64,000 nt of DNA from a virus. A model generated the notes under the pieces. That model had not been told where the DNA came from and did not search any database. It was given only the letters and a program-made list of their open reading frames with translations. Positions 1 through 64,000 of this stretch are shown here, in pieces. A program made the translations under genes and the position numbers. The stretch lies in IMG/VR virus record IMGVR_UViG_3300029328_000212; one strand, 5' to 3'. The stretch's first letter is position 1; each line of letters begins with the position of its first letter.

Positions 1-426
1 TGTGCTATCTGATACTGGATTACTCTGTAAGACATATGGCTGCACTCCTTTCTGACATGAGTATGATTTTTTATATTTCCGTTTATAGGTTTCCATATAA
101 GAATGCACGGTCATTCATCCACGCCTATGCAGGTGTTATAGACGTGGTGTTCTGACCGATATGATAGAATGCCTCCTAAATGTAGTATCTTATGCTGATT
201 GCCGTCTTTTTTCTTTATATAGAGTATGATAGAAATTATGTATGAAATTGCCTTTCTATATAAAAGCGCGAATCGCGTCTTATATGGAAGCTGATTTTCT
301 GCAATAATACTTTTACAAAAATATAGTATTTAAAAATCTGCTGATTTAGTCGTGAAAGATAACTGAAAGAGGAGAAGTAGAAATAGCAGTGAGTCAATGG
401 TTGAAACATGAGGAGGGAGAAATATA

Positions 427-816
427 ATGAAAATGATGTTGTATCCATTTGAAGACGTAGATATATGGTGCTTTGCAAAAGAAGACCGGCTGGCAAAGAT
501 TGAGGCTTATTTGAAGTGCCATGATCCAAATCTTCATTATACTGGTGTATTTAACAGACTGATATATGAAAAAATAAAGTTTTATCCTGCAGCAAAAACA
601 AAGCGTGGAGAGCTGTTTTTAAAGACGATTGTTAATGCGGCGTATGGAAAAAGTGAATATATGCTTCAAAAAGATGTCTATTATAATTTTTTGTTTCTAT
701 GCAGACCGGATGAGATGAATATGATTTACAGACTTTCGGATGAGAAGAAGAATAAGCTGTATGAATACCTTAAGAAATTATATAATCTGGATGATAATCT
801 GGATAAAATAGAGTGA
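427..816 (+). CDS. hypothetical protein (129 aa)
   Basis: ORF with GAGGAGGGAG RBS just upstream of ATG; no recognisable catalytic motifs; followed by stem-loop 927-956. Confidence 0.45.
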   Translation: MKMMLYPFEDVDIWCFAKEDRLAKIEAYLKCHDPNLHYTGVFNRLIYEKIKFYPAAKTKRGELFLKTIVNAAYGKSEYMLQKDVYYNFLFLCRPDEMNMIYRLSDEKKNKLYEYLKKLYNLDDNLDKIE

Positions 817-926
817 AAGAAGAGCAAGAGAGCAGTGAAGAGACATTGCGCACAATTAAAATGGACAACTTATACAACTTGTATAATATACATAAAATAT
901 ATAATATATACAACATGTACAATAGA

Positions 927-956
927 CAATGGAAAAGCGGCATCCTGACTGTGATG
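927..956. terminator. stem-loop between convergent genes (possible bidirectional terminator)
   Basis: GCGGCATC-ctgactgt-GATGCCGC perfect 8-bp inverted repeat between 427..816(+) and integrase(-). Confidence 0.45.
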
Positions 957-967
957 CCGCTGTATTT

Positions 968-2083
968 CTACTCATTTTTATCTTTGTCCAGAAGCGTTCT
1001 ATTTTCTTTCTTCTTCTTTTCATCATTCTTTACATATCTCATGGTAGTACTGATATTTGCATGCCCCAGTACGCTCTGAGTATATACTAAATCAAGGCTT
1101 TTATCATATACTTTTGTGGCGCATGAGCTTCTGAGAGAGTGTGCATGAAAGTTTGTCACTTCAGGAGCTGCAATCTTTGCATATTTTTTTACCATTATTT
1201 CAACGCTTCGTACAGACAATCTTGTGCCTTTCTTTACGCCTTTCGTTGACACGAACAGAGCATCTTCATCATCTGCAATACCAAGTGTTTCCTTCATATT
1301 TTTACGTACATCGAGCCAATCCAAAAGTACATTCTCAGTTGTATTGTCAAAGTAAACAATATCTTCATTTCCACGTTTTCTGATAATTTTGAAACAATGT
1401 TCATCAGTATTAATATCGTGCACATCAAGAGAAACAAGCTCTGATACACGTATTCCGGTGTGCAGTGCGAGAGTGTAGATGGCAAGATCTCTTGCTGACG
1501 TAATTATCCTTGAAGCTTCCTGCCTTGCACTGATTTGTTCTGAACCGCCAAGAATTGTGTCATATATTGACTCAGCCTGTCTGTCTGTAAGAGCAATGGG
1601 GATGGTTTTGTCAACCTTTTTCTGTCTGATTTTAAGCACAGGAGCCTTGTCTACAATGTCATTCTCAAGAAAATAATTGTATAACGAACGGAGAGCGCTT
1701 AAGTAATTGTTTCTAGTAGATGACTTTGATGGCACAATATATTTACCGGTCTGCATTCTGGCATCAAGTTCTTCCTTTAAAACTGCGCCATATTTCTGTA
1801 TATGATTTAGAAATTCCTCAAAATCAGCCTTTTTAAGCTTGTCTAAATCCTGAATTGTAAACTGCTCAATTGAATCATATTTCTTGTTAAAATAAACATT
1901 GTAATCGAGCAACCACGTTAAGAAAAACTGTATACGCTGTAAGTAAGCTAACTGTGTCAAAGGCTTTGTATAACCAGCTATTGACCTGATATAACCTGCA
2001 CAGAAATCAGGCAGCATCAATTTTAAATTGTATATCTTTGCTTCAGTTTCAGCATTTTTCTGGTCTTTATATTCGCGGGCCAT
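968..2083 (-). CDS. tyrosine site-specific recombinase / phage-type integrase
   Basis: C-terminal catalytic region HAHSLRSSCATK...LGHANISTTMRYV (H-x-x-R ... H ... Y) typical of tyrosine recombinases; N-terminal SAM-like core-binding region; ORF track starts at 2251 but ATG at 2083 (MAREYKDQ) has a GGAGG RBS. Confidence 0.85.
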   Translation of the reverse strand: MAREYKDQKNAETEAKIYNLKLMLPDFCAGYIRSIAGYTKPLTQLAYLQRIQFFLTWLLDYNVYFNKKYDSIEQFTIQDLDKLKKADFEEFLNHIQKYGAVLKEELDARMQTGKYIVPSKSSTRNNYLSALRSLYNYFLENDIVDKAPVLKIRQKKVDKTIPIALTDRQAESIYDTILGGSEQISARQEASRIITSARDLAIYTLALHTGIRVSELVSLDVHDINTDEHCFKIIRKRGNEDIVYFDNTTENVLLDWLDVRKNMKETLGIADDEDALFVSTKGVKKGTRLSVRSVEIMVKKYAKIAAPEVTNFHAHSLRSSCATKVYDKSLDLVYTQSVLGHANISTTMRYVKNDEKKKKENRTLLDKDKNE

Positions 2084-2859
2084 ATAATTTCCTCCGTAAA
2101 TGTAATCTGTTTTTATAAAATAATTATAACAAGAAATACCATTTTTTACAATACAACATGTAGCGTGTAATGATTTACAATATACCATATATAGGACTAA
2201 ATTAAGCCAAGAACCCCATATGTAGTATTTAAAGTATCTCGTTATTCGCATAATTGAAATTATGCGAATAGATAAATTTGTCTATTTACTACTGCTGGTT
2301 TTCTTTTCTACCTCTCTCGTCGTAAATAAAAAAAATTTTTCAGAAAAAAAGTGAAAAATGAATTCTCTTATCTGCTCCTCGTTAAAACTTTTCTTCATCT
2401 GTTTTCTCCAAATTCTTCTTTTTATGCAAATAATTATAAGTTTTGTGTGTGCAGCCGGTCAAGTATCATCATAGACAGAAGCCGATTTTGTATTATAAAA
2501 AAAAGACGGTTGAAAAATCAGCCGTCTTATATTATAATCGAGATAAAGAAAGAGTTGATCGGATATAAAACTTCCGATTGCCTCAGTTAGTTATCTTATC
2601 AATAAGCACTTTACCTTGGCGGGGGGTGCTTATTTTCTTTTATTATTATGTCCGTCTATGTATGCCAGTGCAGTAAAGATTACAAGCAACAGAGTTAATA
2701 CTTCCATTGTGTTCATAATTACCACTCCTCCTTTCCATCCAGACATAAACTGCATGTCCTTCTGTACTAGGGGCAACCGAAAAATCACACCCGACTCTTT
2801 CCCTATTCGATTATGAAGGTATTATAACAGATTGTGATGTTCTTCTCAATTACAAGCTG

Positions 2860-3441
2860 TTAAATTCTGCAATCTCCTGCAATCTCTTTCAAACTTCTTG
2901 GTTCATAGTCAATCCATGGCTTCATACAGCCCACATTGTATGCCTGAATTGACTTATCACCTACATGGCGACAGTCATTTTCTTCCATTCCTGCCAGACA
3001 CTTTTGAAAATATACGTCCTCTGCACTGTTGTGAGTATGACCGTATAACAGGATTGTGCCTCTGTTCATGCCTTTCCATGAAAATATAGGATAATGACAC
3101 AGTACAAGGTCATAATTCTTACCACCGTATGAATCATGTATCTCTCTGTAATCGCATACATCATAAAAGAGCTGCTTATATCTGTAATCTGACACATCAT
3201 CATGGTTGCCTTTAACAAGAATTTTTTTACCTTTTAATGTAGCAACAAGCGATATGAGGTCTTCTTTCCTTCCGCGCATACTCATGTCACCGAGGATGTA
3301 TACTGTATCTCCATTGTTTATTTTATTGTTCCATCGGCTGACAACTGCCTCATGCATCTCATCCAAAGAGCCAAATGGCCTGTTATCAAAGCGAATTGAT
3401 GCTTCGTGAAACAGATGCAGGTCACTTATATAATAGTTCAT
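2860..3441 (-). CDS. calcineurin-like metallophosphoesterase
   Basis: Motifs DLHLFH, GDMSMRG, GNHDD, GHTHN match metallophosphatase signature blocks. Confidence 0.8.
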   Translation of the reverse strand: MNYYISDLHLFHEASIRFDNRPFGSLDEMHEAVVSRWNNKINNGDTVYILGDMSMRGRKEDLISLVATLKGKKILVKGNHDDVSDYRYKQLFYDVCDYREIHDSYGGKNYDLVLCHYPIFSWKGMNRGTILLYGHTHNSAEDVYFQKCLAGMEENDCRHVGDKSIQAYNVGCMKPWIDYEPRSLKEIAGDCRI

Positions 3442-3453
3442 ATCAGTTTCTCC

Positions 3454-4215
3454 TTATTCAAGTTTAATTATATCATTATACAATACCGTGTGCTTTTCAT
3501 CTGTCTGCAAATAGTAGTGATAATGTCCGAAATACCAGTGTTTATAATGCAACTTCCCTTCCAAAGCCTGAAAATAATCTGTCAGCACATCTGCCTTGCT
3601 TGGTTTGTTGAGATAATGCACGATGGCCGTCTGCAAGTCAGTGGCACAGCAGTGGGTTATTACATAATCAACAGTAAAGTCTGCTTTTGCAAGATTATCA
3701 AGCCCTGTCTGCATCTCCTGTTCCGTCGGAAGCTCCTGTGTCCACCATGATTCGCCGATTATGCGATACGGAATCCAGTCTCTGCGGCGTTCCTTAAGCT
3801 TTATTTCGAATTTCGGATCATTTCGGTCAAGAGCACCGCCGGGAATATCATGTGAAGCTGCACCACCAAAAGTAAAGAATGTATGTCCATCAATTTTAAA
3901 TATCTGTCCACGCTCAAGCAGAATGACTTTATCTCTTACGATATGGCGCACCAGACCACCATGCCATTCTTCCAGTGGATATTCTGCAATCATGTCATAG
4001 TTTTCATGGTTTCCCTGAACCCAGAGTGTTGTGAATGACCTCTCGGCAAACCATTTACAGTTCCAGTCAAAGGTTTTATCGTGTGCCCAGCAAAGTCCAA
4101 AGTCACCGGTAACAATTATATAATCATCCTCTGTAAGCTTTAAATCGTGTTTTTTCAAGGATTTGTTTGACAACTTTGAAAAATCATTGTGTGTATCGCC
4201 TGTTAGATAAATCAT
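3454..4215 (-). CDS. calcineurin-like metallophosphoesterase (second copy)
   Basis: Motifs LTGDTHNDF, GDFGLCW, GNHENYDM; likely start MIYLTGD at 4215 with GAAGGTGG RBS rather than 4314. Confidence 0.75.
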   Translation of the reverse strand: MIYLTGDTHNDFSKLSNKSLKKHDLKLTEDDYIIVTGDFGLCWAHDKTFDWNCKWFAERSFTTLWVQGNHENYDMIAEYPLEEWHGGLVRHIVRDKVILLERGQIFKIDGHTFFTFGGAASHDIPGGALDRNDPKFEIKLKERRRDWIPYRIIGESWWTQELPTEQEMQTGLDNLAKADFTVDYVITHCCATDLQTAIVHYLNKPSKADVLTDYFQALEGKLHYKHWYFGHYHYYLQTDEKHTVLYNDIIKLE

Positions 4216-4355
4216 GATCCACCTTCTTCCTGAAATTTTCATCCCCATTCTAAAATATATTACAACTGCTAAATACCTTACTTGGATTATAAACTGACTG
4301 TACATTGCTTTCAAGGCATAAAAATGATACCATTTTGGGCATAAAACGTGAAAAA

Positions 4356-4505
4356 TGAATACGTTTTTGATGTGATTTGTATTAAATGAGTATGATTTTG
4401 ACGTGATTTTTTAATATGAGTACAATTTTTTCCAAAATAAATTGCATGAGTATAATTTCTTCGCATTTTATAGACATGAGTATGATTTTGGCAAAAATCG
4501 AACCA
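4356..4505 (-). promoter_or_regulatory. five tandem ~30-bp repeats each carrying the AGTATGnTTTT promoter half-motif
   Basis: atgaatacgtttttgatgtgatttgtatta / atgagtatgattttgacgtgattttttaat / atgagtacaattttttccaaaataaattgc / atgagtataatttcttcgcattttatagac / atgagtatgattttggcaaaaatcgaacc with 30-bp period, upstream of the phosphoesterase gene pair. Confidence 0.6.
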
Positions 4506-4596
4506 AATGAAGCTGTTTTATGCTAATGTGTATTTATGGAACAGATTGCTTTTTTCACAAATACCCTTTAAAATGTATATTAAATACAGGAGGTGT

Positions 4597-4803
4597 ATGA
4601 CTATGATTGGACAGACGACATTATCTAAACCACATGTATACAAAATTAGCGAAATACCTAATTTCGACATTGATTATCGCGGGTTGACAAAATTAGCTCG
4701 TCAAAAAGGCTGTTCAGTTGCCGCTTTATCAGATAGCGAAAAAAATCAATTTATACACGGAAGCACTATGGCAGAAGTCAGAGAAAAAAGCATAAAGCTA
4801 TGA
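4597..4803 (+). CDS. small hypothetical protein (68 aa)
   Basis: ATG at 4597 preceded by AGGAGGTG RBS; one of few plus-strand ORFs; no motifs. Confidence 0.35.
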   Translation: MTMIGQTTLSKPHVYKISEIPNFDIDYRGLTKLARQKGCSVAALSDSEKNQFIHGSTMAEVREKSIKL

Positions 4804-4879
4804 ATTTCAAAAAGGGCGTGTGAATTACGAAAGTTTTTCATGCGTCTTTTTATACTGATTTTCATTTTATGGACAAAAT

Positions 4880-5215
4880 AAGGGCATAGTTATTAACTAT
4901 ACCCTTAATCTGTGTTTTCTTTATTCTTTTGTCAGTGTCAGTCCAATATTAAAGCTTCCCTGCCAGCACCCGGCTGATAATCCGTTAGTGGTGGTTATAT
5001 TATATACACAAACTTTATTTGTTGGTGTAATAATATTGTTACCGCTTTTCACTGTTATTGCAGCTGTTACATCAGCTTTACCTGCCTGCTTATATGGAAA
5101 GCTGTCTGGAACTGTTACTTTTATGCTGCCAGCCTTAAAGTCATCGCATTTAACACGGAATGAACTGTTACCTTTTGAATCCCCTGTCAGCACCTGTGGC
5201 ACTTATTTTTCTTCC
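4880..5215 (-). repeat. 3' cassette copy A (C-terminal domain module plus terminator hairpin)
   Basis: ~85% nucleotide identity to 15070-15412; shares the terminal hairpin GGGCATAGTTA..TAACTATACCC and ends GCWQGSFNIGLTLTKE. Confidence 0.8.
4921..5202 (-). pseudogene. orphan C-terminal domain module (93 aa) with no start of its own, in frame with upstream 750-aa gene across two stops
   Basis: Translation matches the last 93 aa of the 15111..16604 product; same reading frame as 5284..7536 but separated by TAG (5284-5286) and TAA (~5206). Confidence 0.5.
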
Positions 5216-5283
5216 ATAAACGAAAAAAGCACGGCTTGCGCCATGCTTAATCTCGTCAGATATCTGATTTTTGTGTTTCCGTC

Positions 5284-7536
5284 CTAGTCATATTTTACAT
5301 TGTAGTCTGTAACTTTTCCATCTCGGATGTACCATACTGAGCTATTATTAAGATGTGTCATCGGTATTCTTTCTGAAACTCCCGGGCCGTAAGCATGAAC
5401 ACTTCCTTTTGGCGCCGTAGTATCATAATATACAACGGTCATTGCAGAACTTACATTGCCCCACATATCAGTGGCAATAGCTTCATACTTGTGAATGCCC
5501 TCTGTCGTACATGTGATGGTTGTAACAACTTCGTCTGTGCATCCGTCACTAAACCATCGATCCCAGCCAATTTCTTTGCCATCCATCTTGATAACACAGC
5601 CAGATTTTTTAAGTCCGCTTCCTGTGTCATGCATTCGTATGGTGATGTTTATAGCCTGATTTGTCCATCCGTTTGTAGTTGGCACAACAGTCACTGTTGG
5701 CGGAATATTGTCCACCCAGTAGGCATATACAGTCAGGTTGTCTTCAAAGTCACAGGTCTTTGTGGCACCCATAGACTCGTTGTAAAGCATTGTTCCCCTG
5801 CCATCAGGCTCTGTATAGTACCCCTTAAATGACCAGCCTTCTTTTGACGGTGCTGACAAAGAATTTTTGTTGTTGTCAACAAGTGGCAGGTCGTTGCCGA
5901 ATGTAGCTGTTGTTGAATCTGAACCACCTGAACCGCCCTGCTTGTTAAAACTGATGACCGGTGTGCGCGGTGTATAATTCGCATATACAGTATGTGGATT
6001 TTTTGCATTAAACATTGTTGTATTTTTTGTGATAGCAACCGTGTGGTTTGCATTAGGTGTCTGCATTAACGGGTTTATGCCATCTGCAAACTTGTTTCCT
6101 TTACCATTGGTTGATGTGAAATATCCGGTAAAATCATAACCAAATTTTTTTGGCGAAGTTACAGTACTTATTGATGCCGGATTATTTACAACTTTTTCAC
6201 TCTGAGCTGTGTATCTGATACCATATTTCTCATATACCTTATCTGTGCCGCCACTTCCTCCAACAGGATTCAGTGTTATTTCATATTCCTTCGGCTCTTT
6301 CTGTGCATAAAGCTTAACCACTCCGCCAGGTACGGTTGTCAGGTTTTTAACTGTCTGCTTTGAGCTGTATGTTGTTCCATTTCCGTCTTCCCGTGTATTC
6401 CAGTTCTTGAATACATAATTGTCCCACGAAACAGATGTGCCATCATACGTACTGAAGTCCTTGTCATAAGTACATGTCTGGCGCATGATAACGCTGCCAT
6501 CCTTGTAGTAGTCAACATAATATGTGTTTGGTGTTACCTTTGCTACAAGGGTTGTGTTGCCGCCTATCGCATAGGATGTAATCTGTCCACCAAAGCCTAC
6601 GGCATAGTTTGTTCCGGATTTTTTCCATACTGTTTCAAGAGTGTAGCCAGGCTTTGTAATCGCAACATTTAATGCGCTTATTGGGGCGAATGATGTCACA
6701 TTCTGCGAATACGCAGATCCGCTCGAATTGACTACGCCTCCGCCTGAATTTGTTTTCAGACCACTTGACAGAGAGGTGTCCTTAACAGCATTACCGTTTC
6801 CATCCACAATCTTATATCGAACATTGTATTTCATTGCGTTTATATCACAATTTCTTCCAGAATGAAAATCACTAAACGCATCATACGAAGCTGAACTCCA
6901 TGAAGCACAATTCTTCAGTGCATTGTAGCCGTTATCTTCATCCATGAAACATACAAAGCCACTTGTATTTACAGTTCCGTTTGAGTTTTCTCCTGTAAGC
7001 GATCCGCTTGGGCTGCTGTTTGCCGGTACTTTTGTCATTATCGGGTGTGCCGTAATATGATATGATGAGCCGCCGTATATCGCTGCTGCTACACCGCTGT
7101 TCTGGGCGCACATTCTGTTATAGACCGTCTTTAAGTCTATGGTATACAGAATATAATAGTAGCCATTACTCTCACACTCTCCCAATGCCCCCGCCGGCTT
7201 TCTGATTGTACTGTCGAGTATCAAGTCGCATTTCTGCGAATATCCACTTCCTGACATAACAAGCCTCCATCCAAGAGTCCTGTATTTCAGGTGAGATGAG
7301 CTTGATGCCTTGTTGCTCTTTGTCACCCAGAAAAGTTCTGAATTGTCGGGGGTGGTGTATATCCATGATGTGTCTGCTACTGAATCATAAAGTTGTTTAG
7401 CATTCTGATATACATGATAATTTATAACACCTCCAGATGCATGTACAGGAATAGCGGGTAATGCTGTCAACGTGATAATTCCCGTTGCAATAACCGCAGC
7501 TGCACGTTTTGCAATCTTTTTTAACCTACTTAACAT
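5284..7536 (-). CDS. secreted cell-surface protein with Listeria-Bacteroides (flg_new) repeat and Ig-like regions
   Basis: Signal peptide MLSRLKKIAKRAAAVIATGIITLTALPAIPVHASG; flg_new-type repeat GYYTEPDG...LTVYAYW; strong RBS AAGGAGGA. Confidence 0.75.
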   Translation of the reverse strand: MLSRLKKIAKRAAAVIATGIITLTALPAIPVHASGGVINYHVYQNAKQLYDSVADTSWIYTTPDNSELFWVTKSNKASSSSHLKYRTLGWRLVMSGSGYSQKCDLILDSTIRKPAGALGECESNGYYYILYTIDLKTVYNRMCAQNSGVAAAIYGGSSYHITAHPIMTKVPANSSPSGSLTGENSNGTVNTSGFVCFMDEDNGYNALKNCASWSSASYDAFSDFHSGRNCDINAMKYNVRYKIVDGNGNAVKDTSLSSGLKTNSGGGVVNSSGSAYSQNVTSFAPISALNVAITKPGYTLETVWKKSGTNYAVGFGGQITSYAIGGNTTLVAKVTPNTYYVDYYKDGSVIMRQTCTYDKDFSTYDGTSVSWDNYVFKNWNTREDGNGTTYSSKQTVKNLTTVPGGVVKLYAQKEPKEYEITLNPVGGSGGTDKVYEKYGIRYTAQSEKVVNNPASISTVTSPKKFGYDFTGYFTSTNGKGNKFADGINPLMQTPNANHTVAITKNTTMFNAKNPHTVYANYTPRTPVISFNKQGGSGGSDSTTATFGNDLPLVDNNKNSLSAPSKEGWSFKGYYTEPDGRGTMLYNESMGATKTCDFEDNLTVYAYWVDNIPPTVTVVPTTNGWTNQAINITIRMHDTGSGLKKSGCVIKMDGKEIGWDRWFSDGCTDEVVTTITCTTEGIHKYEAIATDMWGNVSSAMTVVYYDTTAPKGSVHAYGPGVSERIPMTHLNNSSVWYIRDGKVTDYNVKYD

Positions 7537-7599
7537 AAAAATCCTCCTTTCTTAGATATTTATAAATTTTACTTACAGTATAAGTATGATTTTTTCTTT

Positions 7600-7634
7600 T
7601 AAAAAAATAAGACATCCCAAAAAGAGATGTCTTA
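7600..7634 (-). terminator. rho-independent terminator of lipoprotein gene
   Basis: AAGACATC-ctcttttt-GATGTCTT hairpin followed by T-run on minus strand. Confidence 0.6.
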
Positions 7635-7656
7635 TCCTCTATAACATTTATTGCTT

Positions 7657-9174
7657 TTACCAGCTTATATCTTTAGCGTCTTCCCATTCCCATGTAGATT
7701 CGTTAAAGGTTGAACCACTCACAACCTTAGCAACATTTGGTCGCATTTCATATATTGCATTAGCACTATCGTTATCAATTCTTGCTATAAGTCCACCAGC
7801 GGAATAGACTCCGTTACTAGAACCGCCTGATTGAAAACTTCCTGAGTAACTGTTACCAAGTTTACTCTTGACAAAAGCATCTGCATAAGATTGTGCTTCG
7901 TTCCAGTTATGTGCATATACTTTGTAACATCCACCGCCTTTGTCTGTCCATGTAATCACTCCATACTGCACATTATTATTAGCAGGCTCGCTCACGGTAT
8001 TATCTCCGTTTTCCGGATTGCTTGCAGGTGCAGAGCTTCCGCTTCCTGAACTGCCACCTGATGAGCTGCTGTTATGCTTCTTTCCTGATGAGGTGTTGTT
8101 CTTCTTTGAACCGCTGTTGTTCTTTCTGCTTCCCTTGTCAGCAGAGCTGCTGTTCTCAGTCACTTCCTGTTTCTTCACGCTTCCGTTCACGCTGATTGAA
8201 GTCTGGTTTCCTGCGGAATCCCCTGCATCAATCTTGAAGCTGTAGCCATTGCTCTTATCGAGCGTCTTGGTATAGTCGCCGTCTGCCAGCTTTCCACGGG
8301 TGTTGTCTGTTACATCAAAAACTACCTCTGATGCGTCATTTATATCTTTCTCAAGCTCTATTGTGCTTCCGTCAGCAAGCTGCTGTCCGTTGTATGATAT
8401 AACAGGCGCTGTCTTGTCGCAGATTACAAGAAACGACACATCTGCTGTATTGCCGCCTGCATCTGTGGCTGTTACTGTTGTAAGATAGAAGCCCTCGCCC
8501 ATGTTTTTGAGGTCATCTGCTGTCTGGGCTGCGCTTTCAGTACCGTCAGCCTTCTCAGTGCCGTCGGTTTTCTCTGTTGCATCCTTTTTATCAGCCTTCT
8601 TGTCCTCTTTTTTGTCACTCTTTTTTGAAGCTTCAGACTGCTTTGCGGCTTCTGCGTCATTTACAGTCTTCACCTGCTCAAGATAGCCTGCAATTGACTG
8701 GTCGTTTACCTCGGCAAGGTCTCCGAGTTTCTCAGCCTTTGTGGAATACTTAAGGTCTGTGATGTCTGTTGCATTGACATACTGTGACATGTCTGTGCTC
8801 ATGTCGTTGACATATGTATATCCACTGTTTGCGACATCTCCCTTTGCCTTGATTTCTGGTGCAACGGTATCCTGCACAGCTACCTTCACCTTGTAATCCT
8901 TTGCATCATTACCTGTGCCGAATGTAACCTTTACGGTGTACTCTCCTACCTTGTCAGTGTTTACCGCTGTCGCATCGAGCTTGTACTCATCATCGCCGAT
9001 AGCGTCTCCGTTTGAGTGCTTGAAGTAGTCTGATACCTTGAAATTGAAGGTGTAACCTGCCTCAACTTTCATTTTGTCCTTTGTCTGCTCTATACTGTCA
9101 GACTTGCCGCAGCCTGTGAATAATGACGCTGTCATTGTTCCACACAGGAGGGCCATTAAAATTTTCTTTTTCAT
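7657..9174 (-). CDS. lipoprotein with low-complexity Ser/Gly/Asn-rich C-terminal region
   Basis: Lipobox LFTGCGKS after signal peptide MKKKILMALLCGTMTAS; K/D/E-rich and S/G-rich low-complexity tracts. Confidence 0.7.
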   Translation of the reverse strand: MKKKILMALLCGTMTASLFTGCGKSDSIEQTKDKMKVEAGYTFNFKVSDYFKHSNGDAIGDDEYKLDATAVNTDKVGEYTVKVTFGTGNDAKDYKVKVAVQDTVAPEIKAKGDVANSGYTYVNDMSTDMSQYVNATDITDLKYSTKAEKLGDLAEVNDQSIAGYLEQVKTVNDAEAAKQSEASKKSDKKEDKKADKKDATEKTDGTEKADGTESAAQTADDLKNMGEGFYLTTVTATDAGGNTADVSFLVICDKTAPVISYNGQQLADGSTIELEKDINDASEVVFDVTDNTRGKLADGDYTKTLDKSNGYSFKIDAGDSAGNQTSISVNGSVKKQEVTENSSSADKGSRKNNSGSKKNNTSSGKKHNSSSSGGSSGSGSSAPASNPENGDNTVSEPANNNVQYGVITWTDKGGGCYKVYAHNWNEAQSYADAFVKSKLGNSYSGSFQSGGSSNGVYSAGGLIARIDNDSANAIYEMRPNVAKVVSGSTFNESTWEWEDAKDISW

Positions 9175-9246
9175 TGATATTTCTCCTTCTCTTCAATCTG
9201 ATCTGTGTTTCATGGAACTAAAATCTGTTCCTTTTTTACATATATA

Positions 9247-9287
9247 GTATGTTAGATTTCATTTTAGCAAATGGCCTTCTATATAAG
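9247..9287 (-). promoter_or_regulatory. bipartite promoter-like element (AGTATG..TTTT half plus GGCCTTCTATATAAG half)
   Basis: agtatgttagatttcatttt ... ggccttctatataag, 33-34 bp register, ~75 bp upstream of start at 9174. Confidence 0.6.
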
Positions 9288-9469
9288 ATTTTTTCTCTTT
9301 CGGGCAGATATCTGAATTTGCCCTTAAAAAACCACTACATGTAGTATAACATAATTATTCGTAGGAGTATAGCACTAATTTACTATCAATTTATAATTTG
9401 ATAGTAAATATAATAGTTCACAAACCTCATTTCATTCCACTGACAAATATGACTAATCTTTTTTTTTTC

Positions 9470-9503
9470 ACTCAAAAAAACAGAAGACCGCGAACGGTCT
9501 CCT
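9470..9503 (-). terminator. rho-independent terminator of subtilase gene
   Basis: AGACCG-cgaa-CGGTCT hairpin followed on minus strand by T9 run. Confidence 0.65.
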
Positions 9504-9527
9504 GCTAATTGTGTGATACAAAAAAAA

Positions 9528-12500
9528 TTATTCTTCGTATGCTTCAACATATGTCTTGAAGTAGTCCTTTAATATACTGCTTCCTTTGTCCATGTCAGTA
9601 GATGACTGGAATTTTCCATATCCGTTATTTTTCAGATATTTCTTTATTGCCTTTATATCACTGTTTGTGTATTTAAGTACGTACTGTGGCTTGTATGCCT
9701 TTCCATTTCCAAGAAGATATGAATTAGCGGTATCCATCTTTTTACCCTTTACGCTATCAGCATTTGAAAGAGCTGTGTTTAACGTATCTTTGTATGACTG
9801 TTTTGTGAGCCATAGTGAATTTTCTTCAAGTCCACCCATATTGTAAGAAGCGTTCTTTGCTTTTGTATTGATGAATCTTGCATATGATGTGTTTGCAGCT
9901 TCTTTTGATGCCGTGTTTATGACATGAAGCATCTTGCTCTCTGTTGTAATGTTTCCATATGAATCAGTTGTTTTGTAAATAACTGTCACATCAACATTTT
10001 CATCAGTGCCGTTTATGATTTTCTTAATCTCATCCTTATTCTGTATAACTATTGGTGTTGTAACATCCTCGTTATCAATTGACTCCGCTGAGTCAAGGAG
10101 TTTTTTCTCAAAATCATTCTTTTCTTGAACTGAGATATAAGTATCCTTTGCACTGATTGTTGGATATGCATCCCATCTTGCAGCAACAGTTGTATCACGG
10201 TCAATGCTGAATGCATCATTTGCCATAAAGCAACATGTACATCCATCCTGACGCTTGTTCTTATATCCGCTGTTTGGATAGAAACACTTACATTTACAGC
10301 CGTTAACGCTTGTGTCGATTGTACCTATGATACTGTCCTTTGTAGGGTTTCCGCATACAGCACAGTTTGTCTGCGGGAACGTCTGTACCCAGCCAACGAA
10401 ACTGTTTGCTTCATTGCTCTGCAGTGAGCTGTCAAGATTTCCTTCAAAATTCTTTTTATAGTCACCCTGTTTTCCATCGGGAGCTGCATTAAAATAAGCT
10501 GTTCCCGTCATCGGGTCAACAGATGCATCACAGTTGCTTTCGTAATTCAGTGTTACATTTTTCTGGTACAGCCCATAAAAGTCTGTATCCTTGCTGATAC
10601 TTGTCTTATTGTCGGGCACTATTGCGATAGGTGAATTCCAGTTGTTCTCTGTAGACCATCCACAGAATGTCCAGTCGAGGTTTCCCTGTTTTGACTTTGG
10701 GGCTGTAATCTCACCTGATGTATCAGTGTTGTAGTATGTTACGCTGATAGTGTCAGTAAGTGTTCCTGAAGGTGCGATTTCATAAGGCTCTCCCTGCGAA
10801 TAAGCACTGTAGAATTTTGCTGTGACAGTACGGCTGTATATTGCATAAACCGTTATGTCTTTATCAGGCATCCTGCCGTTGTTAAGCACTTTTGCGCCAT
10901 CCTCAAAGACGCCACCCTTGACTTCTGTAGCTTCTGGATTGGTGTTCCATCCGAGGAATTTAAAACCGTCTTTTGCTGCACTGTAGCTATTTGTGTCTAT
11001 ATTTACTTTAGAATCATACTGCACCGACTCAGACGACTTTCCTGACAGTACGCCGCCGTTTGTTGCTGCGTCATAAGTAATCTTATAACTGTTAATTTCC
11101 CAGTGAGGGACTACAGTTATATCACGGGTATAATTAAAAGGTTCATCCTTTTTAATCTGCACGCCTGTATCATTTCCATTTTCATCAAGTACAAACCATC
11201 CTGTGAATGTGTGTCCGGTTTTTGACGCTGATGGAAGCTCTTCAAAGGCTTCTGTATAATGGACATTCATTGTAGGCATTTTATTATCTGTATACAGATA
11301 TGACTTTGAATTTCTGTTATCAGCGTTTTTGTTTTTGATAAAAGACTCATTTGAAGCAGTTTTAAAATGCACTTTATACTGTTTCGGCATGTAGTATGCG
11401 GAATAAAAAGTGTTTTCAGTTATAGGCATATTATCAACATCATTATCACCGTTATATTTGTTCATAATATCGCTTTCTGAAGCTCCCTGAACATCCTGAT
11501 ACTTAACAGTCATGCGCACAGGTTCATATCCGTCAGGAATCCTTGGATTTGATTTATCATTCAGGAAACCTGCCTTATAGCTCGTTCCCTTGAGGAGCTG
11601 CTGTCCGTCAGTCGTATTGTAATATTCAAATCCACCATTGTTTCCTGTCAGTTTATACTTGTACATATAGTGATCTGTTTTAACTGTTCTGTATTCAGGT
11701 GTTGGCGGGTCAGGATCGTTCGCACCATTAAGCCCAAGCTTCCAGATAGTTCCAACATTTCCGGCATTGTCCGTCGCTATAATATCAGCTCCAAGATTAC
11801 AATGATAGTTGTCATAAGCCTGATAATATCCGCCTGAAGAGTTTAACATTTGAACAAGCCTGTAAGCTCCACTAAATGAGTAGAAGGCTTCCCCGTCTTT
11901 GTAAAAGCTAATATCTGAAATAGACTTAACGTCCATCTGTGAGCCATTCTTTTGCAGCACGCGCAGCTGTACTGATTTTACATCCGATACAGGAATTGAG
12001 TACATTGCATGAAGTGTTATATCCTGCGGAGAGTCAAAGTATTTTGTCTCTGTCTTGTACATATTGACATATGAAAAACCGGACCTTAACGACTGCACTG
12101 CTGAACCAATGTCATTTGCAGTTAAAGACCATCCGATGAATGTTTTACCTTCCTTGGAAAATTCATCCATAGGAAGAGACACATTTTCGCCATATGCAAC
12201 AGTCTGGTTAGGAGCATCGCCTGAACCACCATTCAGATCAAAGGTAATTGTATAGTCATTCCTTGTCCACTGGGCATATAACTGAACATTTGCCCCATCG
12301 GCTTCTGCAAGTGCAGTGAATGTATCACCCGGATTATAAGTTGTTCCATTTCCATCTGCTGATGTATTCCAGCATTTGAATGTATATCCCGGAAGAGTAT
12401 ATCCGCATTCACTTATTGTATTTTCAACTCCATATGTACAGTTCTCTAAAGTGTCGGTTTTTCCGGATACCTTGAACTTCGTTGTCATATCGTTGTTTGG

Positions 12501-14987
12501 AACATTTGCGTTATATACAACGTTATAATGATTTATTGTGATATCTGGAGCTTTAATAGCATCATTTCCTGTCCTGTCAGATGTAATATTATATTCATAA
12601 GTCTCCTGTTTTGCATGGTATCCTGTAGGACATTGAATGTTTGTTATCTTTAAATGTGTACCATAATTAACAGACTGATAAAAATCCTTAACACCGGTTT
12701 GCAACAATTGTGTTCCGTCAGAACCTCCATAAACATCAAAAGTAAGGTCATTCTGTCCAGCTCCACCATTGATTACTTTTCCATCCTTTGCCGGATTAAT
12801 GTCTACGGTTCTATCGAGGTATGAGAGATAAAAATGATAAGCTGTATGACCAGTTCCACCCGGATTTCCATCGTCACCTACCAATCCTGCATCTTCTCTC
12901 ATTCTAGGATATAAATTTACACCCCAGTTTACAATATTGTTGGTAGTATTATCATATGTTGCATTTCCCGGACAGTAGATGTTGCATCTAGCAGGAACAT
13001 TAAAATATGGAGCAACACATACGAATGAATAATAAGTGCTTTGAGTCGGATCCATATTAACCGTATATCCATTTCTATCAATTTTTGTAATATATTTTCT
13101 TGTGTTATTATTACATATTGTGCCATCTATATTATAGTTCCAATAAGCTCTCCAATTTACTACATGCTGTCCTCTGTCTGTTTTTACATTGCCCAGGTCA
13201 AAAAGCAGTGTAAAATCATCTGTTATTGAACCGTTATTAGGATCGTGACAATAAATATAAAAATATCCATAATTAATTGTATATGTTTTTATAGATACTT
13301 TCTCAAAATCAAAGCCGTCAAGATATTCAGTGTAAGGAATTTCCGTTCCATCACTGGACAAAAAAACAGAATCATTAATCTGAGAAATACTTAAGCTTCT
13401 TGCTAATTCTTTGTCTTCGTCTGACAAATGCTGCCAGAAATATGCAACCTTATATACGGCTGAGTCGTGTAACAATTTATCAAAATCTTCTCCTGAAAGG
13501 TTTTTCCAGTTATCAAAATCATTCATTTCATCGGCTGTGTATTCTTCTTCTGTTTTTGTAAGAATCTCATCTAATGATATAATACCATTTCCAATATACT
13601 TTTTATTAAGCTTGTCTGGCTTATATGCATATTCATCAAATACCTTATCTACATCCACATCTTTGTCACCACTTACAATATTAGCAGCAGCGGCTGTTAC
13701 ATACGCTGCAGAAAAAGATGTTCCCTGATTACCATCAAACTCGCCACAAGCTGCATAATCAACATTTCCATAGTTTGAATAGTGTGCTCTGTTATTTTCC
13801 TTTGTTACTGCAGCAACCGTGATAACCGAATCAATATTAGCTGGTGCGAAATATGATACGTTCATACTGTCGTTACCTGCTGCCGCTACCACTTTAATTC
13901 CCGCGTTGTGTGCGTCATTGATTGCTTTAGTGATAAGCGAGGTATCTTTTGCTCCTGTTGCAAGTGAAATGTTGATTATGTCAACTTTTTGCTCAATTGC
14001 ATATTCAATACCCTGATATAATGAAAGTAGCGTGCCATGTCCGGTGCTGTCCATTACCTTTACAGGAAGTATTTTCACAAGATCGGACGTGTTATTCAAG
14101 ATTAACTTTGAAATGCTGCTTCCGTGTCCATTATCATCGGCAGTCCCATTGCCTGTTGCGGAGAAATTCTTTCCATCAAGAATTCTTTTACCATCAGATG
14201 ATACACCCGTATCAAGAATTGCAACTTTTACTTCTTTTGTAAAAGGTATAGAATTTATGTAGTCAGCAAGCTGGTTTTTCTCTGTTTCAGCTTTAACCAA
14301 TTCATTGTTTTTCTTTGACTGTTCTAAAGTGGTGGTTTTATTGGATTCATGAATATTGGTTTTCTGAGCCGTTTCAGTTTTTAATATATTCTCACTTGCG
14401 CCGTTTGCATCATTATTCCCGTTATCATCCGACTCTAGCACGTCATCCTCAATACTGCCGTTCGTCAAGTCTTTAGAGTTATCATTAAATACAATATCAC
14501 CAGATGTATTTTCTAACGCTGTTTCAGATTTTTCTTCATTGTCTGCGCTTGTATCCACATCTTCTTCAGGATTCACTCCATCACCCTCAGCATCAGCGAC
14601 TACAACATCTCCATCCTCATATGTTGTAACGTTTCCGTCAATCTCTTTATCCTTGTCCACAAGATACAGTCCATCGGCAATCTTTTTGTATCCGTCAGAC
14701 TCTTTGAGACTTGAAGCGCTTTTTACGATAAGGTGCTTGTCTGCCATTTTATAGTCGTAGTTCTCGTTGGTTATTTTACGCGAACTGCTGTTGTCAGACA
14801 AAAAGCTGCTTGTATAAGCACCCGTATTTGCATTAAGAATTCCCGCTGTAAGCAGTCCGCCTGCTATGAGAACAGCTCCGGCTGACAAAACGGTCTTCCT
14901 GCCCGGTGTTGACAGATCATGCTTCTTACCATCACGCGGTTTCTTTTTGAATCTCATTTTCTTCAATTCATCTCTGAAATTCATCAT
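9528..14987 (-). CDS. giant secreted subtilisin-like (S8) serine peptidase with flg_new repeats
   Basis: Catalytic triad blocks VAILDTGV (Asp), HGSSIS (His), GTSFSAAYVTAAAA (Ser); signal or TM VLSAGAVLIAGGLLTAG; repeats GYTFKCWNT...LYAQW; ATG at 14987 with AAAGGAAG RBS preferred over TTG at 15008. Confidence 0.85.
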   Translation of the reverse strand: MMNFRDELKKMRFKKKPRDGKKHDLSTPGRKTVLSAGAVLIAGGLLTAGILNANTGAYTSSFLSDNSSSRKITNENYDYKMADKHLIVKSASSLKESDGYKKIADGLYLVDKDKEIDGNVTTYEDGDVVVADAEGDGVNPEEDVDTSADNEEKSETALENTSGDIVFNDNSKDLTNGSIEDDVLESDDNGNNDANGASENILKTETAQKTNIHESNKTTTLEQSKKNNELVKAETEKNQLADYINSIPFTKEVKVAILDTGVSSDGKRILDGKNFSATGNGTADDNGHGSSISKLILNNTSDLVKILPVKVMDSTGHGTLLSLYQGIEYAIEQKVDIINISLATGAKDTSLITKAINDAHNAGIKVVAAAGNDSMNVSYFAPANIDSVITVAAVTKENNRAHYSNYGNVDYAACGEFDGNQGTSFSAAYVTAAAANIVSGDKDVDVDKVFDEYAYKPDKLNKKYIGNGIISLDEILTKTEEEYTADEMNDFDNWKNLSGEDFDKLLHDSAVYKVAYFWQHLSDEDKELARSLSISQINDSVFLSSDGTEIPYTEYLDGFDFEKVSIKTYTINYGYFYIYCHDPNNGSITDDFTLLFDLGNVKTDRGQHVVNWRAYWNYNIDGTICNNNTRKYITKIDRNGYTVNMDPTQSTYYSFVCVAPYFNVPARCNIYCPGNATYDNTTNNIVNWGVNLYPRMREDAGLVGDDGNPGGTGHTAYHFYLSYLDRTVDINPAKDGKVINGGAGQNDLTFDVYGGSDGTQLLQTGVKDFYQSVNYGTHLKITNIQCPTGYHAKQETYEYNITSDRTGNDAIKAPDITINHYNVVYNANVPNNDMTTKFKVSGKTDTLENCTYGVENTISECGYTLPGYTFKCWNTSADGNGTTYNPGDTFTALAEADGANVQLYAQWTRNDYTITFDLNGGSGDAPNQTVAYGENVSLPMDEFSKEGKTFIGWSLTANDIGSAVQSLRSGFSYVNMYKTETKYFDSPQDITLHAMYSIPVSDVKSVQLRVLQKNGSQMDVKSISDISFYKDGEAFYSFSGAYRLVQMLNSSGGYYQAYDNYHCNLGADIIATDNAGNVGTIWKLGLNGANDPDPPTPEYRTVKTDHYMYKYKLTGNNGGFEYYNTTDGQQLLKGTSYKAGFLNDKSNPRIPDGYEPVRMTVKYQDVQGASESDIMNKYNGDNDVDNMPITENTFYSAYYMPKQYKVHFKTASNESFIKNKNADNRNSKSYLYTDNKMPTMNVHYTEAFEELPSASKTGHTFTGWFVLDENGNDTGVQIKKDEPFNYTRDITVVPHWEINSYKITYDAATNGGVLSGKSSESVQYDSKVNIDTNSYSAAKDGFKFLGWNTNPEATEVKGGVFEDGAKVLNNGRMPDKDITVYAIYSRTVTAKFYSAYSQGEPYEIAPSGTLTDTISVTYYNTDTSGEITAPKSKQGNLDWTFCGWSTENNWNSPIAIVPDNKTSISKDTDFYGLYQKNVTLNYESNCDASVDPMTGTAYFNAAPDGKQGDYKKNFEGNLDSSLQSNEANSFVGWVQTFPQTNCAVCGNPTKDSIIGTIDTSVNGCKCKCFYPNSGYKNKRQDGCTCCFMANDAFSIDRDTTVAARWDAYPTISAKDTYISVQEKNDFEKKLLDSAESIDNEDVTTPIVIQNKDEIKKIINGTDENVDVTVIYKTTDSYGNITTESKMLHVINTASKEAANTSYARFINTKAKNASYNMGGLEENSLWLTKQSYKDTLNTALSNADSVKGKKMDTANSYLLGNGKAYKPQYVLKYTNSDIKAIKKYLKNNGYGKFQSSTDMDKGSSILKDYFKTYVEAYEE

Positions 14988-15046
14988 TTTTTCTTCCTTT
15001 CCCCACAAAATCCTCTTTTGTGATTTATTTTAAATTTGTCATTATA

Positions 15047-15060
15047 AGTATGATATTTTT
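15047..15060 (-). promoter_or_regulatory. AGTATGATATTTTT promoter half-motif upstream of subtilase gene
   Basis: On the coding strand reads TTGAAAAAAATATCATACTTATAATG, ~60 nt upstream of the start codon. Confidence 0.5.
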
Positions 15061-15069
15061 TTCAATGAA

Positions 15070-15412
15070 AAAGGATATAGCCATTAGCTATACCCTTAAT
15101 CTGCGTTTCTTTATTCTTTTGTCAGCGTGAGTCCTATGTTAAAGCTTCCCTGCCAGCATCCGGCTGATAATCCGTTAGTGGTGGCTATATCGTATACACA
15201 AACCTTATTTGTTGGTGTAATGGTATTGTTACCACTTTTTGCTGTTATTGCAGCTGTTATGTCAGTCTTGCCAGCCTGCTTATATAGAAGGCTGTTTGGA
15301 ACTGTCACTTTGATGTTACCAGCTTTTAAGTCGTCACATTTAACACGAAATGAACTGTTACCTTTTGAATCCCCAATAAGAGTCTGGGGTATCTTAACAT
15401 GAATAGTATTAT
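15070..15412 (-). repeat. 3' cassette copy B (intact, forms the C-terminus of 15111..16604)
   Basis: Homologous to 4880-5215 and 24700-24900 including terminal hairpin GGATATAGCcattAGCTATACC. Confidence 0.8.
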
Positions 15413-16604
15413 ACTTCCACTGTGCAGTAAGAATAGCATCCTCATCTCCCATTATAAATGTCCTGCCATTCAATTCACTTCCATTCCCTTGTAGATTCCA
15501 TGTAGTAAATGTATATCCTGCCTTGACAGATGGATCTTCAATGGTTGTTGCGCCTTCAAAATATATTGATGATGTTTTAGTTGTTTCTGCATCACTATTT
15601 ATATTTTGAGTCAAAGTAAATTTTTTCCTGTCAATATAGTATGTAAATTCATTGATTTTTATCTGTTTATAATTATTATTTTTCAAAGCCAGATTTTGTT
15701 GCTGAGTACAGCTTCCTTCTGCATTTGCATTAATAAACAATCCTTTTGAATTATAAATCTGTTTATTTACGTAATCTGTATCTGCATTTATCGTCTTTTC
15801 TTTTAGGGGATTTATTTGGTCATTGCCATCTCCAACTTTGATATTGTTTACTGTGTTTCCTATATAATCATAAGAGCCATTAGTGTTCATTCTATACACG
15901 TTTGTTACAACATTCAGGCCGTTAAGATAATATAATCCATTACTATAAAGGCCATCTTTCTCGTATGACGTTTGGTTTTTTATCATTGTCCAAGTCAATC
16001 CGCCATGTTCGCTTATGCCGGGATTTACGCTGCCCTCTGTACTATCTGAATAGTACCATCCGCCGCTGCTGTCCCGAAGCCATCCTGTTTGTAACTTGCC
16101 ACTTCCGTTAAAATAAAAATAACCATGTTTATCTGAAGATTTATAATTTGAATCTACACATCTTGTATGTAACCACGTATTAGTGTATGTGAGCCCTTCA
16201 TCATCTAAATAGTACCAGACTATGTCATTTCCCTCGCGTACCGGCATCCATGCATCATATCGAGTAATATAATTGCCTGAAGTTGTTTGAACACTATCAA
16301 ACAATAAAGCCCATTTCATGTTTCCGTTTTTATCTTTGACTCCCAACCACCATGCTTCATAATATTTTTTATTCCACCATAATGTTGTTTTCCCAGATCC
16401 CATGATAGTATATCCTTTGTTAATATACCAATTTTTCCAACTATTCCATGAGCCACCGTTACTCCAATAAGGTCCTGAATGATTAACAGCTTCTACTATT
16501 TTAGTATCATCTGCCATTACAGTTGCAGGGCTTTGTCCTCCAAAAATCAGTACCATAAGACTACATATCAGTCCTATTGCTGTTATTCTTCTCTTGATAT
16601 TCAT
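15111..16604 (-). CDS. secreted protein with choline-binding-type cell-wall-binding repeats, one flg_new repeat and the conserved C-terminal module
   Basis: Signal peptide MNIKRRITAIGLICSLMVLIFGG; repeated GW/YY motifs (GWLRDSSGGWYYSDS, YFYFNGSGKLQTGW); flg_new GYTFTTWNLQGNG...LTAQW; C-terminal module shared with the other two cassette copies. Confidence 0.8.
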   Translation of the reverse strand: MNIKRRITAIGLICSLMVLIFGGQSPATVMADDTKIVEAVNHSGPYWSNGGSWNSWKNWYINKGYTIMGSGKTTLWWNKKYYEAWWLGVKDKNGNMKWALLFDSVQTTSGNYITRYDAWMPVREGNDIVWYYLDDEGLTYTNTWLHTRCVDSNYKSSDKHGYFYFNGSGKLQTGWLRDSSGGWYYSDSTEGSVNPGISEHGGLTWTMIKNQTSYEKDGLYSNGLYYLNGLNVVTNVYRMNTNGSYDYIGNTVNNIKVGDGNDQINPLKEKTINADTDYVNKQIYNSKGLFINANAEGSCTQQQNLALKNNNYKQIKINEFTYYIDRKKFTLTQNINSDAETTKTSSIYFEGATTIEDPSVKAGYTFTTWNLQGNGSELNGRTFIMGDEDAILTAQWKYNTIHVKIPQTLIGDSKGNSSFRVKCDDLKAGNIKVTVPNSLLYKQAGKTDITAAITAKSGNNTITPTNKVCVYDIATTNGLSAGCWQGSFNIGLTLTKE

Positions 16605-16639
16605 AGCTTATGCCTATCCTTTCTTTGTAATCTGTTATG

Positions 16640-16652
16640 AGTATGATTTTTT
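16640..16652 (-). promoter_or_regulatory. AGTATGATTTTTT promoter half-motif
   Basis: Coding strand AAAAAATCATACTCATAAC ~45 nt upstream of start 16604. Confidence 0.5.
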
Positions 16653-16711
16653 ATTCTTGCGGAAAAACCGGAAGCAGCATATGCCCCCGGTTCATATAAT
16701 TTCGCATCTTC

Positions 16712-17212
16712 TTAGTCTTCTCTGATATACATCTTGATAATTGCTTCGCCCTTCTCTCTTATTTCATACTCCTTCTTCGGATTGACTTTCCTGAAAGTAT
16801 ATGTATGGTTTGGGTTCTTGTTGTATACGCTCATCACAAATTCATCAATCGCGGCAAAAACCTCTTTTCTCGTCTGGAAATGTCTGTCATCTGGCACTTC
16901 GCCGTCATAATCAATAAATTCGATATGTAACGTGCATGGGCGCATTTCAAGGTCTGATTCGTATGTCTTCAATGCTTCATCAGCAAACTCTCGCATCAGC
17001 CTGTCTGCCGCCGTCTCGTATTTTGCGATAACTGATGATTTCATTGTTTGCGCCAGTACCTCCACAGCCTCTCTGCTTAAATCAGGGTTAATCTCCTGTA
17101 TTCCATGCATAAGCAGGCTCTCAATTTTCGTCTGTATATGCTCCCTGCTTAATCGCTCCACCTCATCTGGTAAAAGTTCAAGTTCCATATTTCCTACTGT
17201 TATAATGCTCAT
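16712..17212 (-). CDS. hypothetical protein (166 aa)
   Basis: AGGAGG RBS; acidic, no motif recognised. Confidence 0.6.
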   Translation of the reverse strand: MSIITVGNMELELLPDEVERLSREHIQTKIESLLMHGIQEINPDLSREAVEVLAQTMKSSVIAKYETAADRLMREFADEALKTYESDLEMRPCTLHIEFIDYDGEVPDDRHFQTRKEVFAAIDEFVMSVYNKNPNHTYTFRKVNPKKEYEIREKGEAIIKMYIRED

Positions 17213-17224
17213 GTTTAATCCTCC

Positions 17225-17854
17225 TTAATTCAATAATTCCTTATCAATTATCTGGAAATTAGCTCTGTGGATATACAGAGCTTTTCCGTCTATCATTAAC
17301 TTTGTTGTCTTTGGCAGGTCTTTGCAAACTTTCCAATATACTTCGTCACCTGAGTATGCGCATATCGGATCGCCAAGCTGCGACTGGATTACAACCACCC
17401 TGCTCTTTCCAAAATTGTTCTTAACCTTGTTGACAATGCCAGCGATGAATGTATAATCCTTGACTGAACTGCCTGATGCGCTTTCAATCAGTTCCGGGCT
17501 TTTAAAATCCACTTCCGGCTTAAGTCCATCCTCTGCGAAAATCATTGTGCTTCCACAGCTTTCTACTTCGCTTCCATCAATGGTTACTGTTACAACGGAG
17601 CTCATTGTCTCCGAATACCCCCAGCCATCGTCTGTGTAAACAGGCTCTTCTACAGTATTTGACGACATGTCTATTTTCTCGCCGCTCATATTCATGAAGT
17701 TCTCACCTTCATTACTGTAAAAGGAAACATTATATGTATTTCCTTTTATGGTCCCATTCAATTCGTTAACCTCACTGTCAAGCAGTCCGCATCCAGTCAG
17801 TCCGACAGCAAGCACTGCAACAGCCGCTGCCATAACAATTCTTCTCTTTTGCAT
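17225..17854 (-). CDS. lipoprotein (209 aa)
   Basis: Signal peptide plus lipobox AVGLTGCGLL; RBS AGGAGGAAAA. Confidence 0.65.
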   Translation of the reverse strand: MQKRRIVMAAAVAVLAVGLTGCGLLDSEVNELNGTIKGNTYNVSFYSNEGENFMNMSGEKIDMSSNTVEEPVYTDDGWGYSETMSSVVTVTIDGSEVESCGSTMIFAEDGLKPEVDFKSPELIESASGSSVKDYTFIAGIVNKVKNNFGKSRVVVIQSQLGDPICAYSGDEVYWKVCKDLPKTTKLMIDGKALYIHRANFQIIDKELLN

Positions 17855-17915
17855 GTGTTTTCCTCCTAATTAATATCTGCTTTTTGTTAATTTCCATGAA
17901 CGCTTCTTCCTTCCA

Positions 17916-19700
17916 TTATATCTGTCCGTATATCTGCGTTATTATCTGCTCAACATTTGAACCCTGTATATAGCCTATTTTAAGGTCATTTTTCCTTGCC
18001 ATATGCAGATATTTGTAATAAAACGCGTGGCAGATATGTTCGGCGCAGAAGATTGTAATATCCTGATTTAAAAGCTTCGACAATGGAATATCAGACCTTA
18101 CTTCCGTTGCCGTGTATGTCCAGTTAGGGAATTCCTGCTTCAGATAGTTGACAAGATTCTGATGTCCTCCTATTATAGTCACTTTCTTTGAGTTTAACAG
18201 CCTTTTCATCTCATCAATGCTTGTCCTGCTGCTTTTGTTTCCTTCGTCATCAAGTTCATGCACAAATGTCCGCAATGCTGCCAGCTCTTTTTTATCATCT
18301 GCATTCCCCTGTTTTTCTCTCTCAAGTTCTTCCTGCAGGTCTTTTACTTTTCTATTTTCTTCCCTTAGCGAGCTTATTTCGGTTTCCTGCATCTTGATTT
18401 TTGACTTAAGCGCTTTTATCTCCGATTCAAGGTCTGTAATCAGTTCCTCACCCTGTACGCTTTCCTGAGTGTCTTCTGCATCATCTGTTTCCTTGCTGTC
18501 TTCTGCTGTTATTTCTATACCTTTATAATGCACTTCGATATCTGGTTCTGTTGAAAACAGAAATGACGTATCAAGCGTTTCAGCAACCTGCGCACACAAT
18601 AATTCATTGCTTAAATAGCAGGTAAATGCCATAAACATCATTTTGGCAATACATCCTTCAGTTTCTTCGTCTAAAATACTTTTATTTAGAAAACCGTAAT
18701 CATATTCAGGATCTGATATGGCAAGTGCTATTGCATATCCTATGTATTTTTCAACTATGCCATCATCTTCATGCCATCTGTCTGCAATCCACGAAAGTTC
18801 TTTTCTTTCTCTTAAGGCGAAATACCTGAACATAAGCTTTGATGCAGAAGCTTTTAGTTCCTCTATTACAGATTTATATTTTTTCATGTATTTTTTAGCC
18901 ATGTCCTGAGCTTTCTGCATATGGTCTCTGCTTTCGTCAAGTGATTCTTCAAGAATGACAGGCTCGTAAAAATCGTATTGTTCAGCTATGGTACGTTCTG
19001 TAAAATCCTTATGCATGAGCTGAAGAAGTCTGCCATCCGGATACTCAGGTTTTACGGTCTTACCCATAAATTTTGCCATTACAATAATCCTTGCGATGGA
19101 ACCGGCATTTGTATCTCCTAATATGTCTAGTACGTCTTTTAATGTTATTTCTGAGAACCGTTTTACCTGATTGTATTCTTTCTTATAATATGTCCTGTAC
19201 AAATATAGGAGCTGTTTTTTACAGAAATCATTGTTCATGTCAACTGCGACACGGTATATATAATGAAGTATCATTATTTTAAACCAGTCTCCTTCAGCAC
19301 TTGGGAAATACACAACATCATCCTCGTTTTTGCCGTAAAGAAAATCAAGATTTTCGTCATAATATTCCTCATTGAAGGTTTTGCAGATACCTGGGCAGTT
19401 TATGAAAAAATCATTAGCTATTGCGAAAAAATCCAGTCTCATATCAATCGTCAGAAAGCCCTGCACGAAGAAGTATCCTATCTCCCTGTCTGATGCCTGC
19501 GGCTCCGTCTTAAAATCCAGCCCATTAAATGATTCAGCGAATCCTTTTAACATCTGAGCCATCTGTGTGTCCTGTGTTTTTATATTGTCCGTAACCCTGG
19601 TTTTTAATCCATCAGGTAGTTTGCCAAGAAACGCATTATTAATGTCTTTCTGGTTTATGGCATTCCTGGCAAATTTTTTAAGCCGGCTTTTTTGTCCCAT
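17916..19700 (-). CDS. hypothetical protein with central coiled coil (594 aa)
   Basis: Heptad-rich region ...LESEIKALKSKIKMQETEISSLREENRKVKDLQEELEREKQ...; C-terminal small alpha/beta-like segment KKVTIIGGHQNLV; no catalytic motif recognised. Confidence 0.65.
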   Translation of the reverse strand: MGQKSRLKKFARNAINQKDINNAFLGKLPDGLKTRVTDNIKTQDTQMAQMLKGFAESFNGLDFKTEPQASDREIGYFFVQGFLTIDMRLDFFAIANDFFINCPGICKTFNEEYYDENLDFLYGKNEDDVVYFPSAEGDWFKIMILHYIYRVAVDMNNDFCKKQLLYLYRTYYKKEYNQVKRFSEITLKDVLDILGDTNAGSIARIIVMAKFMGKTVKPEYPDGRLLQLMHKDFTERTIAEQYDFYEPVILEESLDESRDHMQKAQDMAKKYMKKYKSVIEELKASASKLMFRYFALRERKELSWIADRWHEDDGIVEKYIGYAIALAISDPEYDYGFLNKSILDEETEGCIAKMMFMAFTCYLSNELLCAQVAETLDTSFLFSTEPDIEVHYKGIEITAEDSKETDDAEDTQESVQGEELITDLESEIKALKSKIKMQETEISSLREENRKVKDLQEELEREKQGNADDKKELAALRTFVHELDDEGNKSSRTSIDEMKRLLNSKKVTIIGGHQNLVNYLKQEFPNWTYTATEVRSDIPLSKLLNQDITIFCAEHICHAFYYKYLHMARKNDLKIGYIQGSNVEQIITQIYGQI

Positions 19701-19729
19701 TATTTTTTCTCCTTTCCTGCTGCAAAAGA

Positions 19730-20029
19730 TTAATTTGCAACTCTTTGTCCGTCCATTTTAATGATTCTTCTGATTATCCTGTAATTTCCAGCAAAACGGC
19801 TTTCAAAATAACACCCATTTCTTACAACTATATCATTTAAGCACGCCGCCTGCGTATCCAAAAATTGTCGCATTCCTTCTTTGAGTGTCGTCTGCTCTTT
19901 TGTATCAAGCTGATTAATTTCATCTTCTGACAGTGTCCTGCCACTCAAACTTTGTATTATTACAGGGTCCGCCTTGTCTACTTCATATGGTTCGTTGTCT
20001 CTGCTGATGCGTCTGATTAGTTCTTCCAT
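19730..20029 (-). CDS. hypothetical protein (99 aa)
   Basis: ORF with promoter motif pair at 20049-20090 upstream. Confidence 0.5.
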   Translation of the reverse strand: MEELIRRISRDNEPYEVDKADPVIIQSLSGRTLSEDEINQLDTKEQTTLKEGMRQFLDTQAACLNDIVVRNGCYFESRFAGNYRIIRRIIKMDGQRVAN

Positions 20030-20048
20030 TTTAAAACGCTTCCTTTCC

Positions 20049-20090
20049 TTTTAATATGAGTATGTCAGAAATAATGTTTGCAAATGGCCT
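20049..20090 (-). promoter_or_regulatory. bipartite promoter-like element
   Basis: agtatgtcagaaataatg ... ggccttccatataaa, immediately after the terminator hairpin GACGGGAtttttCCCGCC of the upstream gene. Confidence 0.55.
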
Positions 20091-20165
20091 TCCATATAAA
20101 AAGACGGGATTTTTCCCGCCTTTTTCGCACCGTCTACAGATATTTGCCCGCCTCATACATCTTTG

Positions 20166-20846
20166 TTAATACCTGATTAATTCTTCCGCCTCGCTGACAA
20201 TAAAGGTCCATGTTCTTGGATCATTGTCATCAATTTTTTCATTTGGCCAGAGGTTTTTAATGGTAGTGATAGCAGGATTATTCAAACGAACTTTTTCCCT
20301 ATATACCCTGCCGTCAGCCTTGAATATGTGACTATCTTTCAACTCGGTGAACAAAGTGTTATCAGGATAATCTCTGATGTCAGTAATAACTCCGCCAGCA
20401 TATTCAACGCCAAATGGAATACCAAATGTAAGCGAAACACCAAATGTCAGATATGATGACTGCATACAAGAGAATTTAACAGTCTCTTCTACAAGTGCCT
20501 CATATTCTTTAAAAGTGCAGGATTTGCCACATTCAACAACAGGGAATACTGGCGCTATTTTGTCTACAAACTGATCCATTATGTTAACAGCAAACATATT
20601 TTCTGTAACAGAATTGAATTTATAATCGTGTGTGTGGCCAAATTCATCGGTTGCAGAAAAATGACAGTGAATATTTTCACTATTATCAAAAACATTGGTT
20701 TCTCTTTCCATAAAAGCAGTACAATGAACCACTTTAACTTTATTTCCACTTTCATCAGTAAAGTCCGGCATATCTGTAAGTTCAAGAACATATCTCATTT
20801 TATTTTTTGCCAGTTTCTGAATTAGCAATACCTTATTGATTTCCAT
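20166..20846 (-). CDS. hypothetical protein (226 aa)
   Basis: ORF followed by terminator hairpin at 20095-20125; no motif recognised. Confidence 0.6.
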   Translation of the reverse strand: MEINKVLLIQKLAKNKMRYVLELTDMPDFTDESGNKVKVVHCTAFMERETNVFDNSENIHCHFSATDEFGHTHDYKFNSVTENMFAVNIMDQFVDKIAPVFPVVECGKSCTFKEYEALVEETVKFSCMQSSYLTFGVSLTFGIPFGVEYAGGVITDIRDYPDNTLFTELKDSHIFKADGRVYREKVRLNNPAITTIKNLWPNEKIDDNDPRTWTFIVSEAEELIRY

Positions 20847-20865
20847 ATCATTTTTCTCCTTTATG

Positions 20866-20895
20866 CAAAAGACGGGATTTCTCCCGTCCTTTTGT
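20866..20895 (-). terminator. rho-independent terminator
   Basis: GACGGGAtttctCCCGTC hairpin plus T-run on minus strand, directly after the 736-aa gene stop. Confidence 0.6.
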
Positions 20896-20900
20896 GCTAT

Positions 20901-23060
20901 CTACAGATATTTGCCAACGATAACATCAATATCACTTGGTTTTACATCGCAGTTATCATCAAGACCGAATCTTATGTCTGCTTCATCCGGATTGTCGGTA
21001 ATGACACCCCTTGCCTTAGCATTGAATGTAAACAGGTCATACAGATTAGGTTTTTTAACATCAACCATAGCCTTACAGGTAACGACTACTGATGGCAGAT
21101 TGCTCTCCACATTGATTCCGCCGTATCCAGCACGCACATGGTCAGCGGTAAGAGCCATGTCACACCATATGAGCACCCTCTCCCTAAGGTCAAAAATGAC
21201 CGGAATGCATGTGGTTGTTGCTGATGCAAGGTCCATTCGCTGTTTTACTGTAGACGGCTCAAAGATTTCCCCGCTCTTCATATCATTTCTCGTCATAAAG
21301 CCAAAAGCTGCATGCTCCATTTTCGAGAAATTCTCATCTGAAAAATTGTACACGTTAAATGCCGCATATCTCGCACCTGCAGATAAAGCTTTCTCAATAT
21401 CAAGGTCGATAAACTCAGCCACACCTTCTCCGTCAACAGGTCCGCCATTTGTAATGTCACCAGAGTGGCAGATTCCAAACCTACTTGACTTGAGATTTGT
21501 ATATGATACATGCTCAAGACAATCCCAGTTGTCAGCAAAAACTGCTACTGACAGGTCAACATCAATAATATTATCCTTGGTATTAGTCCACCAGATGAAT
21601 GGTCTGATAATCTTTGCACTGTCGTCTATTGCAATACGTGACCCTCTTGAAACAGCAGTCATTGTCTTGCCTGCACTTCTTAAGGAGAATGGAACTGTAT
21701 AATTCTTAAGAGCTTCATCAATATATACCTTTCCAAGGAACTCTCTGTTTCCATATATATTAACAAGAGTACTCTCACAGACAGCAATAACCATTTTCAT
21801 CACATCCTCAGGAATAGTTTTTGTTTTGTTATTCTTGACATAGTATGATCTCGCAAGATTTCCCTTTGGAAAGAAAACTCTCATGTCATCACTGCCATCA
21901 AGCTTATTGATAAAATGCTCCCTCACCTGCAAAAGCACTGTAGAAGATACATCTTTTGCAACAGAAGCAAAGCTCATGATAACAGCTTTTCTGTCAGCAT
22001 CCTTGTCAAATGTGCGAAGAAGAAAATCAATTCTCCTTGCAAACTCTCCCGGGCGCTTCTTAAGCAAGGAAACAACGGTGTTTACATCACCTGACGCAAC
22101 GGCTGCATCCACTCTGCCTGCAAACGACTTAATTTTACCATCATTTCTTATGACACCAAATGCCTGAACAGCTTTTGTATAGCGCTCATTCTTAGCAAAC
22201 TCACCCGGGTGCAGTTTTTCGCCTACACGGATCCATCTTCCGGCATATCTGCTCATATCCTCAGCTGCATTTCCACAGCCTGCAAGCAGGTTCATGATAA
22301 TTCTGCGCTCGCCTCTCTTTAAGTTTCTGAACTTAGTGTTTTCTGCAAGACTGACGTCACCATCAGACATTGCTGTAACAAGGCGCAGTACATCAGTTGC
22401 AGTTTTTATGTATTTTCTGCATAAATAGCCATCTGTGTCAACACCAGTATCAACAAGCAGTCTGCATACGCACGCAGCATTCTCCTTAAACGGAATTTCA
22501 TCTGGCAGAGTAACCTTTGCTGAATTTAAAATAAAGATCATGTCCTCAACATCACTCTTTGAAAGAGATGTCTTTGATGCACAGAGATTGTTAAAGATGT
22601 CATTTAAGTCATCAAACGAACCTGCCTCAAGCACCTTAACCTTTGCAACGTTAAAAAGAGGTACTCTCTCCTTTTTCTCCTCATAAGGCAGAAGGGTGCC
22701 AAAAGACCAGTAATGAACGATAGCATTGAAATACAGTTCAAAATCATCTTTCTCCATGACAGACTCAGGGAAATTAGGATACATTGGATTGTACACCCTG
22801 TCAGCACCGGTGATTTCCTTAAGTCCGTTTACAAGGGTATTATACATCACTTCACGGTTCTTAGCTTTCATGTGCACAAGCTTGTCAAAAAGAGCCTCTG
22901 ACATTGTATAGCCAAAGACTTCTATGTTCTTATTCATTGTTGCAACAATCTGCTTATTCTTTTCACCGACTGCAGCAGAAAGAGATTTAAGCATATCGTC
23001 ATCGTTAATGAACACTCTGTTTTTTCTTCTTAAAATGATGTTAAATACTGAATTTTCCAT
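20901..23060 (-). CDS. large hypothetical protein (about 720 aa)
   Basis: Long uninterrupted ORF; probable start MENSVFNIIL at 23060 with GGAGAAAAA RBS; no confidently recognisable catalytic motif. Confidence 0.7.
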   Translation of the reverse strand: MENSVFNIILRRKNRVFINDDDMLKSLSAAVGEKNKQIVATMNKNIEVFGYTMSEALFDKLVHMKAKNREVMYNTLVNGLKEITGADRVYNPMYPNFPESVMEKDDFELYFNAIVHYWSFGTLLPYEEKKERVPLFNVAKVKVLEAGSFDDLNDIFNNLCASKTSLSKSDVEDMIFILNSAKVTLPDEIPFKENAACVCRLLVDTGVDTDGYLCRKYIKTATDVLRLVTAMSDGDVSLAENTKFRNLKRGERRIIMNLLAGCGNAAEDMSRYAGRWIRVGEKLHPGEFAKNERYTKAVQAFGVIRNDGKIKSFAGRVDAAVASGDVNTVVSLLKKRPGEFARRIDFLLRTFDKDADRKAVIMSFASVAKDVSSTVLLQVREHFINKLDGSDDMRVFFPKGNLARSYYVKNNKTKTIPEDVMKMVIAVCESTLVNIYGNREFLGKVYIDEALKNYTVPFSLRSAGKTMTAVSRGSRIAIDDSAKIIRPFIWWTNTKDNIIDVDLSVAVFADNWDCLEHVSYTNLKSSRFGICHSGDITNGGPVDGEGVAEFIDLDIEKALSAGARYAAFNVYNFSDENFSKMEHAAFGFMTRNDMKSGEIFEPSTVKQRMDLASATTTCIPVIFDLRERVLIWCDMALTADHVRAGYGGINVESNLPSVVVTCKAMVDVKKPNLYDLFTFNAKARGVITDNPDEADIRFGLDDNCDVKPSDIDVIVGKYL

Positions 23061-23536
23061 AATGAATTTTTCTCCTTTGATAAAAACTGGGAATTGACAG
23101 CAGTACATCAACTATCTCGGCTGACCAAAATCAGCCAAACGAGATATACCATATTATAGAAGGAACTGCTGTCATATCCGGTTCCGCAGTAATCGTCGCA
23201 ACTGAAATCAACTTATAAGGTCCAAGAAGAAGGAAGCTGCAACATATCTGCTTTTGAATTATTATGTTCCGGAAGTTATCAACACTAGATGATCTGCTAT
23301 TTGTTTTATAATTAAGAAGGAAGTCTTAATATAGCCGGAACAAAGACTGTGGCAATCGCGTCAGGTAATTTATAAATGATCCATATGTATTCGTAGAAGG
23401 AACCTGACGCATAAGCAAACGTCTGCATTATTTGCCGTTATAATGAGCTTAATGCAGACAATGTTTTGCTTTTCCGCAATCGTAAAAAATATCCAGTACC
23501 GAAACAGTCGGTAGGCAGTTTTAGTACTGGATAAAA

Positions 23537-23610
23537 TGCGCCCGGAAGGACTCGAACCTTCGACCGTCCGGTTATGAGCCGGATGCTCTAACCAATTGAG
23601 CTATGGGCAC
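23537..23610 (-). tRNA. tRNA with CAU anticodon, most similar to tRNA-Ile2 (lysidine) type
   Basis: Reverse complement GTGCCCA TA GCTC AATTGGTTA GAGC A TCCGG CTCATAA CCGGA CGGTC GAAGG TTCGAGT CCTTC CGGGCGC A folds as cloverleaf (one A7.C66 mismatch); D-arm, anticodon stem-loop and variable loop closely resemble Bacillus tRNA-Ile2. Confidence 0.7.
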
Positions 23611-23797
23611 TAAATGTCCGGAATCAAAAATAGTCGGCAGACGCTTTTCTCATCCAGACAAAATCTCCCTGCAGGAACTGCACCTGCAATGCTGCTCTGA
23701 TGGCAGATGGGAGACGAAGCAGCTTAGCCCTGCTTCTTTTATAATTATGAGGTTTTTATGAGTCTGCCACCGCAAAAGAATGGAAACAATGGCAGAA

Positions 23798-23871
23798 TGA
23801 CTCCGGCGGGAATTGAACCCGCGTCACAGCCTTGAAAGGGCCGTATCACTAACCAGCTAGACCACGGAGCC
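23798..23871 (-). tRNA. tRNA-Glu (UUC)
   Basis: GGCTCCG TG GTCT AGCTGGTTA GTGA T ACGGC CCTTTCAAGG... anticodon loop CTTTCAA, T-arm GCGGGTTCAATTCCCGC, acceptor pairs including one G-U. Confidence 0.75.
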
Positions 23872-23944
23872 ATGCGTGGCAGCATTGCTGTCACGTTGTA
23901 CATATTTGAAAGGTTGCTTATGTTGCACAGGATTTCCCATGCAG

Positions 23945-24016
23945 CAGAAAGATTGGGATTTGAACCCAAATTTGTGGTTTTGGAGACCACTGTGCTACCA
24001 CTTACACTATCCTTCT
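23945..24016 (-). tRNA. tRNA-Trp (CCA)
   Basis: AGAAGGA TA GTGT AAGTGGTA GCAC A GTGGT CTCCAAA ACCAC AAAT TTGGG TTCAAAT CCCAA TCTTTCT G; anticodon CCA. Confidence 0.75.
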
Positions 24017-24038
24017 ATTTTCCCGGTCATGCCGGATA

Positions 24039-24336
24039 TGGAGCTGACGGGAATCGAACCCGTGTCCAGAATTAGTACTCATACAGAACCTTTACGCCGT
24101 TTTTGCGCCTGTAGTCCAGTCTAGCCCACCACTCTGTTCCTATGTATACAGAGAACTTCTAACACGCTTGTTTTTGAACCTCAGCCCCTACCAGCATTAT
24201 CTTGGAACGTTTTGGTGCAGCCATTAGGCTGCTGCTAAACATCTATTGTTTGCGTTTAATTTTAAGTTTTGATGATTGCGTCATCACTCGGGCGAATTCT
24301 GCACTTTTGTAACCCTGTCGAAACCTTTACAACCCC
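24039..24336 (-). ncRNA. ssrA: tmRNA (ssrA), compact ~298 nt
   Basis: 5' GGGGTTGTAAAGGTTTCGACAGGG (conserved tmRNA box GATTCGACGGG-like) and 3' tRNA-like end GGACACGGGTTCGATTCCCGTCAGCTCCA with acceptor pairing to the 5' end; internal frame GCA AAC AAT AGA TGT TTA GCA GCA GCC TAA gives candidate tag ANNRCLAAA. Confidence 0.7.
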
Positions 24337-24361
24337 GGATGTAAAGCTTTTTAAGGCTTAG

Positions 24362-24433
24362 TTGCAGGAGCGGGATTTGAACCCGCATTCCAAAGGTTAT
24401 GAGCCTTGGGGTTAGCCGTTAACGTATCCTGCG
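24362..24433 (-). tRNA. initiator-like tRNA (CAU) with non-canonical D-arm
   Basis: CGCAGGA...CTCATAA...GCGGG TTCAAAT CCCGC TCCTGCA A: C1.A72 mismatch and CTCATAACC loop as in bacterial tRNA-fMet, but D-stem and anticodon stem pair imperfectly. Confidence 0.5.
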
Positions 24434-24561
24434 ACAATTATGCCTCTTCTCGCCTCTCTGCTTCTCCCTGTCGGTTCTTCGCATAAAAACGAACTTAACG
24501 GACTTGACCGTGGGCATAGTGTGTTTTGTGTTTTATGTATGGCTCTCACCGCTACATCATA

Positions 24562-24603
24562 AGTATGATAGAAATATTTTTCATTTATGGCCTTCTATAT
24601 AAG
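24562..24603 (-). promoter_or_regulatory. bipartite promoter-like element upstream of tRNA/tmRNA cluster
   Basis: agtatgatagaaatattttt ... ggccttctatataag; a second AGTATGATTTTTATTTTT copy at 24648-24665. Confidence 0.55.
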
Positions 24604-24691
24604 TTTTTAAAAAGTATTATATTTTTCAGGCATTGTATACTGTCTTATAATATAAGTATGATTTTTATTTTTCTAAAAAACATCAAAATTC

Positions 24692-24723
24692 AAAAAAAAA
24701 GGATATAGCCATTAGCTATATCC
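24692..24723 (-). terminator. rho-independent terminator at end of cassette copy C
   Basis: Perfect hairpin GGATATAGC-catt-GCTATATCC followed on minus strand by T9. Confidence 0.7.
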
Positions 24724-24900
24724 TTAATCTGCGTTTTCTTATTCCTTTGTCAGTGTGAGTCCAATATTATAGCTTCCGCTTTAGCATCCGGTTGATAATC
24801 CGTTTTGGCGATTATATTATATACTATTATATACGCAAACTTTGTTAGAAGGTGTAATAATATTGTTACCACTTTTTGCTGTTATCGCAGCTGTCACGTC
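24700..24900 (-). repeat. 3' cassette copy C (truncated, degenerate)
   Basis: Homology to copies A/B over the terminal ~200 bp; coding part degenerates after VCVYNSI-stop. Confidence 0.7.
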
Positions 24901-25203
24901 AACCTTCTGCGCGGTAAATTCATTAAACATTGTAGAAGTGCCCGAATCGCTTGTATCTTCTGTCTCTGTGTTACCTGTTTGAATTTTTATATTATCTGTA
25001 TTAATACCTTTGTTCTTCAACGACCGCTTCAAATATTTTTCAAAATTGGTAAGGTCTAAATATATATCTTTCTGCATCAGCACAATATCGGCATTTACAT
25101 TATTTGAAGCAAAAACTGAGATTTCTTCTGCATTGACGTAAGAAAAAAGACCCATCATTTTCTGATGGATCTTTTTGTTTAGCATATATGCTGTGTTTTT
25201 CAA
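24817..25203 (-). pseudogene. small ORF (128 aa) fused to degenerate cassette copy C; possible remnant
   Basis: C-terminus VDVTAAITAKSGNNIITPSNKVCVYNSI matches the cassette module and then terminates prematurely; N-terminal part unique. Confidence 0.35.
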
Positions 25204-25247
25204 AAATCGTAAAATTTTTTTGGTTATACTCCGCTGTGTCTAAGCGC

Positions 25248-25520
25248 TTAATTGAGCAATTCCTTAAGTGCTTTTCCAGCCTTGAACTTAGGAGCCTTAG
25301 ATGCTGCAATTGTCATATCAGCGCCAGTCTGTGGATTTCTTCCTGTTCTTGCTGCTCTCTCAGATACCTCAAATGTACCAAATCCGATAAGCTGTACCTT
25401 CTCGCCTTTTTTGAGCTGCTCTGTTACTGTTCCAATGAATGCATTTACTGCCGCCTCTGAGTCCTTCTTTGTAAGTCCTGTTTTCTCCGCAATTGCTGCG
25501 ACTAACTCTGTCTTTGACAT
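25248..25520 (-). CDS. hup: DNA-binding protein HU
   Basis: [88 protein letters not shown]: canonical HU/IHF fold sequence, 90 aa, AGGAGGAC RBS. Confidence 0.9.
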
Positions 25521-25577
25521 ATTTTATGTCCTCCTTTGATAATTCAGTGCCTGTAGCACATTTTTTCTTACACCATA

Positions 25578-25619
25578 AGTATGATAGATTTATTCCTTTA
25601 TTATGGCTTTCTATATAAG
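25578..25619 (-). promoter_or_regulatory. bipartite promoter-like element upstream of HU gene
   Basis: agtatgatagatttatt ... ggctttctatataag. Confidence 0.55.
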
Positions 25620-25685
25620 TTTTTATTATTTAAAAAATAATCTCCCAGCTTATTACCGGGAGACTATCCTTATATAATCCTGCTT

Positions 25686-26777
25686 CTAGTTAAGTCCAAG
25701 CGCCTCAACAATCGCATCCGTAAGCTCACCGTTCTTTTTGTCCGACTTTTTTGATGTCGCTGTGAAGCCGCTCTTACTATCAATCATGTCACCAATCTGC
25801 GCAGCATCTTCCTTATGTGCTGCATTCTTCGTCTCGCAGTGGTCGATTCTTGGCTTTTCAACATGCTTCTTTGCAGCAGGGCTCTTAAATCCCTCAACGA
25901 AACTGTCGCCTTCAACTCCGGCCCTGACAATGTTTGACGCAAGGTCAGCTGGTACATAAATCTTTGTAGCATTTCCGTCAGCAACTTCCTTAAGAGCATC
26001 ATAGCCCTTGATTGTAACGTATGAACTTGAACCGATTGCATCAGCCATAATCTGTGCTTCATACGCCCTTGCTTCTGCAACCTTTCTGATTGCTTCTGCA
26101 TCTGCCTCTGCTTTTTTGATTGTTGACTCAGCCTGCGCTTCTGCAGCAAGGATAGCCGCTTTCTTGTCACCTTCTGCAGCTGTAATAATTGACTTCTGGT
26201 GTGCTTCAGCATCAAGGATTGTGGCTCTCTTGTTACGCTCAGCAGTCATTTCTTTCTGCATCGTCTCCTGCACCTCTCTTGAAGCCTGAAGCTTTTTAAC
26301 TTCTACTCTGGTAATTGAAATGCCCCATGGATCTGTTGCGGAATCAATTTCCTGCTTAAGCTGTGCGTTGATTGCGTCACGGCCGTTTAAGAGCTCATCG
26401 AAGTTTTTTGAGCCTACAATGCTTCGCAAAGTTGTAGTTGTAAGATTTTCAATACCAAATACCGGATCCTCAATGCCATAGTAATATTTTTGTGCATCGA
26501 ATACCTTAGAGTAAACTACGGAATCTACTACAATAACAATGTTATCCTTTGTAATCATCTGTGACTCTGGAAAATCATATGTCTGCTCTTTAAGAGATAC
26601 ATCTTTTCTGACTGCATCAATAAAGGGAACCTTAACATGGAGTCCTGCTCCCCATGCATCATGGAATTTTCCAAGTCTTTCCACAATCTGTACGTGTCCC
26701 TGATGTACAGTCCTTACATTTGCCAAAACAATTACTGCAAGAATAATAAGTATTACGATAAGTAACATAAATTTCAT
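25686..26777 (-). CDS. SPFH/band-7 (stomatin/prohibitin/flotillin-like) membrane protein
   Basis: N-terminal TM helix, then HVQIVERLGKF...IITKDNIVIVVDSVVYSKV band-7 core; long Ala/Glu-rich coiled coil EAQAESTIKKAEADAEAIRKVAEARAYEAQ. Confidence 0.85.
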   Translation of the reverse strand: MKFMLLIVILIILAVIVLANVRTVHQGHVQIVERLGKFHDAWGAGLHVKVPFIDAVRKDVSLKEQTYDFPESQMITKDNIVIVVDSVVYSKVFDAQKYYYGIEDPVFGIENLTTTTLRSIVGSKNFDELLNGRDAINAQLKQEIDSATDPWGISITRVEVKKLQASREVQETMQKEMTAERNKRATILDAEAHQKSIITAAEGDKKAAILAAEAQAESTIKKAEADAEAIRKVAEARAYEAQIMADAIGSSSYVTIKGYDALKEVADGNATKIYVPADLASNIVRAGVEGDSFVEGFKSPAAKKHVEKPRIDHCETKNAAHKEDAAQIGDMIDSKSGFTATSKKSDKKNGELTDAIVEALGLN

Positions 26778-27029
26778 CCTCCTGTTTTTTTTATTTATGC
26801 CTATATTATAAGTATGATAGATTTTTCATTCATTTTTTGTGCACAAAAAAAGACGCCTTATTCAGACGCCTTTTTGCTGTTATTCAGTTTTCCTTCGAGG
26901 AGCTTTTCAGTATTGTCCTTTACGTATTCAGCAAGCTCTTTTAAGATGTACGAATTTTCAACGTACTCATCAAGTTTTTCTGCTTTTATTTTTCTGCTGA
27001 AATCATCAGGCTCAATAAAGGTTTTTTCT

Positions 27030-27062
27030 TTTTAAAACGAAGAAAAAAGACCTGTCAGCCGA
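27030..27062 (-). terminator. rho-independent terminator of helicase gene
   Basis: AAGACcTGTCagccGACAaGTCTT hairpin followed on minus strand by TTTTTTCTTCGTTTT. Confidence 0.55.
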
Positions 27063-29250
27063 CAAGTCTTTCATCTTTGTTTAGCATCGCCTCAAGGAAG
27101 GTCTGCTTTTTATTTGTTTCACAGTTATAGAAAGCATGCTTTAAAGCTGTGTCCGTGGTGAATATCTTCACATTTTTCTTTGCCCTTGTTACCGCAGTGT
27201 AAAACCACTCCCTTGTATACATTCCGCAAAAACTGTTTCCCATACCGACAATAACAGATGAGAAACCACTTCCCTGCAGCTTGTGGCAGGTGCACGCATA
27301 GCCGTATTCCATGTTCTCAAGCTGTGACTTTTCAAAGTTAATATCCACAATCTGGTCATTCTGAATAAAGGCAATTGTTACAATGCCAAATTCTATCTTT
27401 TTGACAATGCCGATTTCGCCATTCATGCATGTTGCATTGTTTCCATTCTGGTCATACAGGTCTTTATATATGTTCTTTGTGTTAATCAGCTTATCTCCCA
27501 CCTGTATCTTGAGCTCGTCGCCCGACTTCTTTTTAAGCTTAAGCTCTGCTTCTTTTAAAATGCCTTTTTCTTTAAGTTTGTTGTGTATCCTTTCATTTAC
27601 CACAGCACACTCTGCTCTCATTGCCATGCATATCTGCACTTCGCGCAGCGAGTTATAATTTTCAAGCTCTGCGAAGAAATAATTTTCTATCGCATCCAGG
27701 CCGTAGTCTGCTTCTGAAATGTCTGAAAAATTATCAAGTATTTTATATCTTCCTTCAATGTCTCCCTCAACAACCTTGAATGAATAGGCAAGTATTCCAC
27801 TGTCTGCATCCTGACGGCAAGGCTTTGTAAGGTTTGAATATGTAAACTGCTCGGAAAGAAGAATGTCATGGAATATCTGGCATTTTCCGATAGGCGGAAG
27901 CTGTTTTATATCTCCCATCAGTATCAGTCTTGTGCCGGTCTTCACATGTTTAAGCAGTGTGAGAAAAATCTCTCCGTCAATCATCGTGCTCTCGTCAACA
28001 ATGATTACCTTTGCATTGTCAAAATTCTCATTGTTTGCCCCGAAATTTCCCATCAGCTCTGGAATGGCTCTGTGTATTGTTGAGCATTCCACTTTTCCAA
28101 GACTTTCTTTTAGATTTGCAGCAGCTCTTCCGGAAAGAGCACAGCCGTAGCATACTTCATGCTTAAACAGGCTTACCACGCCCTGCACACTGTATGTTTT
28201 TCCTGTACCGGCAGCTCCTGTAACAACAGAAAGTGCTGAATTTGCAGCTTTTTTCACAAAATCAAGCTGGTCCTCATTGTATGTAGTTAAATTATCGAGG
28301 TGTTCCTGAAGAACAGAGTCTGATATCCTCTCTATATTTCCGGCAGCTATTCTGTAAAGCTCTCTCATTATATCCGCTTCCACATTGTAAAGCTTGGACA
28401 GTGAATACACTTTCTGTGCTCCGGTGATGTTGATACACTTATGCTCAACCATATAGTTAATTGCTGATTTGACATAAGGCGAAAAGTTTGGGATTTTGCA
28501 CTCATTTACCATGGCATAAATCTGTTTTTCCCTCATATATGACCAGCCATATCTGTCCAGTGCCTGTATAAAACAGTAACGTAAACCCGCTATCATGCGG
28601 CGGCCGTCGTTGCATGGATAATTAAGGTCAAGCGCCTTTTTATCAATATCGTGGAATTTAATTCCATCTATATATGTCAGTGCATATATGTTTTTCTGAA
28701 TGGCGCAGACCGCTTTTGTAATGTCCTTGTAGAAGTTTTTTATCAGCTTAAGCTGCGGTTCTGTAAATCCATATTTCCCAAGTGCAAGGGTAGCCGCAAG
28801 AAGACTTTTCTTTTCATTGTATTTATCAATGATAATCTGTGCGCGCGCGCTTCCTATGCCCTTAACAGTCTTTAGCTCTTTCTTGGCCTCATCGGGCTCT
28901 TTATTTAAGACCTCTATTATTTTCATTCCATATTTATCACTGATTCTTTTGGCAATGTCGCCGCTTGTGATTTTTGAAATAAATTTTCTAATTCCGACAG
29001 TTGAGTCAAGGTCATCATATTCAAGGATGCTGTCTATGACATTAGTTTCTCCGTATCTGGAATCATTCTCTGTATGGTATGTAACATGATACTCATCCCC
29101 TGTTCTGACTGTTCCTGACAGCATTTTGAATTTAACGGACTTTCCTGTTTCGTCTGTGCATAAAAGCAGCGCAAACTCATCTTCCACATGCCTTACTCCG
29201 TATGGATATAAAATTTTCTCCAATAATACTTTTTTATATATTTGTTCCAT
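27055..29250 (-). CDS. RecD-like (RecD2/TraA-type) SF1 DNA helicase
   Basis: Walker A VVTGAAGTGKTY, Walker B IIVDESTMID, LILMGDIKQLPPIG motif, C-terminal ACTCHKLQGSGF (UvrD_C_2-type). Confidence 0.85.
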   Translation of the reverse strand: MEQIYKKVLLEKILYPYGVRHVEDEFALLLCTDETGKSVKFKMLSGTVRTGDEYHVTYHTENDSRYGETNVIDSILEYDDLDSTVGIRKFISKITSGDIAKRISDKYGMKIIEVLNKEPDEAKKELKTVKGIGSARAQIIIDKYNEKKSLLAATLALGKYGFTEPQLKLIKNFYKDITKAVCAIQKNIYALTYIDGIKFHDIDKKALDLNYPCNDGRRMIAGLRYCFIQALDRYGWSYMREKQIYAMVNECKIPNFSPYVKSAINYMVEHKCINITGAQKVYSLSKLYNVEADIMRELYRIAAGNIERISDSVLQEHLDNLTTYNEDQLDFVKKAANSALSVVTGAAGTGKTYSVQGVVSLFKHEVCYGCALSGRAAANLKESLGKVECSTIHRAIPELMGNFGANNENFDNAKVIIVDESTMIDGEIFLTLLKHVKTGTRLILMGDIKQLPPIGKCQIFHDILLSEQFTYSNLTKPCRQDADSGILAYSFKVVEGDIEGRYKILDNFSDISEADYGLDAIENYFFAELENYNSLREVQICMAMRAECAVVNERIHNKLKEKGILKEAELKLKKKSGDELKIQVGDKLINTKNIYKDLYDQNGNNATCMNGEIGIVKKIEFGIVTIAFIQNDQIVDINFEKSQLENMEYGYACTCHKLQGSGFSSVIVGMGNSFCGMYTREWFYTAVTRAKKNVKIFTTDTALKHAFYNCETNKKQTFLEAMLNKDERLVG

Positions 29251-29305
29251 AAAAAATTAACCTCTTATTAATTGCAAACCTCTTGATTCTCGTATTTCTA
29301 TATAC

Positions 29306-29347
29306 AGTATGTTAGATTTTCTGACTGCAAATGCTTTTCTATATAAG
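29306..29347 (-). promoter_or_regulatory. bipartite promoter-like element upstream of helicase gene
   Basis: agtatgttagattttctg ... gcttttctatataag. Confidence 0.55.
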
Positions 29348-29417
29348 AAACACACGGTTTGCATATAATACACACAAAAAAGGACGGATTTCTCCGCCCC
29401 CTTCTGATCTTCGTATC

Positions 29418-29594
29418 CTAGAATTCTTCAGCTATGTCCTCATCCCATTCGTCATCGTCTTTGCGGTCGCGTTTTCTGACACTGACATATTTCCTTTCTT
29501 CAAGAATATCCATAACGATTTTAACAGCTGCAATAGCAGCCCCGCATACTGCAGCTCCTGCGATGCAGCATCCTATGATTTTCTTTGCGCTCAT
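29418..29594 (-). CDS. small membrane protein (58 aa), not in ORF track
   Basis: MSAKKIIGCCIAGAAVCGAAIAAVKIVMDILEERKYVSVRKRDRKDDDEWDEDIAEEF: hydrophobic helix plus acidic tail; GGGGGATAG RBS; followed by terminator GGACGGAtttcTCCGCCC plus T-run at 29383-29405. Confidence 0.4.
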   Translation of the reverse strand: MSAKKIIGCCIAGAAVCGAAIAAVKIVMDILEERKYVSVRKRDRKDDDEWDEDIAEEF

Positions 29595-29611
29595 TTTCTG
29601 CTATCCCCCTT

Positions 29612-30517
29612 TTATTCATCCACCGGAATCTCATCCTCTGGTACATCATCGTCAAAAAATTCATCTTCATCCTCGCCGTAAATCTTTGCAAGGCTGTCTT
29701 TTAACTTTGCATTTCTCATGCTTGCAATTTCTTCATCTGTATAGAAATTACTGAGATACTCCGTCGCGTAAGCGACTATCTCCATTGTTTTGTCTTTCCA
29801 TGAATAAAACTCTCCGCACACAGGACATTTCATTGTACGTTTGACTGCTCTTGCCTGTATTGCTCCATCAACAAACACTCCCGAACCGCAGTGTAAATGG
29901 TTTCTGTCCTCTTCCGCATGTTCTCCGTATGTCTTTACCCACGGATAATCTGTCCTGTTTTCCGGCAGGTCTGTCTTTGCCCTGAATTTTCTGTTTGCGG
30001 CAATCTGATACTGTGTTAAAACCACACCTTTTTCAGTCTTTATCTTTTTAGGGTCTCTTGTAAGGTTTCCTATGAAGTAAATCTGATTGGAAATTTCCTT
30101 ATGCTTTGCGAGATATTTTGCGGCTTCTTCGTCGCTTCCCATTTCCGCAATCTTTTCTGCAAAAATAGGCTCGATATAAGCCAAAGTTCCTGCTGATACA
30201 TTCGCCTGATCATGTCCGGTCTCTGCGCAGTGCGGACAGTGTGATGTCTTGTTGATATTTCTTGTTGTGAAAACACCCTTGATTAACACTATGTCATGCT
30301 TTTTCCAGTTGCTCATTTCGGTTGCTATAACAGGTGTTTTTGTTATAATAACCGGTATATCATGTCTTGCATATGAACTTCCATCTTCTACGTTTCGCGG
30401 ACTTCTCACAACATCCACGTAGCACATGGCATAGGCATAACCGCCGTCTTCGGCAGCCTTAAGTTTCGGCTCTTTATATACCTGGCCGAGTAGAAATACT
30501 GTATTTTGTCTTGCCAA
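29612..30517 (-). CDS. SSB-like protein with two OB-fold-like segments and two zinc-ribbon motifs
   Basis: Two segments resembling SSB N-terminus (VFLLGQVYKEPKL; IYFIGNLTRDPKK) and two CxxC...CxxC ribbons (CPHCAETG; CPVCGE); acidic C-terminal tail DDDVPEDEIPVDE. Confidence 0.5.
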   Translation of the reverse strand: MARQNTVFLLGQVYKEPKLKAAEDGGYAYAMCYVDVVRSPRNVEDGSSYARHDIPVIITKTPVIATEMSNWKKHDIVLIKGVFTTRNINKTSHCPHCAETGHDQANVSAGTLAYIEPIFAEKIAEMGSDEEAAKYLAKHKEISNQIYFIGNLTRDPKKIKTEKGVVLTQYQIAANRKFRAKTDLPENRTDYPWVKTYGEHAEEDRNHLHCGSGVFVDGAIQARAVKRTMKCPVCGEFYSWKDKTMEIVAYATEYLSNFYTDEEIASMRNAKLKDSLAKIYGEDEDEFFDDDVPEDEIPVDE

Positions 30518-30597
30518 TTTAATTAGCCCTCCTGTTAAAATTTCCGGAGAATTCCGGATTTTACTTTGATTCCACGGATAGTATGATTTTTTCTTTG

Positions 30598-30636
30598 TAC
30601 AAAAAAAGACAGCCCTTGTCGAACTGTCTTTTTCAA
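30598..30636 (-). terminator. rho-independent terminator of dnaE
   Basis: AAAGACAG-cccttgtcgaa-CTGTCTTT hairpin followed on minus strand by T7. Confidence 0.65.
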
Positions 30637-30655
30637 TGATACAAATTATTTACTG

Positions 30656-33600
30656 TTAGATTCTTGTTCCCGGAAGCCCCATTACATCGTCTGAGACTTT
30701 GTAAAGAGCTTTTCTTAATACTCCCTGTGCGGTGTCAAAGATATAGAATGGGTGGCCTCCTTCCTGTACCTCATACTGCTTTCTGAATCCCTCCTCTTCC
30801 ATGATATGAAATGTCGGGTATGAAGATACTTCCATATAAATGGATCTTTCCTCTTTTGCAACCCTCTGAGCATCTTCGATGACAAAATTAAATTCTGTTA
30901 TCTCGTTGCCGTTTTCATCCACATCAAGAACATCTTTTGTTACTTTTCCGGTCAGGATTAATCCGTAGCCTTCTTTTAACATGTCAGAAAGCCTTGAATA
31001 AGACTTTGTAAAGCATGAACACTTGACAGAGCCTGTTTCATCGGTCAGCCTAAAGAAAGCCATTGGCTTGTTGTCTGCTTTTCTGTATTTGATTTCAAGG
31101 TCATCGACAACTCCAAATATCCTTCTCTGAGACTCATCAATATTGATGATAGGCGTTGTTTTCTGCTTTGGATACAGGGAAATCGGATGCTCTGTAACAT
31201 ACACCCCGAGATATTCCTTTTCTTTCTGCATTCTTTCAAGCCTGTCCTCTATGATGTCCGGCACATGGATTTCTTCAATGTAGCCTTTTAACAGATCTAT
31301 TGTTGTCTGATAATTGTCGCGCCTCTTTATCAGCGTATCCTTTTTTACCAGCTTTTTTACTGCAATACAGTTTCCCTGTATTTTTTCAAGCTCATCTTCT
31401 GTTTCTATTCTGTCGTAATTGTCTATAACAAGGTTTATGCTATTGAAGAGTTTTTCCTTGTCAGCAAGTTTTTTAGCTGCGTCCTTCACGTCACCGATGT
31501 TGCATGTCATTCCTGCGCGGTTTTCATTAAACTCATCAAGCGCACCAGCCTGTATGAGGGACTCCACATTCGCAACGGAAATTCCGCTTCTTATTATAAA
31601 ATCCTTTACAGACGTATATACTCCCTGCGCTTTTCTGATTTCAACAATTTTTTCAGCACTTGACTTAATGCCCTTTATGGCGCTTAATCCGAAAAGCACA
31701 GCATTTCCTTCTACTGTGAATTTTTCTGCCGACCTGTTTACATCCGGACACATAATTTTAACGCCACATACTCTTGCTTCTCTTACCAGAGCTGCCATTT
31801 TTTCGCTGTTTGCAGCCCAGTTAAGCGCTGCTGCGAAGAATTCAGCAGGATAATAATATTTAAGCCATGCAGTAATATACGCATTAAACGCATATGCAGC
31901 GGCATGTGATTTGTTGAATGCATATTTTGCAAAATCCGTCATCTGGTCGAAGATTTCGTTCGCAACATTTTCAGCCTTCTTCTTCTCTGCCTCAGCTTCT
32001 GCCTGTGACATATTTTCAGCATTCACGTTTTCAAGGTGTACTTTTATGTATCCCTTGATGTTTCTGCCCTCGTCACCATAAATAAATGCGTCCCTCTCAT
32101 GAGCGAGCTTTTCAGCTTTTTTCTTTGACATGAAACGTCTTACATTATCGGCATCACCAAGCGAAAATCCCGCAAGGCTCTGTACGAGCTGCATAACCTG
32201 CTCCTGATATACAATGGCACCGTATGTTTTGCTCAAGATTGGCTTAAGCTCTTCACACAGAAAAGTCATTGGTCTGACCTTGTTCTTGACATCTATTACG
32301 CCGTCAATGTACTGAAGTGGTCCCGGCCTGAACATGCTGACGAGAATGATAATATCCTCAAAACATGTCGGCTTGAATCTTTTAAGCATCTGTTTCATGC
32401 CATCAGACTCAAACTGGAACACGGCATTTGTAAGACCCTTTGAAAAGATTTCCTTATAGATGTGTTCATCTTCGAGGTTTATCTTTAACGGGTCAATAAT
32501 TTTTCCGCAATTCTTCTCTATCAGTCTCATTGCATCTGTAACGATATTTAATGTTTTAAGTCCCAGAAAGTCCATTTTAAGAAGTCCGTTCTCCTCAACC
32601 TGAACCATGTTAAGCTGGCAGTCCATCTGTTTTGACGAAGAGTTGTACTTAAGCGGTACATAATCTGACACATCATTATTATCAGAAATAACAACACCGG
32701 CAGCATGCTCTCCATATGCGTAAAACATGCCTTCAATGCATTTTGCCCATCTTAAGACCTCAAGCGCATCCTTGTTGTCTGCATACTTTTCTCTAAGGAC
32801 TTCATATACACTTTGGTAATTTTCCTTACCTTCATCATTCTCATCATATGGTGAATCAAATGACAGATTGACTCTTGAAGGAATATCCTTTGACAATTTA
32901 TCTCCAAGTGCTGTGAGCTTTTCGCCATACATCTTCTGTCCGTAAAATCTCGAAGCATCCTTTACCGCACCTTTTGGGGCCTTTACAGCCTTTGTCATGA
33001 TAAGACATACTGCTTTCTCACCATATTTATGGCGGACGTACTCAATTGTTTTTTCACGGACTCCCTTTGCAAGGTCTGAATCAATGTCAGGCATTGAAAC
33101 TCGCGACGGATTAAGGAATCTCTCGAATAAGAGGTCGTACTTAAGCGGATCAAGGTTCGTGATTCCAAGCAGGTAGCACACAAGGCTGCCAACTCCTGAA
33201 CCTCTTCCAGGGCCGACTGACATTCCTGGATTCTTATAGCCGCGGTCTTTAATAAACTGCTTTAACGAGTCTATTGTAAGCGGTGCATCAGGCAGTTCCT
33301 TATCAGGTACATATCCAAGGAGTCTGGCATACTCAAGAAAGTCTCTTACTACGACAAGGTAATCTACAACATCCATCTTTCTGATGATGCCGATTTCATA
33401 TTCCAGTCTTTTCTGGTACTCTCTCTCAAGATGTCCGTTGAATCTCCATGTAATTCCGGTTTTGATTAAGTCGTCAAAAATTTCATCGACTGTGCGGCCT
33501 GTGTTATCCTTAAACTTCGGATAGTGGTTTTCCTTGACAAAAGTTACATCAAGCGAATCAAAAAGCTTGTCAGTATTTGCCACTGCCTCATCAATTACAT

Positions 33601-34786
33601 CCTGTGGATAAATCTCAGAAAGCATGTCGCGAAGCTCATCTTCTGTTTTAAGATATAACTCACTGTCCCCGGTTCCTTCTTCCTGCCACTCATCAAATCG
33701 TATTGAGCGCATTATCTGTCTTCTCAGTCTCTCATCGTCAGTCTTTTCAACAATATGCGCATCGTTAGAGGCGATAAGCGGGATGTTAAGCTTTCTTGCA
33801 ATGTCAACCGACTTCTGGTAACAGTTTACTTCTTCAGGAATACCGTGATACTGAATCTCTATGTAGAACATATCACCAAAGAGATTTTTGTACTTCTCTG
33901 CTTCCGAAACCGCTACATCCCAGAGTTCATCCGGTGTTTTAAGTTCCTTTTTAAGACCTGCCACCTCATCCTCAATTTCAAGCCATCTGCCAATTTCTTC
34001 CTCAATCTTTTTGAGCGCCTTGTTTTTGGTCGTAAGCTTTGCTTTTATGGATTTTATTTCCGGATTCAGCTTTTCAAGTTTCACTGCTGCTTCTGCGGCT
34101 GCCCTTCTGTCTTCATCAAGAAGCATCTCTGCCTCTTTTTTCATGTCTCCTGTCAACTTTGCAATCTGCTTTGAACGCTTTACAAAACTCTGTTTTGCAA
34201 TTTTTTCAGCACTCTTCTTTTCTTCAGTAAGCAGCTCTATGCGCTTTTTGATTTCCGAAACCTTAACCTGCGCATCAGCATATCCGCGGTCTGAAGGATT
34301 CTTTAATTTTTTCTGTTTTCTGACCAGTTTTTCAACCGTTTTTTCAATTGTTTCATTCTGTCTGAATATGGCAGGAATAACACCCTGCATGCAGGCAGAT
34401 GTTACATACATGCTGTCTTTATACTGTCCGTCTGCTCCAAACAGTTCTTCTAGCATGTCAAATGTTACAAGAGGAAAGCCTCCTTTTACATTTGTGTTTG
34501 ACATTGTTACAAGCTTTGAAAGTCCCTTCCAGCCAAGATTGTTTTTTGCAATTCCTATAAGATGGAGTCTTCCTAAAATTCCTCCATCTACATAAAATTC
34601 GCATCCACAGCCAAGCTTGAGGCCATTCTCTGCAAACAGTGGCTGTAAATCATAAATGTCACTTACAACTCCATGATTTGTAACAACTATTCCTTTCCAG
34701 CCGTTTTCTTTGATTTTTTTCACAAGCAGTTTGTGATTCATATCTGAATCAAACAGCGATTGCGTGTGAACGTGTGTGTGTATCAT
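30656..34786 (-). CDS. dnaE: DNA polymerase III alpha subunit (DnaE-type) with ~190-aa coiled-coil insertion in the PHP domain
   Basis: PHP motifs HTHVHTQ, NHGVV, CEFYV; polymerase core signature GPGRGSGVGSLVCYLLGITNLDPLKYDLLFERFLNPSRVSMPDIDSD; OB-fold near C-terminus; K/E-rich heptad insertion (aa ~140-330) between PHP motifs. Confidence 0.9.
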   Translation of the reverse strand: MIHTHVHTQSLFDSDMNHKLLVKKIKENGWKGIVVTNHGVVSDIYDLQPLFAENGLKLGCGCEFYVDGGILGRLHLIGIAKNNLGWKGLSKLVTMSNTNVKGGFPLVTFDMLEELFGADGQYKDSMYVTSACMQGVIPAIFRQNETIEKTVEKLVRKQKKLKNPSDRGYADAQVKVSEIKKRIELLTEEKKSAEKIAKQSFVKRSKQIAKLTGDMKKEAEMLLDEDRRAAAEAAVKLEKLNPEIKSIKAKLTTKNKALKKIEEEIGRWLEIEDEVAGLKKELKTPDELWDVAVSEAEKYKNLFGDMFYIEIQYHGIPEEVNCYQKSVDIARKLNIPLIASNDAHIVEKTDDERLRRQIMRSIRFDEWQEEGTGDSELYLKTEDELRDMLSEIYPQDVIDEAVANTDKLFDSLDVTFVKENHYPKFKDNTGRTVDEIFDDLIKTGITWRFNGHLEREYQKRLEYEIGIIRKMDVVDYLVVVRDFLEYARLLGYVPDKELPDAPLTIDSLKQFIKDRGYKNPGMSVGPGRGSGVGSLVCYLLGITNLDPLKYDLLFERFLNPSRVSMPDIDSDLAKGVREKTIEYVRHKYGEKAVCLIMTKAVKAPKGAVKDASRFYGQKMYGEKLTALGDKLSKDIPSRVNLSFDSPYDENDEGKENYQSVYEVLREKYADNKDALEVLRWAKCIEGMFYAYGEHAAGVVISDNNDVSDYVPLKYNSSSKQMDCQLNMVQVEENGLLKMDFLGLKTLNIVTDAMRLIEKNCGKIIDPLKINLEDEHIYKEIFSKGLTNAVFQFESDGMKQMLKRFKPTCFEDIIILVSMFRPGPLQYIDGVIDVKNKVRPMTFLCEELKPILSKTYGAIVYQEQVMQLVQSLAGFSLGDADNVRRFMSKKKAEKLAHERDAFIYGDEGRNIKGYIKVHLENVNAENMSQAEAEAEKKKAENVANEIFDQMTDFAKYAFNKSHAAAYAFNAYITAWLKYYYPAEFFAAALNWAANSEKMAALVREARVCGVKIMCPDVNRSAEKFTVEGNAVLFGLSAIKGIKSSAEKIVEIRKAQGVYTSVKDFIIRSGISVANVESLIQAGALDEFNENRAGMTCNIGDVKDAAKKLADKEKLFNSINLVIDNYDRIETEDELEKIQGNCIAVKKLVKKDTLIKRRDNYQTTIDLLKGYIEEIHVPDIIEDRLERMQKEKEYLGVYVTEHPISLYPKQKTTPIINIDESQRRIFGVVDDLEIKYRKADNKPMAFFRLTDETGSVKCSCFTKSYSRLSDMLKEGYGLILTGKVTKDVLDVDENGNEITEFNFVIEDAQRVAKEERSIYMEVSSYPTFHIMEEEGFRKQYEVQEGGHPFYIFDTAQGVLRKALYKVSDDVMGLPGTRI

Positions 34787-34883
34787 ATGTTGTTTTCTCC
34801 TTTCTTCTTTTCTCTTTTACGAAGAGTATGTTTTTTCTTTCAAAAAAGAAAAGCCTTCCATATAAGGAAGACTTTTTTTGGTA

Positions 34884-35579
34884 TTAAATTTTGTTCTGCA
34901 CTGCAAGCATGAACTCTTTTATCTCCAGTGCATTGCTCTTGTACACTCCGGCGATTGCCTGTCCGGATGCGGTTCTCGACTTTGAGAACACATTGGCAAA
35001 TTTTCTGTATTTTTCAAGCATCTGTCTGCATCTGGTCCCAACGATGTACCAGAAAGCTGTTTTGTCGGACAGCCAGAGCTGCTTTACAGAAAGTCCCGCT
35101 GCATACTGTTCTTTTGATGACAGGATCATGCCGTCTTTATCCGTCTCGCAGGATTTTATTTCGTTAAACCCTGTATTGGTTTTAAAGTCCAGTATATCCA
35201 TCAGCTTTTTGCTGAGAGGAAATTTCTCTTCTGGCTTAAAACGTCCCTTGATAATATACTGTTCCCTTCCGCCTGCTGCATCGCCAAGAATGCCATAAAT
35301 TTCAGAACCAGATACTATTTGTCCTTGCTTTTCAAGCCAGTCCTTTGCCATTCCATACGGTCTGTATGTCTTGCCACATGCAAAACAATGGCATCCCCCG
35401 TTTCCCGGATATATCTTATTGTGGGAAAATATCTTCTCCTCATGATGCTCCGGGTTTGGACATTCTGAAAAATACGTTGCGCCCTTCTTTTTCACCGGGA
35501 TGCCCAGTATCTCACAAAGAGCGAGTGTATCTACGTTTTCACAAATTGCTTCTGTGTTGTAATTTACCTGTGCGCTCAT
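34884..35579 (-). CDS. DNA primase CHC2-type zinc-finger protein
   Basis: CPNPEHHEEKIFSHNKIYPGNGGCHCFACGKTY matches the DnaG N-terminal CHC2 zinc-finger pattern; remainder unassigned. Confidence 0.65.
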   Translation of the reverse strand: MSAQVNYNTEAICENVDTLALCEILGIPVKKKGATYFSECPNPEHHEEKIFSHNKIYPGNGGCHCFACGKTYRPYGMAKDWLEKQGQIVSGSEIYGILGDAAGGREQYIIKGRFKPEEKFPLSKKLMDILDFKTNTGFNEIKSCETDKDGMILSSKEQYAAGLSVKQLWLSDKTAFWYIVGTRCRQMLEKYRKFANVFSKSRTASGQAIAGVYKSNALEIKEFMLAVQNKI

Positions 35580-35818
35580 TATTGCTTCCTCCGTTTCTCT
35601 TTATATATAAGAAGTATGTTAGAATTTTTAAAGCCGGACATATTGTCTGTTTTCTTTGCTTTTTCCTTTAAGTGGTGGTATTTTATATAGAAAGACAATG
35701 ATGAGTTCTGAGTCAAACATACTATATATGGAAATGTAGATAATTTGACATTTGTTAAGAATTTATATAGAAGGAACATAATTAAGCACTACACTATGTA
35801 GTAGCTTTTGTATCAGAT

Positions 35819-36838
35819 ATGGAGGAACGGAAAATGGGATTTTTCAGCATAGAACTAACCGATTACAATGGAAAAAAGTTTTATAATGTAACAACGGACA
35901 AATGGCTCAGGGAGTATCCTGAAGATTATAAGAATTACATAAAGAAAACATGGGAGGTTAAGGAACACAGGATGTATAAGCTGATTGCCCTCATGGACGA
36001 GCGCGATTCATACATGATAGGCCTTCTCAATGTATTTCAGGCAACACTGGCAAGAGACCTCAATGATAAAGATTACAAATTTGTGGCAAAGCTCATTGAA
36101 GTACAGCGCCGCCGAGTCTACAGGGAGGATATTTATCTTGGCCTGCTGTTTGCCTATATGCACAGGCAGACAAGAAAAGCCATATACAAGATGGTCTTTT
36201 CTGATGACATTGACAAATATGACGAGGAAAGCCTGCGTACAGTACTTGTATTTGCAGGAAACTTCATAGATATTACAGGATATCTGAAACCTGGCGAGGT
36301 TATCCCGGAGTCTGTATATCTGGAAGCAAACAAGAAGTTTTTCGACACTTTTGTAAGAAAAGATAAATTCTGGGAAGATTTTCTTGTTGAGGGAAGCATC
36401 AAAGCAAATGGCACAGAGGGCGGCGAAATTGTAAGACGCTTAAAGAGCCTCTGCGGCTGCTATTATATCCACGAATATGACAAGACAGGAAAAAAAGCTG
36501 AATTCGTCTGCCGAGACTATGACTACCTTACAAGTTCATACCGCGCGAACACCCGCGTCGGTGATATGATCTTCAACGCAAGGGAGAAATGTGGGCGGAC
36601 ATCGTTTCGTAAAGCCATTCCGGCCAACAAAGCTAAAGAGTCAGATTATGCGAAACTGGGGAGCACCTCAAACTTTGGTTATGGAATCCTCTCATCCCTG
36701 ACCATTCTTGTTGCGGCAAGTGGAGAATGGGCTAAATGCCCTGATGTGTGCGAGAATGTTGATTGTTTTTATCCTGACGAGAAACTCATAGCCACTCTTG
36801 GTATTCCCATCGGTTATTCTATTCCTATCTGGAATTAA
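35819..36838 (+). CDS. hypothetical protein (339 aa)
   Basis: Plus-strand ORF with GGAGGAAC RBS; upstream carries the promoter motif in plus orientation (TTATATAGAAGGAAC at 35766-35780). Confidence 0.6.
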   Translation: MEERKMGFFSIELTDYNGKKFYNVTTDKWLREYPEDYKNYIKKTWEVKEHRMYKLIALMDERDSYMIGLLNVFQATLARDLNDKDYKFVAKLIEVQRRRVYREDIYLGLLFAYMHRQTRKAIYKMVFSDDIDKYDEESLRTVLVFAGNFIDITGYLKPGEVIPESVYLEANKKFFDTFVRKDKFWEDFLVEGSIKANGTEGGEIVRRLKSLCGCYYIHEYDKTGKKAEFVCRDYDYLTSSYRANTRVGDMIFNAREKCGRTSFRKAIPANKAKESDYAKLGSTSNFGYGILSSLTILVAASGEWAKCPDVCENVDCFYPDEKLIATLGIPIGYSIPIWN

Positions 36839-36968
36839 TCATTTCGGATTTTCAGCAGGCTGTATTGTGTTTTTGCAAAGAAAAACCGCAGAAAATTAAA
36901 TTTCTGCGGTCTTTTTATGAACAATATTAAGTTTTAAGTTTTTATATAGCAGTTGAAACTGCTATATT

Positions 36969-37412
36969 TTAATTGAATGGAAGCTCCTCGTCAAGTCCGT
37001 CCGGAATGTTCATGAAGCCATCCCCAGCAGCCTGGCTAGGTGCAGGTCTGTCTGCCGGTGCAAATCCGCCTGCATTTCCTGATGCGGCTGACTTAGACTC
37101 TGCAAACTCTGCGCTCTCCACTACGACGTCAGTAGTGTATACCTTCTGTCCATCCTTGTTTGTATAGCTGCCGGTCTGGATTCGGCCCTCAATGACAAAT
37201 TTGGTTCCTTTTTTGCCGAATTTCTCAAAGAACTCGCCTGTCTTTCCGAAAGCTACGCAGCTGATGAAGTCTGCTGTCTGCTCCTCACCATCTTTTTTGT
37301 AGCGGCGGTCTACTGCAAGTGAAAATCTTGCTATTGCAAGTGAGTTATCTCCCTGTGAATAGCGGACCTCTGCGTCTCTTGTCAGTCTTCCCATAAGTAC
37401 TACTTTGTTCAT
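36969..37412 (-). CDS. ssb: single-stranded DNA-binding protein
   Basis: MNKVVLMGRLTRDAEVRY... OB-fold, Gly/Ala-rich linker and acidic tail DGLDEELPF. Confidence 0.9.
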   Translation of the reverse strand: MNKVVLMGRLTRDAEVRYSQGDNSLAIARFSLAVDRRYKKDGEEQTADFISCVAFGKTGEFFEKFGKKGTKFVIEGRIQTGSYTNKDGQKVYTTDVVVESAEFAESKSAASGNAGGFAPADRPAPSQAAGDGFMNIPDGLDEELPFN

Positions 37413-37530
37413 TTTGTTTTCCTCCGTTTTTCTAAGTTGTTTTTATTACACACATAGTATGATATTTTTTTTATTTTTCGTTTTCATTGTCTGAAAACAA
37501 TTTTCTGTTCATCATGTTCCTCTTTCCATT

Positions 37531-37812
37531 TTACGCGACAAGCATAATGTCGTGTTTCAAAACGTAATCAATAAAACGCAGTGTCTCAAGATAGCTTTCG
37601 TCATCGTCGAATCCGGCAATTCCCTTAAATGGATTGAAGCTGAAGAAAACGAGGTAATCAACAATGTCCTCTGTCTCCTGCCTGTCATTGCAGCCCAAAT
37701 GCTCCCTTATCTCATCAATGGATGGATAGTACTTATCCTCCGGAATGTCACATCCATTCTCTTCATATTTGTCGAGAATTTCGTAAAATCGGTCTTCTTT
37801 AATCTTAAGCAC
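37531..37812 (-). CDS. hypothetical protein (93 aa)
   Basis: ORF between SSB and exonuclease genes; acidic; no motif. Confidence 0.5.
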   Translation of the reverse strand: MLKIKEDRFYEILDKYEENGCDIPEDKYYPSIDEIREHLGCNDRQETEDIVDYLVFFSFNPFKGIAGFDDDESYLETLRFIDYVLKHDIMLVA

Positions 37813-38023
37813 TTTCTTTGTAAATCTCCTTATTTAGTTTTCTACATTGCAAGTATGATTTTTTTTTCTAACGTTTTTTCAATACATGCCTGCTGTGCGA
37901 AAATATAAAAATAAAGTACCAGATTTTCAATCATCTAAAAGTCGTCCTGCATGAAACATAAAAAGCGCAAAATAAAAACACCCCGGCAAATCAAACCGGA
38001 GTGCATTTTTGTGGCATAAACCT

Positions 38024-38833
38024 CTAAAACATAGTTCTGCCATTTTTGATCAAAACCTCAAGGTTGTAAGCCCCAAGCAGTTTTTCTATCATCTGCTCAT
38101 CCTCTGGGCTCGTGAATGACCACTCTCTGCCAATGATGTCAAAATATACAGAGTGGTTCTTGTTATTGTTTATGTACAGTCTGCTGAGACTGCCTTTCTG
38201 CCATACCGTTGCGGAAATAGGAATAACAGCGGTCTGGTTTTTTGCATCCTCATCGCTGTACATATTAAGGACCTTCTCCAAGACTCTTGATGTTGCAATG
38301 ACATCATCAATAGAGTTGTGAAACTCAAGTCCTTCTGTTACTTTAAGATGCTCAGCAATCGTGCCGAGCTTCTGGTTAGGAACTTTTGGACTCTTCTTTA
38401 TCTTATCCTTTACAAAGACAAAGACATCAAAGTCATCCTTTGGTGGCTCCCAGCCACGGCCTCTCACTCTTCTTGACATCTGGTCGATAAACCAGTTATC
38501 AAAATTATGACTGTTGTAGCCAGTGATCACATCAGCAGATTCAAGAAAATCAATAATCTGCTGGCACATCTCTTTCTCGGTTGGACATCCAACAACATCT
38601 TCATTGCTGATATGATTAATATCAGTAATAAAGTCCGGAATATCACACTCTGGATCCATGAGAATATCCATCCTCTTTTCCTCCTGTAGATGTCCGTCAA
38701 CTTTTCTTACAATGATTGCAGAAAACGATAGAATTCTGCTTTCGGGCTTTTTGAGCCCTGTTGTCTCCGTATCGTAGATACAGATGGAGCCTCCGTTATC
38801 AAGAAGCTCTTTGATTTCATATGCGTTTTTCAT
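38024..38833 (-). CDS. DnaQ-like DEDDh 3'-5' exonuclease (Pol III epsilon-like)
   Basis: Exo I ICIYDTETTGL, Exo II-like GYNSHNFDNWFI, Exo III HNSIDDVIATSRV. Confidence 0.8.
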   Translation of the reverse strand: MKNAYEIKELLDNGGSICIYDTETTGLKKPESRILSFSAIIVRKVDGHLQEEKRMDILMDPECDIPDFITDINHISNEDVVGCPTEKEMCQQIIDFLESADVITGYNSHNFDNWFIDQMSRRVRGRGWEPPKDDFDVFVFVKDKIKKSPKVPNQKLGTIAEHLKVTEGLEFHNSIDDVIATSRVLEKVLNMYSDEDAKNQTAVIPISATVWQKGSLSRLYINNNKNHSVYFDIIGREWSFTSPEDEQMIEKLLGAYNLEVLIKNGRTMF

Positions 38834-38891
38834 TTTTGTTTACGGCAGGGTGTTTCACCTGCCGTTTCTCCTTCCTTTTTCTTCTTTTGTC

Positions 38892-39731
38892 TTAAACAGC
38901 CAGTGCCTTTATAGCATCTACCTGTGCCTGAACACCGTCGCCGTAGCTTACAGGCGAATCCTTAAGGTTTTGAACAAATTCTTTGAACTCATTTGACTCC
39001 TTAATATCGCCGAACTTTTTACCCTTGAACTTGCCAAAGGCAATTACGGTGTCATCAGGCAGTGCCGCCTGAGCCTGCTGCTTACCGCCGCTGCCTTTCT
39101 TTGCTTCCCTCTGTTTAAGAGCGTTCATGGCTTTCTCCTTGCTGTCGAAGGCAAAAGCACTTCCGTCCTTATGTTTAAGCCATGACTTCTTGGCAACATC
39201 ATAAATTATGACTTTGCCGCCGTTTTCACAGATTTTACAGCCATAAGCTTCGGCTAAGACCTTCGGTCCTGCTGTTTGATCCTTCTGCTCTTTCGGCTGT
39301 GACTGCTGCTGTTTAGGCTGTTTTGCCTGCTCATGCTGTTTCTGATCTTCCTTAACTGCTGGCTTGACAGGCTTGTACTTCGCGATTTCATTGTTGGAGT
39401 ACACCTTTCCCTCCGGCAGGTTAAGAAGCTGAATCAATGCCCTGTCGTAAGCTCTGTAATAAGCCATGACCGCAGGGTTTTCCTTTGAAATCTCAGTCTT
39501 GAGACTCGCTGGATTACTTTCGCCGATCTCGGTTTCTTTTCTTCCAGTGTCAGTGTCGAGCGCTGTCGCTTCAAACACGCACATCTGCGGTGTGAGCGTT
39601 AAAGGCTTCAACGTTATATTGAGCCTTGGATACTCACGCACCACCCTTCGTAATGTGTCGTGGGTTATAATATTTAACCCGTCCTCTGTTAATGTTGTAG
39701 GGATTTCAACCCCTAAAAGTTCTGATCTCAT
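38892..39731 (-). CDS. hypothetical protein with Q/K-rich linker and zinc-ribbon-like CKICENGG (279 aa)
   Basis: ORF with GGAGGAAC RBS; low-complexity QQSQPKEQK linker; no assignable domain. Confidence 0.55.
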   Translation of the reverse strand: MRSELLGVEIPTTLTEDGLNIITHDTLRRVVREYPRLNITLKPLTLTPQMCVFEATALDTDTGRKETEIGESNPASLKTEISKENPAVMAYYRAYDRALIQLLNLPEGKVYSNNEIAKYKPVKPAVKEDQKQHEQAKQPKQQQSQPKEQKDQTAGPKVLAEAYGCKICENGGKVIIYDVAKKSWLKHKDGSAFAFDSKEKAMNALKQREAKKGSGGKQQAQAALPDDTVIAFGKFKGKKFGDIKESNEFKEFVQNLKDSPVSYGDGVQAQVDAIKALAV

Positions 39732-39783
39732 ATTGTTCCTCCTTCTATCTTGTTTTGCTACATATTAAGTATGTTTTAAACTT

Positions 39784-40278
39784 TTAAAACGACATTACCG
39801 CCTGGTCCTTGCCCTCCAGATATATATGTACGACGTCATCGCCACCGTTTAACTGCTGGTTTATTTTAAGTACCGTAATTGTATCCGCTATCTTTTTTGT
39901 AAACTGTGTATCAAATCCAGTGGACACGTAAATGTTCATTCCGTCGGTTCTTATTCCGTCAAACAGCTGACTGCTTACAGTTTCGTTCCACTTGGCAACT
40001 TCATCTTTTGTAAACTTGATGTTAATTATCGTTCCTGTCTGAGATATTGAGTATGCCGGAACAAAATCATGCAGAAAATCAAAAACTTTATCGCTTGAAT
40101 AAATTCCATAATTTGTATCAACTGATATGTTGTACAATCTGGACTCCTCGACTACAATTCCGCAGTAATTGTCATCCGTATTCTCTGTGCTTTCTTCTCT
40201 CTCTGCGCCGCATCCTGTAAATGTAAAACACAGCATTAGCAGGATACATAAAATTTTCTTTTTCACATATCTTCCCAC
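39784..40278 (-). CDS. lipoprotein (164 aa)
   Basis: Signal peptide plus lipobox FTFTGCGAE. Confidence 0.65.
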   Translation of the reverse strand: MGRYVKKKILCILLMLCFTFTGCGAEREESTENTDDNYCGIVVEESRLYNISVDTNYGIYSSDKVFDFLHDFVPAYSISQTGTIINIKFTKDEVAKWNETVSSQLFDGIRTDGMNIYVSTGFDTQFTKKIADTITVLKINQQLNGGDDVVHIYLEGKDQAVMSF

Positions 40279-40298
40279 CTTTTCTTTTTTCTGCTTTA

Positions 40299-40340
40299 AG
40301 TATGATTTTTTCTTGTCTGCGCTTTTGCTTTCTATATAAG
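40299..40340 (-). promoter_or_regulatory. bipartite promoter-like element
   Basis: agtatgattttttcttg ... gctttctatataag upstream of lipoprotein gene. Confidence 0.55.
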
Positions 40341-40508
40341 ATTTTCGGTTTTCGCATTATACAGTGGTTTTTCTTTTATAATTTATGTAAAATGTAATCA
40401 AAACTTATATAGAAGGCTATAATTGCAAAATAAAAAAAACATACTATTTGTAGTAAAATAATCATGTTATCTTGTATAAGCGCAATTTAAAGGAGGAATT
40501 ATCTAAAA

Positions 40509-41216
40509 ATGGCCAGTTTAAAGGATCGTTATGTGGATGACCACGTATATTGTGTTCTTAGCGAATATGAAAAAGTATTACTGGGAAACAAGAAAAAGTT
40601 TTCAGTTCCAAAAACAGAGGATAAAAAGGATAAAATAGATGATGTGGCTGCCTTGTGGTGGTCATACGCTATAAAAGACATATGTCACTGGGATTATGAT
40701 CAGGCTGTAGCATTTGTTGACTCAGAATTTGTAAAGCAGATGCGTCTGGAACCATCATTCCAGCATATTCCGCCAGATAAACGTCCTCATGTATCTAAAA
40801 ATATGAATTACGATTTTGCAGTTGCTCTTGTTTATCCAAAAGAGGCTAAATATTCTGCCGCAAAACGTGCAATTGATGAGTATGAACGTGTCAACCATCT
40901 TGGAAAATATGTTAACGACCCAAACGATTATTCGTATTCAAAAGGCTTCTGGAACAAGCCGGAGAATACAGCTCTCTGCCTCGGTTACTGTATTCAGAAT
41001 TTCTTAAGTTACAAAAGTCAGTATGAACTCTACAAGTTCTTTGCCAGTCCTGATGCCTTAAAATTTATTAAAGACCACAATCTTCTTGACGCATTCCGTA
41101 AGAGTATTTGCGAAACCCCTCTTGAATTGTTTCATAAATCTCTTGACTATTCGGCAAGGGATGAATTTCTTTATCATATGGTGAAACGTGAGTCGGAACT
41201 GTCCACTGACAAATAG
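40509..41216 (+). CDS. hypothetical protein (235 aa)
   Basis: Plus-strand ORF with AAGGAGGAAT RBS; promoter motif in plus orientation at 40413-40460 (CTTATATAGAAGGCTAT ... ACATACT). Confidence 0.6.
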   Translation: MASLKDRYVDDHVYCVLSEYEKVLLGNKKKFSVPKTEDKKDKIDDVAALWWSYAIKDICHWDYDQAVAFVDSEFVKQMRLEPSFQHIPPDKRPHVSKNMNYDFAVALVYPKEAKYSAAKRAIDEYERVNHLGKYVNDPNDYSYSKGFWNKPENTALCLGYCIQNFLSYKSQYELYKFFASPDALKFIKDHNLLDAFRKSICETPLELFHKSLDYSARDEFLYHMVKRESELSTDK

Positions 41217-41361
41217 TATCGTTTTGTACACGGAATGCCTGGAATGCGAAGATAGGAAGATGTGTTACGCTGGAATGCTGCATATGTTTGAGGAAGAGAA
41301 AAAGAAAGATAAAGAAAAACCGGGGCTGTAAAGCCTCGGTTTCTTTTGTGACATTTTTCTC

Positions 41362-42297
41362 TTATTTGAGGTTTAACTTAATAAGGATTGTAGAACCTGC
41401 ATCGTCATCAAATGCGTTTGCGATGTCCATCATCTCCTCATCGAGCTCCTCATCTGATCTGACAAATACCGGATGGAAGTATCCACATCTTCCGCCGTAA
41501 CCCTGTTTTCTGAGCATTGGTTCGAGCTTGTTAAAGGCTGAGCGCTGGATTTTTATAACATCCTTTTTGCTCAGAGATTCTCCTGTAACTTTGGACATTT
41601 CAATTACGAGCTCATCAATCGAGATGTCATTGAAGTATACCTGCATTACGACATATCTCTCTCTTACCGGAAGCCTGTCAATAAGCTCCCTTATGGCTTC
41701 TCTCTTAGCTTTTTCAGCTGCGACCACCTCTGGCTGTCCGTAATCTTCAGACTGCTCTGCTGTCTCTCCATTATACTCCTCATGTGTCGTGTTTGAACGT
41801 ACAAAAGCAGACAGTGCCGACTGGTACGACACATCGGCTATCTTTGCGAGTCGTCTGATATATTCCTTTTCGTAAGGAATACCATACTCAGCAGCCGCCT
41901 TTTTAAGCTGTCTCTCGATGTGTGCAAAATGCCCCGTTAACGACTCTGGGTTAAAAAGGCTCTGCACCGCATGCCTAATTATGTAGCCAAAGTATGTACT
42001 TGGCTTTCTAAACCCACCATTTGGTCCGATTGGCTCATATCCTCCGATGTTTGCGATTACTTCTGTCTGACACTCAGACATCAGCTCCTCAAACGAATAA
42101 CGGGAATTTTTAAATTTATTGCACTCCTCGACCATAAGACCATAGAGTGAGTTAACGAAGAAAAGCATAATCTCTTTCTTTTCTTCCTCGTCAGCCCCGT
42201 CGTTGTAGAAGTCGATCATCTCTTTCATTCTTTGAGGATCGTATTCATACTTCTCATTTTCTTTTGCTTTGATCACCTTTCCTGTTGTTCTGATCAT
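41362..42297 (-). CDS. sigma-70 family RNA polymerase sigma factor
   Basis: C-terminal region-4 HTH LPVRERYVVMQVYFNDISIDELVIEMSKVTGESLSKKDVIKIQRSAFNKL; region-2-like segment YFGYIIRHAVQSLF; preceded by AGTATGATTTTTTT motif at 42418. Confidence 0.75.
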   Translation of the reverse strand: MIRTTGKVIKAKENEKYEYDPQRMKEMIDFYNDGADEEEKKEIMLFFVNSLYGLMVEECNKFKNSRYSFEELMSECQTEVIANIGGYEPIGPNGGFRKPSTYFGYIIRHAVQSLFNPESLTGHFAHIERQLKKAAAEYGIPYEKEYIRRLAKIADVSYQSALSAFVRSNTTHEEYNGETAEQSEDYGQPEVVAAEKAKREAIRELIDRLPVRERYVVMQVYFNDISIDELVIEMSKVTGESLSKKDVIKIQRSAFNKLEPMLRKQGYGGRCGYFHPVFVRSDEELDEEMMDIANAFDDDAGSTILIKLNLK

Positions 42298-42655
42298 TTT
42301 TCTTAGCCTCCTTCAAAAGCGGATTTGAATTGACTTTCTCCTCTGCCTTCTGAAAGGCAATAGCTTCACTAAATGTCATGTTCTCCTCCATTCTCCTTTG
42401 TTTCTGTTACAAAACAAGTATGATTTTTTTATTATTAATCACCATCTTAGTTGTAACAATATTCAGTTACTATTTATCATTTTATACCTGTATTCAGTTA
42501 TATTCAAGATTTATTTTATATAAATTTTACTTTTTATGTATTTTATCCAAAAAATATGTTAATATATTTATGTAAATGGAAAAAATTGGCAATATTACTC
42601 CCCCACATCAAAATCCCCACAAAACACAGATTAGGATTAATAAAGAGGTAATTTT

Positions 42656-43003
42656 ATGGACAAACCAATTGCAGATATTACTGATTTAGGACAGCGTATG
42701 AAATATTTCAGAGAATTATCTGGAATGTCGCAGACAGATGTTTCGGCCAAAACCGGTATATCCAAAAACTATTTAAGTGCCGTCGAACGTGGTGTTAATA
42801 TTCCAAGTGCAAATATACTGATTACATATGCTAAAGGATGCCACATATCCCTTGATGATATAGCAGGTCTGCCACGCGATGACGGCATTCTCCCAGAGCT
42901 TCGCATGCGTCTGTCAACTCTCGACATAGAAACGCAGCGCATCATACTTCAGATGATTGATGCATTAGACAGCCACAAGACAAAAGAAACCCCACCGGAA
43001 TAA
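42656..43003 (+). CDS. XRE-family helix-turn-helix transcriptional regulator
   Basis: MSQTDVSAKTGISKNYLSAVERGVNIPSANILITYAKGCHISLDDIAG: classic Cro/C1-type HTH. Confidence 0.8.
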   Translation: MDKPIADITDLGQRMKYFRELSGMSQTDVSAKTGISKNYLSAVERGVNIPSANILITYAKGCHISLDDIAGLPRDDGILPELRMRLSTLDIETQRIILQMIDALDSHKTKETPPE

Positions 43004-43031
43004 GCCGGCGGGATTTTTTATCATAAGACTA

Positions 43032-43460
43032 TTATACAGTCTCTTTCAGGCAAATTAATAAATCTTTTGCCATCTCGTAGCCGTCATTGTTAGCTCTTCT
43101 TATAAGAGTCCACACATGTTTGGCTATAAATGGCTGATATATTTTAACAAAGCTTGTTACCTGGCCTTTTGACCAGTTTTTTATCTCATCAGGATCCATT
43201 GCCTGCACTGAGTCATGCAGGTACGCCCTGATAGCCGCCATATCTCTTTTCTCCGGAGGCAGTGCCATCTGGGTTGTGAAGTCGTCAAGCGACTTTATTT
43301 CAACTTTTCCTGTGTCAGGCTCAACACCTGCAGCCGGAAACATCTCGGCGCCGTTTATGGCTTCCATGAGATGAATCCTTTCCTCTGTTGTCATTTTTGT
43401 AAAGTTCTTGTAGATGACGACAAAATTATCGCCATCTATGTATTTAGCTGTTTCTAACAT
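43032..43460 (-). CDS. hypothetical protein (142 aa), last gene of MoxR-vWA operon
   Basis: Start overlaps/abuts vWA gene stop (43460 vs 43469); no motif. Confidence 0.55.
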   Translation of the reverse strand: MLETAKYIDGDNFVVIYKNFTKMTTEERIHLMEAINGAEMFPAAGVEPDTGKVEIKSLDDFTTQMALPPEKRDMAAIRAYLHDSVQAMDPDEIKNWSKGQVTSFVKIYQPFIAKHVWTLIRRANNDGYEMAKDLLICLKETV

Positions 43461-43468
43461 TGTTTCTC

Positions 43469-45301
43469 CTATCTGCCCGTTCTTTTCACGAGCTTTATAA
43501 GTTTTTTGCTCAGTTCCTTGGCAAGCCCATTTGTATCTTTCATATGAAGAAAATCCTGCCCATAGACATTTTTAAAATATTCAGTGCCTATATTTCCCAG
43601 TCCGACCGCAAATACGTCCGCTGTCTTTCTGGTCTTTTTTACCTCTTCTTTCATTTCCTGTGGACTTCCATAGCCATCTGACAATACGAACACAAATTTA
43701 TGTTCGCTGTTTACGCGGTTTATAATTTCTCTTGCAAATTTAATTGCAAGGGCATCATCTGTGCCGCCCGTTGCCCGCATTTTTATGAGGCTTGAAAGCT
43801 GTTCTTTTGAGTGCTTCCAAGGCACAAACTGTCTTGGCTCTCTCGTAAATCCCATAATGTAAACAGGGATTTTCATCTTTTCACACGCTTCTGCAATAAC
43901 AACAGCTGCACATACAGCGTTTTGTATGTTGTTAAAGTCGTTCATGCTGCCAGAATTATCAACGGCAAGCAGAACCGCCATGTCAGCCCTGTCTGCGGGT
44001 ACGCGTTTCTTGTTGAACACCTTTGCCGTTTTTCCAATACTGCCTCTCATCACGTCGTATCTTCCTGATGTGAAAGGCACATATTCGTCCGTGTCCTCCT
44101 CAAAAAGGCGTTTTAAAGAATTGGCCAGATAATTAATATCTGAACTCAATGCATTTTTTACTTTCGCGTACTGAGTAACAGACATTGGATCTGCACTTAC
44201 AGTATGATTTTTTATCTGCATTTTTTTGCAGACTTTTTCAGAATCTGAAAAGTCATCCTGCAATTTTCCTGATTCAGAGTCAGCTTTCTTCGCATTCTCC
44301 GACATTTTTTTCATGTCAGGCCTAATTTCCTCATCAGCCTTTTTGTCAGCCTCTTTTTTTGAAGCTTCAATACGTTTCAAAATGTCATCAGCCGCCTTTT
44401 CATCATCATTTTCAAGAACTTCTGCAAGTTCTTTTGCTGCGGCTTTCCGCCTGCCTTCTGCTTCACTGCCATTCGAATCCTGCCCTGACCGTTTTTTACC
44501 GGAACCATCTATATCGTTCTGTCCATCTTCGTTGTCATCCTCATCGGGATTAAGTCCACAGTCAGCATTGGCTAAGCTGTTTCCCGTTGCATTCTCTTTT
44601 GAAAGTCTTTTAAGCAGCTCTTTTAGCTTCTGCTCAAATTCTTTTACACTCTTGAACTCTTTTTCCCACAGAGGACGTGATGCTTCCATGCACTCTACTG
44701 CAATGTCAAGACGCTCCTTATTGTTAAATGTCCTGATACCCTTGTAATACAGCGGAGCGATTTTTTTAAAATACTCTTTTGCCTCGTTATAGGTAAAACT
44801 GCCCTTTACAAGGCCCATATCACCAAACTGTATCAACGCATTCATAAGCTGAGTAAATGGTGTTGTTTCACCCTCGTCTATTGACGGACTTTTCTTATAA
44901 ATCTCCCTGATTGTAAATCTGAGGGCATCCACAAGCCCTTCCCCAAGCCTTGAATCAGCAAAATACTCAATTGCCGGATCTTCAAGGGTATTTGAAAAGA
45001 GTCTGTAAACATGGCGCTCGACCCCGCTTTTAAGACTGTACATCAGTTTAATGTCATACTTGAAATTAGTAAAACACTGATGCAGCAGCTCATGTGCAAA
45101 CACTCCCTTGCGGAAGTATGCCGTTTCTGCATGGGTAAAACCTTTATAGTATTCGTGTTCCCACGCGATAAATACAGTTTTACTCATACCATCTGTATAT
45201 CCGAGCTTGTCTCCGCTATGGAGAAAGCTTACCTTAAGAGGCTTTTGCAGGACCATGAAAGCATCCCGTTCAAGCATCTTTTTCTCTTTTTCTTCACTCA
45301 T
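43469..45301 (-). CDS. vWA-domain protein with N-terminal HExxH zinc-metallopeptidase-like module
   Basis: N-terminal FAHELLHQCF (HExxH); C-terminal vWA MIDAS blocks AVLLAVDNSGSMND, ATGGTDD, VFVLSDG; acidic K/E-rich linker. Confidence 0.8.
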   Translation of the reverse strand: MSEEKEKKMLERDAFMVLQKPLKVSFLHSGDKLGYTDGMSKTVFIAWEHEYYKGFTHAETAYFRKGVFAHELLHQCFTNFKYDIKLMYSLKSGVERHVYRLFSNTLEDPAIEYFADSRLGEGLVDALRFTIREIYKKSPSIDEGETTPFTQLMNALIQFGDMGLVKGSFTYNEAKEYFKKIAPLYYKGIRTFNNKERLDIAVECMEASRPLWEKEFKSVKEFEQKLKELLKRLSKENATGNSLANADCGLNPDEDDNEDGQNDIDGSGKKRSGQDSNGSEAEGRRKAAAKELAEVLENDDEKAADDILKRIEASKKEADKKADEEIRPDMKKMSENAKKADSESGKLQDDFSDSEKVCKKMQIKNHTVSADPMSVTQYAKVKNALSSDINYLANSLKRLFEEDTDEYVPFTSGRYDVMRGSIGKTAKVFNKKRVPADRADMAVLLAVDNSGSMNDFNNIQNAVCAAVVIAEACEKMKIPVYIMGFTREPRQFVPWKHSKEQLSSLIKMRATGGTDDALAIKFAREIINRVNSEHKFVFVLSDGYGSPQEMKEEVKKTRKTADVFAVGLGNIGTEYFKNVYGQDFLHMKDTNGLAKELSKKLIKLVKRTGR

Positions 45302-45342
45302 TGTTCCTCCTTCGCCCCGTCTTATGGCGGGGCTTTTTCTTT

Positions 45343-47004
45343 CTAAATCTTAAGAGGCCTTACACTGTTTCTTATTGTTGTTGAGATTTCCCTTGCAAGT
45401 GCAAGGTCCTGTCTGGCTATAGAGCCAATCATTGTATCGTCAACAGCATCGAAACAGTCGTCACCCTCTTCCATGTTTTCAAGCGTACCCATGCAGGTAC
45501 GCAGTGACAGACCTGCGATGACATCATTTCTGTCGCACTCGCAGTCAGTATCCGGGTCTGACAACAGGGCAATAATGTTTGTGTAAACATCGTAAACCCA
45601 TGTGCAGGCCTTCTTGCTGAGTGACGTACCCGCTTCAAGGACTTCGATAAGAGAATCCCTTGTCGGGTCATTTAAGGTGTATGTCTGTCTGAAACGATTT
45701 GCAAAAGCTGCATTAAGCGGCTTTGAGCCCGCTGTTCCGACATTCATTGTGCCTATTACGACACACAGAGGATGTCTTCTTACATCCTTGTAACCGTTCT
45801 CCTTAATGATGAAAGGATATTCAATTGCTTGTCCGAGTCCGCCCATAAGGACAGAAGGATTTGCAAGATTTACCTCCTCAAGAACGATGATTCCGCCATT
45901 CTTGTATGCATCAAGGAAGTTTGTACTGCAGAACTGCGGCTTGCCATCTACAATTGTCGTAATACCAGAGAACTCTGTCTCATCTGTATTGTGGCTTATT
46001 GCAGTTGTATAAACCGGAAGCCCTGTTGCAGCTGAGAGTGCGTAAGCTAGTGTTGTTTTTCCGGTACCAGGTTTTCCAACCATAAGTGCATTTATGTAGT
46101 CGTTTCCAATTACATCCATGTACTGCACGCCCTCTGCCTGTCTTTCAAGCACTTTATCAAGTCTGTGCTTGATTTTCTTTGTCAGACTTTCAAATTGCTG
46201 GCTGCTGACAAAAGTATCAAGAAATGACGCAGGCTGGATATGCATTTTCTGCTCATCTGACCAGTCATAACTAATCTGAAATTTTCCAGCTTTTGCATTC
46301 TTTAAAAATTCCTTGCCATTGCTGCTCTTCTTAGTCTTTGTTTTTTCCTTCTGAAGAGAAGGCTCTGCCTGAAGCTTTACTGAATCAGGCACTAGATCAA
46401 ACATGCTGTGGGTTGTTAACAACCCAGTATTGTATGCTGTCTTTACCTCTTCTATGGTAAGGCTTCCGCTTTCCAGCTCAATCTGTGAATCCTTTATCAT
46501 GTAATAATAAATAATGTCACAGAAAAGATTTGAAAGTAGTTTTGTGTTTTCCGGAGAAGATGTGGCACCTCCAGTCATTGTTCTAACAAGGTTAGCAAAA
46601 GTGCCCCCAAGCTCGCTAGGTGAGACAAGATTTCTCACACTTTTTGCCATTGCGAGCGCAGCAACTGCCACCCACAAATCTTTTTTCACACAGTCAAAAG
46701 TGCTGCGTATGCCAATCGTTCTGTCAGACTTGAGACAAGCCTGTATAAAATTTCCGTGACTTTCAATCATCACTAGAGGCGAGTTTTCAGCCTCATAAAA
46801 TGAGATTTCATTCATTCTTCCAAACAGTCTTATTACAGCTGTTATTTTTGCTGCAGCCGTTGCAGACTGCGCGGGACGCTCCATTGCGAAGCACTGCGGG
46901 TTATTGGAGTACTCATTTACTCCAGTCTCAACCCTTGTTCCGCCTATGATATAACTGCCTTTTATTTTAAAAAGGTCAGTTGCTTTTAAAATTTCCTTTG
47001 CCAT
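45343..47004 (-). CDS. MoxR/CobS-like AAA+ ATPase (AAA_5 family)
   Basis: Walker A MVGKPGTGKTTLA, Walker B IIVLEEVNLA, sensor region; N- and C-terminal extensions of unknown function. Confidence 0.85.
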   Translation of the reverse strand: MAKEILKATDLFKIKGSYIIGGTRVETGVNEYSNNPQCFAMERPAQSATAAAKITAVIRLFGRMNEISFYEAENSPLVMIESHGNFIQACLKSDRTIGIRSTFDCVKKDLWVAVAALAMAKSVRNLVSPSELGGTFANLVRTMTGGATSSPENTKLLSNLFCDIIYYYMIKDSQIELESGSLTIEEVKTAYNTGLLTTHSMFDLVPDSVKLQAEPSLQKEKTKTKKSSNGKEFLKNAKAGKFQISYDWSDEQKMHIQPASFLDTFVSSQQFESLTKKIKHRLDKVLERQAEGVQYMDVIGNDYINALMVGKPGTGKTTLAYALSAATGLPVYTTAISHNTDETEFSGITTIVDGKPQFCSTNFLDAYKNGGIIVLEEVNLANPSVLMGGLGQAIEYPFIIKENGYKDVRRHPLCVVIGTMNVGTAGSKPLNAAFANRFRQTYTLNDPTRDSLIEVLEAGTSLSKKACTWVYDVYTNIIALLSDPDTDCECDRNDVIAGLSLRTCMGTLENMEEGDDCFDAVDDTMIGSIARQDLALAREISTTIRNSVRPLKI

Positions 47005-47116
47005 TTTGTTTCCTCCATTCTTCTTTTTTATACAAAGAGTATGTTTGTTTTTTTGTTTTTGGCATCAAGCATTAAAAAAGACCAGAAATAAATTCTGGTC
47101 TTTCGATGAGTCTGCA

Positions 47117-49582
47117 TCAGATTTCGATGGATTCTGCTGTGTCTCTTATTTTCTTTTTTACTCTCTTGACAGTATCTTCCACAATCTGTTTTGGCTTTCC
47201 AACAACTTCAGCAGCTTTGTCATATGTACTGCTGTATCCTTCTTTTGCAGTTTCAGCAATTTTATTGTAAGCCGCTTTTGCCTTCTCAACAGTTTCCACC
47301 GGCTGGGTACGCTGCTCATAAAATGCATTTGCAACACATTCCCTTGTGCTGTTTGTAATTGCAATTCCATAGTCTGTATTGCGCGCAAGCTCATCCCTGA
47401 TTGTTTGTGTTCCCCTTAAAAGGTCAGTCTCCCCAGTTTCAAGATTCCTCTTCTTAAGTGTAAACTGGCGGCCATTCTTTGCAGCCTTAAGCTGATACAT
47501 TGTGTTGGTATCATAATCCTGAAATGTTGTCATAAGCGTTTTATTCATTGTTTTAGCTGCATTTGCCATAAGAGACAGAGGATCCTTATCCGGAACGCCT
47601 AAAGTGCCATTCATGGCCTGTTCATATGCCTCATCTGCACTTTTATCCTCAAATCTGCATGTTATCATATGTATTCTTGCATCTTCAACCGAAAATCCGC
47701 TCTTTGAATAGAACTGTCCAGCAATAGCCTGAAGGTCTTCAACCTTTGCTCCTGTGTTGTACTCATCTATAATAAAACGCTTCTGCGCAGCAGTTATTCC
47801 CATTGCAAGCTTTTCGCTGCCAAGAATTTCAGCTGCATGATCTGTAAGGGTAAAATCCATCCTGTTTGTCTGCATAAGCTCCTCATGCGTTACAGCAGTC
47901 TGGTCTTCTAACGCAACCCTGTTTGCAGAAAGAATTGCTTCTGACAAATCTTTTCCTTCGTACTTTGCAAGCATGTTCGGATTAAATCTTCCATCTGATG
48001 CTATATACGCACCAAGCATCATATTCGCCTCTTCAACAGTAAAACTCTTATGCGCAGCCATTGAGAAGTCATACAAAAGCTTTTTCTCATTTTCTGTGAA
48101 TTTATTAAATTCTGGCTGTCTGAGATACTTCAGGTCTGAAACTTCTGTCTGGGCACGGTAGTCATTTATAGCCCTGTCACTCTTTTCTATTTTTCGGCTT
48201 AAAAGATTCTTCTTTTCCACCATATTGCTGTATTTACGGGCATATGCTTTCTGGATAAGTTCAAGTCCCTTTATTTTCATATCAATTGCAAAAGTGCCAA
48301 GATGATCTCTTTCTTTTGCAGAAAGCTGCAGGTCTGTGATTTTTTCATTACATCTTGCAATAGTCTGTACTATCTCGTCCATTTTTGCTGTAAGCGATGC
48401 GCAGTGGATTTTCTGGATTTTATTCATAAGAGGCGAGACGTCCTTCATTCTTACAGCCTCTTCTTTTACATTGCCTGCCATCCACTTGAATTTAAGACCA
48501 AGTTTTTCTGATGTTTTAAGCTGGTGCATAAAATCACTATCATATTTAATCAAAGAATCACATTCTTTACGATCTGCTGGCAGTTCGCGGATATCTTTTA
48601 TGCAGGCTTCGAACTTCTTAAGAAATTCGTTGTCCTTATCAACGCCTTCTATCTCCGCAGACAGACGTTCATCCTGTCTTTCCGATATAAGCTTGTAGGC
48701 TTCAGTTTCCTTTTCTTCTTCCGGCATGCTTTTTGGCAGAGTTTCCTTTACTTTATTCACATATTCCGTAAAGGCTTCCATATCTTCTCCGGCAAGTCTC
48801 TCGTAATCTTCTTTTGTGAAGCTGAAATCCTCAGAATAAGCAAATCCCGCCTTCTGCTCTTCAATTCTCTTTTCATCAAGCTTGTCCATCATGTCTGACA
48901 TTGAATTCTCAAGCGCATCAAGCCCATTCTGTCTTTCCTGTTTGAACATGCTGGTATAAATTTCACTTGCTTCCGGCTGACTGATGCTATTTACAAGTTT
49001 TTCTTTATCGGCAATATTAAGATTATCAGAAACGATAAGCTCACTGTATCGGCCAAATTCACGCACAGGGAAGTGTCCCGGCTGTGACTGTTCTGCAAGG
49101 GCATTTGCTGCTTTTACAAGGCAGTCTCCCAGCTCTGAATTACCGCTTCTATAGACTGCAGCTATTGCGCTTACCATGTAAGCACCATTTGTCATGCTGT
49201 GTGATGTTGATGAAGCAAATTTCTGCGATTCAAAATTCTCCACAAACTCTTTTGTATGTGGAATATCCTGGTTTTCATATCGTCCTGCAAAGTTCAACGC
49301 TTCCATTGTCTTTCTGCCAAGCGGAGCTTTTACACCATTTGCCTTGTAGAATTCTTCAACATCCTTTCTTACGTCGCGCACATTTGCATCCGGCTCGTTA
49401 AATGGAAGGTCTTTTTCCATTTCTGAAATCCAGAAATCCATCGGAGGCATAGCCGCTCCACCCTCTTTTGCGATGTTGTCAAGATAGTTATACAAAGCCT
49501 TAATATCCCTGTTTTGCGGAAGTGCAAACAGTTCGTCAAGGCGGTATTTCTGATCAAGCACATCTGAAAAGTTCTCACTCAT
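47117..49582 (-). CDS. large hypothetical protein (821 aa)
   Basis: Long ORF, alpha-helical, no catalytic motif recognised; promoter motif AGTATGTTTTTTATTTTTTTT at ~49625. Confidence 0.65.
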   Translation of the reverse strand: MSENFSDVLDQKYRLDELFALPQNRDIKALYNYLDNIAKEGGAAMPPMDFWISEMEKDLPFNEPDANVRDVRKDVEEFYKANGVKAPLGRKTMEALNFAGRYENQDIPHTKEFVENFESQKFASSTSHSMTNGAYMVSAIAAVYRSGNSELGDCLVKAANALAEQSQPGHFPVREFGRYSELIVSDNLNIADKEKLVNSISQPEASEIYTSMFKQERQNGLDALENSMSDMMDKLDEKRIEEQKAGFAYSEDFSFTKEDYERLAGEDMEAFTEYVNKVKETLPKSMPEEEKETEAYKLISERQDERLSAEIEGVDKDNEFLKKFEACIKDIRELPADRKECDSLIKYDSDFMHQLKTSEKLGLKFKWMAGNVKEEAVRMKDVSPLMNKIQKIHCASLTAKMDEIVQTIARCNEKITDLQLSAKERDHLGTFAIDMKIKGLELIQKAYARKYSNMVEKKNLLSRKIEKSDRAINDYRAQTEVSDLKYLRQPEFNKFTENEKKLLYDFSMAAHKSFTVEEANMMLGAYIASDGRFNPNMLAKYEGKDLSEAILSANRVALEDQTAVTHEELMQTNRMDFTLTDHAAEILGSEKLAMGITAAQKRFIIDEYNTGAKVEDLQAIAGQFYSKSGFSVEDARIHMITCRFEDKSADEAYEQAMNGTLGVPDKDPLSLMANAAKTMNKTLMTTFQDYDTNTMYQLKAAKNGRQFTLKKRNLETGETDLLRGTQTIRDELARNTDYGIAITNSTRECVANAFYEQRTQPVETVEKAKAAYNKIAETAKEGYSSTYDKAAEVVGKPKQIVEDTVKRVKKKIRDTAESIEI

Positions 49583-49773
49583 ATCCTTTTCCTCCTGAAA
49601 AATGAAATTATCTATTGATAAACATAGTATGTTTTTTATTTTTTTTCTGAAATTTTAGCTACAATGTGATAAAATCTTATATGGAAAACTGTTTGTGCTT
49701 TTTGATTCTGACATACTATATATGGAAATATAAATAATAAGAAAACTCACATACAGAAAAATAGAGGTATATT

Positions 49774-50565
49774 ATGAGCAAAAATGACATAAACAAAGAA
49801 GCTGAGAATCAAGGCAGAAGGAATGATGATGCCTTAAAATTTATCAGGGTTATAGACCGTATACTGCTTATTAATAATGACAAAAGAGAACTTACTGAAG
49901 CCGAAAAGAAAAGAGGCATGGGTGACTGGCTTGAAACTCCGGAAGGATTAAAGAAAAACTACGGTCGCCTGCTGCTGTCACTTATGCTTTCAAATGCTGT
50001 GCTTGAAATACTATATCGCATGAAATTCTGGAAGCTTTACATATTTGGCTTTATAGCACTGTTCGGCGGTGGTGTTTTATGGGCAGTTACGGGTATTAAG
50101 TTTATTTTTATCATAGGCGCTGTAATCATAGGATACAGTCTTCTTGAGGGACTCGTCGTTGGAAACCTCACGATACAGGACACTTATACAAATTCTGTTG
50201 TTAAATACTCAAGACCTGATTACGTGATTGATATGATTAACCGCAGTAAGAAGCTTAAAGAGCACAATATGCAGCTTCGCGATGAAATTTTCGCAAATTA
50301 CGATGCTCCAAAGTCCGTTAAATACAGGCCGATAATGTATCAGAACATGTCATCAGAAGAAGCAAAGAAGGTTTACAAGAATCTTGTCAGAATGTATCAT
50401 CCGGACAATAACAAAAATCCGCATGCAGCAGAAGCTCTTGATGAAATTAAAAAGGAATATGAGGAATATGCTGAATACACAAAGTGGATGGAAGATCATG
50501 GATATGAATTGTTCGCTTCCTTTCCTGAACCTCAACATTATGAGGACATTGAAAACATGATGTGA
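49774..50565 (+). CDS. membrane-anchored J-domain protein (DjlA-like)
   Basis: Two central TM helices (LYIFGFIALFGGGVLWAVTGIKFIFIIGAVIIGYSLL) and C-terminal J-domain with HPD (KVYKNLVRMYHPDNNKNPHAAEALDEIKKEYEEY). Confidence 0.7.
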   Translation: MSKNDINKEAENQGRRNDDALKFIRVIDRILLINNDKRELTEAEKKRGMGDWLETPEGLKKNYGRLLLSLMLSNAVLEILYRMKFWKLYIFGFIALFGGGVLWAVTGIKFIFIIGAVIIGYSLLEGLVVGNLTIQDTYTNSVVKYSRPDYVIDMINRSKKLKEHNMQLRDEIFANYDAPKSVKYRPIMYQNMSSEEAKKVYKNLVRMYHPDNNKNPHAAEALDEIKKEYEEYAEYTKWMEDHGYELFASFPEPQHYEDIENMM

Positions 50566-50703
50566 ACTACTCCGACTTATAGGAGTCGGAGCTTCCTGCT
50601 TCGACCACCACTGCGTTAGTCGCGATGTTACGCGGCTCAATGTCTTACATAATGTCCACAGGCGTATAAGTTTGGGCTATTCCATCCCTACTGTATATTT
50701 TGA

Positions 50704-51858
50704 TTATGCCGCTTCACTAAGCAAGCGTTCAGTAAGCAGGCGTAATCCTTCATTCAAAATATTGATAGCTGCGTTTTGGTCACGATTCATTATAAGACCA
50801 CAATCACATATCATTTTGCGATTAGCTAAATCCTTCATTTCTGGATGCCGTGTACCACAACAATGACAAATTTGTGATGACGGAAACCACTTATCCACTT
50901 TTACGAAATACTTATTTCTATCAGATAGCTTATATTCAAGCATAGATAAAAGCATTCCATATCCGTTATCCATAGTAGCTTTACCATTACCAAATTTTTT
51001 ATTTGCTATTGCTTTCATATTAAGCGTCTCTACGCAGACAACATCATACTGATTGGCTATCTCAGTAGATATTTTATGTAAGTTGTCCAAACGTTGATTA
51101 GCAATATGTCTATGAATTTTGTTTACTTTATGAAGCTGTTTAATATAGTTATTAGACTTATCTTCATTCTTTTTAGAGCCTTGCATACGAGACAGTTTGC
51201 GTTGTTCTTTGGCAAGCTTATCATAACTTTCACGATAATACTTATGGTTCGTACCTACGTTGCCATTATTATCTACGTATAAGCCATTAGACGCATAATC
51301 TAATCCGATAGCGTTAGTTTTATCAGCTATATAGGTATTTTCTATTTCATCAAATTCAAAAAGAACAGAAGCATAATACTTACCATCTGACGCTAGTGAT
51401 ATAGTAGCAGACTTGACAGTCCAATTATCATTAGGAATACGATGAATAACGGCTTTCACTTTACCAATTTTAGGTAACTTGATATATTTATTATTTATAA
51501 TAGCCACTGTGCCGTTTTGATTATTCGTAGTATAAGACTTGCGGCTATGTTTTGCGGATTTGAATTTAGGAAATTCACTTTTCTTTTTACGTTTTTTATT
51601 GAATCTATTACGAAACGCTGCTTGTAAATCCATCTGTTTATTGGCAAGCGCAAGACTGTCTACTTCTTTAAGATAAGGATAATCTTCCTTATACTTAGCA
51701 GGCGTTACAGTAGGGAATTTCCCAGTCGCTTTATAACCCTCAATCTTATCTGCAAGCATAAGATTATAGACCTTGCGGCAACAACCAAAGGTCTTAGTAA
51801 ACATAACTCTCCGTTCAGTTGTAGGATATATGCGATATTTAATTGCTTTATTTGCCAT
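50704..51858 (-). CDS. tnpB: TnpB (IS605 OrfB) RuvC-like RNA-guided nuclease
   Basis: RuvC-I IGLDYASNG, RuvC-II/III with zinc finger CHCCGTRHPEMKDLANRKMICDCGLIMNRDQNAAINI. Confidence 0.9.
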   Translation of the reverse strand: MANKAIKYRIYPTTERRVMFTKTFGCCRKVYNLMLADKIEGYKATGKFPTVTPAKYKEDYPYLKEVDSLALANKQMDLQAAFRNRFNKKRKKKSEFPKFKSAKHSRKSYTTNNQNGTVAIINNKYIKLPKIGKVKAVIHRIPNDNWTVKSATISLASDGKYYASVLFEFDEIENTYIADKTNAIGLDYASNGLYVDNNGNVGTNHKYYRESYDKLAKEQRKLSRMQGSKKNEDKSNNYIKQLHKVNKIHRHIANQRLDNLHKISTEIANQYDVVCVETLNMKAIANKKFGNGKATMDNGYGMLLSMLEYKLSDRNKYFVKVDKWFPSSQICHCCGTRHPEMKDLANRKMICDCGLIMNRDQNAAINILNEGLRLLTERLLSEAA

Positions 51859-52255
51859 TTTTCTTTCCCTGTGATGCTATATACTGTTTAATAATATCTA
51901 CAGTAACTCCACTTGTAGTCAGTAGACAAAAACTCTGTGACCAGAACATTTCTTTCCATAAAGATTTACGTATTTGAGGAAATTCTTTCTTTATGAGTCT
52001 GCTACTTGCTGATTTATATGCATTGATGAATTTGCTGATTTCTGTATTTGGTTGTCCCCTAAACAAAATATGTACATGATCTATATCATGATTCCACTCT
52101 TCTAATACAATATTATAAGTAGGAGCAATCTTTTCAAATATCTCTTTTAAACGATTAGAAATAATATCATCTATTACCTTATTTCGATATTTTACGCACA
52201 TAATCAGATGATAATGCAACATGAACACTGAATGATTATTTGTATCTAATTTCAT
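51848..52255 (-). CDS. tnpA: IS200-type Y1 (HUH) transposase TnpA
   Basis: HYHLIMCVKYR, HUH motif HVHILF, catalytic Tyr region; 135 aa typical size. Confidence 0.9.
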   Translation of the reverse strand: MKLDTNNHSVFMLHYHLIMCVKYRNKVIDDIISNRLKEIFEKIAPTYNIVLEEWNHDIDHVHILFRGQPNTEISKFINAYKSASSRLIKKEFPQIRKSLWKEMFWSQSFCLLTTSGVTVDIIKQYIASQGKKNGK

Positions 52256-52397
52256 TACACTTATACCTTTTCTGCTAAATACGACTGATTTATAAATATA
52301 TTATAACATAATAAAATAGAAAAGTCAAAAACGCCGTGTAATCCGCAATTCATTCCACCACCTATAGAGGTGGGGGATTTCTTGCTTACGGCGTGTT

Positions 52398-52428
52398 AAA
52401 ATAAGCACCGGCAAAAACCGGTGCTTTC
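52398..52428 (-). terminator. rho-independent terminator
   Basis: GCACCGGcaaaaaCCGGTGC hairpin with T-rich tail on minus strand, directly downstream of 52429..52770. Confidence 0.55.
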
Positions 52429-52770
52429 TTAGATTCTTCTCTGCGGGCGCATCTGCCACAAATCATTTATTTTATACAATATCTCATATCCGATACTCGG
52501 CATAAATAATAAAGCCACAATTTCGAGCGCTGCAAGGAGCACAAATATTGCAATTATTGTAATCACAACAGAAGCAAATTTACTGACCTGTTTTTCTCCT
52601 GCGCCAATGACATCGGCGACGGCCTTGCCAGCCTGAAGCGCTTCCTTTGTTACCTCCGGTTCATCATCAAACCCGCTCTGGCTTTCTTCTATTCTGTCTC
52701 TGAACATGTCAGCCATTCCATTCGAATGTGTTTTCTCTACTTCTCTATTCTTCCCCGGCATCCTTTTCAC
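52429..52770 (-). CDS. small membrane protein (113 aa)
   Basis: C-terminal TM helix ASVVITIIAIFVLLAALEIVALLF; overlaps next gene start by 26 nt. Confidence 0.5.
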   Translation of the reverse strand: MKRMPGKNREVEKTHSNGMADMFRDRIEESQSGFDDEPEVTKEALQAGKAVADVIGAGEKQVSKFASVVITIIAIFVLLAALEIVALLFMPSIGYEILYKINDLWQMRPQRRI

Positions 52771-54016
52771 CTTCCTTTTTCTTTCCGAACCTAAACTTTT
52801 CTTTCAGGCTGTCGAAAAAGCCCTGTTTTTCAGGCTCATCATATTCCTCACCGTGTTCTGGCTCTGTATATTCATCCAGAACTTTTAATATATAATCTTC
52901 ATACTCTCTGTTATCCGGCATGAATGGATTTATTACAAACGGCATTGAATATACCTTATTAGGTCTTACGATTTTCTTTACCGGCTCAAGCTTTTCATCT
53001 TCAAGATACGGAATAAGGTATACCGACGTATGGTACTTGTCAACAATGAAATCATCATAAAAATCCTCAAGTTTTCCAAGATTCCAGTCAATACCGCTTG
53101 CCACGATATACTTGTTCTGAATTCTAATAAACTCTTTCATTGACTCGCGTTTTCTGCTGTAACAGCCGAAATCGACAATAACAAAGTCGTAATCATCCTT
53201 GTACATTGTGGTAAATGTAAGATAATCCATTTCAAAATATACGTCAACACTGCCGAGCGGATAATTGTTGGTTTCTATCTCCCGGCCAAGTATCCACTCC
53301 CCAAGGTTTCGCATTGTTCCAGAACCGTTAATCTCAACAATTGCAACTTTTTTACCTGTATTCTTAGCCAGAACCTGTGCCATAAACATAACGGTATGTG
53401 TTGTTCCGATTCCGCGTTCTATGCCGATAACTGCAATTTCCTTTGTGTTGATTGCCCTTATTATTCCATCAGTGTCAACACGATAATCAAACACTTCATT
53501 ATAATCCTTGGCATCCGGATCACTTGCAGAATGTGTGGCAGTCTCCTTATTAATAAACGAACTTTCACCGCTGTGTGTTCTTTTTGGCGCATCCTTTTTG
53601 CTGTCTGGTTCCTCAGCACTTCCATAACTAGCAATTTTCTGCTGCAAAATTTCAAATTCACTGTTCTTCTGTTCATCTACTGCAATCTCTTTATCAGGGT
53701 TGAACCCATCTGAGAAGTCCGTTTTGTTGATTATCCTGTCGTACTCTTCATCATTCATTGCAGACTTTACAGTTGCGATGTCAATATCATAGCTTGTTTC
53801 ATCAAGGCTTATTCTTATAATATCGTCATCTTCTATGCATATAAATGGTATTCCAGCTCTTAAAAGCTCCACAAAAGCCAGATTTCGCAGATGGACTGCA
53901 TCTTTATACTTTTGCATTTCAGCCGGATTTGTGTCTTTAGTCTTTTCTTTTTTCTTTCTTATTTCATCAGCGTCACTTAAAAAACGCATCCATTTAAAGG
54001 CTTTAACTACTGCCAT
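52745..54016 (-). CDS. ParA/CpaE-like P-loop NTPase-fold protein with degenerate Walker A
   Basis: IAVIGIERGIGTTHTVMFMAQVLAKNTGKKVAIVEIN ... YDFVIVDFG resembles the MinD/ParA/CpaE fold but lacks the canonical KGGxGK[ST]; acidic termini. Confidence 0.5.
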   Translation of the reverse strand: MAVVKAFKWMRFLSDADEIRKKKEKTKDTNPAEMQKYKDAVHLRNLAFVELLRAGIPFICIEDDDIIRISLDETSYDIDIATVKSAMNDEEYDRIINKTDFSDGFNPDKEIAVDEQKNSEFEILQQKIASYGSAEEPDSKKDAPKRTHSGESSFINKETATHSASDPDAKDYNEVFDYRVDTDGIIRAINTKEIAVIGIERGIGTTHTVMFMAQVLAKNTGKKVAIVEINGSGTMRNLGEWILGREIETNNYPLGSVDVYFEMDYLTFTTMYKDDYDFVIVDFGCYSRKRESMKEFIRIQNKYIVASGIDWNLGKLEDFYDDFIVDKYHTSVYLIPYLEDEKLEPVKKIVRPNKVYSMPFVINPFMPDNREYEDYILKVLDEYTEPEHGEEYDEPEKQGFFDSLKEKFRFGKKKEGEKDAGEE

Positions 54017-54021
54017 ATTCT

Positions 54022-55086
54022 TTATTTGTCCCCTTTCAAATAATAATAATTGATTGTATTATTAAGTCCGCACCATTCCAACGGCACGTCAGATGTATCT
54101 TTTGTTTCTTTTTCTTTCGACATGTCAGGAATTTCAATATCGTCCTTAAGCTTATTAAAAGTAAATGATACACTGCCGTTTATTTCTGTTACCATATTTC
54201 CAAGAGAATTATCATCCGTGACATAATCGTCAACATTCATCTGGTCATATACATCCGTTGTCTCGCCTGACTGTGTTCCATCATCCTTTATTTTCATTTT
54301 GTTGTACATATCATCTGCTGACGCAGTATTTTTAGCATCTATTTTAATTTCACCTGAAACGGGTATCCCAGCGTCAAAGGTGACGGATATTGTACCTGTC
54401 AGTTTTTTTACATCGTTCATTCCATACAGCACGTACAGCTGGTCTTTTATTTTACTATTTCGCAGTTTTGTGAAGTCAAGCTTTCCGGTAAGTATAGTCT
54501 TATCGCCTTTTTCCTTAATTTTTCCATCTGAAAAAGCTTTTAAAAACTTGCTCTCAGGTACCTGTTTTAAACTGATTAATACTTGCTGCGGCGAGTCAGC
54601 TTCCGCCTTCATTATATTTTTATCTGATACTTTTTTCCATGTGAATTCATCACCAATGCCATAATAGGCTTTCTTTCCGTTTGTGTAAATCTGTACGCTT
54701 GTATCTTCATATTTGTCATTTCCAAGAACAGAACTCATATCGCCGTTTAAAGTAAGCTTAATGTTCTTATTGGTGCCATCAGAATCAATCGTTCCATTTG
54801 TAGTGAGCGTTGTACTAAGAGGCAGTGAAAATTTTTCAAACGTACATGTAATATCTGTCTTGCCGTCAACTTCCATTGAATAAGTGCCATCATTTATATA
54901 TTCATAAGCTTTTTTTGCCAGATTGCCCGGGCTGTTATTGTTTCTTAAATTTTTTATGCCGACTATCATTACTGCAAGTACAATTACTATACCTCCAGCT
55001 ACAAGCCCCCTGCGTATTTTTCTTTGTTTTTTGTCATCCAAAAGCACATTTTTAATACTTTCCTTTGCGTCTGCAGCTTTAACCAT
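54022..55086 (-). CDS. membrane-anchored extracellular protein (354 aa), conjugation-module component
   Basis: N-terminal TM GLVAGGIVIVLAVMIVGI then large beta-rich ectodomain; strong GGAG RBS. Confidence 0.6.
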   Translation of the reverse strand: MVKAADAKESIKNVLLDDKKQRKIRRGLVAGGIVIVLAVMIVGIKNLRNNNSPGNLAKKAYEYINDGTYSMEVDGKTDITCTFEKFSLPLSTTLTTNGTIDSDGTNKNIKLTLNGDMSSVLGNDKYEDTSVQIYTNGKKAYYGIGDEFTWKKVSDKNIMKAEADSPQQVLISLKQVPESKFLKAFSDGKIKEKGDKTILTGKLDFTKLRNSKIKDQLYVLYGMNDVKKLTGTISVTFDAGIPVSGEIKIDAKNTASADDMYNKMKIKDDGTQSGETTDVYDQMNVDDYVTDDNSLGNMVTEINGSVSFTFNKLKDDIEIPDMSKEKETKDTSDVPLEWCGLNNTINYYYLKGDK

Positions 55087-55188
55087 TTTTTTAAATCCTT
55101 TCTACCGCTTTTGTACAGTCTCTCATCATAAGTATGATATTTTTTTGCACGCAAAAAGCCTGCCATTATAAAAATGACAGGCTTTTTT

Positions 55189-55908
55189 CTAATTTTGTGT
55201 AAAATTTAACGAGCTGTACACATCAACATTGTCAATTTTTATTTTACTCAATGTGTCGCATGAGTATGACTCTCCAACCTTAAGTGTTACCTTATTACCC
55301 GCTGCATCCTTGAAGTCAACTGACTTAACGTCTTCATATGTTGACTCATCACTGCTTTCATTTGAATCCTTAATACCTGTTGCTGCTGCAAGTTTCCATG
55401 TTTTTGCTGAATCTTTAACACTAAGAGATTTGTCCTGATAGTTATGGAATGTGGTCGATTTTCCGTAGGCTGCTCCTGTTTCAGGATCTGTATCTGTCCA
55501 CGTATAGTTCACCGTTACAAATCCATTCAGGTTCTTTGATTGTTCCATAACAATGGTTTTTGTTGATGTTAAAGTTCCCTTTTTACCATTAAGATGATTA
55601 TATGTTAATGTCGCTTTTGCGCTTAAAAGCTTTTTCTGCACATCAACATCAAGAACTTCAACAGTTGCGTCTGATTTTGAATCAATTTCCTGCAAAAATA
55701 GCTGTGTAAAAACTGACACAAGTTCATCGTTTGTCTTTGGAATGTAGTTACGGTCTGAATCAAGTGTCTCCAGTGCATTTTTCATAGATGTATTAAGCGC
55801 ATTGTCAAGCTCCGTCTGTCTTGCGTTTCGTCCGAAAACAGTAGAACCTACAAGTATGATCATCAGCAAAAACACAACCGAACAAATTCCGATTATCATA
55901 TTTCGCAT
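55189..55908 (-). CDS. membrane-anchored protein (239 aa)
   Basis: N-terminal TM MIIGICSVVFLLMIILVG, extracellular remainder. Confidence 0.6.
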   Translation of the reverse strand: MRNMIIGICSVVFLLMIILVGSTVFGRNARQTELDNALNTSMKNALETLDSDRNYIPKTNDELVSVFTQLFLQEIDSKSDATVEVLDVDVQKKLLSAKATLTYNHLNGKKGTLTSTKTIVMEQSKNLNGFVTVNYTWTDTDPETGAAYGKSTTFHNYQDKSLSVKDSAKTWKLAAATGIKDSNESSDESTYEDVKSVDFKDAAGNKVTLKVGESYSCDTLSKIKIDNVDVYSSLNFTQN

Positions 55909-55923
55909 TATTTCACCTCTTCC

Positions 55924-56562
55924 TTATTCTGAAAATGGGATAGATATTGTTTTTTCTATTACATTCTTTGTATTTGTTTCCTGAATTTTAGCCGTAAAAT
56001 TATATGTCCCCGGATTAAAGCAAGCAATTAAGTCCTTATCTTCATCATACAAAATCTTTTCGGGAATATCGTCACTTAAATTTTCCACCTTATCTGACAA
56101 AAGCACATTTTTACCATTTGAATCGGTGATAGCTGAAACGTAAACCCTGAACTTTTTCTGGTCACTGCCTGTCTGGCTGACATATCCGCTTCCAGTTCTT
56201 ATAAGCCATTTCTTTGATGATTTGTCATATTTATAATCACTTTTTTCATACCTGATTGTTATAAAATCCTCAAAGTTATACAGGTTTTTCCACACACCAC
56301 TATTATCTACCATGGCAATCTTCTGTGTGCCGTCAACATAGTTTATGTTGAAGTCATCCGGCAAAGTTGTCATGACATCTCTTACTTTTGTAGTTGTATT
56401 CTGATTTACATGATCGCTTAATGTGTTGTATCTTGAATTGCCAAGAGCTGCAAGAATACCGTTTTGGCCGTTCATTTTTCCAGCAAAGAGAATAATGATG
56501 AGAAATACTACAATTATTGCTGATAATGCAATTTCAAGTATATGCTCCATTATTTTATTCAA
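55924..56562 (-). CDS. membrane-anchored protein (212 aa)
   Basis: N-terminal TM LSAIIVVFLIIILFAG; pseudopilin-like topology but no class-III signal motif. Confidence 0.55.
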   Translation of the reverse strand: MNKIMEHILEIALSAIIVVFLIIILFAGKMNGQNGILAALGNSRYNTLSDHVNQNTTTKVRDVMTTLPDDFNINYVDGTQKIAMVDNSGVWKNLYNFEDFITIRYEKSDYKYDKSSKKWLIRTGSGYVSQTGSDQKKFRVYVSAITDSNGKNVLLSDKVENLSDDIPEKILYDEDKDLIACFNPGTYNFTAKIQETNTKNVIEKTISIPFSE

Positions 56563-56862
56563 ATGTTATCACTCCTTCCTAACCAAACATCCATGATGCT
56601 ATCTTATCAAGCCATCCATTCATATATCCGCCTATTACAAGCGCCGCCATGATAGAGATGAATAAAAGCATTGGAAATATTTCAACAAGCATGTCCATAA
56701 TCTCTTCAAATATATTCTTCAAGCCTTTTTCTCCCCTTTCTAATAAGATGTCAGTTTGCCATATGTAATACCAAGTACTATAATTATGCAGAGAAACACT
56801 ATCAGGTAAACTATCATTTCACCTATACCTTCAAATAATTTTTTCATCTTCTGTTCCTCCTT

Positions 56863-57195
56863 TTAGTAAACTGTCATTGTTTTTTCATGGGTTCCCGATA
56901 ATGCGGCAACACTTACTTTGTATTGATACTGAAGTTTTAACACAACATAATGACGTACACCGTGGTTATCATCCATGACGTCGTATGAAAGTGTATATCC
57001 GTCTTTCTTCGCCTGATCCACTTCAGCATCCAGCACGTCTGTTCTTAGATTTGCCGAGCTTACTTCATCCGCAACTCTTTGAATGTAGCTTTCCGCTGCA
57101 ACAGCCTCATTATTTGCCCACAGTATACCAAGCCCTGAGAACAAAATCATTACCATAATCAAAATTCCTAATATTGTCTTAAAAACACTTTGCAT
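56863..57195 (-). CDS. small membrane-anchored protein (110 aa)
   Basis: N-terminal TM ILGILIMVMILFSGLGILW. Confidence 0.5.
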   Translation of the reverse strand: MQSVFKTILGILIMVMILFSGLGILWANNEAVAAESYIQRVADEVSSANLRTDVLDAEVDQAKKDGYTLSYDVMDDNHGVRHYVVLKLQYQYKVSVAALSGTHEKTMTVY

Positions 57196-57299
57196 CCTCT
57201 TATCTTCCTTTCTTCATTTTTCTGTCTTTACATTAAGTATGATTTATTTTTTCTCTAAAAAAAACAGAGTGCTGTTTTGCACTCTGTTCTGTGTATAAT

Positions 57300-60200
57300 T
57301 TAATCTCCATATGGATTTCTGTAATAGATATACTTGCTAAGAATATACGTACTTCTTGACTGCTTTGTAATCTGGCTGCCTGAACACTCCTGTATTTCCT
57401 GACCATCTACTAAATTATTTGTTGTGGTACATTCAATAAATCTGTCAATTACGCCTGCGCCGTCGCCGGTGTCAAATTTTCCTCCGTATATTACTACATG
57501 ATTGTTCGATGTTGTAGAACCTCCGGCTTCAGCATTTTTTACAACAATATCTCCCGGCTTCAAAGCACCTTTGCTTGTTGCTTTTCCAAAATGAGCAAAG
57601 TCACAGGCACCCTGAGCTGTATATCCGGTATCTCCCGAATGATGGAATACTCCACCCTGATTGGTAACAAACGATACGAATCCCGAACAGTCAACACCAC
57701 CACTGTTTCCAACTGTCGCCGCTGCTGTCTCTTTACTCGGATACGAACCGTGACCACCTGCGTAAACATAAACGAAGCGTCCTACATACTGAAGACCTGC
57801 TCTTATTACCGACTCTCTCTGCGCCGACAGGCTGCCGCCATTGCTGGTCTTTATCTGATTAATGTAGTCATCAATTTTAGCTGATGAAAGCATTGGATAA
57901 GTATTTCCCGGGAAAATAACTCCCATATCTTCATATGCAGAGTCGTCCATTTCATACCATGCCTTTGCGCTTTCTCCGGTATCATTTAATGTGCCGTCAC
58001 TATTGTGGAAGCCCTTCCATGTTTTTTCTTTCCATGGGCATTTTTCTGTTGAATGGGATTTTTGCCACTCAAAATCTATTTTGTCACCTTTTTTTAGTAT
58101 TTCTTCAAAGCTTGTGTCAACAACATAGTCAACACTTACGGTCAGCTTTTTCCCTGTGTCAGAATAAAACAGACGGTCGCCTTTTTGCAGTGACCTGTAC
58201 TTATTTGCGTCAGTTCCAGTTACTTCATTTCCGTTACAAGGCATAATATCAGCGTCATCATAACCATACCAGCCAAACTTGGTACTGGTGTCATCCTCTG
58301 TTTTTATTTCAATATTTACATGACCTTTATTGAGCATCCACATCATCAGGTAATTACACCAGTCTTCATAATACTGTTTATCCGTTACAGTATTATGTGT
58401 GCCCGCAGAAGCAGCCGCGCATACCGCTTTGTAAAGCTGGTTAGGGCTTACAATGTTTCCATTTTCATCCTGAAATTTAAGACTGATTTCTGGATCTGGT
58501 GCTTTAAATGAAGGGTATACTCTGTACGCTCCATTTACATATTTGGGTACCTGATATGCGCCTGCAAGCTTACCATCGCTGTTTGCCGGACCATAAACAG
58601 TTTCATAAGAATAAATTCCTGTCGGTTTGTAAGTTATTATTGTCTTTGATTTTGGAGTTCCAGTTGGAGCGCCTCCTGACACTTCTATTGTCCATCTTTT
58701 TAGCTCTAGCGTTACAAGTTCTTCACCCTTTACCAGAAAATAGCTGTTTTTATTAAATTTTCCTTCAGGCGTGTAACTTTTTGCATCTTCGCTTATGGTT
58801 GCCGGGGTTTTGCATGATGACACAAAATCTGGGTTTCCTTCGTCAGTGGTGCATAAATCTTTATAATAAATTTTTATATTCCTTTTTTTATTTTTTTTAG
58901 TATCTTTCTTCTTGTATTTTTCAAGTTTGTCTGTTTTGACCATTAAAGTTTTTGACACATTATCTGTTTTGGTATATTCTGTCCAGTTTTCTTCTGTTTT
59001 AATAGTCTGTACACGTTCTGCACATCCGGTATATTTTATATTTAAACCATCCGTTGTCATGTTAGCAACACCATTCATCGCACTCGAAAGACCTATAGTT
59101 GAAAGACCGCCGTCCAGATGGCTTCCATTGTAAGTGACATTTACAGATTCAGGCTTAACGCCCGATCCTCCACTTCCATCTCTCAGGTCGTCTTCAACAC
59201 TTGTCTGTATTTTGTACATGTCCGAGACAACTTGCTGCATAAGTGCCGGTTCGTCAGTCTTTGAATTACTGCTTGTGGTTGAGCCCTGCGCTGAAACTAC
59301 ACTCATAAATGCAGTCGGCACACACGTTACAAGCACAATTAAAAGCATAATTCCAAGAGCTGCATACCTGAGTTTTGTTGTAACGCTTTTTATCATGTTA
59401 TTAATCTTGTTTTTAATATTGCTTTTTACACGTACTCTCGCTCTGTTTACAGCACCTATTCTGCCTGTAACTTTTCTTGTTCCTTGAATAAACCGATTGT
59501 TCCCAATTCTTGTTCCAAGCCGTGAAAAGCCGGCGCTTATACCTCGGCCTACGCCTGTCACCCTGTTTGTTATTCCAGAAACTGCACGCCCGGCTTTTGA
59601 ATTAACAACTCTTGCACGTCCACCGTTCAAACCTCCTACAACACGCACTCTTGCACTGTTTAAACCGGTTTTTGCTCTTACAACAGCCCTGCCTGCCGCC
59701 TGTCCTGCGGATGTTCTTCCCACAATTCTGACTGTGGTTCTTTCTGCTGCTTTAGCAGCTTTTCCAACGACTTTTGCAGAGCCTTTACCAACCATTTTGG
59801 CTTTTCCGGTAAGAGATGATGATGAAAAATCCCCAACAACCTGTCCAAATTTTCCAAGCTTGTCACTTCCAACCATTCTTGCAGTGCCAGATGCAATTTT
59901 GCCTACCGTAGCAGTGGGTGCGCTGAGTGCAATATTTGCACCTTTTCCCGTAATTCTGCCAGCAGTTTTTGCCATTCTTGCTCCCTGTACAACGTCAGCC
60001 TGCATGAAGGTATTATCAATAGCGGCGTTTAAAAGGTTATAGCCCTGTCTTGAATTAATTTCATTTCTGACCTTTAGAAGATCGCCCCTTTCTGACAACA
60101 GCTTAAGCTGGTCATTTGTCAGGCGCTGTCCATTAAACATACCAGTTTTTAACATCTGATTGATTCTGCTGACATCAATATTTGCAACATTGACAGCAAG

Positions 60201-61505
60201 CATGTTAAGGGACCGCTCGTTTAAAGCCAGTTTGTTCTGGATGTCCTTCTTTATTCCTATTCCCTTTGTTCGTTCAAATCCATACGCCTTCAGAGCACCT
60301 GCTGCCTGCCTGTTTCCCGAACCTCGGAATGTGTTTCTGACTGTTTTTAACTTTTTATATCCCTGATATGCATCTGACTGCTTAAACGTCACTTTTACAG
60401 GAGCTGTTATATCAACTGGCATCATCCCTGGTTTTGGATTGATTACTGTGTTTGGATTATGGTTAATATCCATTGTATCAGGTTCTGTACCATCTGTTAT
60501 TCCAAACCTGTTATTTTCCAGCGCTGGATTTTCTGTTCGAGAATTCCCACCAATACCTCCGCCTTTGGTTTTAGCATCTGCCATCATATTTCCACTAGCA
60601 ACTGCGCCCGGCGCATTCACATTTCCAGCATTATAACCCATCTGTACTCGTGATGCTCTTGGTATTGTACCACCCACATCTTCGCCCACATGAATCCTAT
60701 TTGGTGAAGATATTCTTTGTGCAACTGCATTTAACTGTGCTGTAACGCGCTCGGCCTGCTTACGACTCATCATATCATCATAATATGAATCCATCTCAGC
60801 TTTCTTTTCATCTGCCGCATCGACCATAACAATTCCGTTTGGTGTTTGGACAGCAACTTTATGAGTGGCGTATCTTTCACTTGCAGATTTATTGATTTCA
60901 CCGCTTACACTTCCACCTCCACGGACACTCTGCGCTGAAGATGTTATCTGTGTCATTTCATATGAGGGTGATTCAGTACGTGCAAGTCTCTGCCCCTCTG
61001 AAGACATGGCATTTAAGCGGCTATTGTCTATCGTAGGATTTGCATATCTGTTTCCCGCGCCAGATACCGGCATGTGATTTTCAGTCCCTGACGAAACTCG
61101 TGACGATGGTCCCGCACTGTCAGTTGTTCTTACACTGCCTGCGTACTGACTGCTGTTGCTATAAGACTGTTCTGATGTATTTTCACTATAAGACTGCTGC
61201 CTTGGCGCGCTTTCGCTGTTGTTACGGCTAAAACCTGCATCATACACATTGTAATTTCGCTGAAAATGGAGCTGTTCTGAATTTCTTCCGGTTCTTTCCC
61301 GCTCCTGCTGATAATCTCTTATTCGCTGTTCCTGCTGTCTGTTATCAGCTTTTCTGTCCCTTGCATTATCATATGCGTCAAGTATGGAATTTGCAACTTC
61401 ATTTCCGGCAGTCTGCTTAAAACGTTCAAGCGGAAGCTCATTTCGTCTTTCATGCCTAAAGTTGTTAATATTGTTATCGTTAGCCATATTTGTCTTTTTT
61501 GCCAT
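57300..61505 (-). CDS. 1401-aa bitopic protein: Gly/Arg-rich repetitive N-terminal region, TM helix, large ectodomain ending in NlpC/P60 peptidoglycan endopeptidase
   Basis: NlpC/P60 Cys-His blocks GGVDCSGFVSFV ... NHVVIYGG at the C-terminus; central TM YAALGIMLLIVLVTCVPTAFMSVV; N-terminal repeats VGRTSAGQAAGRAVVRAKTG / VGGLNGGRARVVNSKAGRAV. Confidence 0.85.
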   Translation of the reverse strand: MAKKTNMANDNNINNFRHERRNELPLERFKQTAGNEVANSILDAYDNARDRKADNRQQEQRIRDYQQERERTGRNSEQLHFQRNYNVYDAGFSRNNSESAPRQQSYSENTSEQSYSNSSQYAGSVRTTDSAGPSSRVSSGTENHMPVSGAGNRYANPTIDNSRLNAMSSEGQRLARTESPSYEMTQITSSAQSVRGGGSVSGEINKSASERYATHKVAVQTPNGIVMVDAADEKKAEMDSYYDDMMSRKQAERVTAQLNAVAQRISSPNRIHVGEDVGGTIPRASRVQMGYNAGNVNAPGAVASGNMMADAKTKGGGIGGNSRTENPALENNRFGITDGTEPDTMDINHNPNTVINPKPGMMPVDITAPVKVTFKQSDAYQGYKKLKTVRNTFRGSGNRQAAGALKAYGFERTKGIGIKKDIQNKLALNERSLNMLAVNVANIDVSRINQMLKTGMFNGQRLTNDQLKLLSERGDLLKVRNEINSRQGYNLLNAAIDNTFMQADVVQGARMAKTAGRITGKGANIALSAPTATVGKIASGTARMVGSDKLGKFGQVVGDFSSSSLTGKAKMVGKGSAKVVGKAAKAAERTTVRIVGRTSAGQAAGRAVVRAKTGLNSARVRVVGGLNGGRARVVNSKAGRAVSGITNRVTGVGRGISAGFSRLGTRIGNNRFIQGTRKVTGRIGAVNRARVRVKSNIKNKINNMIKSVTTKLRYAALGIMLLIVLVTCVPTAFMSVVSAQGSTTSSNSKTDEPALMQQVVSDMYKIQTSVEDDLRDGSGGSGVKPESVNVTYNGSHLDGGLSTIGLSSAMNGVANMTTDGLNIKYTGCAERVQTIKTEENWTEYTKTDNVSKTLMVKTDKLEKYKKKDTKKNKKRNIKIYYKDLCTTDEGNPDFVSSCKTPATISEDAKSYTPEGKFNKNSYFLVKGEELVTLELKRWTIEVSGGAPTGTPKSKTIITYKPTGIYSYETVYGPANSDGKLAGAYQVPKYVNGAYRVYPSFKAPDPEISLKFQDENGNIVSPNQLYKAVCAAASAGTHNTVTDKQYYEDWCNYLMMWMLNKGHVNIEIKTEDDTSTKFGWYGYDDADIMPCNGNEVTGTDANKYRSLQKGDRLFYSDTGKKLTVSVDYVVDTSFEEILKKGDKIDFEWQKSHSTEKCPWKEKTWKGFHNSDGTLNDTGESAKAWYEMDDSAYEDMGVIFPGNTYPMLSSAKIDDYINQIKTSNGGSLSAQRESVIRAGLQYVGRFVYVYAGGHGSYPSKETAAATVGNSGGVDCSGFVSFVTNQGGVFHHSGDTGYTAQGACDFAHFGKATSKGALKPGDIVVKNAEAGGSTTSNNHVVIYGGKFDTGDGAGVIDRFIECTTTNNLVDGQEIQECSGSQITKQSRSTYILSKYIYYRNPYGD

Positions 61506-61658
61506 GATTATTTTCCTTTCTGTACTGCATTATTTCGCAATACTCTTTTCTCAATTCTCATATTTTTCTAAGTATGTTTTTTATTTCTACAAAGAAAATA
61601 CCCCTCAAAAAGAAGGGTATTTCTTAAAATATTTGTCTTATTGGTGCAGCTAAGAATC

Positions 61659-61964
61659 TTAATTCTCGTCTGGCATATTCGGCGTGTCAGAGTTAACAAA
61701 ATCTTCAAAATTCCCTGCAGCTTCAAAATCTTCAGGACTAAGCTCAAACTTATTCTCGCTGTTTCTCTCTTCTGCAAACATCGCGTCATTTTCAGCCTGC
61801 TCCCTGACGAGCTCAGCTCTGTATTCGGAGGCTCTTTTGATTGTTTCTTCAGAATACATCCCGACATTCACCGGACTGTTCTTTTTTCTTATTACAATCA
61901 TAATTCCTGATACAGCTATACCTATAATACAGATAATACTTCCTATTGTTGTGAAAAGTTCCAT
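61659..61964 (-). CDS. small membrane protein (101 aa), adjacent to VirB4-type ATPase gene
   Basis: N-terminal TM IGSIICIIGIAVSGIMIVI, acidic tail. Confidence 0.5.
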   Translation of the reverse strand: MELFTTIGSIICIIGIAVSGIMIVIRKKNSPVNVGMYSEETIKRASEYRAELVREQAENDAMFAEERNSENKFELSPEDFEAAGNFEDFVNSDTPNMPDEN

Positions 61965-62003
61965 TTTGCTTACCGGCCGTCCGAAGATGGCCTCTCCTTT
62001 CTG

Positions 62004-64000
62004 TTAAGCAAACTGCGCATCTTTTACATCATGAGATGTTGTCATTAATGCATACAGTTTTGTGTTCTTCGGAAAATCAAACTCAAACGGCAGTACAATC
62101 TTGCCAGTATAAATAAGTCCGTGTCCCTTAGCGTTATTTGTAATATACTTAAGCTGCGCATCACTGAGCTTAAGAAGTATCTGCAGATTATCTCTGTCCA
62201 TTTTTTCCTCTGAAAGCATGATAATAAATGATGTAGTGTTTAAAATATTACGTGTAGCATCATCTCTTAACAAGTCTTCAGTATTCTGCATGATTCCACA
62301 TGGGCATCCAAGCCATTTTCTCGCCATCTTCCATATCATAACAAGGAAATCTGTTATCTTTCTGTTATGAAGAAGGAGATGGAACTCGTCAATGTAGAAA
62401 TATGTATATACATGCTTCTTTGAGTTATCAATCATTCGGTTCCACACATCGTTAAGACATACATGAAGTCCAAGTTCTTTCATTCCTGAACCAAGCTTCT
62501 TTGTGTTATACACAACAAAGCGCTCATTTTTTATATCAACGTTAGTCCTGTGTGCGAATGTATGATACGAACCGTATACATACATCTCCATCTGTCCCGC
62601 AATCTGTTCTGCCATGTAATCTCCGTGGTCCTCAGCGTCCCTTAACAGCTCCTGATACAAATCTGCAAGAGTCGGCGCAACACTTATATCATTTGTTACA
62701 CCTTTATCTCTCAATGCGTCGAGGTATCTTGTATATATTCTTCTGACGCATCTGTCAACAGCCGAACGACCGTTATCAATAATTGCTGGATTACTTACCA
62801 TAATTGACAACATTCCAAGAACGAAGTCGGTTTTTGCAGCAATTGGATCCTCGTCATAATTAATGTCCATATCAAGCGGATTAATATGCGTCTGTGATGT
62901 AGGGGAAATATCTATTACTTTGCCGTGCAGATTATTTGCAAGCGGATAATACTCTTCCTGTGGATCAATGACAAACACCTGGGCATCCTTCTTATTAAGC
63001 AGTACTGATACAATCTCTATCTTTGTCGTGAAAGACTTACCTGTACCGGGCTTGCCGAATATAAGTGCATTGTAGTTATTTCCAGACAGCCTGTCGTATA
63101 AAATCATATTCTGCGTCGTAGAGTTGAGTCCATAGAATATTGCATTATCCTGATTCAGTTCCTGCGATGTAAATGGAATAAATACGCTTGCATTTTCAGT
63201 TGTGTACTGCCTGTCAATCTCAAGTGTTTCATCAACACATAACGGGAGTGTTGAATTAAATCCTGCTTCCATCTGGTCCTTAAGCGGTTTGATTGGCGTC
63301 TGGTGTGTCGAACCGACAGTTATAAGCTGCGTTTCATTTGTCTTAAGCTGTTCTTCGCTTGGCGCAAACAGGGTTATTGTAAATGACATAAAAAACAGCT
63401 TCTGGTTGCTTGACAACACGTCATCCATAAGTGCTTTCGCATGCTCATATGCCTTTTCAAGCTCTGGAGGAATAAAAGCGCCCATGCCCTGCTCTGCATT
63501 TGCCTTCTGCTTTGCTGCTACCTGACCTTCAATTGATGCAAGCTGCGATCTTACCGCGCTTACAGTTTCTTCAGGATCCGAAGGCTCAAATTTCATGCTT
63601 ACAAGCATGCTGCATGGAATATCTGTAATATCAGATAAAAAGCTCGTAGTCATACGCGATGGCATCTTTTTTACGAAGTAACTCTTTGCATACATGTCTC
63701 CAATCATGTAACTGCTCGGTCTTCTATAATCAATGCTGCTCGGTCCAATAATGTCCTTCGTAATAAGTCCGGTTTCCGCCAGATTGTCAAACGAGAAGAA
63801 TTCGCTGTTTCCAATAAATGGTTCGACATTTTCATCCTGATTGTATATAGTGTATAAATGTGCAAGCCTTTCAGTTGTGGACATTCTTTTCATTGATGTT
63901 TCTGTAAGCTTGCCAAGGTATTTATCTACATTTGACTCTATCTTTTCAAGACGATTTTTTGCATTTTCATAGCTGACATCTTCAATGCTTACTACAAGAT
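62004..64000 (-). CDS. VirB4/TrbE/TcpF-type conjugative T4SS ATPase (5' end beyond window)
   Basis: Walker A LIFGKPGTGKSFTTK, Walker B-like block VFVIDPQEEY, and the conserved INPLD box typical of VirB4-family ATPases; reading frame stays open upstream of 63893 to the window edge. Confidence 0.8.
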   Translation of the reverse strand, partial: LVVSIEDVSYENAKNRLEKIESNVDKYLGKLTETSMKRMSTTERLAHLYTIYNQDENVEPFIGNSEFFSFDNLAETGLITKDIIGPSSIDYRRPSSYMIGDMYAKSYFVKKMPSRMTTSFLSDITDIPCSMLVSMKFEPSDPEETVSAVRSQLASIEGQVAAKQKANAEQGMGAFIPPELEKAYEHAKALMDDVLSSNQKLFFMSFTITLFAPSEEQLKTNETQLITVGSTHQTPIKPLKDQMEAGFNSTLPLCVDETLEIDRQYTTENASVFIPFTSQELNQDNAIFYGLNSTTQNMILYDRLSGNNYNALIFGKPGTGKSFTTKIEIVSVLLNKKDAQVFVIDPQEEYYPLANNLHGKVIDISPTSQTHINPLDMDINYDEDPIAAKTDFVLGMLSIMVSNPAIIDNGRSAVDRCVRRIYTRYLDALRDKGVTNDISVAPTLADLYQELLRDAEDHGDYMAEQIAGQMEMYVYGSYHTFAHRTNVDIKNERFVVYNTKKLGSGMKELGLHVCLNDVWNRMIDNSKKHVYTYFYIDEFHLLLHNRKITDFLVMIWKMARKWLGCPCGIMQNTEDLLRDDATRNILNTTSFIIMLSEEKMDRDNLQILLKLSDAQLKYITNNAKGHGLIYTGKIVLPFEFDFPKNTKLYALMTTSHDVKDAQFA

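Follow-up and report, generated by a model that had tools for sequence, protein, structure and literature searches.

What reads a motif that stands, in some 50 copies, ahead of almost every gene of a large mobile element? The question is raised by the stretch of DNA analysed here (the window, 64,000 nucleotides in all), in which an earlier note had described a bipartite promoter-like motif at more than 20 sites, with halves 33-34 bp apart and neither of them resembling TTGACA or an extended -10, and had suggested that the whole stretch runs on one dedicated promoter type, perhaps served by a sigma factor encoded at 41362-42297. At each coordinate listed there, or a few bases away, AGTATG is indeed present (on the coding strand, CATACT), and CATACT recurs at about 29 sites in the window. 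Both halves, however, are present at just 12 of these, and the gap between them is exactly 25 nt in every bipartite site.

The element itself is large (more than 120 kb), conjugative and plasmid-like and probably belongs to a human-gut Lachnospiraceae (Firmicute) host; its GC content is 39%, ranging from 35 to 43% across the window. Its matches in GenBank, at 96-99% identity, are 'Bacteriophage sp.' contigs, all of them unverified, unannotated virome records. Faecal samples in which it occurs include those behind MT835474 and the Logan runs with P0001. We rejected a phage identity, because the 56-kb continuation of the element encodes VirD4, a topoisomerase, an SMC-like protein and RecD2 helicases, and because phage structural genes were found neither there nor among the ORFs scanned in 120 kb.

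The sites follow two architectures, class A, in which a distal near-palindrome precedes CATACT, and class B, in which an A-tract does so. They are given below with the position of the CATACT C and the genes that they face.

53..102, minus strand: class A, C at 65, firing off the window's left end
216..265, minus strand: class A, C at 228
4355..4490, minus strand: five -10-like boxes with a period of ~31 nt, upstream of metallophosphoesterase genes
7576..7599, minus strand: class B, C at 7588, surface-protein gene 5284-7536
9239..9288, minus strand: class A, C at 9251, gene 7657-9174; the index site of the earlier note
15040..15063, minus strand: class B, C at 15052, 1826-aa S8 protease/Flg_new surface protein
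16633..16656, minus strand: class B, C at 16645
20052..20101, minus strand: class A, C at 20064, operon 19730-20029 and downstream genes
24555..24604, minus strand: class A, C at 24567, upstream of the tRNA-Met/tmRNA/tRNA cluster 23537-24433
24648..24671, minus strand: class B, C at 24660, second promoter 5' of the tRNA/tmRNA cluster
25571..25620, minus strand: class A, C at 25583, HU gene 25248-25520
26804..26827, minus strand: class B-like (aaaatctatCATACT), C at 26816, SPFH gene
29299..29348, minus strand: class A, C at 29311, RecD2-like helicase; the orthologous promoter in the relative L006 has the box at N25
30573..30596, minus strand: class B, C at 30585, SSB-domain gene 29612-30517
34818..34867, minus strand: class A, C at 34830, DNA polymerase III alpha; aligns with the orthologous promoters of L006 and L007
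35606..35629, minus strand: class B-like, C at 35618, primase-like gene 34884-35579
35681..35730, plus strand: class A, C at 35718, gene 35819-36838 (plus strand)
37449..37472, minus strand: class B, C at 37461, SSB gene
37845..37868, minus strand: class B, C at 37857
39761..39784, minus strand: class B, C at 39773
40292..40341, minus strand: class A, C at 40304, back-to-back with the next site
40403..40452, plus strand: class A, C at 40440, gene 40509-41216 (plus strand)
42410..42433, minus strand: class B (A-tract and CATACT), C at 42422, small-ORF/sigma operon
44194..44217, minus strand: class B-type match, C at 44206, within the VWA-protein ORF
47031..47054, minus strand: class B, C at 47043, MoxR-type AAA gene
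49619..49642, minus strand: class B, C at 49631, 821-aa gene
49675..49724, plus strand: class A, C at 49712, DnaJ-domain gene (plus strand)
55124..55147, minus strand: class B, C at 55136
57229..57252, minus strand: class B, C at 57241
61564..61587, minus strand: class B, C at 61576, 1401-aa NlpC/P60 protein

Nine of the class A sites are thus on the minus strand, and the three on the plus strand bear out the reversed pairs that had been reported before plus-strand genes. The five tandem copies previously placed at 4356-4505 proved to be an array at 4355-4490 in which two boxes are exact (aaaatCATACTCAT, twice) and three are degenerate, of the type (A/G)TACTCAT/GTATTCAT (ATACTCAT, GTACTCAT and GTATTCAT). 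The match at 44206 is either an internal promoter or a chance copy.

The CATACT core is invariant; 7 nt 3' of it comes a purine, directly preceded by T. All 32 class B sites and 23 of 24 class A sites have a purine at this putative +1 (27/28 in a count over 28 sites), and position -1 is T or C in 29 of the 32 class B sites. The spacing is that of a -10 hexamer at -12..-7 relative to a presumptive start site. CATACT moreover retains A-11 and T-7 of TATAAT, at the canonical distance from a Y-1/R+1 start, which contradicts the earlier view that neither half is -10-like. A TATAAT-like hexamer just 3' of CATACT was considered as the true -10 and rejected, as its position-2 A is found in 13/28 sites and no -35 or TG element lies at a matching spacing.

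Most sites lie 20-130 nt 5' of a co-oriented start codon and, seen from the genes, about 26 of the 31 upstream gaps of at least 90 nt contain a co-oriented CATACT at that distance. Terminator-like hairpins are enriched (32 versus 14.5 +/- 4.8 in shuffles), and the motif is often found directly 3' of a hairpin-plus-T-run terminator, leaving no space for another promoter. Taken together, their intergenic location, gene orientation, post-terminator placement, -10/+1 geometry and retention in diverged relatives make the interpretation of the CATACT sites as promoters well supported. The idea of one dedicated promoter type survives in part: the CATACT core is near-ubiquitous, but it occurs in two architectures, and several genes have no CATACT upstream, namely the integrase, the HTH_3 regulator, a small plus-strand gene near 4600, IS200/IS605, and the genes at 20901-23111 and 55924-56562.

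The motif is far beyond chance. Its CATACT core occurs 51 times in the 120.6-kb composite element (about 1 per 2.4 kb), and in 48 cases it reads in the direction of the genes. A position-weight matrix of the proximal half, used at a score threshold of at least 14, detects 26 sites in the window (25 on the minus strand); shuffles of the window average 0.42 and never exceed 3. In the 56.6-kb continuation of the element, which was outside the training set, it detects 24 further sites. The same matrix has 0 matches in 90 kb of Agathobacter rectalis DNA, a stand-in chromosome control that may not be the host and was picked via a single 82.7%-identical HU gene. A search of 596 Gb of genomes for CTTATATAGAA-N25-CATACT returned 24 scattered single matches, compared with 9 in the 120-kb element, and none of these genomes showed clusters of the bipartite form. 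The canonical sigma-70-type pair TTGACA-N16-18-TATAAT is not enriched (49 versus 46.9 +/- 6.9 in shuffles), an Rfam search gave just tRNAs and the tmRNA above threshold and nothing at the motif, and a literature search found no prior description of the motif, of pCY360 promoters or of Lachnospiraceae megaplasmid sigma factors.

Class B comprises 32 sites with an A-tract at -23..-13 ahead of CATACT, a tract whose apparent conservation is inflated because the matrix was trained on A/T-rich upstream sequence; the ~17 window sites other than class A have the A-tract and CATACT only. This class has no -35 (zero information content at -37..-30) and no TG extended -10, positions -15/-14 being A/A with A-14 nearly invariant, and may be read as a '-10-only / extended -10' design. 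Class A (about 23-24 sites overall) has the layout TTATATRGAA-N25-CATACT, in which the near-palindrome YTTATATRGAARGC is the distal box. Sites of this class lie mostly ahead of genes for replication and DNA handling, of HU and of the tRNA/tmRNA cluster. Relative to the putative +1 the box spans -48..-37 and is centred at -42.5, and in this lineage it is asymmetric, with an invariant G-40 and the same orientation in 24/24 sites. The operator of a separate dimeric regulator is a better reading of it than half a sigma site; given that +1, it lies where class II activators have their dimer sites, near -41.5/-42.5. A looping or hairpin model, in which distal ATAGAA and proximal TTCTAT form an inverted repeat, was discarded because L008, a relative, has no such relation.

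The candidate reader and its neighbors are as follows.

41362..42297, minus strand: gene for a divergent sigma-70-family protein of 311 aa, the candidate specificity factor that would read CATACT promoters
42254..42379, minus strand: small ORF of 41 aa that overlaps the start codon of the sigma gene
42656..43003, plus strand: Xre-type HTH_3 regulator gene (Pfam HTH_3, E 2e-13), divergent from the sigma operon and without CATACT upstream

Profile and homologue matches uphold the earlier assignment of ORF 41362-42297, the sole sigma-like ORF in 120 kb of the element, which by its sequence is a very divergent sigma-70-family protein. It matches phrog_351 'RNA polymerase sigma factor' (E 1.5e-8) and, over residues 47-230, TIGR02937 (38.8 bits, under the 42.9 cut-off, which the homologue P0006 passes at 45.4), and it matches PF08281 (region 4) at E 0.0044 and 17.1 bits, below the 25.7 cut-off; matches to NCBIfam SigF, SigG and SigK are marginal. 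A profile of its family aligns residues 49-122 to region 2 of SigA/RpoS in PDB, including the STY...IR motif (E 0.003-0.014), and the family's A2 profile matches RpoS at 1e-9. Among the homologues, P0006 carries PF04542 (region 2), and that of L037 has Pfam matches to regions 2, 3 and 4 (Sigma70_r4) and matches RpoD/SigA genes at 1e-16. An AlphaFold2 model from a 5-sequence alignment reached a pLDDT of 57, too poor for a fold search. A His occupies the position of E. coli sigma-70 Q437 in region 2.4, and Q437H is the classic suppressor of a T-to-C promoter change at -12 (PMC2613000). Its fit to the C at -12 is only suggestive, because the residue at this position varies across lineages (H, D, H, E) though every lineage has C at -12.

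Relatives of the sigma were found in none of IMG/VR, the GTDB genomes and PLSDB; homologues sit in related Lachnospiraceae megaplasmid-like elements. Relatives with 64% and 51% identity in sigma (67% and 55% in PolIII-alpha) keep CATACT, L005 and L004 keep it in front of their sigma genes as well, and L006 keeps the distal box at exactly N25 within diverged flanking sequence. Relatives linked by PolIII-alpha number several hundred. More distant relatives all have a sigma homologue near PolIII-alpha (E 2e-40 to 8e-29), and their promoters read CATATTAA, cCCATATT or CATAnTAA with the N5-T-R start spacing unchanged; the lineage-specific variants of the promoter are CATATT, CATATTAA and CCATAnTA. 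In L008 the bipartite layout recurs, but its palindrome is perfect and has another sequence (CTGTACAG-AA-N24-CATATT); here too the centre is at -42.5. The distant homologue P0015 (locus L010) was dropped as a comparison, its intergenic regions having no clear motif. This co-variation of -10 variant, distal palindrome and sigma sequence by lineage makes the recognition code directly testable.

The small ORF is found at the same position in every relative examined (L005 177-305, L004 2842-2982, L036 6671-6841, L037 6503-6730, L008 3971-4141), and its product is possibly a co-factor, an anti-sigma or a leader peptide. The HTH_3 protein, whose divergent arrangement with the sigma operon recurs in L036, is a candidate regulator and one of the HTH proteins that might bind the distal box. 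The class B promoter of the sigma operon implies autoregulation, and a sigma-A-like TTGAAT-N17-TAAAAT lies 5' of it at 42479-42507.

We infer that the ORF 41362-42297 sigma probably reads the CATACT promoters, and consider it reasonably probable that this divergent factor, acting on host core RNA polymerase, drives promoters private to the element through two upstream architectures. CATACT would act as the -10 hexamer, with transcription starting at the purine 7 nt downstream, and would be read by region 2 of the sigma bound to host core enzyme. Its invariant, non-consensus C-12 and C-8 would render these sites poor substrates for host sigma-A and thus private, and the A-tract in class B or the distal box in class A would supply the upstream contacts normally made from the -35. 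At the class A box, centred at -42.5, a dimeric regulator encoded by the element could bind in the manner of a class II activator; alternatively, the box could be the operator of a plasmid-wide repressor, as at RK2 KorB class I sites. The sigma operon's own CATACT promoter would generate positive feedback, and weak sigma-A-like promoters 5' of the operon could prime its expression. Observed are the motif, where and how often it occurs and how it is conserved, the homology of the sigma, and its presence in the elements that carry the motif; the start site, the reader protein of each element and the activating or repressing role of the distal box are what we infer here from sequence.

Of the alternatives, the one that survives best, unlikely as we judge it, is that a host sigma reads the motif, either sigma-A with element activators or an appropriation factor, or a host sporulation sigma of CATA type, and that the element's sigma controls a subset of genes or something else. 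CATACT has both key -10 bases, A-11 and T-7, the box at -42.5 is where an activator of host holoenzyme would sit, and Lachnospiraceae have sporulation genes (spoIIE and yabP in L001). The -10 elements of sporulation sigma-E, sigma-K and sigma-G read CATACA-T or CATA---TA, the cognate -35 of sigma-E and sigma-K promoters being ATATT at ~14 nt or AC at ~17 nt, and CATACT is similar to the CATA-type -10 that sigma-E and sigma-K use in Bacillus: both start with CATA and end in T, and the family variants CATATTAA and CCATAnTA are closer still. However, the CATACT promoters have no cognate -35 at sporulation spacings, region 2.4 of sigma-E and sigma-K (RCIENEIL) differs from the IIRHAVQS of ORF 41362-42297, and sporulation-sigma dependence of replication, tRNA and conjugation genes is implausible. 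As to sigma-A, C-12 and C-8 are fixed in 50/51 sites, where drift to TATAAT would be expected, and class B has neither a -35 nor a TG motif. A host reader is also hard to reconcile with the lack of matches in 90 kb of the A. rectalis stand-in, with the unclustered bipartite form in genomes, and with a -10 that shifts by lineage in a family that has the sigma homologue throughout.

Far less probable is that the contiguous -23..+1 motif is the promoter of a non-canonical RNA polymerase of the element (single-subunit and T7/N4-like, or YonO-like), encoded outside the 120 kb or in an unannotated large ORF. Class B does form one block of ~24 nt without a -35, as promoters of phage single-subunit polymerases do, and large unannotated ORFs exist (821 aa, 736 aa and 507 aa); with an incomplete element, another specificity factor or polymerase could be encoded beyond the ~120 kb seen. 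Yet the large ORFs scanned have no Pfam or PHROG RNA polymerase match, two of the unannotated ones have no PDB sequence matches, and the DxDGD catalytic motif is absent from all ORFs of the 120 kb, whereas a sigma gene with its own CATACT-type promoter is present in all relatives examined and the -10/+1 geometry suits a sigma-70-type holoenzyme. Least probable of all, repeats other than promoters (iterons, sites of partition or nicking, motifs for methylation or for avoiding defence systems, or RNA elements of 5' leaders copied with cassettes) would suit the iteron-like boxes at 4355-4490, the palindromic distal box and the single copy within an ORF (44206). They would not suit copies that share the orientation of the genes, keep a short, constant distance to the start codon and lie directly 3' of terminators, with a Y-1/R+1 signature and retention at orthologous gene fronts in diverged relatives; and a density of ~1 per 2.4 kb is too dispersed for an origin or for partition.

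If the element's own sigma does drive the CATACT promoters, the element would be a portable, self-contained system with the same plasmid expression in any host that supplies core polymerase, and a natural orthogonal expression kit for gut Clostridia. Mobile elements with their own sigma are already known (phages, pBS32). What is unusual is a conjugative plasmid with nearly all transcription units behind one private promoter, including replication, HU, conjugation and surface-protein genes and the tRNA/tmRNA cluster. We would venture, tentatively and with less than even confidence, that the conjugative megaplasmids of Lachnospiraceae, with this gut element at one end and Butyrivibrio pCY360-like plasmids at the other, form a family whose transcription is insulated from that of its hosts: each plasmid would have an orthogonal sigma and lineage-specific CATAnT '-10-only' promoters before almost all genes, those for the replisome, HU and tRNA/tmRNA included, and expression of a replication/maintenance sub-regulon would be graded by a palindromic operator at -42.5 that co-evolves. 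If confirmed, this would explain the host-independent expression, and possibly the broad host range, of large gut and rumen plasmids; CATAnT promoters plus sigma would become a metagenome signature for plasmids now filed as 'bacteriophage', and Lachnospiraceae engineering would gain an orthogonal sigma/promoter pair with a built-in operator.

The closest known parallels, by analogy, are phage sigma factors and SigN of pBS32. Phage sigmas with dedicated promoters include SPO1 gp28 and gp33/34 and T4 gp55, with its -10-only late promoter TATAAATA. Like these, the element would turn the core RNA polymerase of its host towards promoters of its own, and T4 late promoters also have no -35; in contrast to the phages, it has conjugation and plasmid-type replication genes, no signs of an early/middle/late cascade, and another consensus. 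As for the distal box, class II activator sites are centred at -41.5 in the case of CRP/FNR, lambda cI acts likewise at PRM, and RK2/IncP KorB class I operators lie just 5' of the -35; RK2 operators coordinate replication, maintenance and transfer genes plasmid-wide. The class A box has in common with them a palindrome at a fixed position by or in the -35 region that recurs across one replicon, and differs in being asymmetric, orientation-fixed and paired with a non-sigma-A -10.

As a plasmid, the element resembles the Hodor conjugative megaplasmids of the human gut (>300 kb, 44.6-47.1% GC, with Rep_3, ParABM, multiple sortases and giant surface proteins; PMC12934698) and pCY360 of Butyrivibrio proteoclasticus (PMC2914790), all being large conjugative plasmids of gut or rumen Bacillota misfiled in viral databases. 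It differs from Hodor in its 39% GC and in that the Hodor marker genes (Rep_3, Par, sortase) have no matches among the scanned ORFs of the ~120 kb seen of this incomplete element. With pCY360 it has in common a PolIII-alpha/PHP, SSB, exonuclease, VirB4 and VirD4 set, although the PolIII-alpha proteins are just 37% identical, and pCY360 intergenic regions carry tCCATAnTA; the Hodor and pCY360 papers mention neither a sigma factor nor a promoter motif.

SigN (ZpdN) of Bacillus subtilis pBS32 is a plasmid sigma with a plasmid-restricted regulon, itself expressed from sigma-A promoters and an auto-activated promoter (PMC6751061). [quoted passage not shown] No sequence likeness to SigN emerged in a tblastn search of the sigma against PLSDB (72,556 plasmids, E <= 0.01), which may not include pBS32. 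The SigN regulon is essentially confined to pBS32 and has its own consensus promoter; the CATACT motif is in silico confined to an element in which a sigma is present, and would be the counterpart of that regulon if the sigma reads it. The two differ in promoter design, SigN using a -35/-10 pair (TTTACGT ... GATAAA) in place of the -10-only or distal-palindrome forms seen here, and in scope, since SigN serves a damage-induced subset of genes, whereas the promoters described here precede nearly every transcription unit, those for replication, conjugation, HU and tRNA/tmRNA among them.

The index site (9239..9288, minus strand; C of CATACT at 9251) reads CTTATATAGAAGGCCATTTGCTAAAATGAAATCTAACATACTATATATGTAAAAAAGG on its coding (minus) strand. 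Searching the window for TTATATAGAA (at most two mismatches) followed after 24-26 nt by CATACT (at most one mismatch) returned 12 true bipartite sites, nine of them minus-strand and three plus-strand; each points toward a gene, and the gap is exactly 25 nt in all 12. By itself, CATACT is found 43 times on the minus strand of the window vs ~15 expected, and ~29 CATACT copies lie between genes, in the orientation of the next gene and with an A/T-rich stretch in front. The earlier note had described a two-part promoter-like motif recurring at more than 20 sites, and every position it listed indeed falls on an intergenic, co-oriented CATACT copy. A position-weight matrix trained on 25 window sites found, at a threshold score of >=14, 26 window positions (25 on the minus strand), compared with 0.42 on average and at most 3 in shuffles of the window; over the 120.6-kb composite of the window and its MT835474 extension it found 51 sites, 48 on the minus strand, including 24 matches in the extension, outside the training set.

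These sites are best read as promoters given their placement in gaps, the terminators that abut them and the identity of the genes that lack them. A co-oriented CATACT stands 20-130 nt from the start codon in ~26 of the 31 upstream gaps of >=90 nt, and many sites directly adjoin a terminator-like hairpin-plus-T-run, a feature that is itself enriched (32 vs 14.5 +/- 4.8 in shuffles); TTGACA-N16-18-TATAAT pairs are not (49 vs 46.9 +/- 6.9). The motif-free genes are the integrase, the Xre-type HTH gene divergent from the sigma operon, a small plus-strand gene near 4600 and an IS200/IS605 unit, that is, regulators, recombinases and foreign DNA of the kind one would expect host sigma-A to run.

50704-52255, minus strand: IS200/IS605 unit, Y1 transposase and TnpB-like gene, with motif-bearing neighbours

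The motif is absent from this unit, which fits foreign DNA that inserted recently.

The CATACT sites have two architectures, class A with a distal box (n ~23) and class B with an A-tract (n=32). In class B, A occupies -22, -21, -18, -16 and -14 in 28-31 of 32 sites and T/A stands at -13, while the invariant CATACT is followed by five variable positions, then T/C (29/32) and a purine (32/32); positions -37..-30 carry no information content across the 32 aligned sites. The class A consensus, tYTTATATrGAArGC(c)At, spans -49..-32, with T-47, T-44, T-42 and G-40 invariant in 24/24 aligned sequences, a gap to CATACT of 25 nt without exception, and mostly aaaTCTAt where class B has its A-tract. The distal box CTTATATAGAAG matches a palindrome at 10 of 12 positions, with its centre at -42.5, yet its orientation is fixed. 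This numbering rests on the assumption that CATACT is the -10 hexamer (-12..-7), which is supported by the conserved pyrimidine-purine step 6-7 nt downstream of it; in relatives the spacing from the hexamer to a TGTAA-like start region is identical. Three further features of the window stand beside these classes:

44194-44217, minus strand: class B match, score 20.5, inside the VWA-protein ORF 43469-45301
4355-4490, minus strand: five -10-like boxes (aaaatCATACTCAT twice, ATACTCAT, GTACTCAT, GTATTCAT), ~31 nt apart
35762-35805, plus strand: second distal box TTTATATAGAAGG, 44 nt downstream of the class A promoter 35718, with CACTACACTATGTAG, not CATACT, at the 25-nt position

The first could serve the downstream 142-aa gene as an internal promoter, or be a chance copy. 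The array lies between a metallophosphoesterase gene (3454-4314) and a divergent small gene on the plus strand, and TRF resolves it as period 31 with 2.5 copies; it could represent stacked promoters, a sigma-titrating array or iterons. The extra distal box may mark an additional operator, or a promoter that is degenerate or of an alternative kind.

The matrix had no match in 90 kb of Agathobacter rectalis DNA with housekeeping content, which served as a stand-in for the host chromosome, vs 4.2 matches per 10 kb in the element at the same threshold. An exact scan for CTTATATAGAA-N25-CATACT through 596 Gb of species-representative genomes yielded 24 loci with one match each, vs nine in the 120-kb element, and further copies at only one of them, in an uncultured gut Eubacterium sp. 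MAG. The contig probably represents part of a related element that was binned together with its host.

UMGS1550 contig (L029, 25 kb), 5415 (-), 6642 (-), 6734 (+): two class A sites, one class B site

We place the only sigma-like ORF in the 120 kb, 41362-42297, in the sigma-70 family by sequence similarity: it matches a PHROG sigma family (E 1.5e-8) and falls slightly under the cut-off of TIGR02937, which a 51%-identical homologue passes, and its family profile aligns with region 2 of the SigA and RpoS structures and retrieves RpoS at 1e-9. The Pfam region 4 match is below threshold. Close homologues are rare and confined to metagenome assemblies; distant ones number ~176 among 1.8 billion representative proteins. 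When aligned, its -10 recognition helix reads STYFGYIIRHAVQS vs STYATWWIRQAITR in E. coli sigma-70, with His in place of Q437 and Gln in place of T440. Q437H classically suppresses a promoter change from T to C at -12 (PMC2613000), and the His here fits the invariant C-12; this fit is only suggestive, because relatives with D, H or E there also have C-12. Ahead of the sigma gene come a 41-aa ORF and a class B promoter, with two weak sigma-A-like promoters further upstream, and a small ORF (41-75 aa) overlaps the sigma gene start in every lineage examined:

Window 42254-42379, minus strand: 41-aa ORF overlapping the sigma start codon
L004 2842-2982, L005 177-305, L036 6671-6841, L037 6503-6730, L008 3971-4141: its counterparts on contigs of related elements

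Its sequence is kept among close relatives (MTFSEAIAFQKAEEKVNSNPLLKEAK...), and its product may act as a co-factor or anti-sigma, or the ORF may couple translation.

On contigs whose sigma is 64% and 51% identical, the A-tract and CATACT are kept before the small-ORF/sigma operon. Among relatives gathered with PolIII-alpha as anchor (percentages are PolIII-alpha identity), L006 (67%) has CATACT in front of 5/5 genes and keeps the distal box at exactly 25 nt before PolIII-alpha and RecD2 (CCATATAGTA, CTCATATAGAA), and L007 (55%) also retains CATACT. At ~48% stand L008 with cCCATATT-N5-TGTAa and L036 with CATATTAA, followed by L037 (37%) with CATAnTAA; pCY360 has tCCATAnTA. L008, L036 and L037 each encode a sigma homologue near PolIII-alpha (E 8e-29 to 2e-40), preceded by the small overlapping ORF, and that of L037 has recognisable regions 2-4 and matches RpoD/SigA genes. 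L008 (contig ERZ27256925, MAG-type) carries a perfect palindrome, CTGTACAG-AA-N24-CATATT, at seven intergenic sites, centred at -42.5:

L008 5126, 5535, 8308, 16861, 19327 (+), 20913 (-): CTGTACAG followed by AA-N24-C(A/T)TATT

L008 thus keeps the bipartite layout with another operator and another -10 variant. Across this family of Lachnospiraceae megaplasmid-like elements, then, sigma, -10 variant and operator move as a set and vary in concert.

We propose that A-14/W-13 and CATACT would be recognised by host core polymerase bearing the element's sigma, that in class B the A-tract would stand in for the -35 contact, and that the class A box would serve, in the class II position, as the operator of a dimeric regulator. 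Class A promoters front PolIII-alpha, RecD2 helicases, topoisomerase, HU, the tRNA/tmRNA cluster and several unknown genes. The strict spacing of the box favours an activator, a KorB-like global repressor being the alternative. Recognition of the CATACT promoters by a host sigma with activators is less consistent with the findings, as is an unseen element-encoded polymerase, for which no DxDGD motif was found in any ORF of the 120 kb and no polymerase domain in the large ORFs scanned. A non-promoter repeat likewise accords less well with them.

Gene content, resemblance to the Butyrivibrio proteoclasticus megaplasmid pCY360, whose gene set is similar, and the A. rectalis-like HU gene lead us to treat the element as a conjugative megaplasmid-like replicon of >120 kb from a presumed gut Lachnospiraceae host. 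The window (~39% GC, nearly all genes on the minus strand) encodes a RecD2-like helicase, two SSB-domain proteins, DNA polymerase III alpha, an RNase T-type exonuclease, a primase-like zinc-ribbon protein, a VirB4/TraC-like ATPase, a 1401-aa NlpC/P60 protein, a tyrosine recombinase, S8-protease/Listeria-Bacteroides-repeat surface proteins, HU, an SPFH protein, a MoxR/VWA pair, a DnaJ-domain protein, the IS200/IS605 insertion, four tRNAs and a tmRNA.

23537-24433, minus strand: tRNA-Met x2, tRNA-Glu, tRNA-Trp and tmRNA (tag ANNRCLAAA)
20901-23111, minus strand: 736-aa protein, PHROG 33734 (unknown function), E 5e-91

The tRNA/tmRNA cluster has two private promoters in front of it, one of class A (24567) and one of class B (24660); conjugative plasmids do not usually carry a tmRNA. 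The 736-aa protein has no Pfam or PDB match, and its PHROG match shows that relatives of the element already sit in phage protein collections. Window 24-49 kb is 96-99% identical to three unannotated faecal contigs, GenBank MT835474.1, MT836173.1 and MT835874.1 (L002, L003; 'UNVERIFIED: Bacteriophage sp.'), which hold conjugation and plasmid-type replication genes and, in the parts examined, no phage structural genes; these probably represent pieces of plasmids that were misfiled. MT835474 shares window 37.1-64 kb and continues for a further 56.6 kb, which encode a VirD4-type coupling protein, a topoisomerase, an SMC-like ATPase and at least one further RecD2 helicase, with no phage structural genes found. 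The HU gene (25248-25520, minus strand) shares 82.7% DNA identity with an A. rectalis HU gene (NZ_CP143948.1, 62768-63013), which hints at the host lineage or at a captured host gene. With ftsH, tilS, proS, metK and pflB on it, the 251-kb A. rectalis record labelled 'plasmid unnamed1' looks like chromosomal DNA.

No description of the CATACT motif or of the sigma was found in the searchable literature, including the pCY360 genome paper and the 2026 'Hodor' megaplasmid preprint (PMC12934698), which concerns a compositionally different group and does not discuss transcription. That a mobile element has its own sigma and private promoters is an established principle, and the element's sigma operon mirrors the promoter layout of sigN of pBS32 (PMC6751061). 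New here are the reach across the whole plasmid, the -10-only design with its A-tract, the operator fixed at -42.5 and the co-variation throughout the family.

Follow-up and report, generated by a model that had tools for sequence, protein, structure and literature searches.

In phage T4, late transcription uses the sigma factor gp55 together with a small partner, gp33, at promoters that consist of a -10 element only (TATAAATA), and SPO1 likewise employs a late-transcription sigma factor with a small partner (gp34 and gp33). In B. subtilis, the activity of SigO needs a small co-transcribed co-factor, the 79-aa RsoA. The Orf7 protein of Tn916 is sigma-like. On the B. subtilis plasmid pBS32, SigN (ZpdN) is served by a repressor-gated SigA promoter and a SigN-dependent autopromoter, and the genes it controls are plasmid-borne, those for DNA replication and nucleotide metabolism among them (PMC6751061). 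In Tn916, the divergent HTH repressor Orf9 stands against the two-gene activator operon Orf7–Orf8, which stimulates itself and then drives the transfer functions of this conjugative element of Firmicutes (PMC5812530). The "Hodor" conjugative megaplasmids of the human gut, with 44–47% GC, are defined by Rep_3, ParA/ParB and sortases, and the paper describing them mentions neither a sigma factor nor a promoter motif (PMC12934698).

The locus compared here lies within a 64,000-nucleotide stretch of DNA (the window; IMG/VR record IMGVR_UViG_3300029328_000212). By analogy, its closest precedents appear to be SigN of pBS32 and Orf9/Orf7–Orf8 of Tn916. Its genes, ribosome-binding sites and terminators are as follows.

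40509–41216, plus strand: conserved gene of 235 aa, convergent with the sigma gene
41317–41342, no strand assigned: hairpin terminator between the converging sigma and 235-aa genes, common to both
41362–42297, minus strand: divergent sigma-70-family gene, 311 aa (family profiles, orthologue alignment and AF2 model)
42254–42379, minus strand: conserved gene of a 41-aa small protein (MTFSEAIAFQKAEEKVNSNPLLKEAKKNDQNNRKGDQSKRK), the mini-ORF (orthologue comparison)
42307–42313, minus strand: Shine–Dalgarno sequence (SD) of the sigma gene, AAGGAGG (AGGAGG 8–9 nt 5' of the ATG), within the mini-ORF codons K-E-A
42383–42389, minus strand: SD of the mini-ORF, GGAGGAG
42656–43003, plus strand: XRE/Cro-CI-type HTH gene, 115 aa, RstR-like (HTH_3 match)
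42987–43016, no strand assigned: hairpin terminator common to the XRE gene and the convergent AAA-VWA-142aa operon

The possible likeness to SigN would lie in a plasmid-type alternative sigma factor, an element-type promoter conserved 5' of its own operon and a putative regulon drawn from the motif map. However, SigN is ECF-like and gated by the LexA of the host, whereas here a protein of ~310 aa has a sigma3-like segment and a C-terminal extension, and the putative gate is an XRE protein of the element. Also unlike SigN, the operon contains a conserved small ORF and the promoters have no -35; the proposed likeness is one of arrangement. Compared with Tn916, in which the small gene follows the sigma-like gene, the small gene here comes first and runs into the sigma gene; Tn916 is controlled through read-through of a single long transcript, the element here has dozens of separate promoters with the same -10. 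With T4 and SPO1 the locus would share, by analogy, a mobile-element sigma factor that recognises a -35-less -10 element or depends on a small second protein, but the region-4 HTH is kept here and the carrier is plasmid-like instead of a lytic phage. In the case of SigO–RsoA, the gene order is reversed relative to the pair described here, and a role of the 41-aa protein in promoter recognition is hypothetical.

To judge by its profile matches, the product of the gene at 41362–42297 is a true, though highly divergent, member of the sigma-70 family. The protein matches the generic sigma-70 model TIGR02937 over residues 47–230 with E = 7e-10, at a score (38.8 bits) under the cut-off of 42.9, and the PHROG sigma family phrog_351 with E = 1.5e-8; many sigma models of NCBIfam align to residues 160–260. 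In Pfam, Sigma70_r4_2 gives a sub-threshold match to residues 199–230 (E = 0.0044, 17.1 bits against a cut-off of 25.7) and region 2 gives none, which fits the "clear region 4, divergent region 2" of the first-pass annotation. A profile of five orthologues aligns residues 49–122 with region 2 of solved SigA structures, and a profile of 40 distant relatives (A3) matches regions 2–4 of solved SigA with E = 4e-27 in an alignment unbroken through region 3. The AF2 model is weak (pLDDT 57, with 73–81 in the sigma4 region), and every Foldseek match obtained with it is a sigma factor. Family membership, as originally proposed, is thus borne out by TIGR02937, phrog_351 and the profiles of orthologues and relatives against SigA.

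Along the protein, sigma2 (~47–122) is followed by sigma3-like helices (~124–168), an acidic linker (168–192), the sigma4 HTH (~195–262) and a conserved, largely acidic extension of ~50 residues (263–311). The ~70 residues between regions 2 and 4 form two to three helices (124–168) in the AF2 model. Pfam Sigma70_r2 is found in 27 of the 40 relatives and Sigma70_r3 in seven of them, the latter being absent from the 311-aa protein itself. The predicted layout is sigma2-sigma3-sigma4 as in group 3, with the sigma3-like helices as a putative sigma3. An ECF (group 4) factor would consist of sigma2 and sigma4 only, in ~170–220 aa, whereas this protein has 311 aa, a long middle segment and the C-terminal extension, and all ECF subfamily models stay far under cut-off. 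The gene downstream converges and is not co-transcribed, unlike the usual ECF anti-sigma arrangement. No group 5 family (TcdR/BotR/TetR/UviA) occurs among the NCBIfam/Pfam matches, in libraries that may contain no dedicated group 5 model. A 417-aa "fusion" (P0004), which joins sigma residues 81–311 to foreign sequence on a single contig, was set aside as a probable chimeric assembly.

Scores under the curated family thresholds would also suit a degenerate sigma-like regulator or decoy, one that binds core RNA polymerase or DNA but does not, for its part, direct initiation. Region 2.2 has diverged (ELMSEC in place of DLxQxG), and the W433 and W434 positions are occupied by Y and I, substitutions that such a protein could carry. 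However, the full sigma2-3-4 layout is kept across a family of >170 proteins, the orthologues are strongly conserved, and a dedicated class of promoters is present with no other reader encoded. We consider a decoy very improbable.

Upstream of the sigma gene, the mini-ORF was first listed at 42254–42391 on the minus strand; its conserved start is placed at the ATG at 42379 (MTFSEA...), since in L056 and L003 the ATG farther upstream either lies in another frame or soon runs into a stop. The mini-ORF adjoins the sigma gene in every lineage found and overlaps its start by 44 nt in the +1 frame. Codons 1–27 show a dN/dS of 0.05–0.14 at a dS of ~1.2–1.4 (against L002 and L003), and 18 positions of the peptide are invariant across eight variants, a stronger conservation than that of the sigma factor itself. 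Two helices are predicted for the 41-aa protein, the N-terminal one with a pLDDT of 92. Searches of Pfam and PHROG give no match to the protein, comparison with the 61–63-aa ORFs upstream of distant sigma genes gives no homology (hhalign probability 0.2%), and an Rfam search for a known RNA leader gives no match.

The mini-ORF could be a regulatory uORF only, whose translation opens or occludes the sigma ribosome-binding site while the peptide has no function of its own. Such a role would suit the 44–56 nt of overlap, the position of the sigma SD (invariant across all orthologues) inside the mini-ORF, the variable length of the A-run between this SD and the ATG, and a weak pairing, predicted by RNAalifold in four of four sequences, between GCCUUU of mini-ORF codons 8–9 and the sigma SD. 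However, the SD-sequestering hairpin predicted in this way was rejected, as it shows neither covariation nor compensatory changes and its folding energy resembles that of shuffled sequence (z = -0.19). In a leader peptide or uORF the peptide is free to vary or keeps a short arrest motif only, whereas here strong purifying selection acts on codons 1–27, and the N-terminal helix is confidently predicted. We regard a uORF-only role as unlikely. In the first-pass annotation the upstream ORF would be translationally coupled to the sigma gene; the ORF and its overlap with the sigma start are real, but the selection on the peptide speaks against a mere coupling leader, and the 41-aa product looks like a small partner protein.

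The carrier is not a phage but a conjugative megaplasmid-like element of at least 120–200 kb from human-gut Clostridia, deposited as "Bacteriophage sp." (MT835474). Its long contigs include ERZ28577121 scaffold_16 (138 kb) and ERZ4567219 NODE_279 (94 kb). With Hodor it shares very large size, gut origin, presence in viral collections, Bacillota hosts, and genes for type IV secretion, helicases and large surface proteins; unlike Hodor, the window has 39% GC, and Rep_3, ParA/ParB and sortases are not seen in it. Across ~195 kb (the window, MT835474 and 75 kb of an overlapping 92-kb IMG/VR contig), no second sigma-70-family gene exists, and no ORF of at least 300 aa contains the DxDGD motif of an element-encoded RNA polymerase. 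The 92-kb contig was also considered as an unrelated, motif-bearing element without the sigma gene, a reading at odds with the finding; it was rejected because MT835474 has the sigma gene together with 10 kb that is 96–98% identical to the contig.

Relatives of the sigma factor are scarce in the collections searched. IMG/VR yields none, also with the relatives P0007, P0008 and P0009 as queries, and PLSDB yields none. In INPHARED the sole match is MT835474, and queries with the more remote P0007 and P0008 add nothing to it; the JGI metagenomes yield only a near-identical contig of 2.3 kb. A wider alignment (A4), its divergence too great for a locus scan, gains only two new distant homologues. 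The 235-aa neighbour, 58% identical across clades, is more conserved than the sigma factor, and its orthologue profile has no match in the PDB.

The promoters and operator-like sites around the operon are the following.

40399–40453, plus strand: nearest full bipartite promoter (CTTATATAGAAGGCT-N21-CATACT), which drives the 235-aa gene
42417–42431, minus strand: promoter of the mini-ORF/sigma operon, A-tract plus TCATACT (CATACT at 42417–42422), 43 nt before the mini-ORF start
42431–42459, minus strand: weak sigmaA-type match TTGTTA-17-AATAAT (9/12), just 5' of CATACT
42454–42469, minus strand: operator-like repeat O2, TAACTGAATATTGTTA, which overlaps the TTGTTA hexamer
42485–42500, minus strand: operator-like repeat O1, TAACTGAATACAGGTA, 31 bp from O2

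In the operon promoter, CATACT is followed by N5-TGTAAC; the promoter is invariant in L001, L003, L056 and L061, and CATACT is kept in L002 and L060. Throughout the window, AAWNTCATACT has 15 matches against 0.69 expected. Non-coding DNA, which makes up 14.5% of the window, holds 34 of the 70 copies of CATACT, and their orientation agrees with the downstream gene in nearly all cases. CATACT stands 26–101 nt (median ~46) before the start codon in 24 of ~31 upstream gaps, and the units that bear it (~24 of 31 transcription units) include the sigma operon itself. Promoter logos lack a -35 signal; what they do show is conservation of a T at -13 and of TGTAA where transcription should start. The C residues at -12 and -8 are invariant in >60 sites. 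The operons of relatives at 24–33% identity begin with CATATT or CATAAT, followed again by N5-TGTAAC.

At a subset of 12 sites, a 15-mer, CTTATATRGAARGCC, lies exactly 21 nt 5' of CATACT; it has 14 matches in the window against 1.4 expected. The spacing is N21 in 36 of 36 full sites, and the 51%-identity clade (L002, L060) keeps both CATACT and the 15-mer at N21. The pervasive motif of the first-pass annotation thus divides in two: the TCATACT core stands nearly everywhere, but the 15-mer is restricted to a subset of promoters, those of replication genes and others.

The only sigma gene in ~195 kb, in an element without its own RNA polymerase, is the natural candidate for reading these promoters, and the original suggestion to this effect stands. 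Alternatively, host sigmaA or another host sigma factor might read A-tract/TCATACT, leaving to the element sigma a subset (e.g., the 15-mer promoters) or a few other targets. CATACT agrees with TATAAT at four of six positions, the key A-11 and T-7 among them, the A-tract might serve as a UP-like or extended element, and the -10 of the sporulation sigma factors E, K and G also begins with CATA. The CATACT type of the sigma operon's own promoter would be simplest if the host can fire it. However, the invariant C at -12 and -8 and the missing -35 fit a host factor poorly, and promoters without CATACT in the same DNA have TTGACC-18-TATAAT and TTGAGA-17-TGnTATAAT (integrase) or TTGACT-17-TGnTATAAT (IS transposase), which are near-consensus and of host type (TTGACA/TATAAT). 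The full motif, searched in its strict form, has a single match in 185,579 reference genomes; the match is in an Agathobacter contig, where the encoded proteins are ~96–97% identical to those of the megaplasmid-like element family. On this count the motif was rejected as a host promoter, degenerate host versions being possible. A host reader of the core seems to us rather unlikely.

A dedicated sigma factor that reads CATACT with positive autoregulation is the best model, since the genes without CATACT use TTGACA/TATAAT, the sigma gene is single and no RNA polymerase gene exists; we give it about an even chance.

In region 2.4 of the sigma factor, H109 and Q112 are invariant and align with Q437 and T440 of sigma70. 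The Q437H exchange is a classic suppressor of a T-to-C promoter change at -12 (PMC2613000), and H109, at the Q437 position, matches the C that opens CATACT. In two distant relatives, P0012 and P0156, this position is Ser or Gly instead of His and the operon promoters still keep the -12 C, so the link between His and C is only suggestive; a C at -12 beside non-His relatives would also suit a host reader.

The 15-mer occupies -48 to -34, centred near -41, too far upstream for a normal -35. It could be read by region 4 of the sigma factor together with the C-terminal extension, or by a distinct activator that docks onto the sigma factor. It may equally belong to a separate element-encoded factor, an activator at -41 or, where inverted, a repressor at +1, with the sigma factor supplying recognition of the -10 only. 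The centre near -41 is the position of a class II activator, about half of all promoters lack the 15-mer, inverted copies stand directly after CATACT, so that some promoters are flanked by 12-bp inverted repeats, and the region 4.2 contact positions vary between clades with an identical 15-mer. On the other side, the strict N21 and a similar element at N20–21 in L067, beside a sigma gene only 24–33% identical, would agree with the holoenzyme, or a partner linked to the sigma factor, reading the 15-mer directly, and no candidate for the separate factor was found. The chance of a separate factor we put only slightly short of even.

Across the spacer from the sigma gene, the XRE protein matches HTH_3 (PF01381) with E = 2e-13 (50.5 bits; cut-off, 23) and an RstR-like model with E = 3.5e-11, under the cut-off of that model. 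The starts of the XRE and sigma genes are 358 nt apart, the spacer of 276 nt has 23.9% GC against 39.3% for the window, and the XRE gene has no CATACT promoter; a Cro/CI-type gene diverging across AT-rich DNA, as first described, is therefore present. The two 16-bp repeats O1 and O2, with TAAC...GTTA-type symmetry, are confined to this spacer, and L003 has a perfect palindrome, CTAACTGTATACAGTTAG, at the place equivalent to O2. The proposed switch layout gains from the divergent gene and its operator-like repeats; however, the XRE gene is absent from the matching spacer of L002, the only locus in the 51%-identity clade to cover this spacer, so the layout is not a fixed part of the module.

With its own operon behind CATACT, the sigma factor needs some way of starting up, and the region offers a single sigmaA-like match, a weak one (9/12). 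This TTGTTA-17-AATAAT could, speculatively, serve as the start-up promoter read by the host. Host sigmaA, helped by the A-tract, may also fire CATACT itself, as A-11 and T-7 are kept.

The family of the protein, the conservation and linkage of the genes, and the distribution and geometry of the promoters are direct observations, from which we infer who binds what, the autoregulation and the repression. In the dedicated-sigma model, the sigma factor would join the host core RNA polymerase and read the A-rich tract and the invariant TCATACT at -13 to -7, without a -35 hexamer. Such a promoter precedes nearly every transcription unit; with the sigma operon behind its own promoter type, the system, once induced, would reinforce itself. 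The spacer's two 16-bp operators of the TAACTG-N4-CAGKTA type are probably bound by the XRE repressor, which would gate start-up. The 41-aa protein shares an mRNA with the sigma factor and most likely works as its partner (co-factor, chaperone or small anti-sigma), and the 15-mer would act as an accessory upstream element fixed 21 nt 5' of CATACT at a subset of promoters. In its furthest form, which we hold to be doubtful, the locus would be an orthogonal system: a two-part sigma factor of the 311-aa protein and the obligately linked 41-aa protein would redirect the host core enzyme to -35-less A-tract/TCATACT promoters, with an optional boost from the 15-mer at -48 to -34 through the C-terminal extension or a docking partner, and a single self-amplifying switch, gated by the repressor, would govern almost all of a megaplasmid of at least 200 kb, with its genes for replication, surface proteins and transfer.

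If the model is correct, one small module of repressor, 41-aa protein and sigma factor would decide whether a very large and widespread conjugative element of the gut is silent or fully expressed, which would account for the way these elements keep down the burden on their hosts. The sigma factor would represent an uncharacterised family that the searched collections of annotated phages and plasmids lack, and its compact, highly specific promoter might find use as an orthogonal part for expression in Clostridia. Meanwhile, the map of TCATACT with or without the 15-mer offers a practical signature for spotting pieces of such elements in metagenomes, in which they now go under the name of phages.

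The module consists of a sigma gene, a 41-aa mini-ORF just upstream of it and a divergent XRE gene, with the surrounding features as follows.

40509-41216(+): gene for a 235-aa protein, convergent with the sigma gene
41362-42297(-): sigma gene, 311 aa, with AGGAGG preceding its ATG
42254-42379(-): mini-ORF
42417-42422: CATACT, the -10-like element of the sigma operon promoter
42454-42469 and 42485-42500: operator-like repeats O2 and O1
42656-43003(+): XRE gene, 115 aa
43032-47004(-): operon ending at the XRE terminator

The 311-aa protein is a very divergent sigma factor. The generic NCBIfam sigma-70 model matches residues 47-230 (E=7e-10; 38.8 bits against a cut-off of 42.9), and PHROGs places the protein in a sigma family (E=1.5e-8). 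In Pfam, the sole sigma match is a sub-threshold region 4 (Sigma70_r4_2, E=0.0044) and region 2 has no match, in keeping with the region-4 HTH and divergent region 2 described in the first-pass annotation. No NCBIfam sigma subfamily model comes near its cut-off, and membership of no curated sigma subfamily is demonstrated. Close homologues number only 6 among 5.8 billion proteins, all in Logan assemblies; an exhaustive profile search retrieves 176 relatives of ~300 aa, only 8 of them at E<1e-10. Among 40 sampled relatives, Pfam Sigma70_r2 is found in 27, a region-4 model in 18 and Sigma70_r3 in 7, and their profile matches the solved SigA and RpoD structures across regions 2-4 (E=4e-27). The AF2 model of the sigma is weak (pLDDT 57), and its Foldseek matches are all sigma factors. 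The domain order runs from sigma2 through a sigma3-like helical segment, an acidic linker and sigma4 to a C-terminal extension (residues 263-311), which is the most highly conserved part of the sigma across clades. This layout is group-3-like, not ECF (group 4); a TcdR-like (group 5) assignment is possible, with no such family among the NCBIfam or Pfam matches. In a 417-aa ORF (P0004; contig L004, 1707-2960), residues 81-311 of the sigma (99% identical) follow an unrelated N-terminus of 186 aa; this ORF occurs on this single contig, beside genes from a different part of the replicon, and is probably an assembly chimera or rearrangement.

The promoters had been described as pervasively marked by TCATACT and by a 15-mer. 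The 15-mer is indeed enriched (14 matches observed, 1.4 expected), and its aligned sites take the strict bipartite form CTTATATRGAARGCC-N21-CATACT, with a spacing of exactly N21 in 36/36 full sites; however, half of the promoters lack it, and CATACT is the more general promoter signal. Of the 70 copies of CATACT, 34 lie in non-coding DNA, which makes up 14.5% of the window, and these nearly always point toward the downstream gene. The hexamer precedes the start codon by 26-101 nt and is present in 24 of ~31 upstream gaps, and AAWNTCATACT occurs 15 times against 0.69 expected. When sites from the window, GenBank MT835474 and IMG/VR pieces are pooled (n=63), two classes appear. Class A (32/63) has an A-tract at -22 to -14, T at -13 and CATACT, with no -35 signal; class B (31/63) has the 15-mer at -48 to -34 and AAATCTAT at -20 to -13; both carry TGTAA at the expected transcription start. 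The sigma operon promoter belongs to class A and is invariant among close orthologues, and its CATACT is retained in the 51%-identity clade. Two 15-mer matches, 5089-5103(+) and 15279-15293(+), lie on the antisense strand inside paralogous surface-protein coding sequences; they were rejected as promoters, being copies borne on a longer common repeat with no CATACT at N21.

In the wider replicon, ~10 promoters carry TTCCATATAA(AAAGAAGAAAGGAG), the 15-mer in inverted orientation, directly after CATACT. Together with the upstream 15-mer it gives TTATATGGAAAG-N29-CTTTCCATATAA, in which 12-bp inverted repeats flank the core promoter; this arrangement may represent two paired operators or a 5' leader that is conserved.

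Promoters with the inverted copy
L034: 600(-)
L013: 2748(-)
L014: 6462(-)
L023: 6252(-)
L047: 6344(-)
MT835474 (L053): 30928(-)
MT835474 (L053): 48859(-)

Several indirect and mutually independent lines of evidence favour the element's sigma as the candidate reader of the CATACT promoters. It is the only sigma-70-family ORF in the ~195 kb examined, which encode no RNAP catalytic motif. The integrase gene (968-2251) has the promoters TTGACC-18-TATAAT and TTGAGA-17-TGnTATAAT, and the IS200/605-type transposase pair (50704-52255) has TTGACT-17-TGnTATAAT, in each case without CATACT; canonical host promoters therefore coexist with, and differ from, the CATACT class.

Near-consensus host-type promoters (11/12 matches, two with extended TG) upstream of the integrase and IS transposase
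2433-2462(-): host-type promoter
2821-2849(-): host-type promoter
52300-52328(-): host-type promoter

The XRE gene also lacks CATACT, and the few genes of this kind can be expected to be foreign or to function while the element is silent. Across 185,579 reference genomes, the strict full motif has a single occurrence. Furthermore, all orthologues keep H109 and Q112, which align to Q437 and T440 of sigma70; Q437H and T440I are known to suppress a -12 T-to-C change (PMC2613000), and this alignment would fit a -10 element beginning in C. In the distant relatives L067 and L068 the H109 position is Ser or Gly, not His. The promoter type also tracks the gene: the 51% clade retains CATACT and the 15-mer at N21, and the sigma operons of two distant relatives (L067 and L068; 24-33% identity, 31% GC, different neighbours) start from CATATT or CATAAT followed by N5-TGTAAC, compared with CATACT-N5-TGTAAC here. 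In L067, TTGTATAGAAA is located 20-21 nt upstream of a CATACT. At the same locus, the CATATT promoter is preceded by a TTGTTC-17-TATACT match, a distal-host plus proximal-specific layout. Host sigmaA is a possible alternative reader, as CATACT retains A-11 and T-7; autoregulation also requires a start-up route, for which the available match, TTGTTA-17-AATAAT, is weak (9/12). The 15-mer is centred near -41, a class II activator position and not that of a -35. This position, the promoters without the 15-mer, the inverted copies and the region-4.2 contact residues, which differ between two clades whose 15-mers are nearly identical, favour a separate factor as its reader, while the rigid spacing and the recurrence of a comparable sequence next to a sigma gene of very low similarity argue for the holoenzyme or a partner bound to the sigma.

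The short upstream ORF had been read as a translationally coupled leader. Its overlap with the sigma start stands, and orthologues share the ATG at 42379 as their start, the further-upstream ATG being stopped or out of frame in relatives. The leader reading is opposed by a dN/dS of 0.05-0.14 over codons 1-27 in comparison with the 51% and 64% clades, where synonymous sites are almost saturated. Across 8 variants the 41-aa product keeps 18 positions invariant, and AF2 models it as two helices, the first at pLDDT 92; its gene adjoins the sigma gene on all recovered contigs from several human cohorts. The sigma SD sits within the K-E-A codons of the mini-ORF and is predicted to pair with codons 8-9; covariation is absent from this pairing and its energy is not better than that of shuffled sequence. 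Distant sigma relatives also bear a 61-63-aa ORF (L067 1179-1370 and L068 42-227, overlapping the sigma start by 14 and 4 nt), with no detectable homology to the 41-aa protein. From this pattern we conclude that the mini-ORF probably encodes a small protein that has a function and is expressed together with the sigma, as a candidate co-factor, chaperone or anti-sigma. The A-run at 42298-42306, between the sigma SD and ATG, comprises the KK codons and the SD-to-ATG spacer; it differs by one Lys codon in variants P0161 and P0164, and its length may tune coupling.

Judged by sequence, the HTH_3 assignment of the XRE gene is solid. Its start lies 358 nt from the sigma start, and the 276-nt spacer before the mini-ORF has 23.9% GC versus 39.3% in the window, which agrees with the Cro/C1-like gene reported ~360 bp away across AT-rich DNA. 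The 16-bp repeats TAACTGAATATTGTTA and TAACTGAATACAGGTA are 31 bp apart and confined to this spacer, and in the 64% relative the equivalent position holds a perfect palindrome built from the same half-site. On the sigma strand, O2 overlaps a weak sigmaA-like -35; on the XRE strand, it overlaps a match to TTGTAA-18-TATCAT. The arrangement would fit a local repressor with a putative operator. The XRE gene is absent from the spacer of L002, the only 51%-clade locus spanning it, and L002 and L060 of that clade carry a different palindrome. The proposed switch layout is thus not a constant feature of the module.

Beyond the XRE gene, the 43032-47004(-) operon encodes a MoxR-type AAA_5 ATPase (553 aa), a VWA protein (610 aa) and a conserved 142-aa protein; at loci with a recovered upstream flank, at least the VWA and 142/145-aa genes adjoin the module in both clades (L001, L002, L056, L061). 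A full 15-mer promoter drives the gene of the 235-aa protein, which is 58% identical across clades, exceeding the sigma, and contains invariant Cys and His residues; it matches no family or PDB entry and is a candidate partner or regulator.

Identity between the window and MT835474, an 83-kb record deposited without annotation as "Bacteriophage sp.", is 98-99%. The element encodes a VirB4/TraG-type ATPase, a 1401-aa NlpC/P60 protein, a T2SSE ATPase, topoisomerase III, three RecD2-type helicases, DNA polymerase III alpha, exonuclease, SSBs, HU, integrase and giant surface proteins (subtilase, Listeria-Bacteroides and BspA repeats), and its gene content yielded no capsid, portal or tail family. 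This gene content indicates a conjugative plasmid-like carrier, not a phage. MT835474 runs 56 kb past the window and at its far end shares 96-98% identity with a 92-kb IMG/VR contig, so that the replicon must span at least 120 kb, with ~200 kb the probable size. The window, MT835474.1 and the viral contig IMGVR_UViG_3300045988_182914, with conjugation and replication genes and no recognisable virion genes, are likely a ~200-kb megaplasmid misfiled as phage. A 736-aa ORF at 20901-23111(-) matches the MXAN_6230/SCO0854 RING-domain family NF041916 (E=2e-128, under the curated cut-off) and phrog_33734 (E=5e-91). The only reference-genome match of the strict motif is in Agathobacter (Lachnospiraceae), within DNA related to the element family. 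In the cultured strain Agathobacter sp. LCP21S3_B2 (NZ_JBQKGQ010000006.1, 2791-8000; chromosomal or large contig), a block of at least 3.3 kb with 485-, 184- and 413-aa genes encodes proteins 96-97% identical to part of the megaplasmid family and holds one full promoter motif, as a host clue or a mobile sub-module.

In operation, the module would most resemble SigN of pBS32, with its repressor-gated start-up promoter, autopromoter and plasmid regulon including replication genes, together with the Tn916 Orf9/Orf7-Orf8 circuit. Meanwhile, the -35-less promoters and small partner recall T4 gp55/gp33 and SPO1 gp34/gp33. The gut "Hodor" megaplasmids are similar in kind but differ in GC content, and none of their defining markers is seen in this element; their description mentions neither a sigma nor a promoter motif (PMC12934698). 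What is new here is an uncharacterised sigma clade bearing a conserved C-terminal extension, a 41-aa gene obligately linked to the sigma, a -10-only promoter with an optional far-upstream element at rigid spacing, and the scale, as nearly the whole megaplasmid appears to be governed by this promoter/sigma system.
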